64,000 bases of DNA from an uncultured delta proteobacterium (GTDB lineage Bacteria; Myxococcota_A; Polyangia; Haliangiales; Haliangiaceae). Positions 1 to 64,000 of this stretch are shown piece by piece. The stretch is taken from the NCBI GenBank assembly GCA_963848295.1, contig CAWKDB010000010.1:544001-608000 (forward strand), in the 5' to 3' direction. The position numbers and the translations under genes were made by a program. The notes beneath the pieces were generated by a model. It did no database searches. It saw only the letters and a list, made by a program, of their open reading frames with translations, and was not told where the DNA came from. Positions within the stretch are counted from its first letter, which is position 1, and each line of letters starts with the position of its first letter.

Positions 1-1122
1 ACCGGAGCCGGCGCATCCGTGTGCGATACGACGGTCTCGCCGCACGAGTGCGTCGAATGCACGTCGGGTGATCACGCGGCGTGTAGCGGCACGACCCCGG
101 TCTGCGGCACCGATGACACCTGCGGCGCGTGCACGATGGACAGCCAGTGCACGGACTCCGGCGTCTGCATGCCCGACGGCTCGTGCGCCGTGGCCGCTGA
201 TGTGCTGTACGCGGATCCCACGGGCAGCGGCAGTGACTGCACCAAGATCGCGCCGTGTGATCTGCCGACGGCGGTCGGCAAGGTCACGACGACGCAATCG
301 ATCGTCCACCTCAACGCAGGTACCTACGACCTCACCGACACGCTCACGCTGACCGGAACGATGACCCTCGTTGGCCGCGGGGCGGGCGTTGACCGCAACG
401 CCGGTGCCTCGGGTCCGACCCTGTCGCTTCACAGCGCGGCGAACGTCACGATCGATTTCCTCGAAGTATTCGGCGGCGACGGAGTCACAGGCGACGGCAT
501 CGACTGCCCGGCTGCGATACTCAGCGTTGAGCAGGCGCTTATCGACAACAACGATGGCTCGGGAATCAGCACGAACGGCTGCACGCTCACCCTCTCTCGG
601 TCGACGCTCACCCTCAACTCGGGCGGTGGTATCGACATGGTCGGGGCTACGACGTTCACGATTTCCAACAACTTTATCTACCGGAATGGGAATTCGTCAA
701 CGTCGTCGGTCGGCGGAGCCTCGCTCACGCCTACAGGGACGAGCACCTTCGAGTTCAACACGGTCGTCGACAACGAGATCAAGAACAGCACGGTCTTGGC
801 CGGCGGCGTGTTGTGCGATCAGAGTGGGTTCACCGCGCCGAACAACATCATCGCGCGCAATGACGTAAACAGCATGGCCAGCGCTACCAACGCAAACACC
901 CTCGGCCAATGTACCTACCCAACCTCGTTCATCATGGCCGATCTCACGAGCCTCGCGCTCGGGAGCCCCGACAACACCCCGTACGACTACCACCTCACTG
1001 CAGCGAGCACACCTGCCATCGATCAGGCGACCGCGGACTCGACGGTCAAGGTCGATGTCGACGGCGATTCTCGCCCGCAGGGTAACGGCTACGACATCGG
1101 CGCCGACGAGTACAAACCATAA
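1..1122 (+). CDS. Cys-rich right-handed beta-helix surface protein with choice-of-anchor Q-like C-terminus (5' partial)
   Basis: Frame is open from base 1. Cys-rich N-terminus, Asn/Gly-rich beta-helix-like repeats, C-terminal DGDSRPQGNGYDIGADEY. Paralog of 1951..3231 and 14058..15224. Confidence 0.8.
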   Translation, partial: TGAGASVCDTTVSPHECVECTSGDHAACSGTTPVCGTDDTCGACTMDSQCTDSGVCMPDGSCAVAADVLYADPTGSGSDCTKIAPCDLPTAVGKVTTTQSIVHLNAGTYDLTDTLTLTGTMTLVGRGAGVDRNAGASGPTLSLHSAANVTIDFLEVFGGDGVTGDGIDCPAAILSVEQALIDNNDGSGISTNGCTLTLSRSTLTLNSGGGIDMVGATTFTISNNFIYRNGNSSTSSVGGASLTPTGTSTFEFNTVVDNEIKNSTVLAGGVLCDQSGFTAPNNIIARNDVNSMASATNANTLGQCTYPTSFIMADLTSLALGSPDNTPYDYHLTAASTPAIDQATADSTVKVDVDGDSRPQGNGYDIGADEYKP

Positions 1123-1144
1123 GCATCGCAAGGTCGTGGGCGTG

Positions 1145-1933
1145 ATGGGGACACAAACATTGCAGCCGCACCTCGCGTGCGTGCGCACCGTCGTCGACAA
1201 GCGCGCCCACGCCAACAGCATCGTGTTCGCTCGCGCCGACGTCACCCCGACCGACGACGGCACCCGCAACATCACGCTCGTCGGCTACTGGCTCGTCAAG
1301 GGCCACGACGCCGTCGCCGAGCGCCGCAACTGCGAGCGCTGCACCGACCAGAGCCTGCGCAACGCCGCCGACGACATGATGACCGCCCTCGCCCACGCCG
1401 GCGAGCTCGACCCCGGCCACCTCGCCCTCCGCTCCACCCCGCCAGGCGCCAAGGTCCTCATCGACGGCACCCCCGTCGGCGTCACCCCGCTCGACTACGA
1501 CCTCGCGCCCGGCAACCACAAGATCTCCGTCACCGCCGACCAGCACAACGTCGAGACCCGCGACGTCATCGTGCGCAAGGGCGAGACCACCACCGTCGAC
1601 ATCCCGCTCAAGGACCTCGGCGACGCCGGCCCGCCCGACACCGGCCGGCCCTCCCACCTCGTGCCCGGCATCGTCATCGGCGCCGGCGCGGTCGCCGCGA
1701 TTGCAGGCGTCGCGATGATCGCGAGCGACAAAGGCACGCCGAGCCCGATCGGGGTGCAACAGCCGAACTATCCGAACAGCTCGCCCGGCGACTACGTGCT
1801 CGCCGGTGCCGGCGCGGTCGCGATCGGCGTCGGCGTGTACTTGTGGTTGCGCGCGAATTCGCATGCGGACTCGGCTCCGATCGCGACGGTGACGCGCGAC
1901 GGCGGCGTCGTTGGTTGGTCTGGTCGCTTCTGA
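1145..1933 (+). CDS. PEGA domain membrane protein, probably lacking its N-terminus
   Basis: STPPGAKVLIDGTPVGVTPL...LAPGNHKISV PEGA motif, two hydrophobic segments, C-terminal GWSGRF. No signal peptide, so the start is uncertain. Confidence 0.7.
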   Translation: MGTQTLQPHLACVRTVVDKRAHANSIVFARADVTPTDDGTRNITLVGYWLVKGHDAVAERRNCERCTDQSLRNAADDMMTALAHAGELDPGHLALRSTPPGAKVLIDGTPVGVTPLDYDLAPGNHKISVTADQHNVETRDVIVRKGETTTVDIPLKDLGDAGPPDTGRPSHLVPGIVIGAGAVAAIAGVAMIASDKGTPSPIGVQQPNYPNSSPGDYVLAGAGAVAIGVGVYLWLRANSHADSAPIATVTRDGGVVGWSGRF

Positions 1934-1950
1934 TTCTCGAGGAGGACGTC

Positions 1951-3231
1951 ATGGTCAAGACTTGCTTCGTGCTCGCTCTCACCGCTCTGCTTGCCGCGGG
2001 ATGCAACAAGAGCAACCCGAACTATTGCCCGGGCAACCCGGACAACAACTGCACCGAAACCGACGGCGGCAGCGACGGCGCTACCTCGTGCGGCTCCAAC
2101 GCCGACTGCACCGGCGCCGGCGCGATGGTCTGCGACACGCAGCTCTCGCCGCACGAGTGCGTCCAGTGCACGTCGGGTGATCAAGCTGCCTGCAGCGGAG
2201 CGACGCCGGTCTGCATCGGTGATTCGTGTGCCGCTTGCACGATGCACAGCCAGTGCGCGTCGGGAGTCTGTTTGCCCGATGGCTCGTGCGACGACGGCAG
2301 CGACGTCGCTTATGTCGACCCGGCTGGCACGGACAACGACACGTGCTCGAAGGCCATGCCGTGCACCAAGGTCGCCAAGGCGCTCGCGACGAACATGGCT
2401 TACGTCAAGATGACCGGCTCGACCGACGAGCAAGTGACGATCAACAACCAGACGGTCACGATCCTGGCCGATCCGGGCGCCCAGCTGACGTCGACCAGCA
2501 TCGGCGTGATCCTGAAGGTCGACGGAACGAGCGTCGTGAAGATCTACGACCTTCAGATCGTGAACGGCCTCGGCGCAACTGGAATCGGTATCTCGATGCC
2601 GCCCGGCAACACGGCTTCCCTCGCCCTCGGTCACGTCCAGATCACTGGCAACACCGCTGCCGGTATCTCTGCGAATGGCGGGACCCTGACGGTTTCGCAA
2701 TCCACACTCGCCCTGAACGGAGCGGGTGGTATCGACCTCACCGGCGCCACGACGTTCACGATCACTAACAACTTCATCTACCGGAACGGGGACTCGTCGA
2801 CCTCGTCGGTCGGAGGCGCCTCGCTCATGCCCGCCGGCACGAGCACCTTCGAGTTCAACACCGTCGTCGATAACTTGGTAAAGAGCGGTGGCGGGCTCGC
2901 GGGTGGAGTCGCGTGCGATCAAACCGGCTTCGCGGCGCCCAACAACATCATCGCCCGCAACGAGGTGAACGGGATGGCTTCGGCCACGAACGCAAACACC
3001 AACTCACTCCTACTCTGCACCTTCCCGACCGCGGTGGTGGCGACAGACCTCACGAGTCTTGCTCTCGTGAGCCCAGACACCTCGCCCTATGACTACCACC
3101 TCACCACCGCGAGCACGCCCGCCATCGATCAGGCGACGGCGGATGCGACGGTCAAGGTCGATGTCGACGGCGACACTCGCCCGCAGGGCAACGGCTACGA
3201 CATCGGTGCCGACGAGCTCAGGCAGCCGTAA
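1951..3231 (+). CDS. Lipoprotein, Cys-rich beta-helix protein with choice-of-anchor Q-like C-terminus
   Basis: GGAGGA RBS before ATG 1951, lipobox LLAAGC, DGDTRPQGNGYDIGADE. The 3' half closely resembles the 1..1122 gene. Confidence 0.85.
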   Translation: MVKTCFVLALTALLAAGCNKSNPNYCPGNPDNNCTETDGGSDGATSCGSNADCTGAGAMVCDTQLSPHECVQCTSGDQAACSGATPVCIGDSCAACTMHSQCASGVCLPDGSCDDGSDVAYVDPAGTDNDTCSKAMPCTKVAKALATNMAYVKMTGSTDEQVTINNQTVTILADPGAQLTSTSIGVILKVDGTSVVKIYDLQIVNGLGATGIGISMPPGNTASLALGHVQITGNTAAGISANGGTLTVSQSTLALNGAGGIDLTGATTFTITNNFIYRNGDSSTSSVGGASLMPAGTSTFEFNTVVDNLVKSGGGLAGGVACDQTGFAAPNNIIARNEVNGMASATNANTNSLLLCTFPTAVVATDLTSLALVSPDTSPYDYHLTTASTPAIDQATADATVKVDVDGDTRPQGNGYDIGADELRQP

Positions 3232-3419
3232 ACGCATCCCGGATAGCTTGGAACGGGTTCGGTCTCGCCGGGCCTCCAACCACGGTGTCACCGAGGGGCT
3301 GTACCAGGAGGTGGCCCCGACTAAATGAAGATCATGGCGCACGCGCCTGCCAGACCGCGAACGCAAAGCAGTACGCGGCACGGAGTGCTGAACCGCGACT
3401 TGGCCGAGATCCGGCCGGA

Positions 3420-3442
3420 CAATTACCTCCGGTTCGGCCTCG
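3420..3442 (+). repeat. 23-bp direct repeat, copy 1 (CAATTACCTCCGGTTCGGYCTCG)
   Basis: 22/23 identical to 8416..8438. A 13-bp partial copy lies at 3256..3268. Confidence 0.8.
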
Positions 3443-3490
3443 GCCGCAAACAGCCGTAGCAGCCGGCCAAGGCGGGCGGAACTGTGGAGA

Positions 3491-4264
3491 ATGGTACCGA
3501 TGTCTGCTGATAGTGTGCGGTGCATGCCATCCAGCGACGGAGTCCGAGAGGCTTTGCACCGCCTAGTACCGGAGCTCGCCAGCGGCGAAGTCAGCATCGT
3601 CGCGATCGCGCGCGAGGTCGGACAGCGCACGAAGATCATGGTCGCGGGTACGGTCGAGAACCCGGTCGAGGCATTTGTCGGTGCCGACGAGGAACGCGTC
3701 ACGGCGCTTTCGACCGAGCTGGGCGAGCCGGTAGACCTAATAGCTTGGAACGATGATCCGGTCGGCCGTGTTTGCGACGCACTCGCACCATTCCGTGTCT
3801 TGCACGCGTTGATCGACGAAGACGGCCGGAACGTGCGGATGGTCCTCGCCGACCCCCATCCGGACGACTTCGCTGAGCCCGGCGAACCGATCGACGCCCG
3901 CGTTCGCATGGTCCATCTCAGGCTTGCGGCATCACTGACACAAGTGAGTATCGAAGCGTGGACCGAGGAACGTTGGTCTCAAGCGAGCGATGCGGAATGG
4001 CTGGCACCGTTCGAGAGGCTTCCCCCTGTGCAGCGATGGGGCGACGACATGCTGGCTCAAGCCGCGGAGTTACAATTGGTGGCGAGCGACATCGGCGCCG
4101 CCTTGGCCGCGCACGAGGTCGACGTACAGAACGTCGCGGTCTCGACCAACTCGGTCATCCTATTCGGCGTGCGCGATGCAGAGATCTTGCGACGCGCCGT
4201 CGAGATCGTTCGCCGCGAGCTCGATCGCCAGGGACTCACGCAGCGAGTGGTCACATCGGCGTAA
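3491..4264 (+). CDS. Protein with a NusA KH1-like domain and an unknown C-terminus
   Basis: VPELASGEVSIVAIAREVGQRTKIMV...PVEAFVG...RVTALSTELGEPVDLIAWNDDP resembles NusA KH1. No NusA N-terminal or S1 domain. Start uncertain. Confidence 0.6.
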   Translation: MVPMSADSVRCMPSSDGVREALHRLVPELASGEVSIVAIAREVGQRTKIMVAGTVENPVEAFVGADEERVTALSTELGEPVDLIAWNDDPVGRVCDALAPFRVLHALIDEDGRNVRMVLADPHPDDFAEPGEPIDARVRMVHLRLAASLTQVSIEAWTEERWSQASDAEWLAPFERLPPVQRWGDDMLAQAAELQLVASDIGAALAAHEVDVQNVAVSTNSVILFGVRDAEILRRAVEIVRRELDRQGLTQRVVTSA

Positions 4265-4806
4265 CGTTGTTACGCGCGTGAACGCGCCGGACTTGCGGAG
4301 CCGGACCGGAGCCAGACCCGACCGGAGTTCTATCGTCCAGCCGCCAACGATCGGCGAGCAAATCTCGCGCGTCGCGCGCCCCGCGCGGCGTCAGCAAGCC
4401 CGATCTCAATCGGCGTCCCGCGCAACGCCTCCGACAGCGCGCCGAGCTGGTCATGGAAGCTCAGTCCTTCTCAAAGCCTTTACAACGCGGATGCGTGATG
4501 AGCTCGCGCCAATTGGTGCTCTCGCCGTCCGTGAAGCCGTAATATGTGATCGAACCGATCATTATTCTGCTTCTGATGTCGCTGCAAACGCGCAGCAGGG
4601 TAGCCACGCACCGGGTGCCTCGCGGGCTTCGGCCTCGATCCAAGCATCGCGAGGTCGCGTCTTAAACGCCGAACGGCGCTCCGCGGAGACCCTCGAGCAA
4701 CAGCGCGACACGAAATCGCTAGCCAGCATACTTACCCTTCATTTGGAGGATCCAAGGATCGGGCGACGCGGACGCAGCCTCCAACCTCAAGGCATCCAGC
4801 AGGGCG

Positions 4807-7174
4807 TGTGGGTTCCGGAAATTCTGACCTGACCGATTCCGGAAATTCTGGCCACTCCGGATCGCCAACCGGTGACCCGGGGCACTCCATCTCGCCGACG
4901 AGCAATCGCGGCGAGGCAAGGAATGATCGACATGGTCAGAAGACACGAAGTCCAGGTCCTGCGACGCGCAGGTCACAGCCTGGCCGAGACCGCCAAACTG
5001 GTCGGCGTCTCGCAAAGAAGCGCTCGACGTCTCGCCGCTGAAGCGGCGGTCGCGAGCTTTGACACGGAGGCCGAGCGCGAGAAGCGCGGGATCGGACGGC
5101 CCTCGAAGGCCGAACCGTTCAGGAGCTTCCTCGTCGCCGAATTGGCCGTGCAGCCCGACGTACTCGCCGTCGAGCTACTCCGGCGTGCGAAGAACAAGGG
5201 CTACGCGGGCGCCAAGAGCGCGCTCTACGAGCTGGTGAAGGAGCTGCGGCCCAAGCGCATCCGTCCCATCGTCCGCTTCGAAGGGCTCCCGGCCGAATTC
5301 TCACAGCACGACTTCGGGCACGTCGATGTGCGATATCTCGACGGGCGTGTCGAGCGCGTGCACTTCTTCGCGTCGCGGTTGAAGTACTCGCGCTGGGTCC
5401 AGGTGAGCCTGGTCGAGAACGAGCAGGTCGAGGCGCTCGTCCGCGCGATGGTCGATCACTTCGCCGCCTGGGGCGGCGTACCGCTCGTCTCGGTCTTCGA
5501 CCGGCCCAAGACGATCGCGCTCAAGTGGACCAAGGAGGGCGTGGTCACCGAGTGGAACCCGGCCTTCGCCGGCGTCGCGCTCGACCTCGGCATCGGCGTC
5601 GAGCTGTGCTGGCCGTACAGCCCGGAGCAGAAGGGGTCGGTCGAGAACCTCGTCGGTTGGGTCAAGGGCTCCTTCTTCAAGCAGCGCCGCTTCGTCGACA
5701 CGGACGATCTGCATCGCCAGCTCGCCGAGTGGCACGACGAGGCCAACACGCAGCGCGCGTCGCGCGCGACCCGCATCGTCCCCGCCGTGCGGCTCGCCGA
5801 GGAGAAGCCGCGGCTGCGGCTGCTGCGCACCGTGCCGGCCGACCTCGCGCTCCGCATCCCGCTGACCGTCGGCCCGACGGGGTACGTCGTGCACGACACG
5901 CATCCGTACTCGATGTCCCCTGATGCGCTCGGCTTGCCGTGCACGCTCTGGCTGTACCGCGACCGCGTGAAGATCGTCGCTGGGCGCTTCGTCTCGGAGC
6001 ACGAGCGGAAGTTTGGTCGCGACGAGGGCTCGACCTTGCCGGAGCATCGCGCGCCGCGCGTCGCTGCCGTCCACGGCAAGCGCGCCAAGCGCTACACGAA
6101 GCGCGAGCATCTGCTCGGCCTCGGCGAGGAAGCGCTCGCGTACATCACCGAGGTCGTCCATCGCCGGCCCAAGGTCTGGTACCGCGACGTCGACGAGCTG
6201 CACGACCTTCTCGAGGTCTACGGCGACATCGCCTTGCGGCTCGCCTTTGTGCGCGGCCTCGCCGAGCGCGTCTACGGACACGAGTACATCGCCCACTACC
6301 TCGCTAACCCCGTCGGCGTCATCCGCGCCGCTCAGCAGGAGCTCTTCTCGTGAAGCCATTCGATCTCAACGTCGACGCCATGCTCAAGCGCCTCAGCCTC
6401 GCGAACACGCGTCGCACGTGGCGCGACCTCGTCGCGCGCGCCGAGAAGGAACAGTGGAGCTACCACGACTTCCTCTCGACGCTGGTCGCAGAGGAGGTCG
6501 CCCATCGCCAGCAGACGCGCATCCAACGCAACGCTCAGCGCAGCTGCTTTCCCTTTCTCAAGACCGTCGACGACTTCAACTTCACCTACCAAAGCACCGT
6601 CAAGCTCGCGCTGCTGGGCTCGGCGCTGTCACCCGACTTCGTCACCGACGGGCGGAACCTGATCTTCCACGGCAAGCCGGGACGCGGGAAGACACACCTC
6701 GCGGTCGCGATCGGCTACCGCGCGATCCAGAACGGCTTCGACGCCCTCTTCGTCACCGCTGCCGAGCTCATCGAGGACCTCTCCGTCGCTTCGCACGACA
6801 ACCAGCTCGCCGATGCGCTCGTGCGCTACGTCGCGCCTCACGTACTCATCGTCGACGAGGTCGGCTATCTCACCTACGGCCAGGACGCGGCGAACGTCCT
6901 CTACCACGTCGTCACGCAGCGCCACCAAGCGCGACGCTCGATGGTCTTCACTTCGAACAAGCCGCCCGACGACTGGGGCACGGTCCTCCACGATGACGAC
7001 CTCGCCGCGGCGATCATCGACCGGGTGCTCGAGCGCGGTCGCCTGCTCAAGCTCGATGGTCCCTCGATGCGCACGCAGCACCTCGGGCTTGACGCGCCGG
7101 CTCACGCTGCGGCAGGGTCTCCGGAGGTGGCCAGAATTTCCGGAATTCAGGGGCCAGAATTTCCGGAACCCACA
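4807..7174 (+). mobile_element. IS21-family insertion sequence, 2368 bp
   Basis: TG...CA ends. TIR TGTGGGTTCCGGAAATTCTG / CAGAATTTCCGGAACCCACA with a second internal repeat at each end. 5-bp target duplication GGGCG (4802..4806, 7175..7179). Carries istA and istB. Confidence 0.95.
4923..6353 (+). CDS. istA: IS21 transposase IstA
   Basis: N-terminal HTH, then RFEGLPAEFSQHDFG, VSVFDRPK and PEQKGSVENLV (DDE motifs). Confidence 0.92.
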   Translation: MIDMVRRHEVQVLRRAGHSLAETAKLVGVSQRSARRLAAEAAVASFDTEAEREKRGIGRPSKAEPFRSFLVAELAVQPDVLAVELLRRAKNKGYAGAKSALYELVKELRPKRIRPIVRFEGLPAEFSQHDFGHVDVRYLDGRVERVHFFASRLKYSRWVQVSLVENEQVEALVRAMVDHFAAWGGVPLVSVFDRPKTIALKWTKEGVVTEWNPAFAGVALDLGIGVELCWPYSPEQKGSVENLVGWVKGSFFKQRRFVDTDDLHRQLAEWHDEANTQRASRATRIVPAVRLAEEKPRLRLLRTVPADLALRIPLTVGPTGYVVHDTHPYSMSPDALGLPCTLWLYRDRVKIVAGRFVSEHERKFGRDEGSTLPEHRAPRVAAVHGKRAKRYTKREHLLGLGEEALAYITEVVHRRPKVWYRDVDELHDLLEVYGDIALRLAFVRGLAERVYGHEYIAHYLANPVGVIRAAQQELFS

Positions 7175-7273
7175 GGGCGGAATGAGATGGATCGATCTGC
7201 AACAAGCGCCAGAGAACATTCGGCACGCCGCGAACCTCAGCGAGACGATCTCGATCCGTTTGGACCAACCTAA
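6350..7273 (+). CDS. istB: IS21 helper ATPase IstB
   Basis: Walker A GKPGRGKT, Walker B LIVDEVGY, AIIDRVLE. GTGA overlap with istA. Confidence 0.92.
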   Translation: MKPFDLNVDAMLKRLSLANTRRTWRDLVARAEKEQWSYHDFLSTLVAEEVAHRQQTRIQRNAQRSCFPFLKTVDDFNFTYQSTVKLALLGSALSPDFVTDGRNLIFHGKPGRGKTHLAVAIGYRAIQNGFDALFVTAAELIEDLSVASHDNQLADALVRYVAPHVLIVDEVGYLTYGQDAANVLYHVVTQRHQARRSMVFTSNKPPDDWGTVLHDDDLAAAIIDRVLERGRLLKLDGPSMRTQHLGLDAPAHAAAGSPEVARISGIQGPEFPEPTGRNEMDRSATSAREHSARREPQRDDLDPFGPT

Positions 7274-7555
7274 GGAGCCGTTGTATCGCGTTAGCGCCAC
7301 GTTCCCATGGCAGTTGCCAGACAACCGCGCGTTCAGGAGCGGTCCCTGATTCTATCAAGGAGAGGGCGGCCTCTCCGAGAGCCCGCTCCGCTGGCGTTCC
7401 TTTTAGCTGCTCCGCCAGCTCCGCCAGCGCCGAGGCGACATCGATGTCGGATCGCAGCCAGGATGGCCCCAACGAGTATCTTGCCGCTTCGCGGATCACC
7501 GCCAGCCAATTCGTGTCGTCGCCGTAGGTCCGGCCCAAATAGGTGACAGCGCCGC

Positions 7556-7952
7556 TCATTTGATCACCAGAGGCGAACGCGTGAGTTCGGAGAGCAGAAT
7601 TGGGCCCATCACGATCTCGCGTATCGGCACTTGGCCGTTCACCTGCGGGCTCGTTCTGCCATGCGGCTCGTTCCAATCTCGATTCAACACACCTTCTGGC
7701 GCCAAGGTAAGATCGAGTGCTGTTGGACGGAACGCTCCCTCATCGTGCCCAGGGGAGACAACAAGTTCCTCGGGGATCTGGGCGATCTGGTAGCCGTCCG
7801 CGTACTCCGGCCCAACAGCGAGCTGACTTCTCAGTTCCATCGGAGGGATCCCTTCGGGAACATCGTTGCCAGCAAAGTACCAGCCCGACGCACCAGGCGG
7901 CCAATCACCTACGACTGCACTGGCGTCCACGTCGGTCATTGGGTCGAAGCCG
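7556..7952 (-). pseudogene. Orphan toxin C-terminal tip
   Basis: FDPMTDV...GASGWYFAGNDVP...RPTALDL...GRT...REIVM matches the C-terminus of the 9155..13935 protein. It has no cognate start. Confidence 0.8.
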
Positions 7953-8408
7953 AGCCGACACGGCGCTGCCGGCTGCCGAGGCGATCCCGGCGGTCGCGAT
8001 CGTGATCGCGACCGCTTTGGCGAGCGAGACGAGCGCCTGAATGAGCTCGGCATCGTGAACCCTCTCGCGAACCTCATGGATGAAGTCGCGCAGATCCTCG
8101 TCGCCGGCGATCCGCGCGAACGCCTTGCGCGCCGCCGCGAGGCCGTACGCTCGGCCCTGCCACTCGCCCCAGCCGTCGGGGGCTCGCTCGTCGACCTGCA
8201 CCACCGGCGTGCCGTCGCGCTGCGCTTGGATCCACAACCTCTCGATCGAGAACAACCGATCCCGGACGTCCGAAACCAAGTCAGGCGGGAGCTTCAGCCC
8301 CGGGAACATGCGGTGGAAGTCCTCGCCGCTTCCGAACGCGTGGTCAGCGGCGGCCTGCAGCTCGAGCAGCGCGTCGCGCGCGGCGGTGATCCGCGATCGC
8401 AGCGCGAC
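7953..8408. repeat. 456-bp near-identical copy of 10841..11296 (mid-region of the large toxin gene)
   Basis: Direct comparison. About 3 mismatches seen, all near 8040..8058. Confidence 0.9.
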
Positions 8409-8415
8409 GTCTCGG

Positions 8416-8438
8416 CAATTACCTCCGGTTCGGTCTCG
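8416..8438 (+). repeat. 23-bp direct repeat, copy 2
   Basis: 22/23 identical to 3420..3442. Lies 7 bp from the end of the 456-bp duplication. Confidence 0.8.
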
Positions 8439-8684
8439 CGGGAGTGAGCCGCGCTGCGCAGGCACACCACGTACTTTCCGCCCGAGCGGCCCGTCGAGCG
8501 CTCTGTACCCGTCGAAGACCTGGTCGACCTCGCGATCGTCGGCGCGACCGCTGCATTCTCCGCCGGGCCACTGCTCTCTTGCGGCTCGCCGAACCATCGC
8601 TCTCGATCGCCCGTCGCGTCATGAGTGTACGTGAACCCGAAGGCTGATCGACGCCCGCAGCACGGCCATCCCTGCGATGGCGTC

Positions 8685-9158
8685 TTACGGCCCGAGAAAC
8701 CTCTTTGCGGTCTCGCGAGTCAGGTCATCCGCGTCAGGCTTCGCGGCCTCGCGGTGCAAGAAATCAAGCACTCGTCGATCGTGGGGAAACTTGTTCGCAA
8801 GCTTCCACAGCACGGTGGCTACGTCGCGCGGGTTGCGGCCGAATCGCTCGGGCTCACGCTCCAACATCGCGAGGACCCGCGATGGCGCATTGGGAGCATC
8901 TTCGTACGGCAGAACTGATGCCATCTCGGCTTCTGCGCACTCACTCGTCTCGATCACGCTGAGAGCCGCGTCGGCGAGTCGTTCGCGCAAGCCCGTTCCG
9001 TGAAATGCCTCGCCCCAATCAGCCACCGCCCACACGTGCGGAAGATCTGACCGCAGCCATGACGGGCCGTTCCCCTTTACGGCATCACGTACCTCGGCGG
9101 CGAAATCGCTGCCTTCATCGAAGACTCGCCCACGATATTCGACGCGCGTCGCTGTCAC
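8685..9158 (-). CDS. Putative cytoplasmic immunity protein (157 aa)
   Basis: GTG start overlaps the toxin TGA. Shares GPSWLRSD, AALS-IE, LP-E and VLW-L with the IS-split paralog. No signal peptide. Confidence 0.75.
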   Translation of the reverse strand: MTATRVEYRGRVFDEGSDFAAEVRDAVKGNGPSWLRSDLPHVWAVADWGEAFHGTGLRERLADAALSVIETSECAEAEMASVLPYEDAPNAPSRVLAMLEREPERFGRNPRDVATVLWKLANKFPHDRRVLDFLHREAAKPDADDLTRETAKRFLGP

Positions 9159-12100
9159 GGCATCACCAAGGGCGCCCGCCTCGTGGCCGACAGTGGAAGA
9201 GGAGGCATGACGCACTCGCGAGCATCGGCTTGCCCTGGCTTGAGCGCGGCTGGATCCGTGCGACCTGCGTGCTCCTCGTGATCAGGATTTAGTTTGCCCT
9301 CAGGGGAGAGGGAAAGGTCGAGAGCGGTCGGCCGAGAAGCCCCACCCTCGGCATTCCGATCTGGCATGGCGAGTTCGGGCGGCAGTTCGACGATCTGGTA
9401 CCCGTCCTCGTACTCGGGGCCGACTGCGAGCCGCATACGCATTTCCGTAGGCGAAATGCCGGCCGGCACGTCGTTTCCAGCGAAGAACCAACCGGATGCA
9501 CCTGGCGGAAAATCACCGATCATCGCGTCGGAATTCACGTCGGCCATCGGATCAAACACCAAGCGGCCCGCCTTCACTAAGTCTACGAGCTTCGCAGCCA
9601 TTCCCCAAGCGTCTTTCGGGCTGGGCTTGACCGGCGGAATCTCGGACGAAAGCTTGCTTGCACGGACATAGAGGTCGGCCGTCGCGTTTGCGAGTAACCA
9701 CTTGAGAGACAATGCTCGGCGGAGCCCGCCCAGTTCCCGCTTCACGAAGTCAGCGCTTGGCATCTTGCGCCCTTTGCGCAAATACGCGTCGGGGTGCCTG
9801 AGCGTGACGTCCCTCATGAGGCGGTGTAAATCGACGACGGGCTGTTCGGACCTTGCAAACTCGACGGCGAGATCGGCGAGGAAGGCTACGCGCACATCGT
9901 TCGGTAGGTTCTTGTCCTCGTGAACCTCCCGCAACCTGCGGAGCCCTGCTTCGTTTCCTGGCGTCGCCGGTAACAAATCGCCAGCGTGCGGATCCCCGCG
10001 CAGCAGTGCCGCCCGTAGAGCCGCCGGTTCTAAGGCCGAGGTTCGCCCCGCTGCGTGAGCACCTTCCCGCGACGGTCTCTCCTTATGGGAGTCAGCATCG
10101 GCGGTCGCTCCGAGCAGCTCGCGCTCCTGCTCGATCAGCGCCTGGTTGCGCGCCTGCAGCTCCGCGCCCGCGTTCGGATCGGGCGCGGGGTCGGCGGCGA
10201 GGAGCGCGGCGTCGGCATAGAACGCGTCGCGCGCCGCGAACAGCGCCTTGGCGGCAGGCAGCTGGCCGCGCTTGGAGCCCTCGAGCGCGGCGCGGTGCTC
10301 GTGCCACGCGCGGACGCGGCCGTGGAAGAACTTGCCGACCGCGATCGCGGCGCCCTGCATCAGCGCCATCTCCGCGAACGACGACGACGCGTCGGCGCTC
10401 CCTCGGAACGTCGTGACCAGCCGGTGCGCGGCCCACTGCGAGGCGGCGCCGGTGACCTTGTCGAGCATCGCCGGGGTGCCCGCGAAGTCGGCAGACGCCA
10501 ACAGCGTGGCGCGCTCGCCCTCGGCGAGCCCCGGCAACGTCGCGAGCTGGCGCGCCTCGTTGCTCGCGATCGCCTGCGCCGAGCGCAACGGACGCAACAG
10601 CCCGCGGCTGAAGACGTCCATGAGCGCGTTTTCGAGCACGGCCGAGCCCGCGTCGCCGGGGCCGCCGGACTGGGCGAGCTGGACCGCGGCGTTGATCGAG
10701 GCATTGACCGCGATGTCCGACGTGAACGCTGCGGTCTCGACCGCGAACCGCGCGACCTGCTGGCCGGTGGTCGCCGTCACCGTGACACCGTCGACCGCAA
10801 CCGCCGCCCCCGCTGCCGCCTCTTCACCGCCGGCGATCGCAGCCGACACGGCGCTGCCGGCTGCCGAGGCGATCCCGGCGGTCGCGATCGTGATCGCGAC
10901 CGCTTTGGCGAGCGAGACGAGCGCCTGGATGATCTCGGCATCGTGGACCCTCTCGCGAACCTCATGGATGAAGTCGCGCAGATCCTCGTCGCCGGCGATC
11001 CGCGCGAACGCCTTGCGCGCCGCCGCGAGGCCGTACGCTCGGCCCTGCCACTCGCCCCAGCCGTCGGGGGCTCGCTCGTCGACCTGCACCACCGGCGTGC
11101 CGTCGCGCTGCGCTTGGATCCACAACCTCTCGATCGAGAACAACCGATCCCGGACGTCCGAAACCAAGTCAGGCGGGAGCTTCAGCCCCGGGAACATGCG
11201 GTGGAAGTCCTCGCCGCTTCCGAACGCGTGGTCAGCGGCGGCCTGCAGCTCGAGCAGCGCGTCGCGCGCGGCGGTGATCCGCGATCGCAGCGCGACCTCT
11301 CCGGCGGCAGTCGCCGCCTCGGATTGCAGGTACGGCGCGGTGCCCGCGTGGGTGCCGAGCAAGGCCTGTTGGCGCTCGTCGTGAATCGCGGCGTCCGCCT
11401 CGCTCGTTCCGACGGCCGAGTGTTCGCCGACTGCGATCAGATCGCGAGTGCCGCTGTGCAGCTCGACTTGTGCGGCGTCGAGCTCGTCGAGCTGTGCGGC
11501 TCGCGCCTGCTGGTCCAATGACTCGACGAGCTCGTTGCTCTGATCGCGCAGCTCGGAGACCGCGGCAGCTTGGACATAGGTCTGAAGCCGCGCGAGTAAC
11601 GGAACGCGCTCACCGACCCGCCACGGGTCGATCGCGCGGATCTGGCGAACCAGCGGGCCCACCTTCGCCGTGATCGTCCGGAGCTGGGTGATCTGAAACT
11701 GGAGGACCGGGAGCCACGCCGCGGCGTTGCTATCGCTCCACAGCGCGACCCGCTCGGCGCGCGCCGAGTACGCGGCCCCGAGCGCGCTGCCGACCCCGAG
11801 CGGCGTCACCTCCGCATCGAGCGCGTCGAGCACGACACCGACCGTGCGATCGAGCTCGATCAGGCGTTTCACGGTCGCCGGCTCACTCGCGGCTCCGGCG
11901 AACTGGCGCGTCGCCGCGTCGGCATTGCCGTACGCGGAGCCCACCATGGCGACGACTTGGGCGCCGGGGGACAGCTCGGTCGTCGCTACGGGCGGCATCC
12001 CGAGGAGTCGTCGTGCGGGCTGTTCGAGCTGTGCGTTCGCGGAGACGTTGTTCGTTCCCACGAACGCGTGCGGGTATTGCTCGGCGATCAGCGCTCGCGC

Positions 12101-13935
12101 CACCTCCGGATCGATCCGGAACGCGTCGCCTTCTTTGTGGACGGCGAACGCCATCGTCGACTTCGCCGAATCGCGCCATAGCGCTGCCGCGACCTCCTCG
12201 GCCGTCGCGGTGCTCGGAGTCGCTCGAACGAAGTTCCATAGCGCCGCGCTCTCGCGCCCGAGCCACTGCACGTCGACGTGGTGCAGCGCGGTCGGCGTCG
12301 TCTTCGCCGCCTCGACACCGTCATCCACGACGATGCCCGGCAACGCGAGCGCCCGCGCGACGAACGCATCCATCGGATGACTCGCGATCAGGTCGTCGCT
12401 GCTCGGCCGCTGCCCGGTTCGAGCCCATGCGTCGGCGAACCGCGGCCCCACGCGCGTGCGCAGCGAGACCACCGCCGCGCGCTCGACGAGCTGCGCGAGC
12501 GCCTCGGCGAACTCCGGCGCCCACGCGTCGATCTCGTGCGCGCGTTGCTTTTCTTTCTTCGCGTCGCGCGGGCCGATCGACGAGAGCTCGCGTCCTGTGA
12601 CGTAGCGGTCGAACCGGCCTTCGAGGTCGCCCGGCGAGACCAGCGCGGGCATGGTCTCGCCGTGCTCGAGTGAATCGCCGACGAGGCGGGCGAGGCGGCT
12701 CGAGAACGTCTGGTCGCCGCGGAGGCCGCCATAGCCGGCGCGGTCGAACGCCTCGTCGCCGCCTCTGGCCCAGCGCAGCCCCGGGCCGGGCGCGGGCCAC
12801 GCCGCGTCGGCGAGCTGCGACGCGATCGCCAGCGTCAACGGCGCACGGAACATCGTCAGGTACTCGATGAGCAGCGTCCGCGGCTGTTCGGTTGCGGATG
12901 CCGGCGACGGTGCACGCGACGCGCCGTCATGCACCATCACGGCGGCTGGGGACAGCAGACCGCCGAACATCGGCGCGCCGGTGCGCGCGACCGTGCCGTT
13001 GCGCAGTGCCTCGAGCAGGCGCTTGCGCGTGGCGTCGTCGAGTCGGGCGAACCGCGCGGCCACGTCATCGCCGGATCCCGGGCGATAGCGCGCGAGCCGG
13101 GCAGCCAACGCGCGGCGTTCGGAGCCGTCGAGATGCCGACAGCACCCCGTCGAGCCGGGCTTCGACCTCGACGCCGGCTTCGAGGATCCGGCGCAAGGTG
13201 TCGTCGGTCGTCACTGTGGCTGGCGTCGCTTGGTCGGGGAGCGACGCCGCGTCCCGGGGTGCGTGCCCCGCTCGCATCGCCTCGCGCTTGCGCGCGCCTC
13301 CGAGGTACGCGAGCACCGCATCGAATCGGCTCCTCGTGATCCGGACGTTGGGCGCGAGCGCGGACGCGATCGGATCGCCCGCGCGCGCGCGGTGCGGTCA
13401 ACCGGCGCGCCAACACCGAGCACTCGGCCGGAGACATCTGATCGAGCTCGGCCTTCAGTGCCGCCTCCTTCCGAGCCCAGCCGTCCCTCGCGCCGTCGAC
13501 CGGGGCTTCGAGCACCGCGACGAGCTCCGCCTCGCGCGACACCGGAGACCAGCCCAGCGGCGGTTCTGCCAGCTCGTTCGCCGAGGTCTCGTGCTGGACG
13601 AGCGCGCGCTCGGCGTCGTTCAGCTGTCGCCGGGACTCGTCCGACGCCGCGCTCGCCCCGGCGCGAGCGGTGACGAGCTCGTGCTTGGCTTCTGCAAGGC
13701 GCCGGTCGAGCGCCTGCTTGGCGGTGGCCCAATGCTTCGGGTCGTTCGCGGCGTGAGCTTTGCGGACCTCGTCGACGGCGAACCCGAGCGTCTCGATGTC
13801 GCGCTTCGCGGTGGCGACCGCATCGTCGGCTTGCTGCGCCGGGGTCCGCGCCGGCGCGCGATACGGGTCGGCCGAACCGACGCGCGGCGCATAGCTCAAC
13901 TCGTGGCTCTGACCCGGACCGGCGAGCTCGCTCAC
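9155..13935 (-). CDS. Large putative polymorphic toxin (~1590 aa), two frameshifts near 13385 and 13133
   Basis: Three ORF pieces join into a homolog of the 23531..26245 N-terminus. Ala/Gly-rich hydrophobic mid-region, variable C-terminal tip, coupled immunity-like gene. Confidence 0.7.
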
Positions 13936-13944
13936 GCGCCGGGG

Positions 13945-13970
13945 TATCGACACGTCGCCGCGAGAGTTGC
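13945..13970 (-). promoter_or_regulatory. Shared motif GCAAC-N15-TCGATA
   Basis: 9 nt upstream of GTG 13935. One of five copies. Confidence 0.65.
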
Positions 13971-14021
13971 GTCGACCCCCGTGGGTCGTCTTTCGCGCCT
14001 AAGTGACTGAAACTGCGACAC

Positions 14022-14048
14022 GCAACTCTCGGCGCGCCGCGGCCGATA
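14022..14048 (+). promoter_or_regulatory. Shared motif GCAAC-N16-CCGATA
   Basis: 9 nt upstream of ATG 14058. Confidence 0.6.
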
Positions 14049-14057
14049 GCGCCGCCC

Positions 14058-15224
14058 ATGACGAACCAACTGCTCTCTCTAATGACGGTCTTCGTGGCGG
14101 CTTGCGGTGCGGTCGTGGCACCGGCCCACGGCTCGGGCGCGGAGCCTGACGCGGGCTCGGCCGGTCGCGACTCGAACGCCGGCGATGGCAACTCGACCGA
14201 CGCCGGTCCGTGCGAGGTCGACAGCGACTGCACCGCGTCCGGCGTGTGCATGCCCGATGGGTCGTGCGCCGCGGCGTCGACCGTGGCCTACGCGAGCCCG
14301 ATCGGTGCCGACGCGACGAGCTGCACGATGGCCGACAAGTGCTCGCTCGCGACCGCCTCGGCGACGAGCGCATCGGTCATCCACCTCGATCCGGGCACGT
14401 ATACGACGCCGGTCACGCTCGCGAACACGGTCACGCTGGTCGGCCGTGGCGCGACGGTCGAGAACAGCGGGAATGGCGCGACGATCGGCGTGAAGACGAA
14501 CGCGAACGTCACGATCGATTACCTCGAGATCGACGGCGGGACCGGCAAACTCGGCAACGGTCTCTACTGCAGCGAGGGCTCGCTCGTGTTGAATCAAGTC
14601 ACCGTGCAGCACAGCGGTGCCCAGGGTATCTACTCGTTCTTGTGCGCGCTGTCCGTCCAACAGTCGACGATCGAGGACAACGCGGGGTTCGGGATCGAGA
14701 CCGGCGGCGGCGTGACGACGATCAGCCGCTCGACGATCGCGTCGAACCAGCTCGGCGGCATCGGCATGACGTCGGCCGGGCACTTCGACATCACGAACAC
14801 GTTCGTGACCGGCAACGGCGGCGCCGAGTCGACCGCCGACACCGGCGGCGTCTATCTCGACCCCGATGCGTCGCCGAACAACCGGTTCGAGCTCAACACC
14901 GTGGTCGGCAACGTCGTGGGCGACGGCACGACGGGCGGCATCCGCTGCCTCGCGCCGTTCACGGCGGCGAACAACATCATCGTCGGCAACCTCAAGCTCG
15001 GCGAGACCGCGGACTCGGCCGGTTCGTGCACGCACCTGACGTCGCTGGTCGGCGAATCGCAGTCCGCGGTGGGCTTCAAGTCGCTGACCGACTTCCACCT
15101 CTCGGCGGCAAGCCCGGCGATCGACGAGGCCACCACACCGTCCACCGTGGTGACCGACTTCGACGGCGACCCTCGGCCGCAAGGGGCCGCGAAAGACATC
15201 GGCGCGGACGAGTACAAGCCGTAA
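14058..15224 (+). CDS. Lipoprotein, beta-helix protein with choice-of-anchor Q-like C-terminus
   Basis: Lipobox FVAAC, CTASGVCMPDGSC shared with the paralogs, DGDPRPQGAAKDIGADEYKP. Confidence 0.85.
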   Translation: MTNQLLSLMTVFVAACGAVVAPAHGSGAEPDAGSAGRDSNAGDGNSTDAGPCEVDSDCTASGVCMPDGSCAAASTVAYASPIGADATSCTMADKCSLATASATSASVIHLDPGTYTTPVTLANTVTLVGRGATVENSGNGATIGVKTNANVTIDYLEIDGGTGKLGNGLYCSEGSLVLNQVTVQHSGAQGIYSFLCALSVQQSTIEDNAGFGIETGGGVTTISRSTIASNQLGGIGMTSAGHFDITNTFVTGNGGAESTADTGGVYLDPDASPNNRFELNTVVGNVVGDGTTGGIRCLAPFTAANNIIVGNLKLGETADSAGSCTHLTSLVGESQSAVGFKSLTDFHLSAASPAIDEATTPSTVVTDFDGDPRPQGAAKDIGADEYKP

Positions 15225-15236
15225 TTCGGTTAGAAT

Positions 15237-16718
15237 ATGCGACGGGGCATGCGTGTCAGGATCGCGCTCGTAGTCTTCGCCGCCACCGTGCGCGCGGTGG
15301 GCGCCGCACCGGGCGGCATCGTGCTCGAATCGTACACGGGCGACCGCCCGGACGATGCGACGCGCCTGTTGTCGCCGCTGCTCGACGAGCTCGCGAAGCG
15401 CGGCGTCGTCGGCGGCTACGATGTCGTCGGCCGGAAATACGAAGCGGAGGTGTCGCGCTCGACGTTGTCGATCGAAGGGCTAACCCCGGATTTCGCGGAT
15501 CGAATCGAACGCGGCCACAAGGCGTGGATCGAAGGCAGGTTCGACGAGGCGGTGTCGCTGCTGTCGCCGATGATCGATGCCGCTCACGCGAACCCCGGTG
15601 CCTTCGCGCAGAACCAGCCGCTGCGCGAGCGGTTGCTCAAGGGCCTGATCGCGCTCGCGCTGTCGCAGCAACGCATGGGCGATCCGAGCTCGTCGCGCAC
15701 GACGTTCGGCGAGATCCTGCGCAGCTTCCCGGACACCCAGCTGTCCCGCGCGACCTACGGCCCCGATGCGTACAACCAGTTCGAAGAGGTGCGGCGCGCC
15801 GCCACCGCGCGCGGCCGGCTGACCGTGAAGGTGCCGGATGAATCGGGCGTCGTGTTCATCAACGAGCACTTCGAGAACGTGGGCACGACGTCGAAGGCGG
15901 ATCTCGTGCCCGGCGAGTATCGCGTCTACGTCCAGCTCGGCAAGCAGCTGACGCGCAGCCACACCGTGATCGTGCGCGGAAATCAAGAGACCACGCTCGC
16001 GTTCCAGCCGGCCTACGACGCCGCGATCCGGACCACGCCGCACTGGACCGGCTTGGCGTTCGCGACCCCGGCGGAGCGCGAGCGCGACGAATCGGCGTTC
16101 GCCGCGAAGTTCGCGCGAGAGATCGGCGCCGGCTCGGTGATCGTGGTCGGCTACGATCAGGTGCGCGGTCGCGCCGCGGTCGTCGGATCGATCGTCAATC
16201 TCGAGACCGGTCGCGAGATCCGGCGGGCGAGCCTGGCGCTCGAGCCCGAGCCGTCGGTCGAACGCGTGCGCGCGCTCGCGCGCTTTCTCGCCGGCGATCA
16301 GGCGACGACTGGCATCGACGTCCAGCTCGGTGGCGATGTGCGGGTCCCCGCGGCCAAGGCGAAGTCAGGAGCAGCGGCGGCGGAGCCTGGTGACGGCGAC
16401 GACAGCCCGGCGACCCACGAGGGGCCGTGGGGCGGGTGGAAGTACGTCACCGGTGGGCTCGCGGTCGGGGCACTCGCGACCGGCGTCACGCTGTTCGCGC
16501 TCGACGGCCAGTGCTCGGTCGACGTCAGCGGCAACCTGCCCTGTCCGATGAAGTACGACAATCATCCGTTCGATTACATCGCGGTCGGTGCCGGCGTCGC
16601 GCTCGCGGGCGTCAGCGTCTATCTGTTCCTGCACCATCCGAACCACGCGCCTTCGCACACGGCGTACGTCGTGCCCACGCGCGACGGCGCGTTCGTCGGC
16701 TACGCCGCGCGGTTCTGA
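15237..16718 (+). CDS. Exported protein with a helical region and PEGA-like domain
   Basis: Signal peptide-like N-terminus, [12 protein letters not shown]...[10 protein letters not shown], two C-terminal hydrophobic segments, ends GYAARF. Confidence 0.7.
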
Positions 16719-16734
16719 CCATGCACCGCAAGCC

Positions 16735-17216
16735 ATGACCACGCTCGGCGACTGGCTCGCACGGGCGCCGTTCTCGCTCGCGATGTCGAGCGGGTTCTTT
16801 TCGTTCTACGCGCACACCGGGATGTTGACGTCGTTAACGTCGCGCGGGCTCGCACCGACGCTCGTCGCCGGCTCGAGCGCCGGGGCTGCGTGCCGGTGAT
16901 GTTCCATCCGGTGCGGATCGGCCGGCGCCTGTACTGGGACGGCGGCATCCTCGATCGGCCGGGCCTGGCCGGCGTGCCGCCCGGCGAGCGCGTGTTGATG
17001 CATCACATCGCGAGCAAGTCGCCGTGGCGCGCCGAGCTCCCGATCCCGCGGCGCGCCGGCATGGTCACGCTCGTCGTCGACGGCTTGCCGCGCTCCGGGC
17101 CGTTCAAGCTCGACGAAGGCCGCCGCGCGCTCGCGCTCGCCCGCGAGGCGACGCAGCGCGCTCTCGATACCGCGATCCCGGCGGACGGCATCGTGCGGCT
17201 CGGCGCAGGCGCCTAG
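16735..17216 (+). pseudogene. Patatin-like phospholipase with a 271-bp internal deletion
   Basis: GSSAG and DGG motifs. The segment equal to 22854..23124 of the second copy is missing at 16886/16887, causing a frameshift. Confidence 0.85.
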
Positions 17217-19180
17217 GCCGCGATCTTCCCGATCGCTTCGTACTCGATCCTAGCGGCGTACTCGAGATGGCACGATGAGATCGGCTCGCCGACGTCCGCC
17301 GCCATGAAAGCAGCGCGCAGCGCGGCGTTGCGAATGTATCCGCCGGACATCACGAACCGCCGGGCCAGCGACGGCAGATCCAAGTCGCGATCGACGGGCG
17401 CCAACGCCGGGATCACCACGCGCCACAGTCGAGCGCGTTCGGCTTCATCGGGAAGCTCGAACCGGAGGTGAAACGACAACCGCCGCTGAAACGCGGCATC
17501 GATCCCGCTCTCGTGGTTCGAGGTCAGCAGGCAGATCCCCGAGAATGACTCGAGCCGCTGAAGCAAGTAGTTCGTCTCGAGATTCGCGTAGCGGTCGTTG
17601 CTCGATTTCACCTCCGTGCGTTTGCCGAACAACGCGTCGGCTTCATCGAACAGTAGGATCGCGTGGCCGGCCTCGGCGACGTCGAACAACTCCGAGAGCC
17701 GGGCCTCGGTCTCGCCGATCCATTTCGAGACGACCTTCGACAGGTCGACCTGGTAGAGCTCGAGCCCGAGCTTGCGCGCGATCAGCGCGGCCACCATCGT
17801 CTTGCCGGTGCCCGGCGGGCCTGAAAACAGCGCCGTCACACCGAGACCGCGGCCGAGCTTCGCGCCGAACCCCCACTGCTCGTAAACGACGCCGCGTCGC
17901 TGGACGCGCGCGCACAGCTCGGCGATCTGCGCGAGCTGCGCTTCGGGCAGCACGATGTCGGCCCACACTTGCGTCGTATCGATCCGGCGCGCGAGATGAC
18001 CCAACCGGTCGTCCAGCGCGCTGCGGACGCCTGCTTCGATATGGGTCGGTTGGAGTGGCTGTCCCGCGGCGACCTGGCGAGCTATCACGGCGGCGCGGCA
18101 GACCAGACCGGCTGCGATCGGATAGCGGTTCGCGAGAAGCTCGGCATCGCCTTCGCTAGCTCCAGGGAGCACGCGGTGCCAGAGCGCGGCGCGTTGCACC
18201 GCGGTCGGCGGCAAGATCTCGACCACGGTGGCAGGCCGCCCCCAGCGCGGCGTCACCGGCAGTCGATTACACGTCGCGAGGATCGGCGAGTCGAGGTCGG
18301 CGGCGAACATCCGTCCGAGCAACTCGAAGCGCGAGGCGTCGGCGTCGACGATCAACGCGTCCAGGTTGCGGACCAACGGAGCGCGCCGTTGCAACTTGCA
18401 CTCGCGGACCAGCGCGCACAGTTGATCGCGGAACACTGGCAGCTCTCGAGACAAGCGCTTCGCGTCGATCTCGAGCAGCTCGAGGTTCGCGTCATGCGCG
18501 AGCGAAGTGAGGATCGTCGCGCGCCCGGTCGCGGCGGGCCCGAGCGCGATCACGACCGCGTCGGCCGGTCTGAGCGCTGCTCGCAGCTTGGTCGCCGACG
18601 ACTCGGCGACGGCGAGCTCTGCCATCCGCTTTGACGGCGCGGGGATTCGCGCGACCTCGGCGAGCGCCGGATCGATCGCGTCGTCGCCGTGCAGTAGCGC
18701 GAGCACACGCCGCGCGATCGCCCACGTCCACCGGCTCTCGTGCAGCTCGGCGGAACCGCCGTCGCTGCGTTCGATCAGCCCGAGCCGGCGCAGCGTGCCG
18801 GTCGCGGAAAGCTCGGACAGGGCGAGCCGACTCGGCCGATCGCCGTAGACGAACGCACGAATGAAATCGAGGGTCGGATCGACAGTTGCGGCGCCGGCGC
18901 GTGCGAAGAGCGCACGCGCTGCGCTATCGACCGCCAGCGCGGCCAGCAACCATACGACCTCGAGCTCGGTCGCCGTCAGGTCGAGACACGCGCGCAGCGT
19001 GTTCGTGCCGCATCGCGACGGGGCCGCGACACGCGTGGCGATCCGCACTTGCGTCGCGAGCAGTGCCTGAACGAGTGCGTCCGGCGGCGTCTCGGCGCGC
19101 AGGAAGTGACCGCGCAGCGCGAGGACTTGGCGGGCATTGTCGCAACGGTCGGCGAGCTCGTCGAGGAAGCCATCGGTCAT
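17213..19180 (-). CDS. AAA+ ATPase, eCIS Afp15/Pvc15-like
   Basis: [71 protein letters not shown]. Degenerate first AAA domain. Confidence 0.85.
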
Positions 19181-19188
19181 GGCTCTGG

Positions 19189-19214
19189 TATCGACCACGC
19201 CTGGCTACGGTTGC
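19189..19214 (-). promoter_or_regulatory. Shared motif GCAAC-N15-TCGATA
   Basis: 8 nt upstream of ATG 19180. Overlaps the stop of the upstream gene. Confidence 0.65.
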
Positions 19215-19972
19215 GTGGCGGCTTTGTCCTCGTAGACGCAGCGAAATCCGTGAGAGCCTCGACTCGATGGCACTGCGAGGTCGAGTCTCGGCTGGTCGAT
19301 AATCACCGACACGGGCTCGATCCGGTCCGGCTTCGCATGATTAGGGTCAGGCGTGTGTGAGCCGACCGCGCAGTCGAGGTCGCGCGTGAACTCGTGGACT
19401 AGGCCGCCCAACATCTCGAACTCCACGCCCTCCGGGCCTAGGTACCTATAGCTTTCGCCTGGGCGGAGCGTCGGAGTCCTTGCTACCTCATCAAAGAGGA
19501 ACTTCTTCCCTCGTATGCCGCGTGCAGCGCGCTGCCACTCATCGAGCGTCGGTAGTTTTCCTCCGACCCAAGCGCAGTAATCGGTCGCTTTGTCGAGTTC
19601 CACTTCCACCAGCTCGTCGGTGCACCGGTCGTAGTCTCGTACCCACCGACAACGATGGGCCTCGACACACGCGTTGAACGACGCGCAGCTGGTCGGCCGG
19701 CGATCGATCGCGTAAGCGTCGACATGACGATGCGGGGAGTCCGTCTGCGACGGGCTTGAGCTAGTCGGAGTAAACGTCCCGGGTATGCAGAACGGCTGTA
19801 ACCCAAGGAATTCACCGCCGGGTATTCCGACGGCGTCGCGCGCCGGTGGCGCTGGTAGTGGCGTCGAGATCACTGCATCCTTTACGGTTGGCGGCGGCGG
19901 TTCCTCTCGCGAGCCATGGCAGCCCCAGGCGACTAGTCCGAGAGCGCTCGCGAGCCAGACTGACGTTCTCAC
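19205..19972 (-). CDS. FGE-sulfatase-fold lipoprotein, putative immunity protein
   Basis: Lipobox VAWGC, IPGGEF, YCAWVGGKLPTLDEWQRAARG, HGFRCV. GTGA overlap with the upstream effector-like gene. Confidence 0.75.
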   Translation of the reverse strand: MRTSVWLASALGLVAWGCHGSREEPPPPTVKDAVISTPLPAPPARDAVGIPGGEFLGLQPFCIPGTFTPTSSSPSQTDSPHRHVDAYAIDRRPTSCASFNACVEAHRCRWVRDYDRCTDELVEVELDKATDYCAWVGGKLPTLDEWQRAARGIRGKKFLFDEVARTPTLRPGESYRYLGPEGVEFEMLGGLVHEFTRDLDCAVGSHTPDPNHAKPDRIEPVSVIIDQPRLDLAVPSSRGSHGFRCVYEDKAATQP

Positions 19973-21642
19973 GTTCCCTCCGTCGCCGACTGATCGTCCG
20001 TTGAAACCGATACTCCCCAATTCGAGAGCGTTCGCGACGTCACGATGTCGGTCATCTCACGCGCAGCGAGATCCGCTTGTGATGCATCATCGATCGGTTC
20101 GTGATCTGAGCTTACGAGGGCGAGCCGCTTGAAGTCGCCGGTCACGGTCAGTCGACCAGCTTCGTCGCGCGTAATGATTGTGGGGTTCGGCTCGTTCCAA
20201 CCGACCGAGATCTTCAGGGGGATGCGCGCGACGCGAAGGTCGAGATCACCTAAGTGATCAGCAACCGCTTGCGCAACGCCAACAACGCGCACATCGTTGA
20301 CTCGTGGATTACCGCTCTCGATGTTGACCCTGATCTCGAGCACACCCGCGATCGATTTCCCGGCAGCCCTGGATAGGTCGGTCACTTCGGTCTCTGATGG
20401 TGCCTGATTGCCGAGAGTAGTTGCGCCCGCTGACATTCGTGCCTTGAACGCGAGCCACGCCCCTGCGGACGCGGCTAACTGCGCGGCCTCGGCGGCCTCA
20501 GCCGACTGAGAGAACGCGTGGTCGACCGCCTCCATCATGGCGACAGCAACTTCCGGCTTCGAATAGAGGAGAAGAAAGTGACGGGTGTGATGATCTTTGG
20601 CAATGTGCGCGTTGGCCGTTTCCATCTTGTCGAGGGTGTCCAACTGCGCCTTTAGGAACGCAACGCTCGTGTTCGAAGTGTTGTCGGCCGCACCGTGAAC
20701 TGCCTCGAGAGACGCGGTCGCCGCTTGCTTCAGTGCATCGCGGACTCCGCCAGAGGTCATCTTTTCCAGCGCAATCGAGCCCCCCTCCTCAACCGATTTA
20801 ACCAACGCCGATGCAACCGCACCTCCGACGTACGTCGCAAGCACGGCGGTCCCCAAGGTGATTGCAGCTTTCGCGATATCCCACCAAACCTCCCGCTCAA
20901 CGCGTGGTGCCTTGTAGGTTGCGATCTCCGCCTGCAACACGTTGGCCCCGGTCCGCTGGTGTCGAGCAAGGTCGGCGGCGGAAATCGCCGCAGCGTCATA
21001 AGCGTCGTCGAATCGCCTTGCGGCGTCTGCCGGTGGACCGTCCTTTCTCGAGTTCGCGTGAAACGCCGCGAGCTCCGCGTTCGCGGTCGCCTCTTCGGCC
21101 TGCTCGGCTTTCTGATCGTGCGCGGCTGCCTCGCGCTCCGCTCGCGTCGGGCTCGGCACGTCCGCAAGCTCGCGCCCACCGCCGACGAGCGACACGCGGC
21201 CCGTTTCGACGTGGCCATCGGGCCAGGTCGCAGTGAGCCACAGGTCGCCGTTGAACGTCTGGTGCTTGAAATCAGCGCCGCGCGGCGAGAACCGCACGCG
21301 CACCGGGTTCGCGAGCTGTTCGCGGAGGTCGTCGGCCGACATCGAGCCCACTTGCACGAGCCACGGAAGGCACGACTCGACGCTGAACGGCGTCCCCTCG
21401 GCGATCGTCGCGATGAGCTTCGCCGGACCGCACATTCGATTGAACGGCGCTGGCAAGTCGAACACGTGGCTGCTGCCGAACACCTGTTCGCCGACGTCGA
21501 GTAACGGCGGAAGCGGCGACAATCGGCTGTCGCCGCCGCCCATTCCGTTCGTCACGAGATTCGGATCGACGGTGGCGTGCGACGTCCGCGTTGTTGGAAC
21601 GTCGGGGCGCTTCGGCTTTGCTGCGCGGTCGGGTCCTGACAT
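19969..21642 (-). CDS. Putative effector with an Ig-like domain and hydrophobic hairpin
   Basis: LLDVGEQVFG...VRVRFSPR...VSLVGGG beta-sandwich pattern, hydrophobic IAKAAITLGTAVLATYVGGAVASAL, coupled lipoprotein gene. Confidence 0.55.
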   Translation of the reverse strand: MSGPDRAAKPKRPDVPTTRTSHATVDPNLVTNGMGGGDSRLSPLPPLLDVGEQVFGSSHVFDLPAPFNRMCGPAKLIATIAEGTPFSVESCLPWLVQVGSMSADDLREQLANPVRVRFSPRGADFKHQTFNGDLWLTATWPDGHVETGRVSLVGGGRELADVPSPTRAEREAAAHDQKAEQAEEATANAELAAFHANSRKDGPPADAARRFDDAYDAAAISAADLARHQRTGANVLQAEIATYKAPRVEREVWWDIAKAAITLGTAVLATYVGGAVASALVKSVEEGGSIALEKMTSGGVRDALKQAATASLEAVHGAADNTSNTSVAFLKAQLDTLDKMETANAHIAKDHHTRHFLLLYSKPEVAVAMMEAVDHAFSQSAEAAEAAQLAASAGAWLAFKARMSAGATTLGNQAPSETEVTDLSRAAGKSIAGVLEIRVNIESGNPRVNDVRVVGVAQAVADHLGDLDLRVARIPLKISVGWNEPNPTIITRDEAGRLTVTGDFKRLALVSSDHEPIDDASQADLAAREMTDIVTSRTLSNWGVSVSTDDQSATEGT

Positions 21643-21651
21643 GCCAGCCGT

Positions 21652-21677
21652 TATCGACCACCGCGCGCCGCGGTTGC
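21652..21677 (-). promoter_or_regulatory. Shared motif GCAAC-N15-TCGATA
   Basis: 9 nt upstream of ATG 21642. Confidence 0.65.
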
Positions 21678-21699
21678 GCGGCGCCGCAACGTCGCGCAA

Positions 21700-22719
21700 C
21701 TACGCCGGCTCGAGCTCGGCGCGCAGCGCCGCGACGACCCGGGCCGGCGCCTTGAACCGCACGCGCGTGCCATCGTCGTGATGCTCTTCCGCGAGCACGG
21801 TCGCGCGCTCGTGGATCGAGTGGATCACGCGCTGCGAAGCCCACGGCACGTCGAGCTCGGTCTCTTCGAGCGCGCCGGCGAATTGTTCGATCATCTTGTC
21901 GCGCAGCTTGGCGACGTCGGCCGGCGTCTTCGCCGACAGCTGGAGCGCGCCGGGATAGCGCTCGGCGAGCGCGGCGCGGCCGGCGGCGTCGACGCGATCG
22001 ATCTTGTTGAGCACGAGCCAGGTCGGCACCTCGTCGCGCGCCGATCTCGCCGAGCACCTCGCGCGTGACCGCGAGCTGGTCCGCGTGCGCGGGATCCGAC
22101 GCGTCGACGACGTGGAGGAGCAAGTCCGCGTCGAGCGCCTCGTCGAGCGTCGAGCGAAACGACGCGACGAGATCGTGCGGCAGCTTCTTGATGAAGCCGA
22201 CGGTGTCGGTGACGAGGATCGGCGGCTCGGTCGGCGGCTGGAGCCGGCGCACGGTCGTGTCGAGGGTCGCGAACAGCTTGTCGGCGACGTAGACGTCGGT
22301 CGCTGGTGAGCGCGCGCATCAGCGACGACTTGCCGGCGTTCGTGTAGCCGACGAGCGCGACGGTCGGCAGCATCGCTGCGGCGGTCGCGCGCGGATGTTC
22401 GCGCCGCCTTCGATCGTCGCGAGCTCGTCGCTGCAGCTCGGCGATCCGGTCGCGGATTCCGCCGGCGATCGAGCTCGAGCGCGGTCTCGCCGGCGCCCTT
22501 GCCGCCGATGCCGCCGCGCTCGCGATCGCCGCCGCCGCCGCTCTCGCGCAGCCGCGGCGCGAGGTACTTGAGGCGCGCGATCTCGACCTGGAGGCGCGCC
22601 TCGCGGCTCTTGGCGTGGCGGTGGAAGATCTCGACGATCACCGACGTGCGATCGAGGACCTCGGCGCCGGTCGCCTTCTCGAGGTTGCGCTGCTGGGTCG
22701 GCGACAGCTCGTGATCGAC
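21700..22719 (-). pseudogene. hflX: 5'-truncated, frameshifted second copy of hflX
   Basis: 3' end matches 27199 onward. The upstream part has substitutions (VIVEIFHRHAKS vs VILEIFQRHAKT) and several indels. Confidence 0.85.
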
Positions 22720-22736
22720 CTCGAGACCGGTCGCGA

Positions 22737-23454
22737 GTTCTCGCTCGCGATGTCGAGCGGGTTCTTTTCGTTCTACGCGCACACCGGGATGTTGACGTCG
22801 TTAACGTCGCGCGGGCTCGCACCGACGCTCGTCGCCGGCTCGAGCGCCGGGGCGTTGGTCGGCGGTGCCTGGGCAGCGGGGCTCGAGCCCGCGGCGCTCG
22901 CCGAGCTGTTGTTCGCGCTGCGCCGCGACGACTTCTGGGATCCGGCGCTCGGCGCGGGCTTACTCGCGGGCCGGCGGTTCGATGCGCTGCTGCGCGCGAT
23001 CCTGCCGGTGACCTCGATGCGAGCGTGTCGCGTGCCGGTCAAGATCAGCGTGTTCGATATCGTGGCACGCCGCACCACGGTGATCGACGATGGCGAGCTG
23101 CCGGCGACGATCCGCGCCTCGTGCTGCGTGCCGGTGATGTTCCATCCGGTGCGGATCGGCCGGCGCCTGTACTGGGACGGCGGCATCCTCGATCGGCCGG
23201 GCCTGGCCGGCGTGCCGCCCGGCGAGCGCGTGTTGATGCATCACATCGCGAGCAAGTCGCCGTGGCGCGCCGAGCTCCCGATCCCGCGGCGCGCCGGCAT
23301 GGTCACGCTCGTCGTCGACGGCTTGCCGCGCTCCGGGCCGTTCAAGCTCGACGAAGGCCGCCGCGCGCTCGCGCTCGCCCGCGAGGCGACGCAGCGCGCT
23401 CTCGATACCGCGATCCCGGCGGACGGCATCGTGCGGCTCGGCGCAGGCGCCTAA
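22737..23454 (+). pseudogene. Patatin-like phospholipase, second copy lacking the first ~12 codons
   Basis: Matches the first copy from 16770. GSSAG, RASCCVP and DGG are present, but the native start is missing. Confidence 0.8.
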
Positions 23455-23496
23455 CTTCGCGTCGTCGCGTGCGAATCGGCGCTTCGCCAGCGCCGC

Positions 23497-23522
23497 GCAA
23501 CTTTCACGACCTCGTGCCGATA
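23497..23522 (+). promoter_or_regulatory. Shared motif GCAAC-N15-CCGATA
   Basis: 8 nt upstream of ATG 23531. Confidence 0.65.
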
Positions 23523-23530
23523 GCAGCGGC

Positions 23531-26245
23531 ATGGGCGAATTCGCGGACCCGGGTCGTACGTATGACACGAGCTACGCGCCGCGCTCGGCGATGACCGACG
23601 CGTATCAGCCGCCCGTTCGCGCACAGGCGGATCCAGCCAACGACACGATCGTTTCGGCCAGGCGCGACATCGATGCGATACCAGGCGCGATCGAGTTGGT
23701 CCGCCGAGCGCACGCGGCGAACGACCCGAAGGCTTGGGTCGCGGCGAAACAGGCGCTCGATCGACGAATCGCCGACGCGCAGCGCGTGCTCGCGAGTGCG
23801 CGTACGCGCGTGGCGACGGCTTCGCCCGAGTCGGTGCGCGGCTTGAGCGAAGCCGACCAGATGTTGAGCGCGCTCGAGGATGCGGCCGGCGCGCTGGCGG
23901 AGGCGCCGCTCGGTTGGGTCCAGGTCTCACGCGAGCAGGAGATCCTCGCGATCCTCGACGCTCCGATGAATAGCGCGCACGACGGCTGGGCGCAGAAGGA
24001 GGCGCCGCTCGAGGCCGCGTTCGATCAGCTCTCGCCTGCGGAGTCGGCGGTGATTTCGCGGCGGCTCAAAGAGCAGCACGCAGGCGATCCGGTCGCGGCG
24101 GCGCTCGCCCCGAACTTGCGGATCACGCGGTCGCGGTTCGACGCGTTGCTTGCTCATCTCGCCGGCGCTCGAAAGCGGCAAGCTATGCAGGCCGTGGGCG
24201 GTTCGGACATCGAGCCTTCCAATTCGAAGCCCGAGACGGCAAGCGCCGGCGCGGCGGCGGCTTCGACGAACGACCTCCTCCGCCAGGCGCTGGAGGTTGG
24301 CGGCGCTGGTAGAGAGACGCAGCTCGAGGCCGTGTTCGCAGCACTCGATGGCACCGAGCGCCGCGCTCTCGTGTCGCGACTCGAGAGCTACCGACCGGGT
24401 TCAGGCGATGACGTCGCGGCGCGGTTCGTTCGGCTTGACGATGTCACGCGCCAACGCCTCCTTGCAGCGCTGCGCGACGGCAAGCCCGCAACGCTCAAGG
24501 ACGTCGCGCCGACGTTCGGGTCTCCGGTTCACAAGAAGAGCGACGATCGGCGCGAGATGCTCGCGTACTTTGTCGAGCGGATGACCGAGCAGCGGGAGAC
24601 GCTCGAGCGACACAACGAGAAGACGGATCCGCTGTTCGTCGTAGCTCGGAGCCACCTCGACTTCTCGACGCGAGCGGTGGGCTCGGAGACCCGGATGACG
24701 GTGGCGATCCAGAATGCTGAAGGTCGCCGGCTCGCGCTCGATCAGCTGATTCCGGTCGCGAACGACCCTTTCTCGGAGCTCACCGTCGAGCCGGCGAGCA
24801 GCCTCGTGTTCGATCCGGGCGAGGTTCGCGAGATCACCATCGCCTACCGCCCTGCCCGGGCGCTGCGCACGACGCAGACATTTCGCCTGATCGCGAACGG
24901 CGTGCCCGTCGGCCCGGAGGCGGACATCACGGTGAGCGGCGAAGGGAGCAATCTGTTCGAGGGTGTCGACGGTGTGCGCATCCAAGCACAGCGCGACGAG
25001 GCAGCGCTGGCTCGCGGCGACCGCTTGGAGGACCGGCTCTCATACCCACGCGCGTCGGCGAGGGAGCGGCTCGAGGCGTGGTCCAACGCCGCGAAGGAGC
25101 TGAACGCCTCGATCGCGGAGTGGACCGTGCGCAACTGGACCGTGTTCTACGGCAAGACAGGTCGCGATGCCGGTGTCGTCGACATGCACGCGGTCGCAGG
25201 CGTGATCGAGAAGGTCGTAAAAAAGGGCGCGAAGTCTGGTTCGAAGTCCGCGATCAAAGCGTTCGCGCAGGTAGCAAGAAGCGAAGCAAGCGCCGGGCTG
25301 GTGGCAGGTGCATCGTCCGAGGCTGCGCAGCTCGCTCGAGGCGCGATGTACGCCGAGAACATCGTCGTGGGGCTTGTCGTCGATAAGGCGATCGACATCT
25401 TCGGCAGCTGGGTGCTCGACAAGCTCGGCGTCGCGCCGCCGACGGCCGACGAACGCGAGCTCGCCGCGAGCGAGCACGTCGCGAGCGAGAGCATCGACAA
25501 GAGCGTCGAGATCGGCGACGCCCGGCTTCGCGCGAATGCCGTAGTCGACGACACGGATTCGGCGGCGGCGCTGCGTATCGAGCAAGCCTCGTCCGCCAAC
25601 GAGCTTGAACAGTGGATCGCTTGGGCGCAGGATCAGAGCGCGGACCTGCCGAAGCCCGTGGACAAGAACGACCTGACGCTCTCGAATCACCTGCTCGCCG
25701 AGTGGGTGATGCAGCACGCAGAAACGCCGAGCTCGCCGATCGCTTCGACGAACAAGGCTGCGTGGAAGCAGGCCAAGGCCGAGCTTCACGAGTCGGGGGA
25801 GCTCGAGACGCTCGAGCGCAGCGATCTGTTTGTCCACCAATGCCTGCACGAGTGGAGCTCGCTCGGGTTGGACGGTGCCGAAGAAGCGGCGGCTTCCCTG
25901 TCGAACCGCGTCGCGGAGATCGCCAGACATCCGTGGAGGTTGGATGAAGTCGACGGCAGTGCGGTCCAGCGTTGGAACCTGGCCGACGGAGTCTATTTCC
26001 ACCGCAGCGTCGATCCGAAGCGAACCGCCGACACGCTCGGGGCCGGCGAACCGCTACTCAGCGAGACTGGTCGCGGTGAGGCGGTGTTCTCCAATGAGTT
26101 TTCGTTACGCTGCGGAGTCTCGCTCGTGCGTGAAGACGGCGCGATCTACGTCCGGGTGTTTAGCTACGAGCTCGAGTCCAGGTATCTAGGTACCCGCTCC
26201 GATCGCTATCCGTATATCGGTCGCTCGGTAGGACAAACCTCGTGA
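23531..26245 (+). CDS. Putative polymorphic effector: shared N-terminal domain, ASH/choice-of-anchor D-like Ig domain, helical C-terminus
   Basis: N-terminal ~320 aa homologous to the 13935 gene. LDFSTRAVG...ITIAYRP...ITVSGEG Ig pattern. Coupled lipoprotein downstream. Confidence 0.7.
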   Translation: MGEFADPGRTYDTSYAPRSAMTDAYQPPVRAQADPANDTIVSARRDIDAIPGAIELVRRAHAANDPKAWVAAKQALDRRIADAQRVLASARTRVATASPESVRGLSEADQMLSALEDAAGALAEAPLGWVQVSREQEILAILDAPMNSAHDGWAQKEAPLEAAFDQLSPAESAVISRRLKEQHAGDPVAAALAPNLRITRSRFDALLAHLAGARKRQAMQAVGGSDIEPSNSKPETASAGAAAASTNDLLRQALEVGGAGRETQLEAVFAALDGTERRALVSRLESYRPGSGDDVAARFVRLDDVTRQRLLAALRDGKPATLKDVAPTFGSPVHKKSDDRREMLAYFVERMTEQRETLERHNEKTDPLFVVARSHLDFSTRAVGSETRMTVAIQNAEGRRLALDQLIPVANDPFSELTVEPASSLVFDPGEVREITIAYRPARALRTTQTFRLIANGVPVGPEADITVSGEGSNLFEGVDGVRIQAQRDEAALARGDRLEDRLSYPRASARERLEAWSNAAKELNASIAEWTVRNWTVFYGKTGRDAGVVDMHAVAGVIEKVVKKGAKSGSKSAIKAFAQVARSEASAGLVAGASSEAAQLARGAMYAENIVVGLVVDKAIDIFGSWVLDKLGVAPPTADERELAASEHVASESIDKSVEIGDARLRANAVVDDTDSAAALRIEQASSANELEQWIAWAQDQSADLPKPVDKNDLTLSNHLLAEWVMQHAETPSSPIASTNKAAWKQAKAELHESGELETLERSDLFVHQCLHEWSSLGLDGAEEAAASLSNRVAEIARHPWRLDEVDGSAVQRWNLADGVYFHRSVDPKRTADTLGAGEPLLSETGRGEAVFSNEFSLRCGVSLVREDGAIYVRVFSYELESRYLGTRSDRYPYIGRSVGQTS

Positions 26246-27198
26246 GGTCCGCCGCTGTTCTCGGCATCCTGATCGCCATCGGATGCTCGCATTCGGACGG
26301 GCGCGCGGCGCGACATCACGCGTTCGAAGTGCGTCACGCGCGTATTCAGCGCTTGGTGACGAGTTGTAGTCCGGCAGATCAGGCCTCGCTTGTCCTGATG
26401 GCCACCGGTCGGTTCGACTGGGGCGACGGCGTCGAGGAGGCTCCCGCGGAAACGACCCTCGACGACCCGCGAGTCGAACCCGATCAGCTGGCGGTGCGAT
26501 GTCACGCTACGCTCGTCCTCGCTAGTACGCCGATGACGACCTTGGGGCGGAACATTGGCGCGCTCGAAAAACGAGCGCAGGTGCTGTCAGACTCCAAGGT
26601 GCTCGAGGGGCTTCACGTGATGCTCCATGACGTAACGACCGGCTGTACCGGCAACTACGGTCGCGACGCGGTCGCACGGACGTTGTTCCCCAAGGATGCC
26701 GTCGAGGACGTCATCCTCATGAATCCGATCGTCCCCACACCGACCGGGTATGAAGACCTCGAGGCTGAATGGGCTCCGTTCCGCGAGGAGATCGAGCGCT
26801 ATCATCCGAGCCCTCGCGTTCGGCGTTTAGATGAGTCCGTCGCCGATCTTTCTCCGGCGTCATTCCAGAAGGTACTCGAGATGCTCGATCCCGCATATGT
26901 GTGGAACGATGGCAACCCTCCACCGACCGACGAAGAGCGCGCCGAGATCCAGAAACACGGCCTCGTCGCCATGCACTGGGCCTTGACGCTCGCAGAGGAT
27001 GCGGCGCCGCCCGACTTCGAGCCGGGTCGTACGTACTATGTACCCAACGACTGCGAGATCGCACTCTACAAAGCGATCAAGACCGGAGCCCTAGGTGACG
27101 CCATGAGGACCCGCACCAATTCGCGTCGGGACGAGGTCAGCGATCACATCGACGCGTACCTCGGCCTCTTGCACGCGTTCCGAAACCCGAGCCCGTAA
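26242..27198 (+). CDS. Lipoprotein, putative immunity protein
   Basis: Lipobox IAIGC. GTGA overlap with the upstream gene. Confidence 0.65.
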   Translation: MRSAAVLGILIAIGCSHSDGRAARHHAFEVRHARIQRLVTSCSPADQASLVLMATGRFDWGDGVEEAPAETTLDDPRVEPDQLAVRCHATLVLASTPMTTLGRNIGALEKRAQVLSDSKVLEGLHVMLHDVTTGCTGNYGRDAVARTLFPKDAVEDVILMNPIVPTPTGYEDLEAEWAPFREEIERYHPSPRVRRLDESVADLSPASFQKVLEMLDPAYVWNDGNPPPTDEERAEIQKHGLVAMHWALTLAEDAAPPDFEPGRTYYVPNDCEIALYKAIKTGALGDAMRTRTNSRRDEVSDHIDAYLGLLHAFRNPSP

Positions 27199-28587
27199 CT
27201 ACGCCGGCTCGAGCTCGGCGCGCAGCGCCGCGACGACCCGGGCCGGCGCCTTGAACCGCACGCGCGTGCCATCGTCGTGATGCTCTTCCGCGAGCACGGT
27301 CGCGCGCTCGTGGATCGAGTGGATCACGCGCTGCGAAGCCCACGGCACGTCGAGCTCGGTCTCTTCGAGCGCGCCGGCGAATTGTTCGATCATCTTGTCG
27401 CGCAGCTTGGCGACGTCGGCCGGCGTCTTCGCCGACAGCTGGAGCGCGCCGGGATAGCGCTCGGCGAGCGCGGCGCGGCCGGCGGCATCGACGCGATCGA
27501 TCTTGTTGAGCAACAGCCAGGTCGGCATCTCGCGCGCGCCGAGCTCGCCGAGCACCTCGCGCGTGACCGCGAGCTGATCCGCGTGCGCGGGATCCGACGC
27601 GTCGACCAGGTGGAGGAGCAAGTCCGCGTCGCGCGCCTCGTCGAGCGTCGAGCGAAACGACGCGACGAGATCGTGCGGCAGCTTCTTGATGAAGCCGACG
27701 GTGTCGCTGACGAGGATCGGCGGCTCGGTCGGCGGCTGGAGCCGGCGCACGGTCGTGTCGAGGGTCGCGAACAGCTTGTCGGCGATGTAGACGTCGGTCG
27801 TGGTCAGCGCGCGCATCAGCGACGACTTGCCGGCGTTCGTGTAGCCGACGAGCGCGACGGTCGGCAGATCGCTGCGGCGGTTGCGCCGGATGTTCGCGCC
27901 GCCTTCGATCATCGCGAGCTCGTCGTTGAGCTCGGCGATCCGGTCGCGGATCCGCCGGCGATCGAGCTCGAGCGTGGTCTCGCCGGCGCCCTTGCCGCCG
28001 ACGCCGCCGCGCACGCGATCGCCACCGCCGCCGCTCTCGCGCAACCGTGGCGCGAGGTACTTGAGGCGCGCGATCTCGACTTGCAGGCGCGCCTCGCGGG
28101 TCTTGGCGTGACGCTGGAAGATCTCGAGGATCACCGACGTGCGATCGAGGACATCGGCGCCGGTCGCCTTCTCGAGGTTGCGCTGCTGGGTCGGCGACAG
28201 GTCGTGATCGACGAGCACGACCTTGGCCTTCGGCGCATCGGGCGCCGGGGCATCGGCGGCGGCGTCGTCGGCATCGTCGTCGTCGTCGTCGTCCGCGGGA
28301 TCGGCGGTCCCGGGCTTCTGGTACGTCGGCACGACGCCGGTGCCGCCGGTCCACTTCGCGAGCTCGACGAGCTTGCCTTCGCCGAGCACGAGCCCGGGGG
28401 CGAGCTTGGCGCGGCGTTGCGTCACGCGGCCGATCGGCTCGACCCCGAGGGTCTTCGCGAGCCGCTCGAGCTCTTCGATCGATGACCGCAGCTCGGCGTC
28501 ATCGACGCCGCGGGTCTGCACGGCGACGACCACCGCGCGCGGCCTCTCGCCGTCTCGGATCGTCAACCAGCTCGTGTCGTCGGCCAT
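27199..28587 (-). CDS. hflX: GTPase HflX
   Basis: GYTNAGKS, LFATLDTT, DTVGF, NKID. Confidence 0.95.
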   Translation of the reverse strand: MADDTSWLTIRDGERPRAVVVAVQTRGVDDAELRSSIEELERLAKTLGVEPIGRVTQRRAKLAPGLVLGEGKLVELAKWTGGTGVVPTYQKPGTADPADDDDDDDADDAAADAPAPDAPKAKVVLVDHDLSPTQQRNLEKATGADVLDRTSVILEIFQRHAKTREARLQVEIARLKYLAPRLRESGGGGDRVRGGVGGKGAGETTLELDRRRIRDRIAELNDELAMIEGGANIRRNRRSDLPTVALVGYTNAGKSSLMRALTTTDVYIADKLFATLDTTVRRLQPPTEPPILVSDTVGFIKKLPHDLVASFRSTLDEARDADLLLHLVDASDPAHADQLAVTREVLGELGAREMPTWLLLNKIDRVDAAGRAALAERYPGALQLSAKTPADVAKLRDKMIEQFAGALEETELDVPWASQRVIHSIHERATVLAEEHHDDGTRVRFKAPARVVAALRAELEPA

Positions 28588-28637
28588 GGCCGCGCACCTT
28601 AGTCGACCCGGACCCGGGCGGCAATCAGCTATGATTC

Positions 28638-31600
28638 GTGGCGACCATGTCCGGGCCCGACGACGGCGAACGACCCCGGGCGAGCAGCGTCGCCGAGGAG
28701 GCGTTCGCCGCGACCGTCGCGCCGATGCCGTCGGAGACGCCCGTGCCTCCGGGCCGACCGACGCCGCCCGCGACGCCGCGCTCGCGCAACCAGCTCGAAT
28801 CCGACGAGACGATGGCGGGTCCGGCCGGCGGCGAGCTCCCGCCGCTGCCCGAGGTCTCGGCGTCGCACTACAAGACCGAAGGCGAGATCGCGCGCGGCGG
28901 GATGGGCAAGATCGTCTCGGCCGAGGATCTCCGGCTCGGTCGCAAGGTCGCGCTCAAGCAGCTGATCGATCCGTCGAGCGATCAGACCTCGCGGTTCCAA
29001 CGCGAAGCGCTGATCACCGCGCGGTTGCAGCACCCCGGCATCGTCCCGGTCTACGAAGCGGGGCGGTGGCCGACCGGCGAGCCGTTCTTCGCGATGAAGC
29101 TGGTGTCGGGGCGCCCGCTCGACAAGGTCATCGCCGAGACCACGAAGCTCGAGGAGCGGCTCGCGCTGCTGCCGCGGGTCGAATCGGCGTGCGATGCGAT
29201 GGCCTACGCGCACAGCCAGCGCGTGATCCATCGCGATCTCAAACCGGCGAACGTGCTGATCGGAAACTTCGGCGAGACCGTCGTGATCGATTGGGGCCTC
29301 GCAAAGGATCTCGACGCCGAGGAGAGCGTCGACCCGACGCGCGCGCACCACCGCAAGCCACGCCAGGCTCACCCCGAGGTCTCGAGCCAATCGTCGACGC
29401 TGACCGTCGCGGGCGCGGTGATGGGCACGCCGGCCTACATGGCGCCCGAGCAAGCGCGCGGCGAAGCGGTCGACCAGCGCGCCGACGTGTTCGCGCTCGG
29501 CGCGATGCTCTATCACGTGCTCGCCGGAGCGCCGCCGTACAACGCGCGCACCGCGACCGATGTCATCGCCGCCGCCGCGCTCGGCAAGGTCGTGCCGCTG
29601 ATCGAGCGCGAGCGCCGCGTGCCCCCCGAGCTCGCCGCGATCGTCAACCGCGCGATGGCAGCGTCGCCCGACGATCGCTATCCGCACGCCGGCGAGCTCG
29701 CCGACGAGCTGCATCGATTCCTGACCGGTAAGCTCGTCGAGTCGCATCGCTACACCGCGATGCAGCGGGTGATGCGGTTCGTACGCAAGCACCGCGCCGC
29801 GGTCACGATCGCGACGATCGCGACGATCGGCTTTGCGGTCGGCGGCACGATGGCGGTCACGCGCATCGTCGACGCACGCGATCGCGCGGAGCGCGAGGCC
29901 GAGCTCGCGCAGAGCCGCAAGAAGGCCGCCGAGCGGCTGATCGACTACATGTTCACCGACGTCAAGACCCGGCTCGATGCGATCGGCCGGCTCGACGTGC
30001 TCGCGAGCCTCGGCAGCGAAGTGCGGCGCTACTACGACACGTTGTCGCGCGTCCCCGGCGGCATGCCGCACGAGGACGAGATCCGGATGGCCGAGGCGAT
30101 CGATCTGATCGGCCAAGCCGAGCATCGCTCGGGCAAGACCGATCGCGCGCTCGAGACCTGGACGCAATCGCGCGCCCATGTCGCGCAAGTCGTGGGCATC
30201 GATACCGGCGGGCGCACGAAGCGGCTGCGCCGGATGATCGCGCACCTCGACTTCGAGATCGGCCAGATCGCCGAGGAGCGCGGCAAGTTCGGCGAAGCGC
30301 TCCGCGACTACACGAATGCGAAGCGCGAGTGGGATGCGCTCCGCACCGAGGATCCGACCGCGCGCGATGTGCTGCTCGGCGCGGCCGAGACCCACGACCG
30401 ACTCGGCGACCTGCTGCGCAACGAGGGCAAGATCGACGAGGCGTTCGACGAATACTCCGAGGCGAAGTCCGAGCGCGAGCTCGCGACGACCCAAGGCGGC
30501 GGCAAGGTCTCCGACGAGACGATGGCGCTGTCGACGAGCCACTTGAAGATCGCGTCGGCGTATCAGAATCGCGGCGAATCGACGCTCGCGCTCGACGAAT
30601 ACCGCGCGGCGTTGCGCCTGCGCGCGACGCTCGCCGAAACCCAGCCCGACAACGTCGTGGTGCAGCAAGGCGTGCTCGAGGTCGAGGACGCGCTCGCCGA
30701 GCTCGAGCGCCGCGTCGGCGATACCCAAGCCGCGATCGACGCGTACACGAAGGCGTTACCGACCGCCGAGACGCTCGCCCGTCGCGATCCGACGAACGCC
30801 GACTGGAAGCGTCAGCGCGGTAACATGCTGGCCGACCTCGGCTACGCGCTGCTCGACGGTGGCCGGTTCAAAGACGGCATCGATCAGCTCGCCGCCGCGG
30901 TCGACATCCAAAGCGGGCTGACCGACGCCGACCCGCAGAGTGCCCGGTACCAGAACGACCTGTCGCGCACCTACACCCGGATGGGTGACGGCTATGTCGA
31001 CCTCGGCCAGACCGACGACGGCATCGAGAAGTACCGGCGAGCGCTCGAGTTGCGCCGCGCCCTCGTCGACCGCGATCCGAAGAGCGCGCCGTATCGTCGC
31101 GCGATGGCGTGGTCGTACGCGAAGCTCGGCAGCGCGTTGCAGCTGAAGAACGACGTAGGCCACGCCGAGGCCGCGCTCGAGCAGGCGCTCGCGCTGCGCA
31201 CCGACCTGGTCACGGAAGCGGCGGCGCAGGGCGGGTTTCGCGACGAGCTCGCGTCGAGCGAGATCATGCTCGGCGAGCTGATCGCGCCAAGAGATGCCAA
31301 GCGCTCGAGCGAGCTGCTGACCGCCGGCATCGCGCGCGCGCGCGAGCTCGTCGACAGCGATCCGATCAACGACGAGTGGAAAGACACGCTCGTCCGCGGC
31401 CTGCTCGCTCGCGCGGCGGTCACGTCCGATCGGCAAGGCCGCGCGACGGCCGCCCGCGAAGCGACCGAACTCGCCGACGCGGCGCTACACCGCGCGCCCC
31501 TCAACGTGCAATGGGCCGTGCTGTCGGCGCAGAGTCACCTCGCGAAGGCCGACGGCGAGTCCGGCTCCGCCGCAGTCGCCGATCGCAAGATCGCGCTCGA

Positions 31601-31682
31601 TCTCCTCCAACCGCTCGCGAAGGCCGGCCGGTTACCCGCTCAGCGCCTGCCGTTACTCGACCGCGCGCGCGCCGCGCGCTGA
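28638..31682 (+). CDS. Ser/Thr protein kinase with transmembrane segment and TPR-like repeats
   Basis: ARGGMG, VALK, HRDLKPAN, DWG, GTPAYMAPEQ, hydrophobic segment, helical repeats. Confidence 0.92.
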   Translation: MATMSGPDDGERPRASSVAEEAFAATVAPMPSETPVPPGRPTPPATPRSRNQLESDETMAGPAGGELPPLPEVSASHYKTEGEIARGGMGKIVSAEDLRLGRKVALKQLIDPSSDQTSRFQREALITARLQHPGIVPVYEAGRWPTGEPFFAMKLVSGRPLDKVIAETTKLEERLALLPRVESACDAMAYAHSQRVIHRDLKPANVLIGNFGETVVIDWGLAKDLDAEESVDPTRAHHRKPRQAHPEVSSQSSTLTVAGAVMGTPAYMAPEQARGEAVDQRADVFALGAMLYHVLAGAPPYNARTATDVIAAAALGKVVPLIERERRVPPELAAIVNRAMAASPDDRYPHAGELADELHRFLTGKLVESHRYTAMQRVMRFVRKHRAAVTIATIATIGFAVGGTMAVTRIVDARDRAEREAELAQSRKKAAERLIDYMFTDVKTRLDAIGRLDVLASLGSEVRRYYDTLSRVPGGMPHEDEIRMAEAIDLIGQAEHRSGKTDRALETWTQSRAHVAQVVGIDTGGRTKRLRRMIAHLDFEIGQIAEERGKFGEALRDYTNAKREWDALRTEDPTARDVLLGAAETHDRLGDLLRNEGKIDEAFDEYSEAKSERELATTQGGGKVSDETMALSTSHLKIASAYQNRGESTLALDEYRAALRLRATLAETQPDNVVVQQGVLEVEDALAELERRVGDTQAAIDAYTKALPTAETLARRDPTNADWKRQRGNMLADLGYALLDGGRFKDGIDQLAAAVDIQSGLTDADPQSARYQNDLSRTYTRMGDGYVDLGQTDDGIEKYRRALELRRALVDRDPKSAPYRRAMAWSYAKLGSALQLKNDVGHAEAALEQALALRTDLVTEAAAQGGFRDELASSEIMLGELIAPRDAKRSSELLTAGIARARELVDSDPINDEWKDTLVRGLLARAAVTSDRQGRATAAREATELADAALHRAPLNVQWAVLSAQSHLAKADGESGSAAVADRKIALDLLQPLAKAGRLPAQRLPLLDRARAAR

Positions 31683-31705
31683 ACGGGTGCGGTACCATGC
31701 CGCCC

Positions 31706-32104
31706 ATGGCCCAAGATCCATCGGAGTGGCGACAGAAGGGGAAGGTCTGGACCTACCTGATCATGGCGATGCTGTTCGTCGTCGTGATCATCGTGATCAA
31801 TGTCGTGTGGAAGAACCCCGAAATGGCGCAACAAGGCGTCAAGCACTTCTTCGGCCTGCCGAGCCCGCTGCTCGCCGCGATCATGGCGGTCGTCGGGTTT
31901 CTGGTCTACTGGGCGGGTCTCAGGGTCGAGCCCGAGTGGCCCGAGGCGATCGGGGCGTTCTTGGTCGCGGGGGCGATCGCGTGGTTCGAGCTGATCGTCG
32001 GCTGGCGCCATTTCGAGCTCGGCGGGATCGTCGTGATTCCCTACCTCATCCCACTCGTGGCGTTCGTCGGCCTGCTGATGTACGCGATGAAACGCGGCAT
32101 GTGA
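31706..32104 (+). CDS. Small integral membrane protein
   Basis: Four hydrophobic segments and typical codon usage. Confidence 0.75.
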   Translation: MAQDPSEWRQKGKVWTYLIMAMLFVVVIIVINVVWKNPEMAQQGVKHFFGLPSPLLAAIMAVVGFLVYWAGLRVEPEWPEAIGAFLVAGAIAWFELIVGWRHFELGGIVVIPYLIPLVAFVGLLMYAMKRGM

Positions 32105-32118
32105 CCTACAATGAAGCG

Positions 32119-33555
32119 ATGCGGGGCGCTGGCTTGGCATTGCTGCTGATCGCGATCGGATGCGGCCACAAAGCGGGCTCGGGCGCGAACGACGGACCGA
32201 GCGGCGACGGCGCGAACGGCGACGGCACCGGCCCGAACGACGGCGCCTTCGACACCGCGATCGACGTGCCGAACGTCAAGGGCGCGGTCCATGTCCAGGT
32301 CACGAACGCCGCTGCAGGTAGCTGCATGCCCGGCATGCACGTCGTCTACATCGACGTCGACGGCACGCAGACCGACGTCATCGCCGACGCGAGCGGCAAC
32401 GCGACCGGCGACGTGTTTCCCGGCGGCAGCGTCACCGCGGTCTGCGCGCGCACGACCGGCTCGTACTCGATGGCGACGGTGCAAGACGTCGAGCCCGGCG
32501 ACAACATCGTGCTCAACGCGGCCGCGTTCTTCACGTCGGAGGGCAGCCAGCCGTTCGACTCGACGCCGGCCGGCTCGTTCACCGTGTCGTGGTCCGCGAA
32601 AGCGGGCGCCGCCGGCTACACCGTCTACGGCCCGTGCGGCGGGATGACCGTCGCGGGCACGACCGCGACGCTCGCGATGCAAGACGGCTGCGTCACCGCG
32701 ATGATGGACATCGTCGTGATCGCGCTCGCGTCCGGCAACGTGCCGACCGCATTCAGCGAACAGACCGCGGTGCCGTTCACGTCGGGCGGCAACGTCACGG
32801 TCGCCGATGGTTGGCACGCGACCGCCGCGGTGTCCGGCTCGTACAGCGGCGCGCCCGCGTTTTGCGCCGACACCAACGATCCCAACTATCCGTGCAATGT
32901 CGAGCTCGATCGGTTCGTGCCCGATCTGCGCGGCGAGCGTTGCGACGGCGCGAACACGTGCCTCGCCAAAGACATCGCGACGACCGCGAGCATCGCCGAG
33001 ACCAGCGCGCTCGCCTCGACCGCGATCGTCCAGTCGATCCTGACGACGAACGGCACGAGCGTCGACTCGATCCCGCACGCCCAGATCACGACCGCGGTCG
33101 TCGACGGTACGCAGCCGGCGTACACGCTCGACTACGGCGCCGCGGCGCTGCCGTGGCTGTGTCTCGAAGCCGGCGCGAACTGCCCGGGCTGGGACAAGGC
33201 GAATCCCACCGGGATCACGGTCCCGGTCACCGGCACCGAGCCGGTCGATCTCTTCGAGGTCGATGCGACCTACGTCCGCGGCAACTCGACGATCTTCATC
33301 TGGCACATCTTCGGCCCGACGCCCGGCGACTTCACGTTCCCGACGACGTTCCCCGATTCGGTCAGCGTCGTGCTGCCGATCGCGCAGGACACGAAGTCGG
33401 CGACCCACGCGTACGCCTGCGAGAGCAACGCGATCGGCGGCTGGCGCCCGGCGCGGCAAGATCCGTTCGAGACGCTCGACACGTGCAAATCGTCACCAAG
33501 TCCGATGGCGAATCGCGTGCCCGGCACGATCAATCGGCTGAGCAGCGTCAATTAA
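32119..33555 (+). CDS. Beta-rich lipoprotein of unknown function
   Basis: Lipobox IAIGC. Paralogous to the next gene (VVYIDVDGT / VVFVDTDGT). Confidence 0.75.
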   Translation: MRGAGLALLLIAIGCGHKAGSGANDGPSGDGANGDGTGPNDGAFDTAIDVPNVKGAVHVQVTNAAAGSCMPGMHVVYIDVDGTQTDVIADASGNATGDVFPGGSVTAVCARTTGSYSMATVQDVEPGDNIVLNAAAFFTSEGSQPFDSTPAGSFTVSWSAKAGAAGYTVYGPCGGMTVAGTTATLAMQDGCVTAMMDIVVIALASGNVPTAFSEQTAVPFTSGGNVTVADGWHATAAVSGSYSGAPAFCADTNDPNYPCNVELDRFVPDLRGERCDGANTCLAKDIATTASIAETSALASTAIVQSILTTNGTSVDSIPHAQITTAVVDGTQPAYTLDYGAAALPWLCLEAGANCPGWDKANPTGITVPVTGTEPVDLFEVDATYVRGNSTIFIWHIFGPTPGDFTFPTTFPDSVSVVLPIAQDTKSATHAYACESNAIGGWRPARQDPFETLDTCKSSPSPMANRVPGTINRLSSVN

Positions 33556-33570
33556 CGTTACCATCGAGCG

Positions 33571-34833
33571 ATGACGCGGCTCGGTCTGGCACCGTTGGCG
33601 TTCGTGGTGGCGTGCGGCGGAACCCACACCTCCAACCCGGATGGCCCCGGCATCGACGCGCCGCCCGATGCGGCGGAGCGCGGCATCGTCACGATCCACG
33701 TCCGCGATGGCACCGGCACGCTGCCGCTCGCGCCGTCGCCGGTCGTGTTCGTCGACACCGACGGCACGATGACCACGGTGATGACCGATGCCGGCGGCAC
33801 GGTGACCGGCAACGTGTTCGCCGGCGCGAACGCGACCGCGATCTACACCGAGTCCGACACCGAGTTCCAGCTCCAGACCGTGTTCGGCATCGCTCCCGGC
33901 GACGACATCACGCTCGGCACGTCGTCGCTCGACCAGACGCCGGCCGGGACGTTCACGATCAACTTCACCGCCGACACCGGTGCGACGAGCTACTCGGTCG
34001 TCTACCCGTGTGGCTCGATCACGACGATGTCGACCGCCCCGGTCGTGAATCTATCGAACTACTGCGCGCACCCGGCGATGGACCTCGTCGTCGTTTCGCT
34101 CGCCGCGAACGGTCAGCCGATGCACTTCGTCGAGCAGTCCGGGGTCGCGTTCTCCGACGGCGGAGCGACGACGATGCCCGCGACATGGCAACCGCTCGTC
34201 GCGTTCTCGGCGACGTACAGCGACATCGGCGCCGACGTCTCCGACGTCCGGCTCAACCGCTCGGTGCCCGACAAGAACGGCTATTTCTTGTCCGGCACCG
34301 GCCCGCCTTCGGGCTCGCCGCGCACGCTCCAGCTCGACGGTCCGACCGCGGTGACCTCCGTGCTGCAGACACAGCTCGTCGCGAGCACCGGCGCATATCA
34401 GGTCGTCACCGCCGGCGTCGACGGCACCGCGACCACCTACGCGCTCGATGTCGGCGCGAGCGAGCTCGGCTGGCTCGGCACGCCGACGCTGGACATCGCC
34501 ACCGAGAAGGTCACCGTGCCGGTGACGGGGAGTCCGGCGGGCGACGGCTTCGAGCTGATCCTCGACTACGACAACCTCGCCGGCACGCTGTACTCGTGGA
34601 ACCTCTACGCACCGACCGCCGGCGATATCCAGCTGCCCGCGATCCCGCTCGCGCTCGGCGACTACTTGCCGAAGACCGGCTACAACGTCTCGGCGCTCGT
34701 CGGTCGCTTGCTCGAGACCACCGCGCTCGACGGCAACAAGGCGTTCCGCGCGGACCCGAGCGACGCGTTCCCGCAGCTGACGGCGTCACCCGCGGTCGGC
34801 ACCGTGCTCCGGCTCAGCACGGCGTCGAATTAG
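33571..34833 (+). CDS. Beta-rich lipoprotein of unknown function
   Basis: Lipobox VVACG. Paralog of 32119..33555. Confidence 0.75.
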   Translation: MTRLGLAPLAFVVACGGTHTSNPDGPGIDAPPDAAERGIVTIHVRDGTGTLPLAPSPVVFVDTDGTMTTVMTDAGGTVTGNVFAGANATAIYTESDTEFQLQTVFGIAPGDDITLGTSSLDQTPAGTFTINFTADTGATSYSVVYPCGSITTMSTAPVVNLSNYCAHPAMDLVVVSLAANGQPMHFVEQSGVAFSDGGATTMPATWQPLVAFSATYSDIGADVSDVRLNRSVPDKNGYFLSGTGPPSGSPRTLQLDGPTAVTSVLQTQLVASTGAYQVVTAGVDGTATTYALDVGASELGWLGTPTLDIATEKVTVPVTGSPAGDGFELILDYDNLAGTLYSWNLYAPTAGDIQLPAIPLALGDYLPKTGYNVSALVGRLLETTALDGNKAFRADPSDAFPQLTASPAVGTVLRLSTASN

Positions 34834-36323
34834 GGCGTCAGCAGCGCCGACACGACGACCGATGCCGAGTGGGCCTCGTCGGGCGCGACCGGTGTCCCCG
34901 GAAACGGCGCATCGCTCGCGGCGATCGCGATCGCGTAGTGGCGACCGTGCTCGAATAGACCCGGCGGCAGGGTCACGGTCTCGACATGGGTGAAGATCGT
35001 GGCGATCGAGGTAGCGGCGTCGCTCGTGATGTCGAAGATCTGGACCGCGTAGGTCGTCGGCGTGCCGAGGTTGGGCGGGACCCAGGCGATCGTCGGCACG
35101 GTGCCGACGTAGTCCTGGGGCTGGAATACGTCGAGCCCGGCCGCGATGTTCGTCCCGGCCGATGCGATGACCGGTGTTCGCACCACACCGATGCCGGGTG
35201 CGATCATCGCGGGGAGCTTGTCGACCGGGCCGATCGTGGCGAGCGCGGGGAACGGCACGAGTTGTCCGTCGGGACCGAGTGGAATGCAGACCTCGAGCTG
35301 GATCGCGTAGTAGGGCGTCCAGGTCTCGCCCATGACGGTCGGCAGCGGGTACGGAATCCCGGTGAGATCGGCCGCGAACGCGTCGACCGGGAGCGTCAGG
35401 AGCAAGTAATCGGCGCCGCCGCCTGTCAGCCCGAGCGAGCCGTCGCCCGGTTGACCACCGATCGAGATCGCGAGATCGGTGGGCTCCCCAGAGAAGCCGC
35501 AGCTCACCGCGGCCGGATTCACCAAGGTGTAGTGCGGATTCGAGTAGCCAGTCTCGGTCGCGAAGCCCATCTCGTCCACCGGCTGAGTGAGCGTCTGCAC
35601 GTTAGCGGTTTCGTCGACGAACATCGCCTGCGCGTCGCCGACGGGAGTGATCATGCCAGCGGTCTGGGTCACCGGGCCGGTCGAGTACAGCCGAGCGAGG
35701 CTGTAGTAGGACACGCTCTCGCCGGTCCCGGACTGGAGCTGTTCGACCGCGAAGTCGTCGCCGTCGAGCAGCGGACTCGAGCCGACACCAACGTCGTTGA
35801 TGAAGACCAGCCCCGTGAGCTCGGTCGCGCCGGACTCAATCTCGCCGGGGTGGGTCGCAAACTGCCACGCGTTGGCGTCGCCCGAGTAGGCTTCGAGCTC
35901 GTCGGGGGCTCCGAATTCGCCGTCCGACCACGGCGCGAGGTTCCCCGCGGTGACCGCGAGCCCGGCGCTGGACATGTCGGGGATCGCGTTCGGATGGCCG
36001 AACGCCGGCGTGTGAAGAGTGAACGTGTCGACGTCGGTGACGTAGTACGCGCTGCCGACCTGCAGCACGTAGTCGCCAATCGGCACGTCGCGGATCTCGA
36101 ACGTGCCGTCGCTCGCTCCGTGCGCGGCGTAGACCTGGTAGTCGACGCCGGAGTCGCCGGCGACGAGCGCCGCGACCATCGTCGTCGTGAAATCGACCGG
36201 GACGTCGGTCGAACCGTGCGGCGTCTGATACGTCGTCGAGATCGTGCCGTAGATCGTGCGCGTGCTCGAGTCACAACCGGCGAGGAGGCCGGCCGCGAGC
36301 AAGAGCGCCGCGCGCAGGGTCAC
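34830..36323 (-). CDS. Lipoprotein with a carboxypeptidase-regulatory-like N-terminal domain
   Basis: GTG start coupled to the upstream gene, lipobox [20 protein letters not shown]. Confidence 0.7.
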
Positions 36324-38356
36324 GGAGCGACTCCGGTGACGAGCGGGACGAGCGATCGCGCGTCGCTGACCGGCGGCGAGCACGTCGGGCCGGTGCACAC
36401 GAACGCGCGCGCGCGGCCGTCTCGCGCCGGCGTCTTGCCATCGGTGATCGACGCTTGCGCCCACGAGCCGGCGAGGCTCAGCGTCGGGCTGTACGCGCGG
36501 CGCGCGGCGGTGATCAGCTCGTCGCGCCCGCTGCCTTCGCTGACGACCAGCACCTTGTCGTGCAAGTAGAGATCGAGCGCCGCGAGCAAGCCGGACTGCG
36601 CCCACGCGTTCGCCTGGGTCGTGCCGGTCAGCCGCTGCGCGAGGTACTTTTCGGCGAGCGCGAGCGCGTCGCCATCGCCGGCGACGAGCCCGAGCCGCAA
36701 CAGGCCCTGGACCGCGACCGAGGCGCCGCTCGGGATCGCGCCGTCGTGGTGTGACTCGGGGCGATGCACCAGCAGCGGCTCGTCGGCGGGCGCGAGATAG
36801 AACACGACCACGCCATCCGCGTCGGCGACAAACCGCGCGCGGACCTGCGCGAGCAACGCGGTGCCGAGCTGCCACCACGCGGCGTCGCCGGTCGCTTCGG
36901 CGAGGTCGAGGAACGCCGAGGCGCAGAACGCGTAGTCGTCGAGCGTGCCGTCGAGCCGGACCACGCCTTCGTGAAATACGCGCGCGATGCGGTCGCCGGT
37001 GATCAGCGTCGTCTTGACGAACGTCGCGACCCGCATTGCGAGCTCGAGCGCGGCCTCGCTCCCGGTCGCGCGCCACGCGGCGACGAGCCCCGAGATCGCC
37101 AGGCCGTTCCAGCCGGCGAGCACCTTGTCGTCGGTGCCGGGCCGGATCCGCTTGGCGCGCGCGGCGAATAGCGTCGCGCGCAGCTCGGCGAGCTGGGCCT
37201 CCTCGTGCGGCGAGGTCCTCGGCGTCACCCGCGACAAGATGCTCGTGCCGTGCTCGAAGTTGCCGCCTTCGGTGACACCGTACGCGTGCCCGAGCACGAC
37301 CGCGCCCGATGCGCCGAGGACGTCGCGCAGCTCGTCGGGGGTCCACACGTAGAACTTGCCCTCTTCGTGCTCGCTGTCGGCGTCGAGCGACGACCACAAC
37401 CCGCCGGCGGGATCCGACAGCTCGCGCGCCAAGAACCCGACCGTCTCGTCGATCACCTCGCGCGCGCGCGCCGCGAACGGCCCGGCCATCGCGACGACCG
37501 CGGCGTAGATCGCGAGCAGCTGCGCCTGGTCGTACAGCATCTTCTCGAAGTGCGGCACCAGCCACTTCGCGTCGACCGAGTAACGCGCGAACCCACCGCC
37601 GAGGTGGTCGTAGATGCCGCCTTCCGCCATGCCGCGGGCCCAGCCGTCGAACGCGGTGCGCGCCGCTTCGCCGAACGCGAGCCGGCCGGCGCGCGCGAGC
37701 AGCTCGTGGCTCGAGCTCGACGGGAACTTCGGCGCGCCGCCGAGGCCGCCGTGCTTCGGATCGCAGCGCTCGGCGAGCTGCTTGCCGGCGGTGATGATCA
37801 GCGACGCGGCGAGCTTGCCGACCTCGCCCCCGCGCGCGCCGCGGCGATAGTGGTCGTCGACGCGAGCGAGCCCGTCGACGAGCGCGAGCGCGTTGTCCTC
37901 GGCGTCGGCGCGGCGCAGCCGATACGCATCGGACATCGCGGTCAGCAACGCGTCGAAGCTCGGCTTGCCGAACCGCGGCGCCTTCGGGAAGTACGTGCCG
38001 AGGAAGTACGGCCGGCCGTCGGGCAAGCAGAACGCGGACAACGGCCAGCCCCCGCCCTCGCCTTGCACCATGATCGCGTTCATGTAGATCGCGTCGACGT
38101 CGGGGCGCTCTTCGCGATCGACCTTGATGTTGATGAACTTCGCGTTCATCGTCTTCGCGGTCGGCACGTCCTCGAAGCTCTCGTGCGCCATCACGTGGCA
38201 CCAATGGCACGCGGCATACCCGATCGAGACGAACACCGGCCGGTTCGTGCGCTTCGCCTCGGCGAACGCCGCCTCGCCCCACGGCCACCAATCGACCGGG
38301 TTCTCCGCGTGCTGGCGAAGATACGGAGAGGTCTCGGTCGCGAGGCGATTTGCCAT
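36320..38356 (-). CDS. Thioredoxin domain-containing protein, YyaL/SSP411 family
   Basis: [38 protein letters not shown]. Confidence 0.92.
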
Positions 38357-38379
38357 GGCCGGCACCATATAATGTCGCG

Positions 38380-38850
38380 ATGTCGGACGTCGCGAAGAAG
38401 CTGCTCGTCAAACCCGGATCTCGCGTGCTCGCGCTCGCGCGACCGAAGGATGTCGCCTTGCCGCTCCACCCCTGCGCGGCGTGCTCGATCGACGAGACCT
38501 GGTCGGCCTTGCGGGTGCGCCACTCGTCGCGGACGACGCCGCGCACGACGAGCGGCCGGCCCGTGCGGACCGCGACCGCGAAGCCCATGAAGCTGCCCGC
38601 CGACTTGATGCGCGCCGTCGCGAAATCGCCGACCGCGAAGGCCACGTGGAGCTCGCTGGCACCGTCGCACGTCAAGGAGTACGTGCGCTGGGTGATCGAA
38701 GCGAAGCAGGCCGAGACCCACGATCGCCGGATCGCCAAGACGGTCGAGATGCTCGCTGCCGGCCAGCGCGACCGCAACGCGAAGTATCGACCGACGGGAC
38801 CTGCGCCCGGCGGGCAGCGCCGCCGAATGGCGGTGCGGATCGATCGATGA
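38380..38850 (+). CDS. YdeI/OmpD-associated family protein
   Basis: LPADL...[35 protein letters not shown] lies 6 nt upstream. Confidence 0.7.
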
Positions 38851-39527
38851 GGATCTCCGTCGTGTTGCTGCTCGGGCTCGTCGCCTGTGGCCCCGAGGTC
38901 GTCGTCGCCCCGGCGAACCACGAGATCCGGATCGCGCCGGTCGTCACCGATCGCGACGGCGACGGCATCCCCGACGATCGCGATCGCTGTCCGAAGGCGC
39001 CCGAGGACTTCGACGCCTACCAAGATGAAGATGGCTGCCCCGACCCCGACGACGACGGCGACGGCGTGCCCGATGACAAGGACTCGTGCCCGTACACGCC
39101 AGGCCCGGCGCCGAGCGGCTGCCCGGCCGGCTGCGTGCTCGTGTCAACCGTCGACGACTGCTGGGCCGACAACACGATCTTCCTCGACGCCGGCGACATG
39201 CCGCAAGCCGAGCGGATCGACGACGTGCTCGAGACGCTGCGCCGCTACCCCGAGATTCGCGCCATCACGATCGAAGGCGAGCGCGAAGCCAGCGAGCCCG
39301 CCGCGGTCGCGCTCGAGCGCGCCCGGATCGTCCACCGCGCGCTGATCGGCGCGCGCTCCAGCGTCGCGATCGACGAGGTCGACGGCGGGATCCGCCAGCC
39401 ACCCGGCCACGCGGTGCGGGTCCGGATCACGAAGCAGCGCTTCGCCGACGGCCGATTTCGCACGAGCACATGCACGTCGTGGGGCCCGGTCTACAAGGTC
39501 GCCAAGCTGACGTATCACTGCCCCTGA
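38847..39527 (+). CDS. Lipoprotein with thrombospondin type-3 repeats and a degenerate OmpA-like domain
   Basis: Lipobox LVACG, DRDGDGIPDDRDRCP, DEDGCPDPDDDGDG. Confidence 0.75.
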   Translation: MRISVVLLLGLVACGPEVVVAPANHEIRIAPVVTDRDGDGIPDDRDRCPKAPEDFDAYQDEDGCPDPDDDGDGVPDDKDSCPYTPGPAPSGCPAGCVLVSTVDDCWADNTIFLDAGDMPQAERIDDVLETLRRYPEIRAITIEGEREASEPAAVALERARIVHRALIGARSSVAIDEVDGGIRQPPGHAVRVRITKQRFADGRFRTSTCTSWGPVYKVAKLTYHCP

Positions 39528-39567
39528 CCGGCATTGACAGCGCGAGCGGCTCGCGCAGAATGAGATC

Positions 39568-39771
39568 GTGAGCAACGATCGGGCTACGGCGCAGCGCTTG
39601 CTGAACGCACTCGATCTCCACGACGCAGGCGTAGCGATCAAGCGCGAGTCGCTTCGCCGCCGCATGCCGAGGGCTTCGCGCGCGACGGTCGACCGGGCAC
39701 TGGCGGACTGGCTCGCCGAGGAGTCGGCCCCACCGCGGGGGTTCGCCGTGCGACGGCCGAGGCGCGGTTGA
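39568..39771 (+). CDS. MenA1 (Rv0078B)-like antitoxin
   Basis: 67 aa, AQRLLNALDL...LRRRMP.A....V.RALADW resembles MenA1. TTGACA at 39534 upstream. Coupled to a MenT1-like gene. Confidence 0.65.
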   Translation: MSNDRATAQRLLNALDLHDAGVAIKRESLRRRMPRASRATVDRALADWLAEESAPPRGFAVRRPRRG

Positions 39772-40106
39772 GCCAATTGCGCCTGCGCCGCTCGCCACGC
39801 GATCCGCTGGTCGACCTGCTGTTCGCGTCCACCGGGATCGAGGCCGAGGTCGTCGCCGCGGCGGAGCCGATCGCCGTGCTCGGTCAACGCGTACCCGTCG
39901 CTCGGGTTGGCCACCTGATCGCCCTAAAACTGCTCGCGCGTGATGACAAGACGCGCCCGCAGGATGCGATCGATTTGCGGGCGCTTGCCGCGGTAGCCAA
40001 GTCGATCGAGTGGAAACGGGCCGCACGTGCAGTTGCGATGATCGAACGCCGCGGGTTCGCGCAAGGACGCGATCTGGGTCGTGCGCTAGCCCGGCTGCGC
40101 GGTTAG
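39768..40106 (+). pseudogene. MenT1 (Rv0078A)-like nucleotidyltransferase toxin lacking its N-terminal catalytic part
   Basis: VDLLFASTGIE, HLIALKLLARDD, RPQD--DLRAL present. The GG...DxD region is absent. Confidence 0.7.
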
Positions 40107-40293
40107 CTCGGTGGCGGCGCGACCGCTGCTTGAACGAGAACGCGCTCCGCGATGGGCCGCGGGTGGCCTCGGCGACGTGAAATCCGGAGCCCGACACGCG
40201 GTTACTGTACACAACGAACGGACGATTTTTCGGCGGCGTTTCCGTCGGAGATCGCGTTGAGAATCGGTCGGTTGCGGGCTATACAGACGGCCG

Positions 40294-42993
40294 ATGTCCG
40301 ACACGTTGTTGCCGCCGTCCAACATCACCCCGGTCTCGATCGAGACCGAGATGCGCAACTCGTTCATGGACTACGCCATGAGCGTGATCGTGGCGCGCGC
40401 CCTGCCCGACGCGCGCGACGGGCTGAAGCCGGTGCACCGGCGAATTCTCTACGCGCAGCGCGTGCTCAACAACACGTTCAACCGGCCGTACGTCAAGTGC
40501 GCGCGCGTCGTCGGCGACGTCATCGGCAAGTATCACCCGCACGGCGACGCCTCGGTCTACGACGCGCTCGTCCGCATGGCCCAAGACTTCTCGATGCGCT
40601 ACATGCTCGTCGATGGCCAGGGCAACTTCGGCTCGGTCGACGGTGATCCGCCGGCGGCGTATCGCTACACCGAGTGCCGGATGGCGAAGATCGCGGGCGA
40701 GATGCTCGCGGACATCGACAAAGAGACCGTCGATTGGCAGCCGAACTACGACGACAAAGAGCTCGAGCCGACGGTGCTCCCGAACCGCGTGCCGAACCTC
40801 CTGGTCAACGGCGCGACCGGCATCGCGGTCGGCATGGCGACGAACATCCCGCCGCACAACGTCGGCGAGATCATCGGCGGCGTGCTCGCGATGATCGCGA
40901 ATCCGCAGATCTCCGACGACGAGCTGCTAGCGATCGTCCCCGGCCCGGACTTTCCGACCGGCGGCGTGATCCAGGGCCGCGTCGGCATCATGTCCGCGTT
41001 CAAGACCGGGCGCGGCTCGATCTCGGTGCGCGGGGTCGCCCACACCGAGGAGATCCGCAAAGATCGCCAGGCGATCGTCGTGACCGAGCTGCCGTTCATG
41101 GTCAACAAGTCGCGGTGGATCGAGGCCTGCGCCGAGATGGTCCGCGACAAGAAGCTCGAGGGCATCTCCGATATTCGCGACGAAACGGCGCGCCAAGGCA
41201 TACGCGTCGTGTTCGAGCTCAAGCGCGATGCGTCCGACCAGGTCGTGCTCGCGAACTTGATGAAGTTCACGTCGCTGCAGTCGTCGTTCTCGATCAACAT
41301 GCTCGCGATCGTCGACGGCCGCCCGGTGTTGCTGTCGTTGCGCCGCGCGCTGCAAGTCTTTATCGAGCACCGCCGCGAGGTCGTCACGCGGCGGACGTTG
41401 TTCGATCTGCGCGAGGCGCGCAACCGGCGCGAGATCGTCGAGGGCTTGGGCCTCGCGGTGATCAACATCGATCGCGTGATCGAGATCATCCGCACGTCGA
41501 AGGACACCGACCAGGCCAAGGATCGGTTGATCGCCGAGCCGCTCGGCGGGCTCGGCGGATTCTTGGAGCGCGCGGGCCGCCCCGCCGATGAGGTCGCCGC
41601 CGCGAACGCGCGCAAGACCGTCACGCTGTCGGTCCGCCAGGCCCAGGCGATCCTCGAGATGCGGCTCGGCCGACTGACCGGCCTCGAGCGCGAAAAACTA
41701 GAAGCCGAATACAAAGAGCTGTGGGCGACCACCGACTACCTCGAAGGCCTGCTCGCCGACGACAAGAAGCTGATGGCGTGCATCGTCGACGAGCTCGACG
41801 CCGTGCGCACCGAGTTCGGCGACCAGCGCCGGACGAAGATCGTCGAAGCTGAAGGCGAGATCCTGACCGAGGAGCTGATCGACATCGAAGACATGGTCGT
41901 CACGCGCACCCGGCTCGGCTACATCAAGCGCACGAAGCTGCGCGAGTACCAGGCGCAAGGGCGCGGCGGCCGCGGGATCACCGGCGCGACGTCGACCGAG
42001 GGTGACTTCGTCGCCGACATGTTCGCGGCGTCGACCCACGATCACCTGCTGCTGTTCACCGACAAGGGCCGCGTCTATCACAAGAAGGTCTACGAGCTGC
42101 CCGAAGGTGCGCGCACCGCGAAGGGTCGCGCGATCGTCAACGTGCTCGCGCTGCAAGACGGCGAGCAAGTCGTGGCGATGCTGCCGTTCGCGGAGTTCGG
42201 CCCCGAGACGGAGACACCCGGTCCTGCGCCAGGGGGCGAGGCCGCCACGTTCGTGTTCTTCGCGACGCAATCGGGCACGGTCAAGAAGACCGAGCTGTCG
42301 GCGTTCGAGAACGTGCGCGAGTCGGGCATTCGCGCGATCACGATCGAAGACGGCGACCGCCTGGTCGGCGCGTCGCTCGTCACGAAAGCCGACGACGTCC
42401 TGCTGACCTCGGCCAAGGGCTTCGCGGTCCGGTTCACCGAGGAGCGGGTCCGCGCGATGGGTCGCAACGCGGCGGGCGTACGCGGCATCTCGCTGCGCGA
42501 CGGCGATCGCCTCGTCGGCATGTGCACGTTCGCGCGAGAGACCGACGCGACGCTGATCACGATGTGCGAGCGCGGCTATGGCAAGCGCACGTCGCTGAGC
42601 GATTACCCGACGAAGAATCGCGGTGGCAAGGGCGTCATCACGATCAAGACGACCGCGCGCAACGGCCACGTGTCCGGCGTGCGGATCGTGACCGAGGACG
42701 ATCACCTGATCCTGATCTCGGACCGCGGCAAGCTGATCCGGATCCGGGTCAAGGACATCCCGATCCAAGGCCGCGCGACCCAGGGCGTCCGGGTCATGCG
42801 CGTCGACGACGGCGAGCACGTCGCGGCGATCGAACGGCTCGCCGAGCCCGCCGACGAGAGCGGCATCGCCGAGGCCGCGCCGATCGAAGCGGTCGACGAC
42901 TCCGACACGATCCCGAACGAATCGCTCGAGGACGACGCCGAAGACGACGATGACGACGCCGCGCCCGACGACGATGCCGAGCCGGCGGAATAA
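40294..42993 (+). CDS. gyrA: DNA gyrase subunit A
   Basis: [22 protein letters not shown], GyrA-box QGRGGRG, acidic tail. Confidence 0.97.
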
Positions 42994-42995
42994 TC

Positions 42996-44267
42996 GTGGC
43001 GATCAAGCGCAGCCAAGCGATCTTCGAACGCGCGAAGCGAGTCATCCCCGGCGGCGTCAACTCGCCGGTGCGCGCGTGCCGCGCGGTCGGCGCCGACCCC
43101 GTGTTCGTCGCGCAAGGCGATGGCTCGACGATCACCGACGTCGACGGCAACAACTACATCGACCTGATCGGCAGCTGGGGTCCGCTGATCCTCGGCCACA
43201 GCCATCCCGAGATCCTCGACGCGATCCGCGAGGCGATGGGCTCGGGCACGACGTTCGGTGCGCCGACCGAGATCGAGGTCGAGTTCGCCGAGACCCTGCG
43301 CGCCGCGTATCCGTCGATGCAGATGGTGCGCGCGGTGTCGTCCGGCACCGAAGCGACGATGAGCGCGCTGCGGCTCGCGCGCGGGTTCACCGGCCGTGTG
43401 AAGATCATCAAAGCCGACGGCGGCTATCACGGTCACGCCGATTGCTTGCTCGTCGCCGCCGGCTCCGGCGCCGCGACGCTCGGCATCCCGGGCTCGGCCG
43501 GCGTGCCCGAAGGCGCCGCCCGAGACACGATCGTCGTGCCGTACAACGACCTGCCGTCGGTCGAACGCGCGCTCGCCGGCGGAGACGTCGCCGCGATCAT
43601 CATCGAGCCGGTCGCCGGCAACATGGGCCTCGTCGTCCCGGCCGTGGGCTACCTCGACGGCCTGCGCGCGCTGTGCACCCAGCACGGCACGCTGCTGATC
43701 TTCGACGAGGTCATGACCGGGTTCCGGGTCGCGTTCGGCGGTGCCCAGCAGCTCTACGGGATCACTCCCGACCTCACGACGATCGGCAAGGTCATCGGCG
43801 GCGGCTTGCCTGCCGCGGCGTTCGGCGGGCGCGCCGACATCATGCAGAAGCTCGCGCCGCTCGGCTCGGTCTATCAGGCCGGCACGCTCAGCGGCAACCC
43901 GCTCGCGATGACCGCCGGCAAGAAGGCGATGGAGCTGCTCGCCCGGCCGCGCACCTACGAGCGCCTCGAGCAGCTCGGCGCCCGGCTCGGCGACGGGCTC
44001 GCGGCCGCCGCGCGCGATGCAAAGGTCCCCGCCGTCGTCAATCGGGTCGGCTCGATGCTGACCCTGTTCTTCGCCAAGGGCCCGATCACCGACTACGCGA
44101 GCGCGAAGACCTCCGACGCCGCTCGGTTCGCGACGTTCTTCCGCGGCATGCGGGATCGCGGGGTATTCCTGCCGCCTTCGCAGTTCGAGGCGATGTTCGT
44201 CTCGCTCGCCCACACCGACGACGAGATCGATCAGGTGATCGCCGCGGCGCGCGCTGCGCTCGTTTGA
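42996..44267 (+). CDS. hemL: Glutamate-1-semialdehyde 2,1-aminomutase
   Basis: PGGVNSPVRA, FDEVMTGFR, GKVIGGGLP, YQAGTLSGNP. Confidence 0.96.
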   Translation: MAIKRSQAIFERAKRVIPGGVNSPVRACRAVGADPVFVAQGDGSTITDVDGNNYIDLIGSWGPLILGHSHPEILDAIREAMGSGTTFGAPTEIEVEFAETLRAAYPSMQMVRAVSSGTEATMSALRLARGFTGRVKIIKADGGYHGHADCLLVAAGSGAATLGIPGSAGVPEGAARDTIVVPYNDLPSVERALAGGDVAAIIIEPVAGNMGLVVPAVGYLDGLRALCTQHGTLLIFDEVMTGFRVAFGGAQQLYGITPDLTTIGKVIGGGLPAAAFGGRADIMQKLAPLGSVYQAGTLSGNPLAMTAGKKAMELLARPRTYERLEQLGARLGDGLAAAARDAKVPAVVNRVGSMLTLFFAKGPITDYASAKTSDAARFATFFRGMRDRGVFLPPSQFEAMFVSLAHTDDEIDQVIAAARAALV

Positions 44268-44382
44268 TCGACCGCACCGCCCTCGCCGGCGTCAGGCGGC
44301 CGGCGCCGTCGATTGACGCTGCAATTCGGGCGTGTTACGCACGCGCCCACTCGTGACGGCGACCCCTTCCCATCGCGGCGAA

Positions 44383-44670
44383 ATGTCGCAGGTTTCATTC
44401 TTGGGAGCCCCGCATCAAAACGACGTGCCCGGTACGAGCCAAGACCCGGCGAGCAAGCGCACGAAGGGCCTGTACCGCGCCCTCGGCGCGAGCTCGGTCG
44501 GCTTGGAGTTCGGCGTCGCGGTCGTGATCGGCGCGCTGTTCGGCAACTGGCTCGACGGCCGGTTCGGCACCGCGCCGTGGCTGCTGATCGCGTTCACGAT
44601 CATCGGCTTCGTCGCCGGGCTGCGCGCGGTGTTGCGCGCGGTCGCCCGGATGAATCGCGGTGCCGAGTGA
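44383..44670 (+). CDS. AtpZ/AtpI family protein
   Basis: GNWLDGRFGTAPW between two TM segments. First gene of the atp cluster. Confidence 0.8.
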   Translation: MSQVSFLGAPHQNDVPGTSQDPASKRTKGLYRALGASSVGLEFGVAVVIGALFGNWLDGRFGTAPWLLIAFTIIGFVAGLRAVLRAVARMNRGAE

Positions 44671-45065
44671 CGGCCCCGAGCATCGCGCGCATCGAGCGGT
44701 TGAACTACGTGATCGGCGGCATCGTGGTGCTCGTCGCCGCGCTGACCCAGCCGCGAGCGGTCGGGCTCGGCGTCGCGGTCGGCGTCGCGTTGACCTGCCT
44801 CAACTTCTTCGTGCTGCGCCGGCTCGTCGTCAAGTGGCTCGCCGATGCCGCCTCCGGCAAGAGCACCGCCGCGCCGTTGCTGATGATGCCGAAGATGATC
44901 TTGCTGATGGGAGCGGTCGTCGCATCGATCGCGTTCCTGCCGATCGATGCGATCGCGTTCATCGTCGGCTATTCGATCTTTATCCTCTCGATCATGATCG
45001 AGACGTTGTCCAGCATGATGCGTACGCCGCCGAGCGCTGCTTCGACCGAGGAAGACCATGGGTGA
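44667..45065 (+). CDS. atpI: ATP synthase subunit I
   Basis: Four TM segments, directly upstream of atpB. Confidence 0.75.
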   Translation: MTAPSIARIERLNYVIGGIVVLVAALTQPRAVGLGVAVGVALTCLNFFVLRRLVVKWLADAASGKSTAAPLLMMPKMILLMGAVVASIAFLPIDAIAFIVGYSIFILSIMIETLSSMMRTPPSAASTEEDHG

Positions 45066-45835
45066 ACACGGCACCTGGTTCGATTACTTGAACCGGTTCT
45101 CGTGGTGGCACGACGCCAGCGCGAGTCTCCAACATCTACTCGGCCGCTCCGGCGACGCCCCGATCATCGGGCGGAGCGAGTGGTCGCTCACTCACGTCCT
45201 CGCCACGATCCTCGTGCTGATGTTCGTCATCTGGGGCAGCGTGGCGTTCTTCCGCGGCACGAAAACGGCGGACCAGGGGCTCGTGCCGCCGCGCAAGATG
45301 GACCTACGGAACTTCTTCGAGTACATCGCGGAGAGCGTCTACGGCATGGTCGAGGGTGCGATCGGCAAGGACGAACGCCGCGCGGTTCTTCCCGCTGATC
45401 GGTGCGCTGTTTCTGTTCATCTTGTTCGCCAACTTGATAGGGCTCATCCCGGGCTTCATCTCGCCCGACGACACGCTCAAGACCAACGTCGGCCTCGCGC
45501 TGATGGTGTTCGTGCTGACCCACTTCTACGGCTTCAAGGAGCACGGGATCGGCTACCTCAAACACTTCCTCGGTCCGTCGCTGTGGCTCGCGCCGCTGAT
45601 GCTGCCGATCGAGCTGGTCAGCCACCTCGCCCGCCCGGTGTCGCTGTCGGTGCGGTTGATGGGCAACATGCTCGCCGACCACAAGGTCGTGTTCGCGTTC
45701 TTCGCGCTGATCCCGCTGGTCGTGCCGCTACCGTTCATGCTGCTCGGCCTGCTCGTCTGCTTCATCCAAGCGCTCGTGTTCTGCACGCTGACGATGGTTT
45801 ATCTGTCGATGGCGGTGTCACACGCCGAGCACTGA
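45058..45835 (+). CDS. atpB: ATP synthase Fo subunit a (frameshift near 45370, probably a sequence error)
   Basis: RNFFEYIAE in one frame, then NLIGLIPG, RPVSLSVRLMGNM and IQALVF in another. Confidence 0.9.
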
Positions 45836-45907
45836 AATCGCACCTTCCTCGCTTTACCCAGCATCCAAACCACGTTAAATAACCGCCGCGCGACCAAGGA
45901 GAGCTCC

Positions 45908-46261
45908 ATGAACCGCACCATCAAGTTCCTCGCACCCATCGTCACCGTGCTCGTCATCCTCGGTATCTCGTCCCTCGCGTTCGCGCAGGGTGCGGATGCC
46001 GCGGTGGTCAAGCAGCAAGGTCTGGCCTCGAACTACGGTCTGATCGCGATGGGCGCCGGCCTCGCGATCGGGCTCGCAGCACTCGGTGGTGGCATCGGCC
46101 AGGGCCGCGCCGCCGGTGCCGCGCTCGACGGCATCGCTCGCAACCCGGCCGCCGCGAGCAAGATCAGCGGCCCGATGATCCTCGGCCTCGCGCTGATCGA
46201 GTCGCTCGTGATCTACGCGCTCATCATCGCGTTCATCCTGTCGGGCAAAGTCGGCGGCTAA
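45908..46261 (+). CDS. atpE: ATP synthase Fo subunit c
   Basis: [23 protein letters not shown]. Confidence 0.95.
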
Positions 46262-46288
46262 CCGAGCTCGGCGCGCGACGTGGAAGTG

Positions 46289-46314
46289 AAGCGGCCCGCC
46301 TCGGGCCGTTTTGC
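46289..46314 (+). terminator. Probable intrinsic terminator after atpE
   Basis: Hairpin CGGCCC-GCCTC-GGGCCG followed by TTTT. Confidence 0.6.
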
Positions 46315-46347
46315 GTTTTCGGAGGGTGTGTGGGACGCTTCTCCGAG

Positions 46348-46851
<504 letters not shown>

Positions 46852-47394
46852 ATGAAGCTCGCGGCGTGTGCGCTCGTACTCGCAGCATCTGCCGCGTCGG
46901 CAGAGCCGCTGCCGCCCGGTTCGCTCAGCCTCGCCGGCGGCATGTTCAGCGGCACCGGCGCCGACGCTGACCCGCTCGGCTTCGGCTATCGCATCGGCGC
47001 GATGGCGGCGTGGCAACCGATCAGCACCGAGCGGCGTTGGGGCTGGGCGGTGCGGTGGTCGACGCTGTTCGGTCGGATGTGGGACGCGAGCGCGGCGAAG
47101 GTGTCGTCGGGCCTGCTGACCGTCGACATGGATCTCACCGTCGGCCTGCGGTTCCGGCCGTGGTCGACGCCGACCCGCTACCTGACCGCGCGACTCGGCG
47201 GCATGTTGCTGCGGGCCAACGAACCGATCCCGCCGAAGGAGCAACGCGCATTTCTCGGCGGCGTGGGAAGCGTCGGGCTCGATCAATACATCGGCGGCGT
47301 CGCGATGCTCAATGTCGACGTTCGCTACGGGTTGCTCGGCGGCGGGCCCGAAGGCGTCGCGTTGATCATCGGCATCGGGGTCGTCGGGCCGTGA
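46852..47394 (+). CDS. Exported protein, probable small outer-membrane beta-barrel
   Basis: Signal peptide and alternating amphipathic beta-strand pattern. Confidence 0.55.
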   Translation: MKLAACALVLAASAASAEPLPPGSLSLAGGMFSGTGADADPLGFGYRIGAMAAWQPISTERRWGWAVRWSTLFGRMWDASAAKVSSGLLTVDMDLTVGLRFRPWSTPTRYLTARLGGMLLRANEPIPPKEQRAFLGGVGSVGLDQYIGGVAMLNVDVRYGLLGGGPEGVALIIGIGVVGP

Positions 47395-47413
47395 TCCCGC
47401 GGAGCTACGCGTA

Positions 47414-47935
47414 ATGCCCGAGCTCGTCACCGCGCGGTGTCGGCTCGTCCGGATCACGCTCGCCGCGGTCGAAGCGGTGTTGCGCCACGACCGAGCCGCT
47501 GCCGAAGCCGCGATCGGCGCCGCGTTCCCCGACGCCTGGCCGAACGACGATCTCGTCGCGCGCGCGTTCCCGGTCTCGCTCGACGCGATCCGCGCCGACC
47601 CCGAGGTGCGGCTGTGGGGTGATTCGATGGTGCTCGTTCGTGACGAGCCGCGCGTCGTAGGCAGCATCGTATTCCACGGCTTCCCCGCCGACGGCATCGC
47701 CGAGGTCGCGTACGGCATCGAGGAGGGCTCGCGCCGCCAGGGGCTCGCGGCCGAAGCCACGCTCGCGTGCGTCGAGTGGGCGCTCGCACAACCCGGGATT
47801 CGCGCGGTGCAAGCGACGACGTTTCCCTGGCACGAAGCGTCGCTCGGCGTGATTCGCAAGGTCGGCATGACGCCGGCCGGGACGCGGACGCACGACGTTC
47901 TCGGCGAGCTGCTCGTGTTCGAGCGCCGGAGCTGA
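47414..47935 (+). CDS. GNAT N-acetyltransferase, RimJ/RimL-like
   Basis: EVAYGI...RRQGLAAEA, ASLGVIRKVGM. Confidence 0.85.
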   Translation: MPELVTARCRLVRITLAAVEAVLRHDRAAAEAAIGAAFPDAWPNDDLVARAFPVSLDAIRADPEVRLWGDSMVLVRDEPRVVGSIVFHGFPADGIAEVAYGIEEGSRRQGLAAEATLACVEWALAQPGIRAVQATTFPWHEASLGVIRKVGMTPAGTRTHDVLGELLVFERRS

Positions 47936-47951
47936 GACCGGGCCGTGACAG

Positions 47952-49073
47952 CTATCGGCGACGGCGGCGCAGCACGACGCCGCCGACCAGCAGCAGGCCG
48001 AGCATCGCGGTGGGTGCGCCCCGCCCGCTCGAATCGCAGCAACCGCCCGAGCTCTCGCTCACGAGGCACGCCCCGTTGCCGCCGCCGACGTCGACGCAGT
48101 CGAAGTCTTTCGGGCACTGGTCGGAGCCGGCCGGCATGCACATCATCGTGCAGATGGCGCCGCTGCCGGGGTTCTGGCACTCGTTCGAATCGCAATCGCC
48201 GTTCTTGGTGCACATCTCACCGAGCCCGCCGGGTGTGAACGGCTTGACGATGCACGCCTGGTTGAAACAGATGTCGGTGCTATCGCAATCCGAGTCCGTC
48301 GTGCAGGTCGTCTGCAACATGACGTTCGAGAGGATGAACGCGGCCTCGGCGTCGACGCGCGTATCGGCGCCGAGCGTCGCGCAGTTCTGATCGCCGAACG
48401 ACGTGATGCCGACCTCGAGCGTCTTGCCGCCGATCATCGCGAACGACGGGCCGCCCGAGTCACCTTCGCACTTGCCCTTGCCGTTGCTCTGGTCGTAGCA
48501 GAGCAAGTTCGCATTGCCGCCCGGCACGTCGGCCTCGCACGACACGACCGTCTGCTGCACGACGTTCTCGACGCCGACGCTGTTGCCGTCACCGGCGGTG
48601 CTCTCGCCGAAGCCGACTTGGGTGACGACCGTGCCGATCGGCGCGTCGGTCGCGGTGAAGTTGAGCTTGACCGGCGTGATCGTCGTCATCGGCGTGGTCA
48701 GCTTGATCAGGCCCGCGTCGTGCGAGCCGCTCGTGACGTACATCGGATCGGGGATCGTGGCCGATGCGGTGACGACCGTGCCGAGGCCGCGGGTGATGTC
48801 GACGGTGTTGAAGTAGACCATCACGCTCGCGGTGAGCGCGGCTTGCGTCGACACGTTGACATCGGATGGCGTGACGCAGTGGCCGGCGGTGAGGATCCAC
48901 GACGGATCGATCAGCGTGCCGGTGCACAGGCCATCGCCGACGACGACCGCGACGACCGCGGGGTACTCGCCGACCGTGGCCTTGGTGCCGCCGAGGATCG
49001 GATCCGCAATGCCGTCGGCGAACGCCGCCGGAGCCACCGCGACGAACGCGAGAACGACGAGCCACCTGCGCAT
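47952..49073 (-). CDS. Trypsin-like serine protease with MYXO-CTERM-like anchor
   Basis: TAGHC, HDAGL, GDSGGP. C-terminal GGCC, TM segment and RRRRR. Confidence 0.9.
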   Translation of the reverse strand: MRRWLVVLAFVAVAPAAFADGIADPILGGTKATVGEYPAVVAVVVGDGLCTGTLIDPSWILTAGHCVTPSDVNVSTQAALTASVMVYFNTVDITRGLGTVVTASATIPDPMYVTSGSHDAGLIKLTTPMTTITPVKLNFTATDAPIGTVVTQVGFGESTAGDGNSVGVENVVQQTVVSCEADVPGGNANLLCYDQSNGKGKCEGDSGGPSFAMIGGKTLEVGITSFGDQNCATLGADTRVDAEAAFILSNVMLQTTCTTDSDCDSTDICFNQACIVKPFTPGGLGEMCTKNGDCDSNECQNPGSGAICTMMCMPAGSDQCPKDFDCVDVGGGNGACLVSESSGGCCDSSGRGAPTAMLGLLLVGGVVLRRRRR

Positions 49074-49113
49074 CTAGCGAGCATCGACGAGCCGGGCGCG
49101 CAGCGCAAGGGAA

Positions 49114-49586
49114 CTATGCGGACCGCCGCCGCTGCCACTTCCCGGACTTGCCACCGCGCTTCTCGTCGAGTCGGATCGCCGAGATCACGATGCCGCGGTC
49201 GACCGCTTTGCACATGTCGTACACGGTCAGCGCCGCGCCCGCGACCGCCGCGAGCGCCTCCATCTCGACCCCGCTGCGGTCGAACGCCGAGACCTTCGCC
49301 GTGATCCGGACAACATTGCGCACGACCCGGAGCGCGACCTCGACCCCGGTCAGCCGGATCGGATGGCACAGCGGCACGAGCTCGGGCGTGCGCTTCGCGG
49401 CCTGGATCCCGGCGAGGCGCGCGACCGCGAGCACGTCGCCTTTGCCGAGCGCGCCCTTGCGAATCGCTCGCGCGGTGGCCGGCTCGACCACGACCTCGCC
49501 GCTCGCGATCGCGGTGCGAGCCGTCTCGGGCTTCGCGCTGACGTCGACGACGTGTGCGTCGCCCGCACGCGTGAAGTGCGTCAGCT

Positions 49587-49590
<4 letters not shown>
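49114..49590 (-). CDS. moaC: Cyclic pyranopterin monophosphate synthase
   Basis: LTHF...VDVSAK, LVPLCHP, GVEMEAL, YDMCKAVD, KRGGKSG. Confidence 0.95.
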
Positions 49591-51416
<1,826 letters not shown>

Positions 51417-51422
51417 GGCGGG

Positions 51423-51632
51423 CTACTTCGTCGCGCTGCCACTGCCGGCGGCCGGCGCCGCGCTGCCTGCATCAGGCGCATCGTCTTCGTCGATCCCGGT
51501 GATGTCGCTGATGTCCGGGGCCTTGTACTGCACGAGCGGCGAATCGACCGGCAACCTGCCGCCCGAGCCATGACCGCAGGCCGCGAGCGCAGTGGACGCG
51601 AGGATGGCAAGGAACAAGGCGCGGATCGTCAT
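51423..51632 (-). CDS. Small lipoprotein
   Basis: Lipobox LAACG, 69 aa, ends just upstream of glmS. Confidence 0.6.
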   Translation of the reverse strand: MTIRALFLAILASTALAACGHGSGGRLPVDSPLVQYKAPDISDITGIDEDDAPDAGSAAPAAGSGSATK

Positions 51633-52209
51633 CACCGAGGACGCTACCATCTTTTTCCGCCGGTTGTGGCACGCTCGCCGCGTGCTCTTGCGCGTGACCA
51701 GAGGCGCGATCCGCGACGGCGCGATCCGCGATGCCGTCGTGCGAGCGCACGCCATCACCGGCGGCGGCGATGGCGCCGAGCTCGCGTTCGCCTTCGCCGG
51801 CAACGTCGCCCGGCCCGAGCCGCTCGCCTCGGGGGAGCTCCGCCGCCAGCTCGGCCTCAAGCTGCGCGCCGCGAACACGTGCAACGTGATCTACGTGATG
51901 TGGCCAGTCGCCGGCGCGCGGCTCGCGGTCTCGGTCAAGCGCAACCCCGGAGCGCGCACCCACGCCGACTGTGGCGCGCGTGGCTACACCGACGTCGCCG
52001 CCGCCTGGGCCAAGCCGCCCCCGCCGCTCGTGATCGGCGCGCGCCACGTGCTCGTCGCCGAGCTGATCGGCGACGAGCTGACCGCGGCGATCGACGGCGA
52101 GATGGTCTGGCGCGGTGCGCTGCCCGCGCTCGCCCGCGACCTCGTAGGGCCGATCGGCCTGCGCACCGACAACGTGATGCTCGACGCGATCGAGCTCGCG
52201 GCTCGGTAG
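51592..52209 (+). CDS. Hypothetical protein (start uncertain, probably further downstream)
   Basis: Coding-like region GLKLRAANTCNVIYVMW...VSVKRNPG...CGARGY. Confidence 0.5.
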   Translation: MDARMARNKARIVITEDATIFFRRLWHARRVLLRVTRGAIRDGAIRDAVVRAHAITGGGDGAELAFAFAGNVARPEPLASGELRRQLGLKLRAANTCNVIYVMWPVAGARLAVSVKRNPGARTHADCGARGYTDVAAAWAKPPPPLVIGARHVLVAELIGDELTAAIDGEMVWRGALPALARDLVGPIGLRTDNVMLDAIELAAR

Positions 52210-52237
52210 CTCCTCTCCGGCCTGGTAGGCTTGGTAC

Positions 52238-53137
52238 ATGGGCGGACCCGTCGTGCCGAGTCAGGAACGGTTGTTGGCGATCATCGAGCTCCAGAACGCG
52301 CTCGCAGCCGCGGCGCTGACGACCGAGGAGGTCATGCAGCTCGTCGCCGAACGCGCGGCGCAGCTGGTGACCGCGACGGGCGCGCTGGTCGAGCTCGTCG
52401 ATGGCGACGACATGGTGTGCCGCGCGGCCGCGGGCTCGAGCCGCCAGGTCGGCCTGAGGCGCTCGCAGAAGTCGGTGTTGTCCGGCCGGTGCGTCGCCGA
52501 GCGAAAGCCGGTGCGCTCCGGCGACGGCGCGGCGATCTGCGTGCCGTTCTTCCACGGCGAGTACGTGGTCGGCGCGATGACCGCGGTCGGCGCGCCGAAG
52601 ACCGCGTTCACCGACGCGGACACCGAAACGCTGAACCTGCTCGCGAAGATCATCGCGATCCCGCTCCACCGCACGCGCAGCTTTCCGCGCCCGCGCAAGG
52701 ACAATACGCACGACCCGCTCACCGGGTTGTTGAATCGCCGCGCGTTCGACGAGCGGCTCACGGTCGAGGTCGCGCGCCACAAGCGCTACGACCAGTCATT
52801 CAGCTTGACCGTGGTCGATCTCGATGGCTTCAACACCGCCGCCGACAGGCTCGGCGAGGCCGCGTGCGACGAGCTGCTGCGCACGATCGGCGCGATCTTG
52901 ACGAAGAGCGTGCGCGTGATGGACGCGTGCTTCCGGCTCGGCGGCGCCGAGTTCGCGATCATCATGCCGGGCACCTCGATCGAAGGCGCGAACGTGCTCG
53001 CGGAGCGCTGCCGCAGCCAGATGACCGACGCGAACCTCGATGGCGTGACCGCCCGGCTCGGCGTGATCGAGGCCGGCGAGGACTCGGTCGAGCAGCTCGT
53101 CGAGCGCGCGGACGCGGCCTTGAAGGCGGACCGATAG
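52238..53137 (+). CDS. GAF-GGDEF domain protein
   Basis: HDPLTGLLNRRAF, DLDGF, RLGGAEF. Confidence 0.85.
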   Translation: MGGPVVPSQERLLAIIELQNALAAAALTTEEVMQLVAERAAQLVTATGALVELVDGDDMVCRAAAGSSRQVGLRRSQKSVLSGRCVAERKPVRSGDGAAICVPFFHGEYVVGAMTAVGAPKTAFTDADTETLNLLAKIIAIPLHRTRSFPRPRKDNTHDPLTGLLNRRAFDERLTVEVARHKRYDQSFSLTVVDLDGFNTAADRLGEAACDELLRTIGAILTKSVRVMDACFRLGGAEFAIIMPGTSIEGANVLAERCRSQMTDANLDGVTARLGVIEAGEDSVEQLVERADAALKADR

Positions 53138-53176
53138 TCACTCCGGCCGCCCCGCGCGACTTCCGCAACCCCGTGC

Positions 53177-53205
53177 TTGACACCCACTGGCCGCGCCGCT
53201 AGAAA
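53177..53205 (+). promoter_or_regulatory. Sigma70-like promoter of tRNA-Gly
   Basis: TTGACA-N17-TAGAAA, 14 nt before the tRNA. Confidence 0.6.
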
Positions 53206-53219
53206 AGTGCCCTGCCATT

Positions 53220-53291
<72 letters not shown>

Positions 53292-53494
53292 CGACTTAAC
53301 CAGATGACTTCGTTACGGATTCAGTCTCGGAGACCTCGCTTGGGCCCACTTTGGGCCCACCGCTCCGACCGCTAAGCATCGCGAGAATTCTCGCGGTCGG
53401 ATCGACCTCTTTCATTCCCGCGGACACGAGCTCCGGTGACGCGATAGAAGATAGTGATCGCGAGGCAATCGGCGCTGATCCCGACGATCGGGCG

Positions 53495-54556
53495 TTAGCG
53501 CGAGACCGGCGCCGGCGTCGCGGTCGGCCCGGTCGGCACCGTCGCTGAGGGCGCCGAGGTCGGTGCCGCTGGTTTGATCGGCGAGCCGTTCGCGTCGAGG
53601 TTGATGTATCGCTTGCCCTGTTCGTTAGCGAGCTCCTGGTTGTCGCGATCCAGCCAGGCCTGCGCGTTCGCGATCTCGCTGTCGTACGATGCCTGTTCGC
53701 GTGGGTCGATCGTGTGACCGGCGGCGAGCTCGGCCTTCTGGGCGTTTGCTTCGTCTGCGCGCTCAGACGTGATCGCCTGCTGCTCGTTCGCGATTTCCGC
53801 GGCAGTGCCGCCGCGATCCATCACGCCGGTCTCGAGATGAAACATCGCCGCCTTCACGGTCAACGCGATCGACTGGCCGGATGCGAGCCATAGCTTGAAC
53901 GTCGTGCCTGTCAGCGCCTTCACGCTCGACACACCGCTGAGCGCGAGTTGCAGCACGCCATCGACGATCTGGTAAGAGACCGCTCCGCCAACGCCGCTGA
54001 TCGCCGTCACGTTGGTGATCTGCGCGATGTCGGCGGGAAGCAGCTGGCCCGCATGGATCGCCGACAGCGGAATCGACGGGCTGATCGTCAGCTGCTGCTC
54101 CATGTTGGCAACCGAGGTCACCGCCGCCTCGACGCTGGGGAGATCGACCTCGGCCTTGGCTGTCGCACTCGCGGTGATCACCGGACCGAGGCTGCCTCCA
54201 TCGACCACCGTGCCGTCGCCGATCGTCGGGGGCAACGCCGAGCCGTCCGGCTCGAAGGTGATCGGCGCGCTCGCCGTCCCTCCTTGGGCGGCGACGATCA
54301 CCTGCTGCACAAAGCTGTTGCCGACCGTCGATTGCAACAGCGCCATCATCGGCGCGCGCTCGTTCGGATAGTAACGAAGCTGCGCGGCCACCCACAGCGG
54401 ATCAGGGTTCGGCTGCTTCAGGTACAGGCCGAGGCGCTGGGTCCCGGGCCCTTGCTGTGGCCCGAGTTGAGGTGACGCCGGCGCAGGCTGGGGCGCAGAT
54501 ACGACAGTTGGCGTCACGGCTAACTGGTGCTGCTCGCCCGGCGCTTGGTCAGCCAT
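53495..54556 (-). CDS. Hypothetical protein with an LQxTxGN motif, possible eCIS cargo
   Basis: Disordered P/Q-rich N-terminus, MALLQSTVGNSFVQQV, coiled C-terminus. Confidence 0.55.
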   Translation of the reverse strand: MADQAPGEQHQLAVTPTVVSAPQPAPASPQLGPQQGPGTQRLGLYLKQPNPDPLWVAAQLRYYPNERAPMMALLQSTVGNSFVQQVIVAAQGGTASAPITFEPDGSALPPTIGDGTVVDGGSLGPVITASATAKAEVDLPSVEAAVTSVANMEQQLTISPSIPLSAIHAGQLLPADIAQITNVTAISGVGGAVSYQIVDGVLQLALSGVSSVKALTGTTFKLWLASGQSIALTVKAAMFHLETGVMDRGGTAAEIANEQQAITSERADEANAQKAELAAGHTIDPREQASYDSEIANAQAWLDRDNQELANEQGKRYINLDANGSPIKPAAPTSAPSATVPTGPTATPAPVSR

Positions 54557-54827
54557 CCCACAAGGTTATCACGCGCGTGATCGCGATCGAAGTCGCTTTC
54601 GCGTCGCGATGCTCGTGATCGATCTGGCTTCGCTTCGCGAGGGCGTCACCAAAGGACGGGCTCTTCGAAGCGCTATTAAGCGACTTCGAGCGCTTGCGTC
54701 GATTCACACCGGCGGACGTGAAGAGCGGAACAACCTGGATCAGTGACCGTCCCGCGGACGAAAACATGATCCCCATCAGCGACCAAAGATCCGAACGACC
54801 AGCTGTGGGAGCTCGCGCAACCGTAGC

Positions 54828-55370
54828 TCATTGCACAGTCGCGACGAACGATGCGGTGAAGCTCGTCGCCGCTGCCCCCTGCGACTCGTCGTAGATCGTG
54901 CCGGAGATCATCGCCGACACGCTTGTCTGCGAGGCGGCGGTAACGTCGATCGTGCATGACGGGCTCGCCTCGTTCGTGTAGTACGTATCGCCGTCGAGCC
55001 AGTGAATCAGCACGCTGGTCTCGTCGAAAGGGTTGTCGGTCTGCGAGTTCGCGCACGGGTACGAGCCGGTCTGGAGCACGCCGCCGTCGGCGACGATGCT
55101 CACCGTCAAGCTCGGCGTCGAGCTCCCGTCGCTCATCGCCTGGAAGTAGCCGGCGTAAACCTGGTTCTGGGTGACGGCGGCGATCGTCACGGCAGCCGAC
55201 GACGTGTACGCCTGACCGATGTCGATCGCGAACCCGCCGGTATTCGCCGGCGCGTCTCCGGTTGGCGAGGCGCTATCGAGGTGGTGGATGGTCGAGCCGT
55301 CCGGCGGAAGCGACGACGACGACGAGCTGCAGGCCGCGAAGGTCAGACACGCAATGGCAAGGGCTTTCAT
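54828..55370 (-). CDS. Lipoprotein of unknown function
   Basis: Lipobox FAACS followed by a Ser linker. Confidence 0.7.
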   Translation of the reverse strand: MKALAIACLTFAACSSSSSSLPPDGSTIHHLDSASPTGDAPANTGGFAIDIGQAYTSSAAVTIAAVTQNQVYAGYFQAMSDGSSTPSLTVSIVADGGVLQTGSYPCANSQTDNPFDETSVLIHWLDGDTYYTNEASPSCTIDVTAASQTSVSAMISGTIYDESQGAAATSFTASFVATVQ

Positions 55371-55413
55371 GCTCCATGGAGGGAGAACGCCCCGGGGGGT
55401 GTGCAGGAAATCG

Positions 55414-56109
55414 TCAGGGTCGGGGCCGGAACGCGCTGGCGAGCGAGAGATCGATCCCCGCGAGCGAGCGCAGGATGCTGTCCGCGGTCGCCGGTCCAAC
55501 CGCCAGCTCGGTCCGTAGCGCCTTGCGGACCGAGCGCGCCACCGCCTCGCGCGCCTCCTCGATCCATCGCAGCACGGTCGTGCGGTGGACCTTCCACAGC
55601 GCGGCGATCTCATGATGCGGCAGGCCCTCGACGACTTCGAGTCGTAGCGCTTCGCGGGGCTTGTCGGCGAGCTCGGCGACCGCGGCCCGCACGAGCTCGC
55701 GAATCCGCGGACCGTGCGCCTGGACGACCACGTTCGCCTCGAGCGCCCCCGCGATCCCCTCGATATCGCGCGAGCTGGCCATCCTCGTCGCGCGCGGGCC
55801 GAGCAGCGCTCGCGCCTGGCGTAACGCGGTCACACGTAACCAGCCGGTCAGCGATCCGGTGCCGCGATACGTCGCGAGCTTGGCATCGCGCTCGGGGGTC
55901 GCCACCAACAGGCGATAGCGCAAGAGTTGCAGCGCATCGTCGACGAGCGCGGCATCGTAGCCGGCGCGGCGAAGCGCAGCGGTCACTGGCGCGAAGTGTT
56001 CGCGTTCGAGCACCGCGAGCGCCGCCGGATCGCCCGCGACACAGGCCGCGGCGAGCGCGAGATCGGTGCGATGTTCGACGCGGTCGTCGGCGGAGCTGTC
56101 GGTCGACAT
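55414..56109 (-). CDS. ECF sigma factor, myxobacterial type
   Basis: DLALAAACVAGDPAAL, YRGTGSLTGWLRV, region-4 HTH EIAALWKVHRTTVLRW. Confidence 0.85.
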   Translation of the reverse strand: MSTDSSADDRVEHRTDLALAAACVAGDPAALAVLEREHFAPVTAALRRAGYDAALVDDALQLLRYRLLVATPERDAKLATYRGTGSLTGWLRVTALRQARALLGPRATRMASSRDIEGIAGALEANVVVQAHGPRIRELVRAAVAELADKPREALRLEVVEGLPHHEIAALWKVHRTTVLRWIEEAREAVARSVRKALRTELAVGPATADSILRSLAGIDLSLASAFRPRP

Positions 56110-56144
56110 TGCGGCGCGCGATCGCGAGCCTACAATAGCGCTAC

Positions 56145-58685
56145 TTGGCATGTATTAGCGATAACGAGCTCGCCGCGCTCGTCGAAGGCCGCGTCGATGC
56201 GGTGCGCCGCGCCGAGCTGCTCGGCGAGCTCGCGAGCTGCGAGTCGTGCCGCTCGTTGTTTCACCTGTGCTTGGTGACGACCGCGGGGGGTATCCGCGGC
56301 TCGGCCGAGCTTCCGGCGGAGATCGCCGGCTATCGGCTCGGTAACGTGCTCGGCGCGGGTGGCGGCGGCGTGGTGGTGCGCGCGCGCGATCCTGTCCTCG
56401 AGCGCGATGTCGCGCTCAAGCTCGTACGCACGGCAGGGGATGGCGATCCAGCCGCACATGCGTTGCGCGAAGCGCGAACCCTCGCCACAGTGCGCCACCC
56501 CGCGGTCGTGCAGGTCTACGCGACGGGCGCGAACGGCAACATCGGCTTCGTCGCGATGGAGCTCGTCGACGGTGCGAGCCTCGCGGCCCGACTCGCCCGC
56601 GGTCCGCTCGCCTGGCGTGACGCGGTCGTGCGATTCGCGGACGTGGCGACTGGGCTCGCCGCGATTCACGCCGCGGGCCTGGTTCACCGCGATCTCAAGC
56701 CGGGCAACCTGCTGGTCGATGGCGACCGGCTGCGGATCGCGGACTTCGGACTGGCCGCCCGCGATCCAGGTAGCGCGCTCGCAGGCACCCTGCCCTATCT
56801 CGCTCCGGAGCTGCTCGCAGGGGCCACTTCCAACGTCCGCAGCGACATCTATGCGCTGTTCGCGTCGCTGTTCGAGGCGCTGACCGGCGACCGGCCGTAC
56901 CGCGAGCTCGATCACCGCGCGCTCCGCGCCGCCGCAGAGTACGGACGGCCGAGCTGGCCAGCCTCGGTCCCGAGCGCGGTGCGTCGCGCCGTCGAGCGCG
57001 GGCTCGCTCCGGATCCGGCGGCGCGCTATCCCGATGCGAATGCGGCGGCGCACGCCCTGCGTGAGCTGCCGGGCACGCGTCGCCGGCGAACGCTCGCGCT
57101 GATCGGCGTGGCGGGCGTCGCGCTCGCCGGCGGCGTGGCGCTATATTCGTACCTGGCACCGCGTCGGGAGCCGACCCCGATCGGTTCGGTCGACGATCGC
57201 CGACGCCTCGAGAGCGCGCGCTCGCTCCTGCGCAGCCGCCGCGACGACGAGGCGATCCGCGCGGTCGACGCGGTCACCACCGACTCGCCGCTGTTCGGCG
57301 ACGCCGAGCTGATCCGAGGGGAAGCGGCGCTCGATCGCGAGAACGACGTCAAGGCGGCCACCGCGTTTCGCCATGTGGCCGAGCTCGCGCCCTCGCAAGA
57401 CCGCGACGATCTCGCGGTCGCGGCGAACCAGGGCCTCGCAGTGGCGATCGGCGTCGTGCGCCGCGAGACCGCCGCCGGCGAGGCTTATGCAACGGCGGCG
57501 CTCACGATGGCGACCAAGCGCGGCGACGCGATCGCCGCTGGCATCGCGCGGCGTACGCTCGGCTGGATCGCCTGGCTCGCCGGCGACGCGGATCGCGCGA
57601 ACGCCGAGCTCGAGGCCGCGCTCGGGATGCTCGTCTCGGCGCATGCTCCGCTCGAGGTTGCGACCGCCGAGGTGCAGCTCGCCAGGATCGCGCGCGCGAA
57701 GGGCGACTACACGGCCGCGACGCGCCACCTCGATCGTGCGGCGGCGCTGCGAACCCGCGAGCTCGGCGTCGCCGACCCGAGCGTGCTCGATCTCGATCTC
57801 GATCGCGCGGCGATCGCGACGGCCGAGGGCAACCCGACGCACGCGATCGAGCTTATTCGCGGCGAGCTCGCGAGGGTCGAGGCGACCTCGGGCGAACGAT
57901 CGCCCGTGCTGGTCGCGCCACTCGAAGCGCTCGCGTCAGCGCTCGCGACCAGCGGGAACTACACGGCAGCGGGTGAGGCGAGTGAACGTGCGCTCGCGAT
58001 CGATCGCGGGGCCCACGGCGAGGTCGATCGCGCGGTCGGGACCGACTACGCGAACCTCGCCGGGATCCGGGTGATCCAGGGAAAGCTCGACGAGGCGATC
58101 GAGCTCTACCGCGCGGGCCTCGCCGCTGACCGGTCCGCGCTCGGCGACGACCATCCCGTCCTCGCGCCGATCTACGCAGGTCTCGCGGTCGCGCTCGGGA
58201 CCGCCGAACGCTACGGCGATGCCGACGTTGCGATCGGCCATGCGATCGCGATCTGGCGCGCGCACCCCGGTCATGACGACGAGCTCGCGCAGGCGCTCGC
58301 CAAGCGCGCGATCATGGAGCTCGGCCTGTCGCGCACCGACGATGCGCGCCGCGACGCGGAGTCGGCGACGGCGATGCTCACGCGCGCGCACGGCCCCGAT
58401 CATTTTTCGCTGTTGCCCGCGCTGTCGGCGCTCGGTCAGGCCGAGCTCGCGGCCGGCCACCTCGACGCCGCCCGCGCCGCGCTCGAGCGTGTGCTCGCGA
58501 TCCGCAAGCGCGCCAACAGTGCGCCGCGTTCGACCGTCGAGACCCGCGCGAAGCTCGCGGAGGTGATGTGGCAGCAGGGCGAGCACGATGCCGCGCTCGC
58601 GCTCGCCCGACAAGCGCTCGCCGACCTCGGCGCGCCCGAGAGCCGGCTCGGAAAAAAGCTCGCCGCGTGGCTTGCCGCGCCGTGA
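56145..58685 (+). CDS. Ser/Thr kinase with N-terminal zinc-finger-like region, TM segment and TPR repeats
   Basis: C...CESC at the N-terminus, GAGGGG, HRDLKPGN, DFG, GTLPYLAPE, TPR-like repeats. Confidence 0.88.
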   Translation: MACISDNELAALVEGRVDAVRRAELLGELASCESCRSLFHLCLVTTAGGIRGSAELPAEIAGYRLGNVLGAGGGGVVVRARDPVLERDVALKLVRTAGDGDPAAHALREARTLATVRHPAVVQVYATGANGNIGFVAMELVDGASLAARLARGPLAWRDAVVRFADVATGLAAIHAAGLVHRDLKPGNLLVDGDRLRIADFGLAARDPGSALAGTLPYLAPELLAGATSNVRSDIYALFASLFEALTGDRPYRELDHRALRAAAEYGRPSWPASVPSAVRRAVERGLAPDPAARYPDANAAAHALRELPGTRRRRTLALIGVAGVALAGGVALYSYLAPRREPTPIGSVDDRRRLESARSLLRSRRDDEAIRAVDAVTTDSPLFGDAELIRGEAALDRENDVKAATAFRHVAELAPSQDRDDLAVAANQGLAVAIGVVRRETAAGEAYATAALTMATKRGDAIAAGIARRTLGWIAWLAGDADRANAELEAALGMLVSAHAPLEVATAEVQLARIARAKGDYTAATRHLDRAAALRTRELGVADPSVLDLDLDRAAIATAEGNPTHAIELIRGELARVEATSGERSPVLVAPLEALASALATSGNYTAAGEASERALAIDRGAHGEVDRAVGTDYANLAGIRVIQGKLDEAIELYRAGLAADRSALGDDHPVLAPIYAGLAVALGTAERYGDADVAIGHAIAIWRAHPGHDDELAQALAKRAIMELGLSRTDDARRDAESATAMLTRAHGPDHFSLLPALSALGQAELAAGHLDAARAALERVLAIRKRANSAPRSTVETRAKLAEVMWQQGEHDAALALARQALADLGAPESRLGKKLAAWLAAP

Positions 58686-58895
58686 CTAAGATCGAACCGC
58701 GAGCTTCTTCTCGGGCCGGCCGCCCGCGATGCCGGCGAAGAAGTCGTTGCCCTTGTCATCGACCACGATGAACGCCGGGAAATCGACGACGTCGATCTTC
58801 CACACCGCCTCCATGCCGAGCTCGGAGTATTCGTGCACCGACACGCTCTTGATGCAGTCTTGCGCGCGCCGCGCCGCCGGACCGCCGATCGAGCC
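58686..58895 (-). pseudogene. 3' fragment of a class I fumarate hydratase
   Basis: GSIGGPAA...CIK...[29 protein letters not shown]. Upstream sequence is unrelated. Confidence 0.85.
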
Positions 58896-59466
58896 GGCGC
58901 ACAACTCATGCTCGCCGTCTCCATTTGCGTGATCCCGGATGTCGCGTTGGTTCAACGTGTCGCCGTTCCGCCCCCCGAAACCTGCGCCGGTACCGGCGCA
59001 GGATCGTCGTGTCGTGGTCGCGGATCTGCTCTCCCGGGGCTCGACGATCCCCGACTGCGGCAGTTCCCAATTCGAGACCACGATGGTGTTCAGCGACATC
59101 GCCGCCGACAGCGCGACGTTGCGCGTCCTGGTTCCGTGCGCCGAGATGCCGCGGCCGATGTTCTCGCCGACCGCCGGCAACGCGCCAAGGCTCCGAGAGC
59201 AGACCCGCTATCGGCTAGAGCTGTCCGGACCAGTTGCCGGCGATCTTGCTGGCAAGAACGACTCGCTGTGGCGCGCCGACCGAATCGATCTCGTGCACTA
59301 GCCGATCCCGCGGCATCCCGCCATCGCCGAGCTGTCGTCGAAGACCGCGCGGGGTGCGCACTCGCGAAGCTTGTCGACCACGATCGCGAGGTTTCTGTTC
59401 GCGATCGGCGTGAGCGCGGCACCGAGCCACATCTCGACGCCCCAAAGATTCCCGGTTTCAGCGAAC

Positions 59467-60033
59467 CTAGGGTTCGTCGAAAGTGAAGTCGTCGAGGCCG
59501 ATGCCCGCGACGTCGGTCACCGCGAGGTCGACCTTAGTGACATCGCTGAAGCTCGAAAGATCGGCCGCGATCGTGCGATCCTGATCGACGGTTCCGGACA
59601 GCGTGACCGTGTCCGTTTGACCACCGCCGTGAGTAATGGTCATCTCGGCTGCGGGACTATGGTCGACGCCGACCGCGAGGAAATGGAGCGCATTGACCTC
59701 ATGTGTAAAGGCGATGTGGAAGTCGTGCAGGTAGACGCCCGCGCAGCCGGCACCGTTCGTGTCGACCGGGCCGAGATAGTTCGATCCTGTGCTGACGCTG
59801 ACGTTGCTCGTCGCGAGAACCGCGCCGTCTGGTCCGCTGAAAGACGCATGGTTCGCGTACTGCGTTGTGACGGGGGCGCACGTCGCGAGGTCGTCGAAGT
59901 TGATGACGACGTGTGTGGCAGTGGTGGTATCCAGTCGATTCGCGCCACCGTCGCGCTCACCCGAGCCAGAGTCGTTGCCGCACCCGATGAGCAGCGTGAG
60001 AACCGAGCCATACATTAGGATCCGGCGTCGCAT
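59467..60033 (-). CDS. Lipoprotein with a small beta-sandwich domain
   Basis: Lipobox LIGCG, INFDDL...GIGLDDFTF. Confidence 0.65.
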   Translation of the reverse strand: MRRRILMYGSVLTLLIGCGNDSGSGERDGGANRLDTTTATHVVINFDDLATCAPVTTQYANHASFSGPDGAVLATSNVSVSTGSNYLGPVDTNGAGCAGVYLHDFHIAFTHEVNALHFLAVGVDHSPAAEMTITHGGGQTDTVTLSGTVDQDRTIAADLSSFSDVTKVDLAVTDVAGIGLDDFTFDEP

Positions 60034-60766
60034 CCCGTTGTTATCTCAGAGGGCCGTATCGTGCTGTGCACCCTCGCGGGACGTCGCACAATGGCGTTCC
60101 GACGGCGAGATGTAACACCTCGGCGAACCCGTCCCGACGGGCGTCGAGCAGCGTCTCGAGCGATCGATGACGTACGAGGTGGGCAACGGGTGGTTCGCCC
60201 GCGCCTCGTAGTCGAGACAAGCGTCTATAGGCCAGCGATGCTCATGCCGACGCCCGCATCATCGACGAAGAGTAGTGCTTGCGAGCGCTGTTGCAGTCGG
60301 TCGCGGATGGCGGCGGCGGTGAGCGAGTACTGGCTGTAGGTCAGCAACCGAGCCGCGGGCGGCTCACTCGGCCCTCGGCACCTCGTCGGCGCGGATGAGC
60401 CCGTGCTTGCGCCATCGCGCATAGGCAAAACAAAGCGGGGTTCGTGGAAACGGCGGGTAGACACGTGGGCTTCATCCACTCCCGTGGACACGTCCCGAGA
60501 GGCGGATACTGTGCCCACCACGGAAACGAAGTTGGCTCGTGAGAAGCGAGCGAGTCGAACGTTCACCTGAAACCGTCCAGGAATTGGGGCGTCAAGGGTC
60601 ACGGCATTCGTCGCCGCCAATGCGCCGGGCGCCGCCTTGCATGCGCCACCGCGATCACGTCGACGTCGTCTCCGATGAACCCCTTCTCCCGCTCGACCTA
60701 GTCAGGCCTCTGCTTGTGAACGAACCGATGGTTGGCCGCAGAGCGCTCTGCTCCCGGCCTTAGCCG

Positions 60767-61132
60767 TCACCGCTGCTGGATCGCGGTGGCAACCGGGTCG
60801 ATGTTGAGCATCCCGTAGTTGAACGTGTGGACGGACCCGTCGTCGAGCGTGACCAGCACCCTCTTCGCGAGCAGGCTCTTCTTCACGTCGACCTTGCTGA
60901 TCCGCGCCTTCGGGATGATCAGGACCGGCGCCTCCGAGCCCCATTTGACGAACAGCGCCTCGTCGAGCAGGCCCTTGGCCGAGACGTCGAACTGCGCGTC
61001 GTAGAGCAGGCGCTGGTTCGTGATCATCAGCTTGCCGTTATACTTGCCGCCCTTGGGGGGTTCGTAGAGCACGGTCCAGGTGTCGATCTTGGTCTCGTTA
61101 GCGTCGAGCGGAATCTTCTCGAGAGCACCCAT
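60767..61132 (-). CDS. Small PH/GRAM-like domain protein
   Basis: GGAGGT RBS, NGKLMITNQRLLY, IPKARISKV. Confidence 0.65.
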   Translation of the reverse strand: MGALEKIPLDANETKIDTWTVLYEPPKGGKYNGKLMITNQRLLYDAQFDVSAKGLLDEALFVKWGSEAPVLIIPKARISKVDVKKSLLAKRVLVTLDDGSVHTFNYGMLNIDPVATAIQQR

Positions 61133-61341
61133 GCCTACCTCCGTGTGCATTGTGCAGCAGGACGTCGACCGCTGCGCTACCGGCGTAACCAATTGTGGAA
61201 CGCATCGCGGCAACGCGAGCTGGTCAGCCCGAAGCGCCACCGCCGCCCGCCGCATCATCGGTTGGCGCAGTCGAACCGCGGAGGCGCGCCGCAGATGCCC
61301 CGCGGCCCACCGCGCCGCCCCCGAATAGCAACGCGGTCGGG

Positions 61342-62091
61342 TCAGGTCAGGCTCATCCCACCGTCGATCGCGAGGATGTTGCCCGTCATCCACGTGACGT
61401 CCGGCTCGGCGATCGACACGATCCAACGCGCGACCTCTTGGGTGCTCGCCATCCGCGCGAGTGGGACCTTCGCAATGAACGAGGCCTTGACCTGCGGCAC
61501 CATGTCCGCCGGAATCGGCAGCTTGTCGAAGCCCGGGGTGTCCGTCGGACCGGGGGCGACCGCGTTGACGCGGATACCTTTGGGTGCGAGCTCGAGCGCC
61601 CACGAGCGGGTCAGCGACTCGACGGCCGCCTTGGTCGCGCCGTAGTGCGAGCCGCCCGGAGACGGCTTGTGGCCCGCCGCGCTGCTGATGTTGACGATCG
61701 AGCCTTTGCTGGCTTCGAGTGCACGCAACGCAGCGCGCGTGACCAACGACAGCCCGACGACGTTGACGTCGAACTGCGCGCGGATCACGTCCTCGGTCAC
61801 GTCTGCGAGCGCTCCGAACTGGAACACCGCGGCGTTGTTCACGAGCACGTCGAGCCGTCCCGCCTCGCCGAGCATGCTCGCGATCGCAGCGTCGACTTGC
61901 TTGCCGTTCGTGACGTCGGCGAGCAGCCATCGCACATCCCGGTGCCTCGAGCGGGCCTGCTCGATCGCGTCGGAACGCCGCGCCATGCCGAACACCGTGG
62001 CGCCGCGCTGCGCGAACAGCTCCGCGGCGGTCTCGCCGATGCCGGAGGTCGCGCCAGTAACGAGGACGACTTTGCCTTCAAAGGTCTTCAT
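61342..62091 (-). CDS. Short-chain dehydrogenase/reductase
   Basis: TGATSGIG, NNAA, YGATK, VNAVAPG. Confidence 0.93.
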   Translation of the reverse strand: MKTFEGKVVLVTGATSGIGETAAELFAQRGATVFGMARRSDAIEQARSRHRDVRWLLADVTNGKQVDAAIASMLGEAGRLDVLVNNAAVFQFGALADVTEDVIRAQFDVNVVGLSLVTRAALRALEASKGSIVNISSAAGHKPSPGGSHYGATKAAVESLTRSWALELAPKGIRVNAVAPGPTDTPGFDKLPIPADMVPQVKASFIAKVPLARMASTQEVARWIVSIAEPDVTWMTGNILAIDGGMSLT

Positions 62092-62175
62092 GACGCGACC
62101 ATGCGGCCGGAGCGGGCGTTCGACTAGTCGTGCAATCCGTAGATGACTCTTGCATCTAGGTTAACAATCGGCCGC

Positions 62176-63048
62176 ATGGACCTCTTCGACAAGATGGCCA
62201 CCTACGTGCGCGTCGTGGAGGCAGGCAAGCTGGCCGCCGCGGCGAGGCAGCTACGGATCTCCTCGGCTGCCGTGAGCCGACAGATCGCTGCGCTCGAGCG
62301 CGAGCTCGGCGCCACGCTGCTGCTGCGATCGACCCGACGACTGGTCGTGACGCCGGTCGGCCGTGCGTATTTCGAGCGTTGTCAACGGATCCTGCGCGAG
62401 GTCGACGATGCCCAGGTCGTCGCGCGGGGTACCGCTCTCGATGGCGGGCTCGTGATCAACGCGCCGGTCAGCTTCGGACTCGCGTGGGTGGTACCGCGCG
62501 TTCGATCATTCGTGACGGCGCACCCGGAGATGCAGCTCGACCTTCGGATCGAGGATCGCATCGTCGATCTCGCACTCGAAGGCGTGGACCTGGCGATCCG
62601 AGTGGGTACGCCGCCGCCGCAGTCGACGGAAGTCGTCGCGCATCGACTCCACGAGTTCCGACGTATCGTGGTGGCGGCGCCGTCCTACCTCGTTCGCAGG
62701 GGCACGCCGACCACGGCGGAGGCGCTCGCCGATCACGACGCGATCAGCCATCCCGTAGACGCGCCACTGTGGCCGGGCACGCGGCACTCGCGCGCACGAA
62801 TCCGCGTGGCGTTTCGCAGTAACGCACTCCAGGCGATCTTGTCGCTCGCGATCGACGGCCTCGGCGTCGCGCTGCTCCCGGACTGGTTCGTCGCTCCGAG
62901 TCTGGCGAGCCGCGAGCTCGTCCGGCTGTTACCCACATGGCGCTCGGCGGCGCTCCACGTCCACGCGCTTCATCGCAGGAGCCTTCGCGGCGAGGCGCGA
63001 GTGCGCGCGCTCATCGCACACCTGCGGGATTCAACCGGTGCCGGTTGA
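62176..63048 (+). CDS. LysR-family transcriptional regulator
   Basis: AAARQLRISSAAVSRQIAALERELG, LLRSTRRL. Divergent from the SDR gene. Confidence 0.93.
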   Translation: MDLFDKMATYVRVVEAGKLAAAARQLRISSAAVSRQIAALERELGATLLLRSTRRLVVTPVGRAYFERCQRILREVDDAQVVARGTALDGGLVINAPVSFGLAWVVPRVRSFVTAHPEMQLDLRIEDRIVDLALEGVDLAIRVGTPPPQSTEVVAHRLHEFRRIVVAAPSYLVRRGTPTTAEALADHDAISHPVDAPLWPGTRHSRARIRVAFRSNALQAILSLAIDGLGVALLPDWFVAPSLASRELVRLLPTWRSAALHVHALHRRSLRGEARVRALIAHLRDSTGAG

Positions 63049-63330
63049 CAGCGGGACGAGGACGCCGCGAAGGCCCGGCGCCCCGAGCCGCACTTTGTCG
63101 CAGTGCGAGATCGTTTTCCCGAGATCACGGACGCCGACGCGATCAACCTCGACGAGCTCGAGTCGGTCATCGAAGGGAGGCTACCTCCCGGCCGGGTTGT
63201 CGAAAGAGATCGAGGCGGCGCGCTCCGCCGCGGCGAACATCATCGAGGAGACGCGCACGAAGCGGCACCAGCAGATGGTTCACGCGGCACTCGCGCGCCG
63301 AGATCGGCCGTCATTCGGCGGACGATTTCG

Positions 63331-64000
63331 TCAGGACGTCCCCTCGAGGCGCGGAAGCGTGAAATGGAAGCGAGTCCCTTCGCCAAGACGAGACTCGACC
63401 CAGATGCGACCGCCCTGCGCATCGATCAGCTTCTTGCAGATATAGAGGCCCAGTCCGACGCCGCGCGTCGTGCCGTTACGATCTGCGTGCCAGTAGCGAT
63501 CGAAGAGGTGCGCGAGATCGCCGGCAGGGATACCGGGTCCGGTGTCTTCGACCGAGAGCTCCACGTCATCCGAGCCGAGCTGGGCTTGGACGGAGATCAT
63601 GCCACCAGGGGGTGTGAACTTGAGGGCGTTCCCGAGGAGATTCGCGAGGACCTGAAGAACGTGTTCGCGATCTGCGCGTACGACTGCGGGCGCGCGCGGC
63701 ATATCGACGCACAAGTTCACTTGCGCGTGACACGCGTGCGCCGAGAATTCCGCCACCGACGTGTGCACCAACTCGGCCACCGCGCATTGTTCGAGCGTCA
63801 AGCGCAGGCTGTCCGCGTCGACCTCCGCCGCATGCAGAATCTGATCGACGAGGTGTTTCATGCGATCGGCGGCAAGTTGCAGGGCACGGAGCGCCCGCTG
63901 CGGTTCTGCTTGCGGCCTGTCCACATGCGCCGCCGCCAATACCTCGGCACCCATCACGACCGTTGCGAGCGCGCCGCGGAGATCGTGAGAGACGATCGCG
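63331..64000 (-). CDS. Sensor histidine kinase (5' partial)
   Basis: H-box SHDLR, NLLGNALKFT, DTGPGI, GLGLYIC. Confidence 0.92.
   Translation of the reverse strand, partial: AIVSHDLRGALATVVMGAEVLAAAHVDRPQAEPQRALRALQLAADRMKHLVDQILHAAEVDADSLRLTLEQCAVAELVHTSVAEFSAHACHAQVNLCVDMPRAPAVVRADREHVLQVLANLLGNALKFTPPGGMISVQAQLGSDDVELSVEDTGPGIPAGDLAHLFDRYWHADRNGTTRGVGLGLYICKKLIDAQGGRIWVESRLGEGTRFHFTLPRLEGTS

Follow-up and report, generated by a model that had tools for sequence, protein, structure and literature searches.

Two large genes in the window (the 64,000 nucleotides from an uncultured delta proteobacterium that we analyzed) encode members of a protein family with a shared N-terminal domain, variable C-terminal tips, and a coupled partner gene. 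This assignment is supported by sequence comparisons, and the tips are predicted to be toxic. We favor the view (with a probability of about 60%) that these proteins, A and B, are polymorphic toxins that are delivered by eCIS/PVC particles, and that a helical repeat in the shared domain is an adaptor that brings the cargo to an Afp15-like loading ATPase. Because the module is also found alone beside a loading-type ATPase or fused to one, it likely helps to route large proteins into injection particles.

Protein B (23531..26245, plus strand; 904 aa) is intact, with the N-terminal domain followed by an Ig-like domain (aa 372-471) and a helical body, whose single hydrophobic stretch is at aa 611-629. 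A sequence-only reading of the window had proposed that B shares a long N-terminus with a gene on the minus strand and that the two proteins are otherwise unrelated. Pairwise comparison agrees: B 1-179 matches the frame from the GTG at 13935(-) with 51% identity (E = 3e-53), B 184-271 matches A at 52%, and B 272-330 matches at 69% (a range of 51-69%), while past residue ~330 we found no relation between A and B. That reading was also correct that both genes overlap the next gene by GTGA (at 9158-9155 for A and 26242-26245 for B) and that neither protein has a signal peptide, RHS, or PAAR.

Copy A is not a single open reading frame. Its first piece (13935-13399) matches B 1-179 and is followed by a frame change; its second piece (13382-13134), in a different frame, matches B 184-271; and its third piece (13132-9155) includes the end of repeat 2, a long body, a hydrophobic stretch, and a conserved tip of ~170 aa (9158-9661). 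Assembly errors are the likelier explanation, because the window's atpB likewise changes frame and because 4 of 23 conserved loci that we tested are split over two ORFs. Short contigs from the read data did not bridge A's breaks. An apparent patatin/hflX duplication in the region 16700-28300 may also be an artifact. An intact homolog of A exists (P0027, 1619 aa). Two other loci, L026 and L088, resemble frame breaks.

The shared domain comprises a leader of 30 aa and a three-helix bundle, together with a helical repeat of ~95 aa that is present once or twice. Most of it is predicted to be folded (mean pLDDT of 90), and the first ~25 aa are hydrophilic with a pLDDT of 56-58. In B, the low-confidence leader (~30 aa) and the predicted bundle (aa 33-120) lie within aa 1-123 (23531..23899), repeat 1 is a predicted small helical domain at aa 124-220 (23900..24190), and repeat 2 is at aa 258-316 (24302..24478). 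Two internal repeats of ~60 aa had been proposed. Repetition is confirmed, as a profile built from repeat 1 matches repeat 2 with E = 3.5e-12, but the sizes were off: there is one unit of ~95 aa (repeat 1) and a partial copy of ~60 aa (repeat 2).

As anticipated from the sequence, the domain matches no family in the libraries: searches of Pfam (E ≤ 0.05), NCBIfam, PADLOC, PHROG, and PDB sequences were all empty, and features from the ESM Atlas did not indicate a family for the domain or the repeat. Pfam includes models for effector-associated domains (EADs), and the domain had no consistent match there at E ≤ 0.05. Foldseek found no match to the domain structures at E ≤ 0.001. In fold searches, the bundle had generic spectrin- or plakin-like matches (best Z = 10.6, rmsd 2.0, 91 residues aligned), and the best match for the repeat was the C-terminal part of TetR (Z = 7.0, rmsd 3.0, 82 aligned); for neither part do these matches establish a known fold, nor do they establish a new one. 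Annexin repeats are present in Haliangium DUF4157 toxins (PMC3894181), and an annexin identity for our repeat had no support: annexin was not among the fold matches listed, and there was no Pfam match. Our literature search turned up no paper that evidently describes the module, and supplements (such as the additional files of PMC3482391) could list it unnamed.

The domain was present in 61 of 90 genomes from one Kofleriaceae genus and in 1 of 56 other genomes of the same order; the lineage that carries it is narrow and is represented here by metagenome-assembled genomes. Among 44 domain proteins of at least 800 aa (some of which may be clipped at contig ends, and two of which derive from the tip search), we found 28 clusters of tips, which is the constant N-terminus and variable tip that had been predicted. 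One tip (L109) is a zeta toxin/XopAJ (E = 5e-88), and the other named tips on domain proteins are Tox-GHH, APH-kinase-like, PRTase-CE, and adenosine deaminase; most tips, including A's, were not assigned to any family. The small downstream gene varies with the tip, as had also been proposed: all three pairs of related tips have related partners (one of these pairs uses L040, from G010, unpublished), and there was no further pair of related partners among 17 complete ORFs. The partner overlaps by 4 nucleotides in 14 of the 17 complete ORFs, and since our choice of starts favored about -4, this is not evidence of coupling.

The partner of A (8685..9158, minus strand; 157 aa) overlaps A by GTGA and has no signal peptide that we could see, while the partner of B (26242..27198, plus strand; 318 aa) also has the GTGA overlap and has a lipoprotein-like N-terminus, as read by eye. 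Both are predicted to confer immunity. A's tip had no match in Pfam or the PDB; in the Atlas, it shares 151 features with a TNT cluster (score of 0.91), which is a weak lead towards an NAD-degrading, TNT-like activity. For B's body, we found neither a homolog nor a recognizable toxin domain.

The evidence ties the domain proteins to the known PVC/eCIS pathway, instead of a free-standing new class of toxins, because DUF4157 follows the domain in homologs, because A's tip occurs on DUF4157 effectors, and because Afp15-like ATPases are associated with the repeat. DUF4157 had been dismissed, which was right for the domain itself but not for the proteins that carry it: PF13699 (DUF4157) starts within ~160 aa past the domain in 12 of 51 matches of at least 400 aa, although it is absent from A and B. 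The long body in A's third piece also occurs in DUF4157 proteins. A's tip matches 13 proteins, of which 9 carry PF13699, and 7 of those 9 are short effectors without the domain. The genome that contains the window (G000) has an eCIS structural locus (contig C2, ~901-933 kb) with sheath, tube, baseplate, spike, and DUF4157. This locus contains no Afp15-like ATPase, and 8 paralogs of the ATPase are elsewhere in the genome. We detected CIS_tube in 76 of 80 genomes from the genus, and it is within 1.4 kb of repeat matches at four loci. Thus, of the suggestion that the domain is an undescribed delivery or loading tag, one part stands (it has no library family, and it is plausibly a loading module), but the pathway to which it is tied is a known one.

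Like the DUF4157 toxins of PVC-SS/eCIS (PMC3482391; PMC8213781), these proteins have a constant N-terminal part, long linkers, and variable tips, with tip modules in common, and they go with a CDC48-related AAA+ ATPase and a phage-tail structural locus. Unlike those toxins, they have an additional conserved domain of 220-320 aa, predicted to be folded, before or without DUF4157; almost all of the complete genes are coupled to a partner, and there are orphan modules as well; and the ATPases are multiplied and dispersed with the cargo. In the accessible text on AlgoCIS, the cargo plan is an N-terminal domain, an optional DUF4157, and a variable C-terminus, and loading needs the N-terminal domain and Alg15 but not DUF4157 (10.64898/2026.05.27.728243). 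Cgo1 and Cgo2 with Alg15, and Pnf and Pdp1 with Pvc15, resemble our proteins in this plan and in the homologous type of ATPase. In contrast to the folded domain here, the loading sequences in those accounts are disordered and system-specific, and the accessible parts describe no separate adaptor gene or fusion to the ATPase (10.64898/2026.05.27.728243; PMC11495950).

Between A and B lies a cassette on the minus strand (17213-21642) that the sequence-only reading did not mention. It includes an Afp15/Pvc15-like AAA+ ATPase (17213..19198; WHD PF22977 and AAA), which is one of the 8 dispersed paralogs and shares 34% identity, over 75%, with the ATPase of pADAP that sits between the tape measure and DUF4255. 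Next are a lipoprotein-like gene with an FGE-sulfatase domain (19205..19972), which overlaps the stop of the cargo gene and is predicted to confer immunity, and a candidate cargo (19969..21642; ~557 aa) with a hydrophobic segment. The family of this cargo adjoins free repeat genes in relatives. (We also compared B's body to this family; the hhalign probability was 1%, and we claim no homology.) A cassette with a free repeat gene, a cargo of 400-680 aa, a lipoprotein-like gene, and the ATPase recurs in the genus.

The ATPase is near 31 of 40 short-frame repeat loci, compared to 1.5% of 20,000 random 13-kb windows, where the random windows are from G000 alone, relatives carry from 1 to at least 14 ATPases, and related genomes are not independent. 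Within 1.5 kb on either side, the link holds for 9 of 29. The repeat is also fused to the ATPase, at its N- or C-terminus, in five cases (L034, L095, L097, L114, and P0126). On the other hand, 23 of 80 genomes from the genus have ATPases and no match to the repeat, which is therefore not a general requirement. G000 has two free repeat genes, one of which (C10:2620497) has no ATPase nearby.

In our preferred reading, the repeat would dock on the ATPase, acting in trans when the cargo comes from a cassette and in cis when it is a large toxin. Unfolding of the cargo into the tube by the ATPase would follow, probably from the hydrophilic leader onward, and each partner would neutralize its own tip (A's in the cytoplasm, B's at the envelope). 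More tentatively, and with some doubt on our part, the genus might run a distributed loading network, in which many Afp15-like ATPases, dispersed in the genome, serve one shared particle and a folded adaptor of ~95 aa assigns the cargo to an ATPase. In this equally tentative extension, the adaptor would act in trans in four-gene cassettes, as a fusion to the ATPase, or inside giant polymorphic toxins; if so, eCIS cargo would have its first example of an address tag that is both structured and transferable. In the accessible literature, how the eCIS ATPase chooses its cargo is called unclear, and the only signals described are disordered and unconserved. A conserved folded module that is found free, on the ATPase, and on cargo offers a defined pair for asking about binding and loading. 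In addition, the module marks a set of toxins that a search for DUF4157 would largely miss (39 of the 51 longer matches lack DUF4157) and whose tips and partners are in many cases unnamed, and it reveals an expanded family of ATPases in these bacteria.

A point against the adaptor is that known signals are disordered and unconserved, whereas this domain is mostly predicted to be folded, so that loading may depend on the leader alone. In this alternative, A and B would still be eCIS polymorphic toxins with the leader as their loading signal, but the repeat would not be a docking tag: it might instead regulate the ATPase, act as a chaperone against aggregation, or bind nucleic acids to regulate the cassette, and it would have been joined at one time to a toxin lineage. 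The leader, hydrophilic and of low confidence, may resemble the described signals. Also, the repeat is Arg-rich, and 9 of 31 free repeat genes are oriented divergently to the ATPase gene. In a tree of the repeats (96 columns and 79 rows), the first repeats of 29 toxins form one clade (support of 100/98), apart from the free and ATPase-fused copies, so a single fusion event suffices. Nevertheless, fusions of the repeat occur at either end of the ATPase, and many diverged toxins have kept it, often in duplicate, which suggests a protein-level role for it on the cargo; and it matches no DNA-binding family or fold in Pfam or the fold search. We consider this alternative, a leader-only signal together with another role for the repeat, to be unlikely.

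Another route of export (contact-dependent, outer-membrane exchange, T6SS, or lysis), with the eCIS links as inherited baggage, seems improbable. A and B do lack DUF4157, the large genes are seldom near ATPase genes (1 of 27 loci, within the stretches that we retrieved, many of which are short contigs), and proteins of 1600-2300 aa would be big for tube cargo. Yet AlgoCIS takes a cargo of 1228 aa, according to the accessible text (10.64898/2026.05.27.728243), DUF4157 comes right after the domain in the 12 homologs, the absence of a signal peptide, RHS, or PAAR counts against these other routes, and VipB/TssC (PF05943) was not found in G000, whose genome is 85% complete.

Least probable is that the repeat couples effectors to an NTPase inside the cell, as part of a conflict system for anti-phage defense or cell death: the same small helical domain on the ATPase, on toxin N-termini, and alone does recall EADs, proposed in the accessible part of PMC7159879 as coupling adaptors on both the NTPase component and effectors, and the ATPase weakly matches IetA models, but this match spans only the AAA core and is below the cut-off (96 bits versus 510), the scanned neighbors had no PADLOC match, we found no sequence match to EADs, the NTPase differs, the toxin repeats form their own clade instead of pairing with free repeats from the same genome, and export is indicated by the lipoprotein-like partners, by the orphan tips, and by DUF4157.

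In our preferred reading, tips would be exchanged by recombination with orphan modules, of which we found two, at L108 and in the window. Orphan toxin-immunity modules of Rhs, CDI, and MafB systems are downstream cassettes in which a segment nearly identical to an internal one precedes a different tip that has a partner of its own. The module behind A (8413-7175, minus strand), which was absent from the sequence-only reading, has the same plan, but there are no RHS, FhaB, or MafB domains here, and delivery would differ. Its first 461 bp (7953..8413) are 99.1% identical to 10841-11301 within A and are likely a recombination handle. The orphan tip (7556..7957) is 59% identical to A's tip. The orphan partner gene (7175..7559) has an ATGA overlap, is 35% identical to A's partner, and is truncated by an IS21-family element (4807..7174, plus strand) with istA, istB, and inverted ends.

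Protein B (23531-26245, + strand) is encoded by an intact ORF of 904 residues. Its first 330 residues align with the sequence from 13935(-) in three blocks (51%, 52%, and 69% identity), each in another frame, and therefore the copy there, protein A, has two breaks close to its start. A full-length homolog, P0027 (1619 residues), has the same domain, body, and type of tip (variable C-terminus) as A. The breaks are more likely to be assembly errors than decay, because the frame also changes within the window's atpB (45058-45835), which points to indel errors in the assembly, and because 4 of 23 conserved loci tested for frame integrity were split. Public contigs did not decide between the two. 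Past residue 330, the two proteins are unrelated. As the sequence-only reading reported, they share a long N-terminus, their tips differ, and each overlaps a distinct small downstream gene, the predicted immunity partner, via GTGA. (Judged by eye, the start of B's partner looks like that of a lipoprotein, unlike the start of A's.) Three related beta-helix genes (PF13229), 70-80% identical in parts, lie at 19-3231 and 14058-15224.

A structure model of the shared domain, from a 67-row alignment, has a mean pLDDT of 90. In it, a low-confidence leader of about 30 residues precedes a three-helix bundle (33-120) and a helical repeat (124-220); from there, a flexible linker leads to a second, partial repeat (258-316). 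Two internal repeats of about 60 residues had been proposed for the domain's end; the repetition is real, and its units are 124-220 and 258-316. Family libraries, PDB sequences, and fold searches gave no convincing match, and the sequence-only reading likewise could not place the domain in RHS, PAAR, LXG, FhaB, SitA, or DUF4157. In the literature searched, supplements aside, no prior description of the module was evident; papers for comparison, as far as their accessible text goes, include PMC11495950, PMC11297309, PMC3894181, and PMC12210884. A search of 1.84 billion representative proteins gave 103 matches, B among them. The repeat is present in 61 of 90 genomes from one genus of Kofleriaceae versus 1 of the 56 genomes from the rest of the order (this and the genus tallies for CIS tubes and ATPases include two unpublished genomes, G010 and G066). 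Among 300 genomes drawn from the phylum, the domain was found in 2, both members of the genus.

Very probably, the A/B family are polymorphic toxins, as first proposed. The last 200 residues of 44 domain-bearing proteins of at least 800 residues form 28 clusters, a count that contig-cut proteins may inflate and that includes two proteins from a tip search. Recognizable tips include zeta toxin/XopAJ (E = 5e-88), Tox-GHH, kinase-like, PRTase-CE, and adenosine deaminase domains; for the majority, we found no family. We tabulated 29 loci (three that were fetched twice were counted once), with a complete ORF in 17. Among these 17, three pairs have related tips, and the same three, with no others, have related downstream genes (one pair involves L040, from G010). 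Also, A is followed by an orphan module. It opens with 461 bp that repeat an internal part of A at 99.1% identity; a tip and a partner (59% and 35% identical to A's) come next, and an IS21 element cuts the partner. L108 has similar downstream repeats. Separately, the tips at L023:5762-7261, L027:1136-2200, and L102 resemble FAD-binding oxidoreductases by eye (GxG motif), with partners of the STM4015/LRR or TIGR02996 type; this tip is a candidate for an unusual toxin.

Delivery of the family by eCIS is likely. PF13699 (DUF4157) begins within about 160 residues after the domain in 12 of 51 matches of at least 400 residues (one of the 51, P0100, is spurious). A's tip matches 13 proteins, and 9 of these contain PF13699, including 7 effectors of 527-588 residues that lack the new domain. 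A's body also shows a weak similarity to two DUF4157 proteins encoded in its own genome. This genome (G000, 85% complete) has an eCIS structural locus on contig C2, and we did not find a T6SS sheath gene in it. Across the genus, 76 of 80 genomes have a CIS tube gene. The A/B system would work in the manner of PVC-SS toxins (PMC3482391, PMC8213781), but A and B fall outside a strict DUF4157 definition: a domain scan found PF13699 in neither. The eCIS locus (G000:C2:900000-938000) also has FHA-domain, PASTA, and pentapeptide-repeat genes and two sheath genes. Lone gp19-like tube genes lie elsewhere (G000:C10:72025-72882 and 1532847-1533224). At L064, L068, L110, and G046:C355, a CIS_tube gene (PF19266) is 0.2-1.4 kb from the repeat gene or toxin start, with no full structural locus adjoining within the stretches seen. 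At G000:C10:4140262-4157308, a 2200-residue protein carries two DUF4157 domains; behind it come three genes of similar size (~490 residues) and short ORFs, which look like orphan modules, and then an Afp15-like ATPase.

The repeat also exists as a standalone protein of 100-180 residues. At 40 such short-frame loci (a non-random pick, chosen before the neighbors were seen), an Afp15-like ATPase lies 95-5687 bp away, within the fetched stretch, in 31 cases; the background is 1.5% of random 13-kb windows, from G000 only. The repeat gene is upstream on the same strand in 20 cases, divergent in 9, downstream in 1, and convergent in 1. Of the other 9 loci, several reach a contig edge, two contain a gene of a cargo family, and one represents a toxin start that is broken. 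Fusions join the repeat to the ATPase's N-terminus (L034) or C-terminus (L095, L097, L114, P0126). An ATPase is in view at only 1 of 27 large-protein loci (L040 included; G066 may supply another). A tree built from 79 repeats, without L040 and L093, groups the first repeats of 29 toxins into one clade (100/98) that lies among free copies; this fits an origin in which a free repeat gene was fused once to a toxin lineage.

Because the repeat is encoded alone as well as fused to the ATPase and to cargo, we propose, with a probability of roughly 60%, that it is an adaptor that would dock cargo on the ATPase. In the accessible part of the AlgoCIS report (10.64898/2026.05.27.728243), cargo starts with an N-terminal domain, may carry DUF4157, and ends in a variable C-terminus, and loading requires the N-terminal domain and the ATPase, not DUF4157; the new domain fills the N-terminal slot. 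The adaptor pattern also recalls EADs, as described in the accessible text of PMC7159879, but the repeat has no sequence match to EADs and no same-genome pairing. Known eCIS loading signals are disordered, 23 of 80 genus genomes carry ATPases without a repeat match, and one free repeat in G000 has no ATPase nearby. These argue against an adaptor; a repeat that acts as a regulator or chaperone, with eCIS delivery retained, is the main rival, and we consider it unlikely. An ATPase that matches the window's at better than E = 1e-127 occurs in 48 of 57 repeat-positive versus 4 of 23 repeat-negative genus genomes (a hand count of non-independent kin, with the threshold set after the data were seen). 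This suggests that the repeat goes together with a single subclade of the ATPase.

Genomes of the genus encode from 1 to at least 14 Afp15-like ATPases. G000 has 8, all away from the C2 locus; one of them, between A and B, is similar to the pADAP ATPase located between the tape measure and DUF4255, which we take to be Afp15. The genes between repeat and ATPase typically encode a protein of 400-680 residues, for which we count at least four unrelated families, together with a lipoprotein-like one. The window's cassette (21642-17213) lacks its own repeat gene, and a second in G000 (C10, ~3.50 Mb) has a divergent one. In the window, a patatin(+), cassette, hflX(-) unit is present in two tandem copies (16770-28212) with a different cargo cassette inside each. 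The hflX copies (21695-22719 and 27194-28212) are 96.5% identical with 6 single-base indels, and the patatin remnants at 16770-17215 match parts of 22737-23453 with 100% identity. This may mark a hot spot for insertion, or else the assembly has placed two strain variants in tandem.
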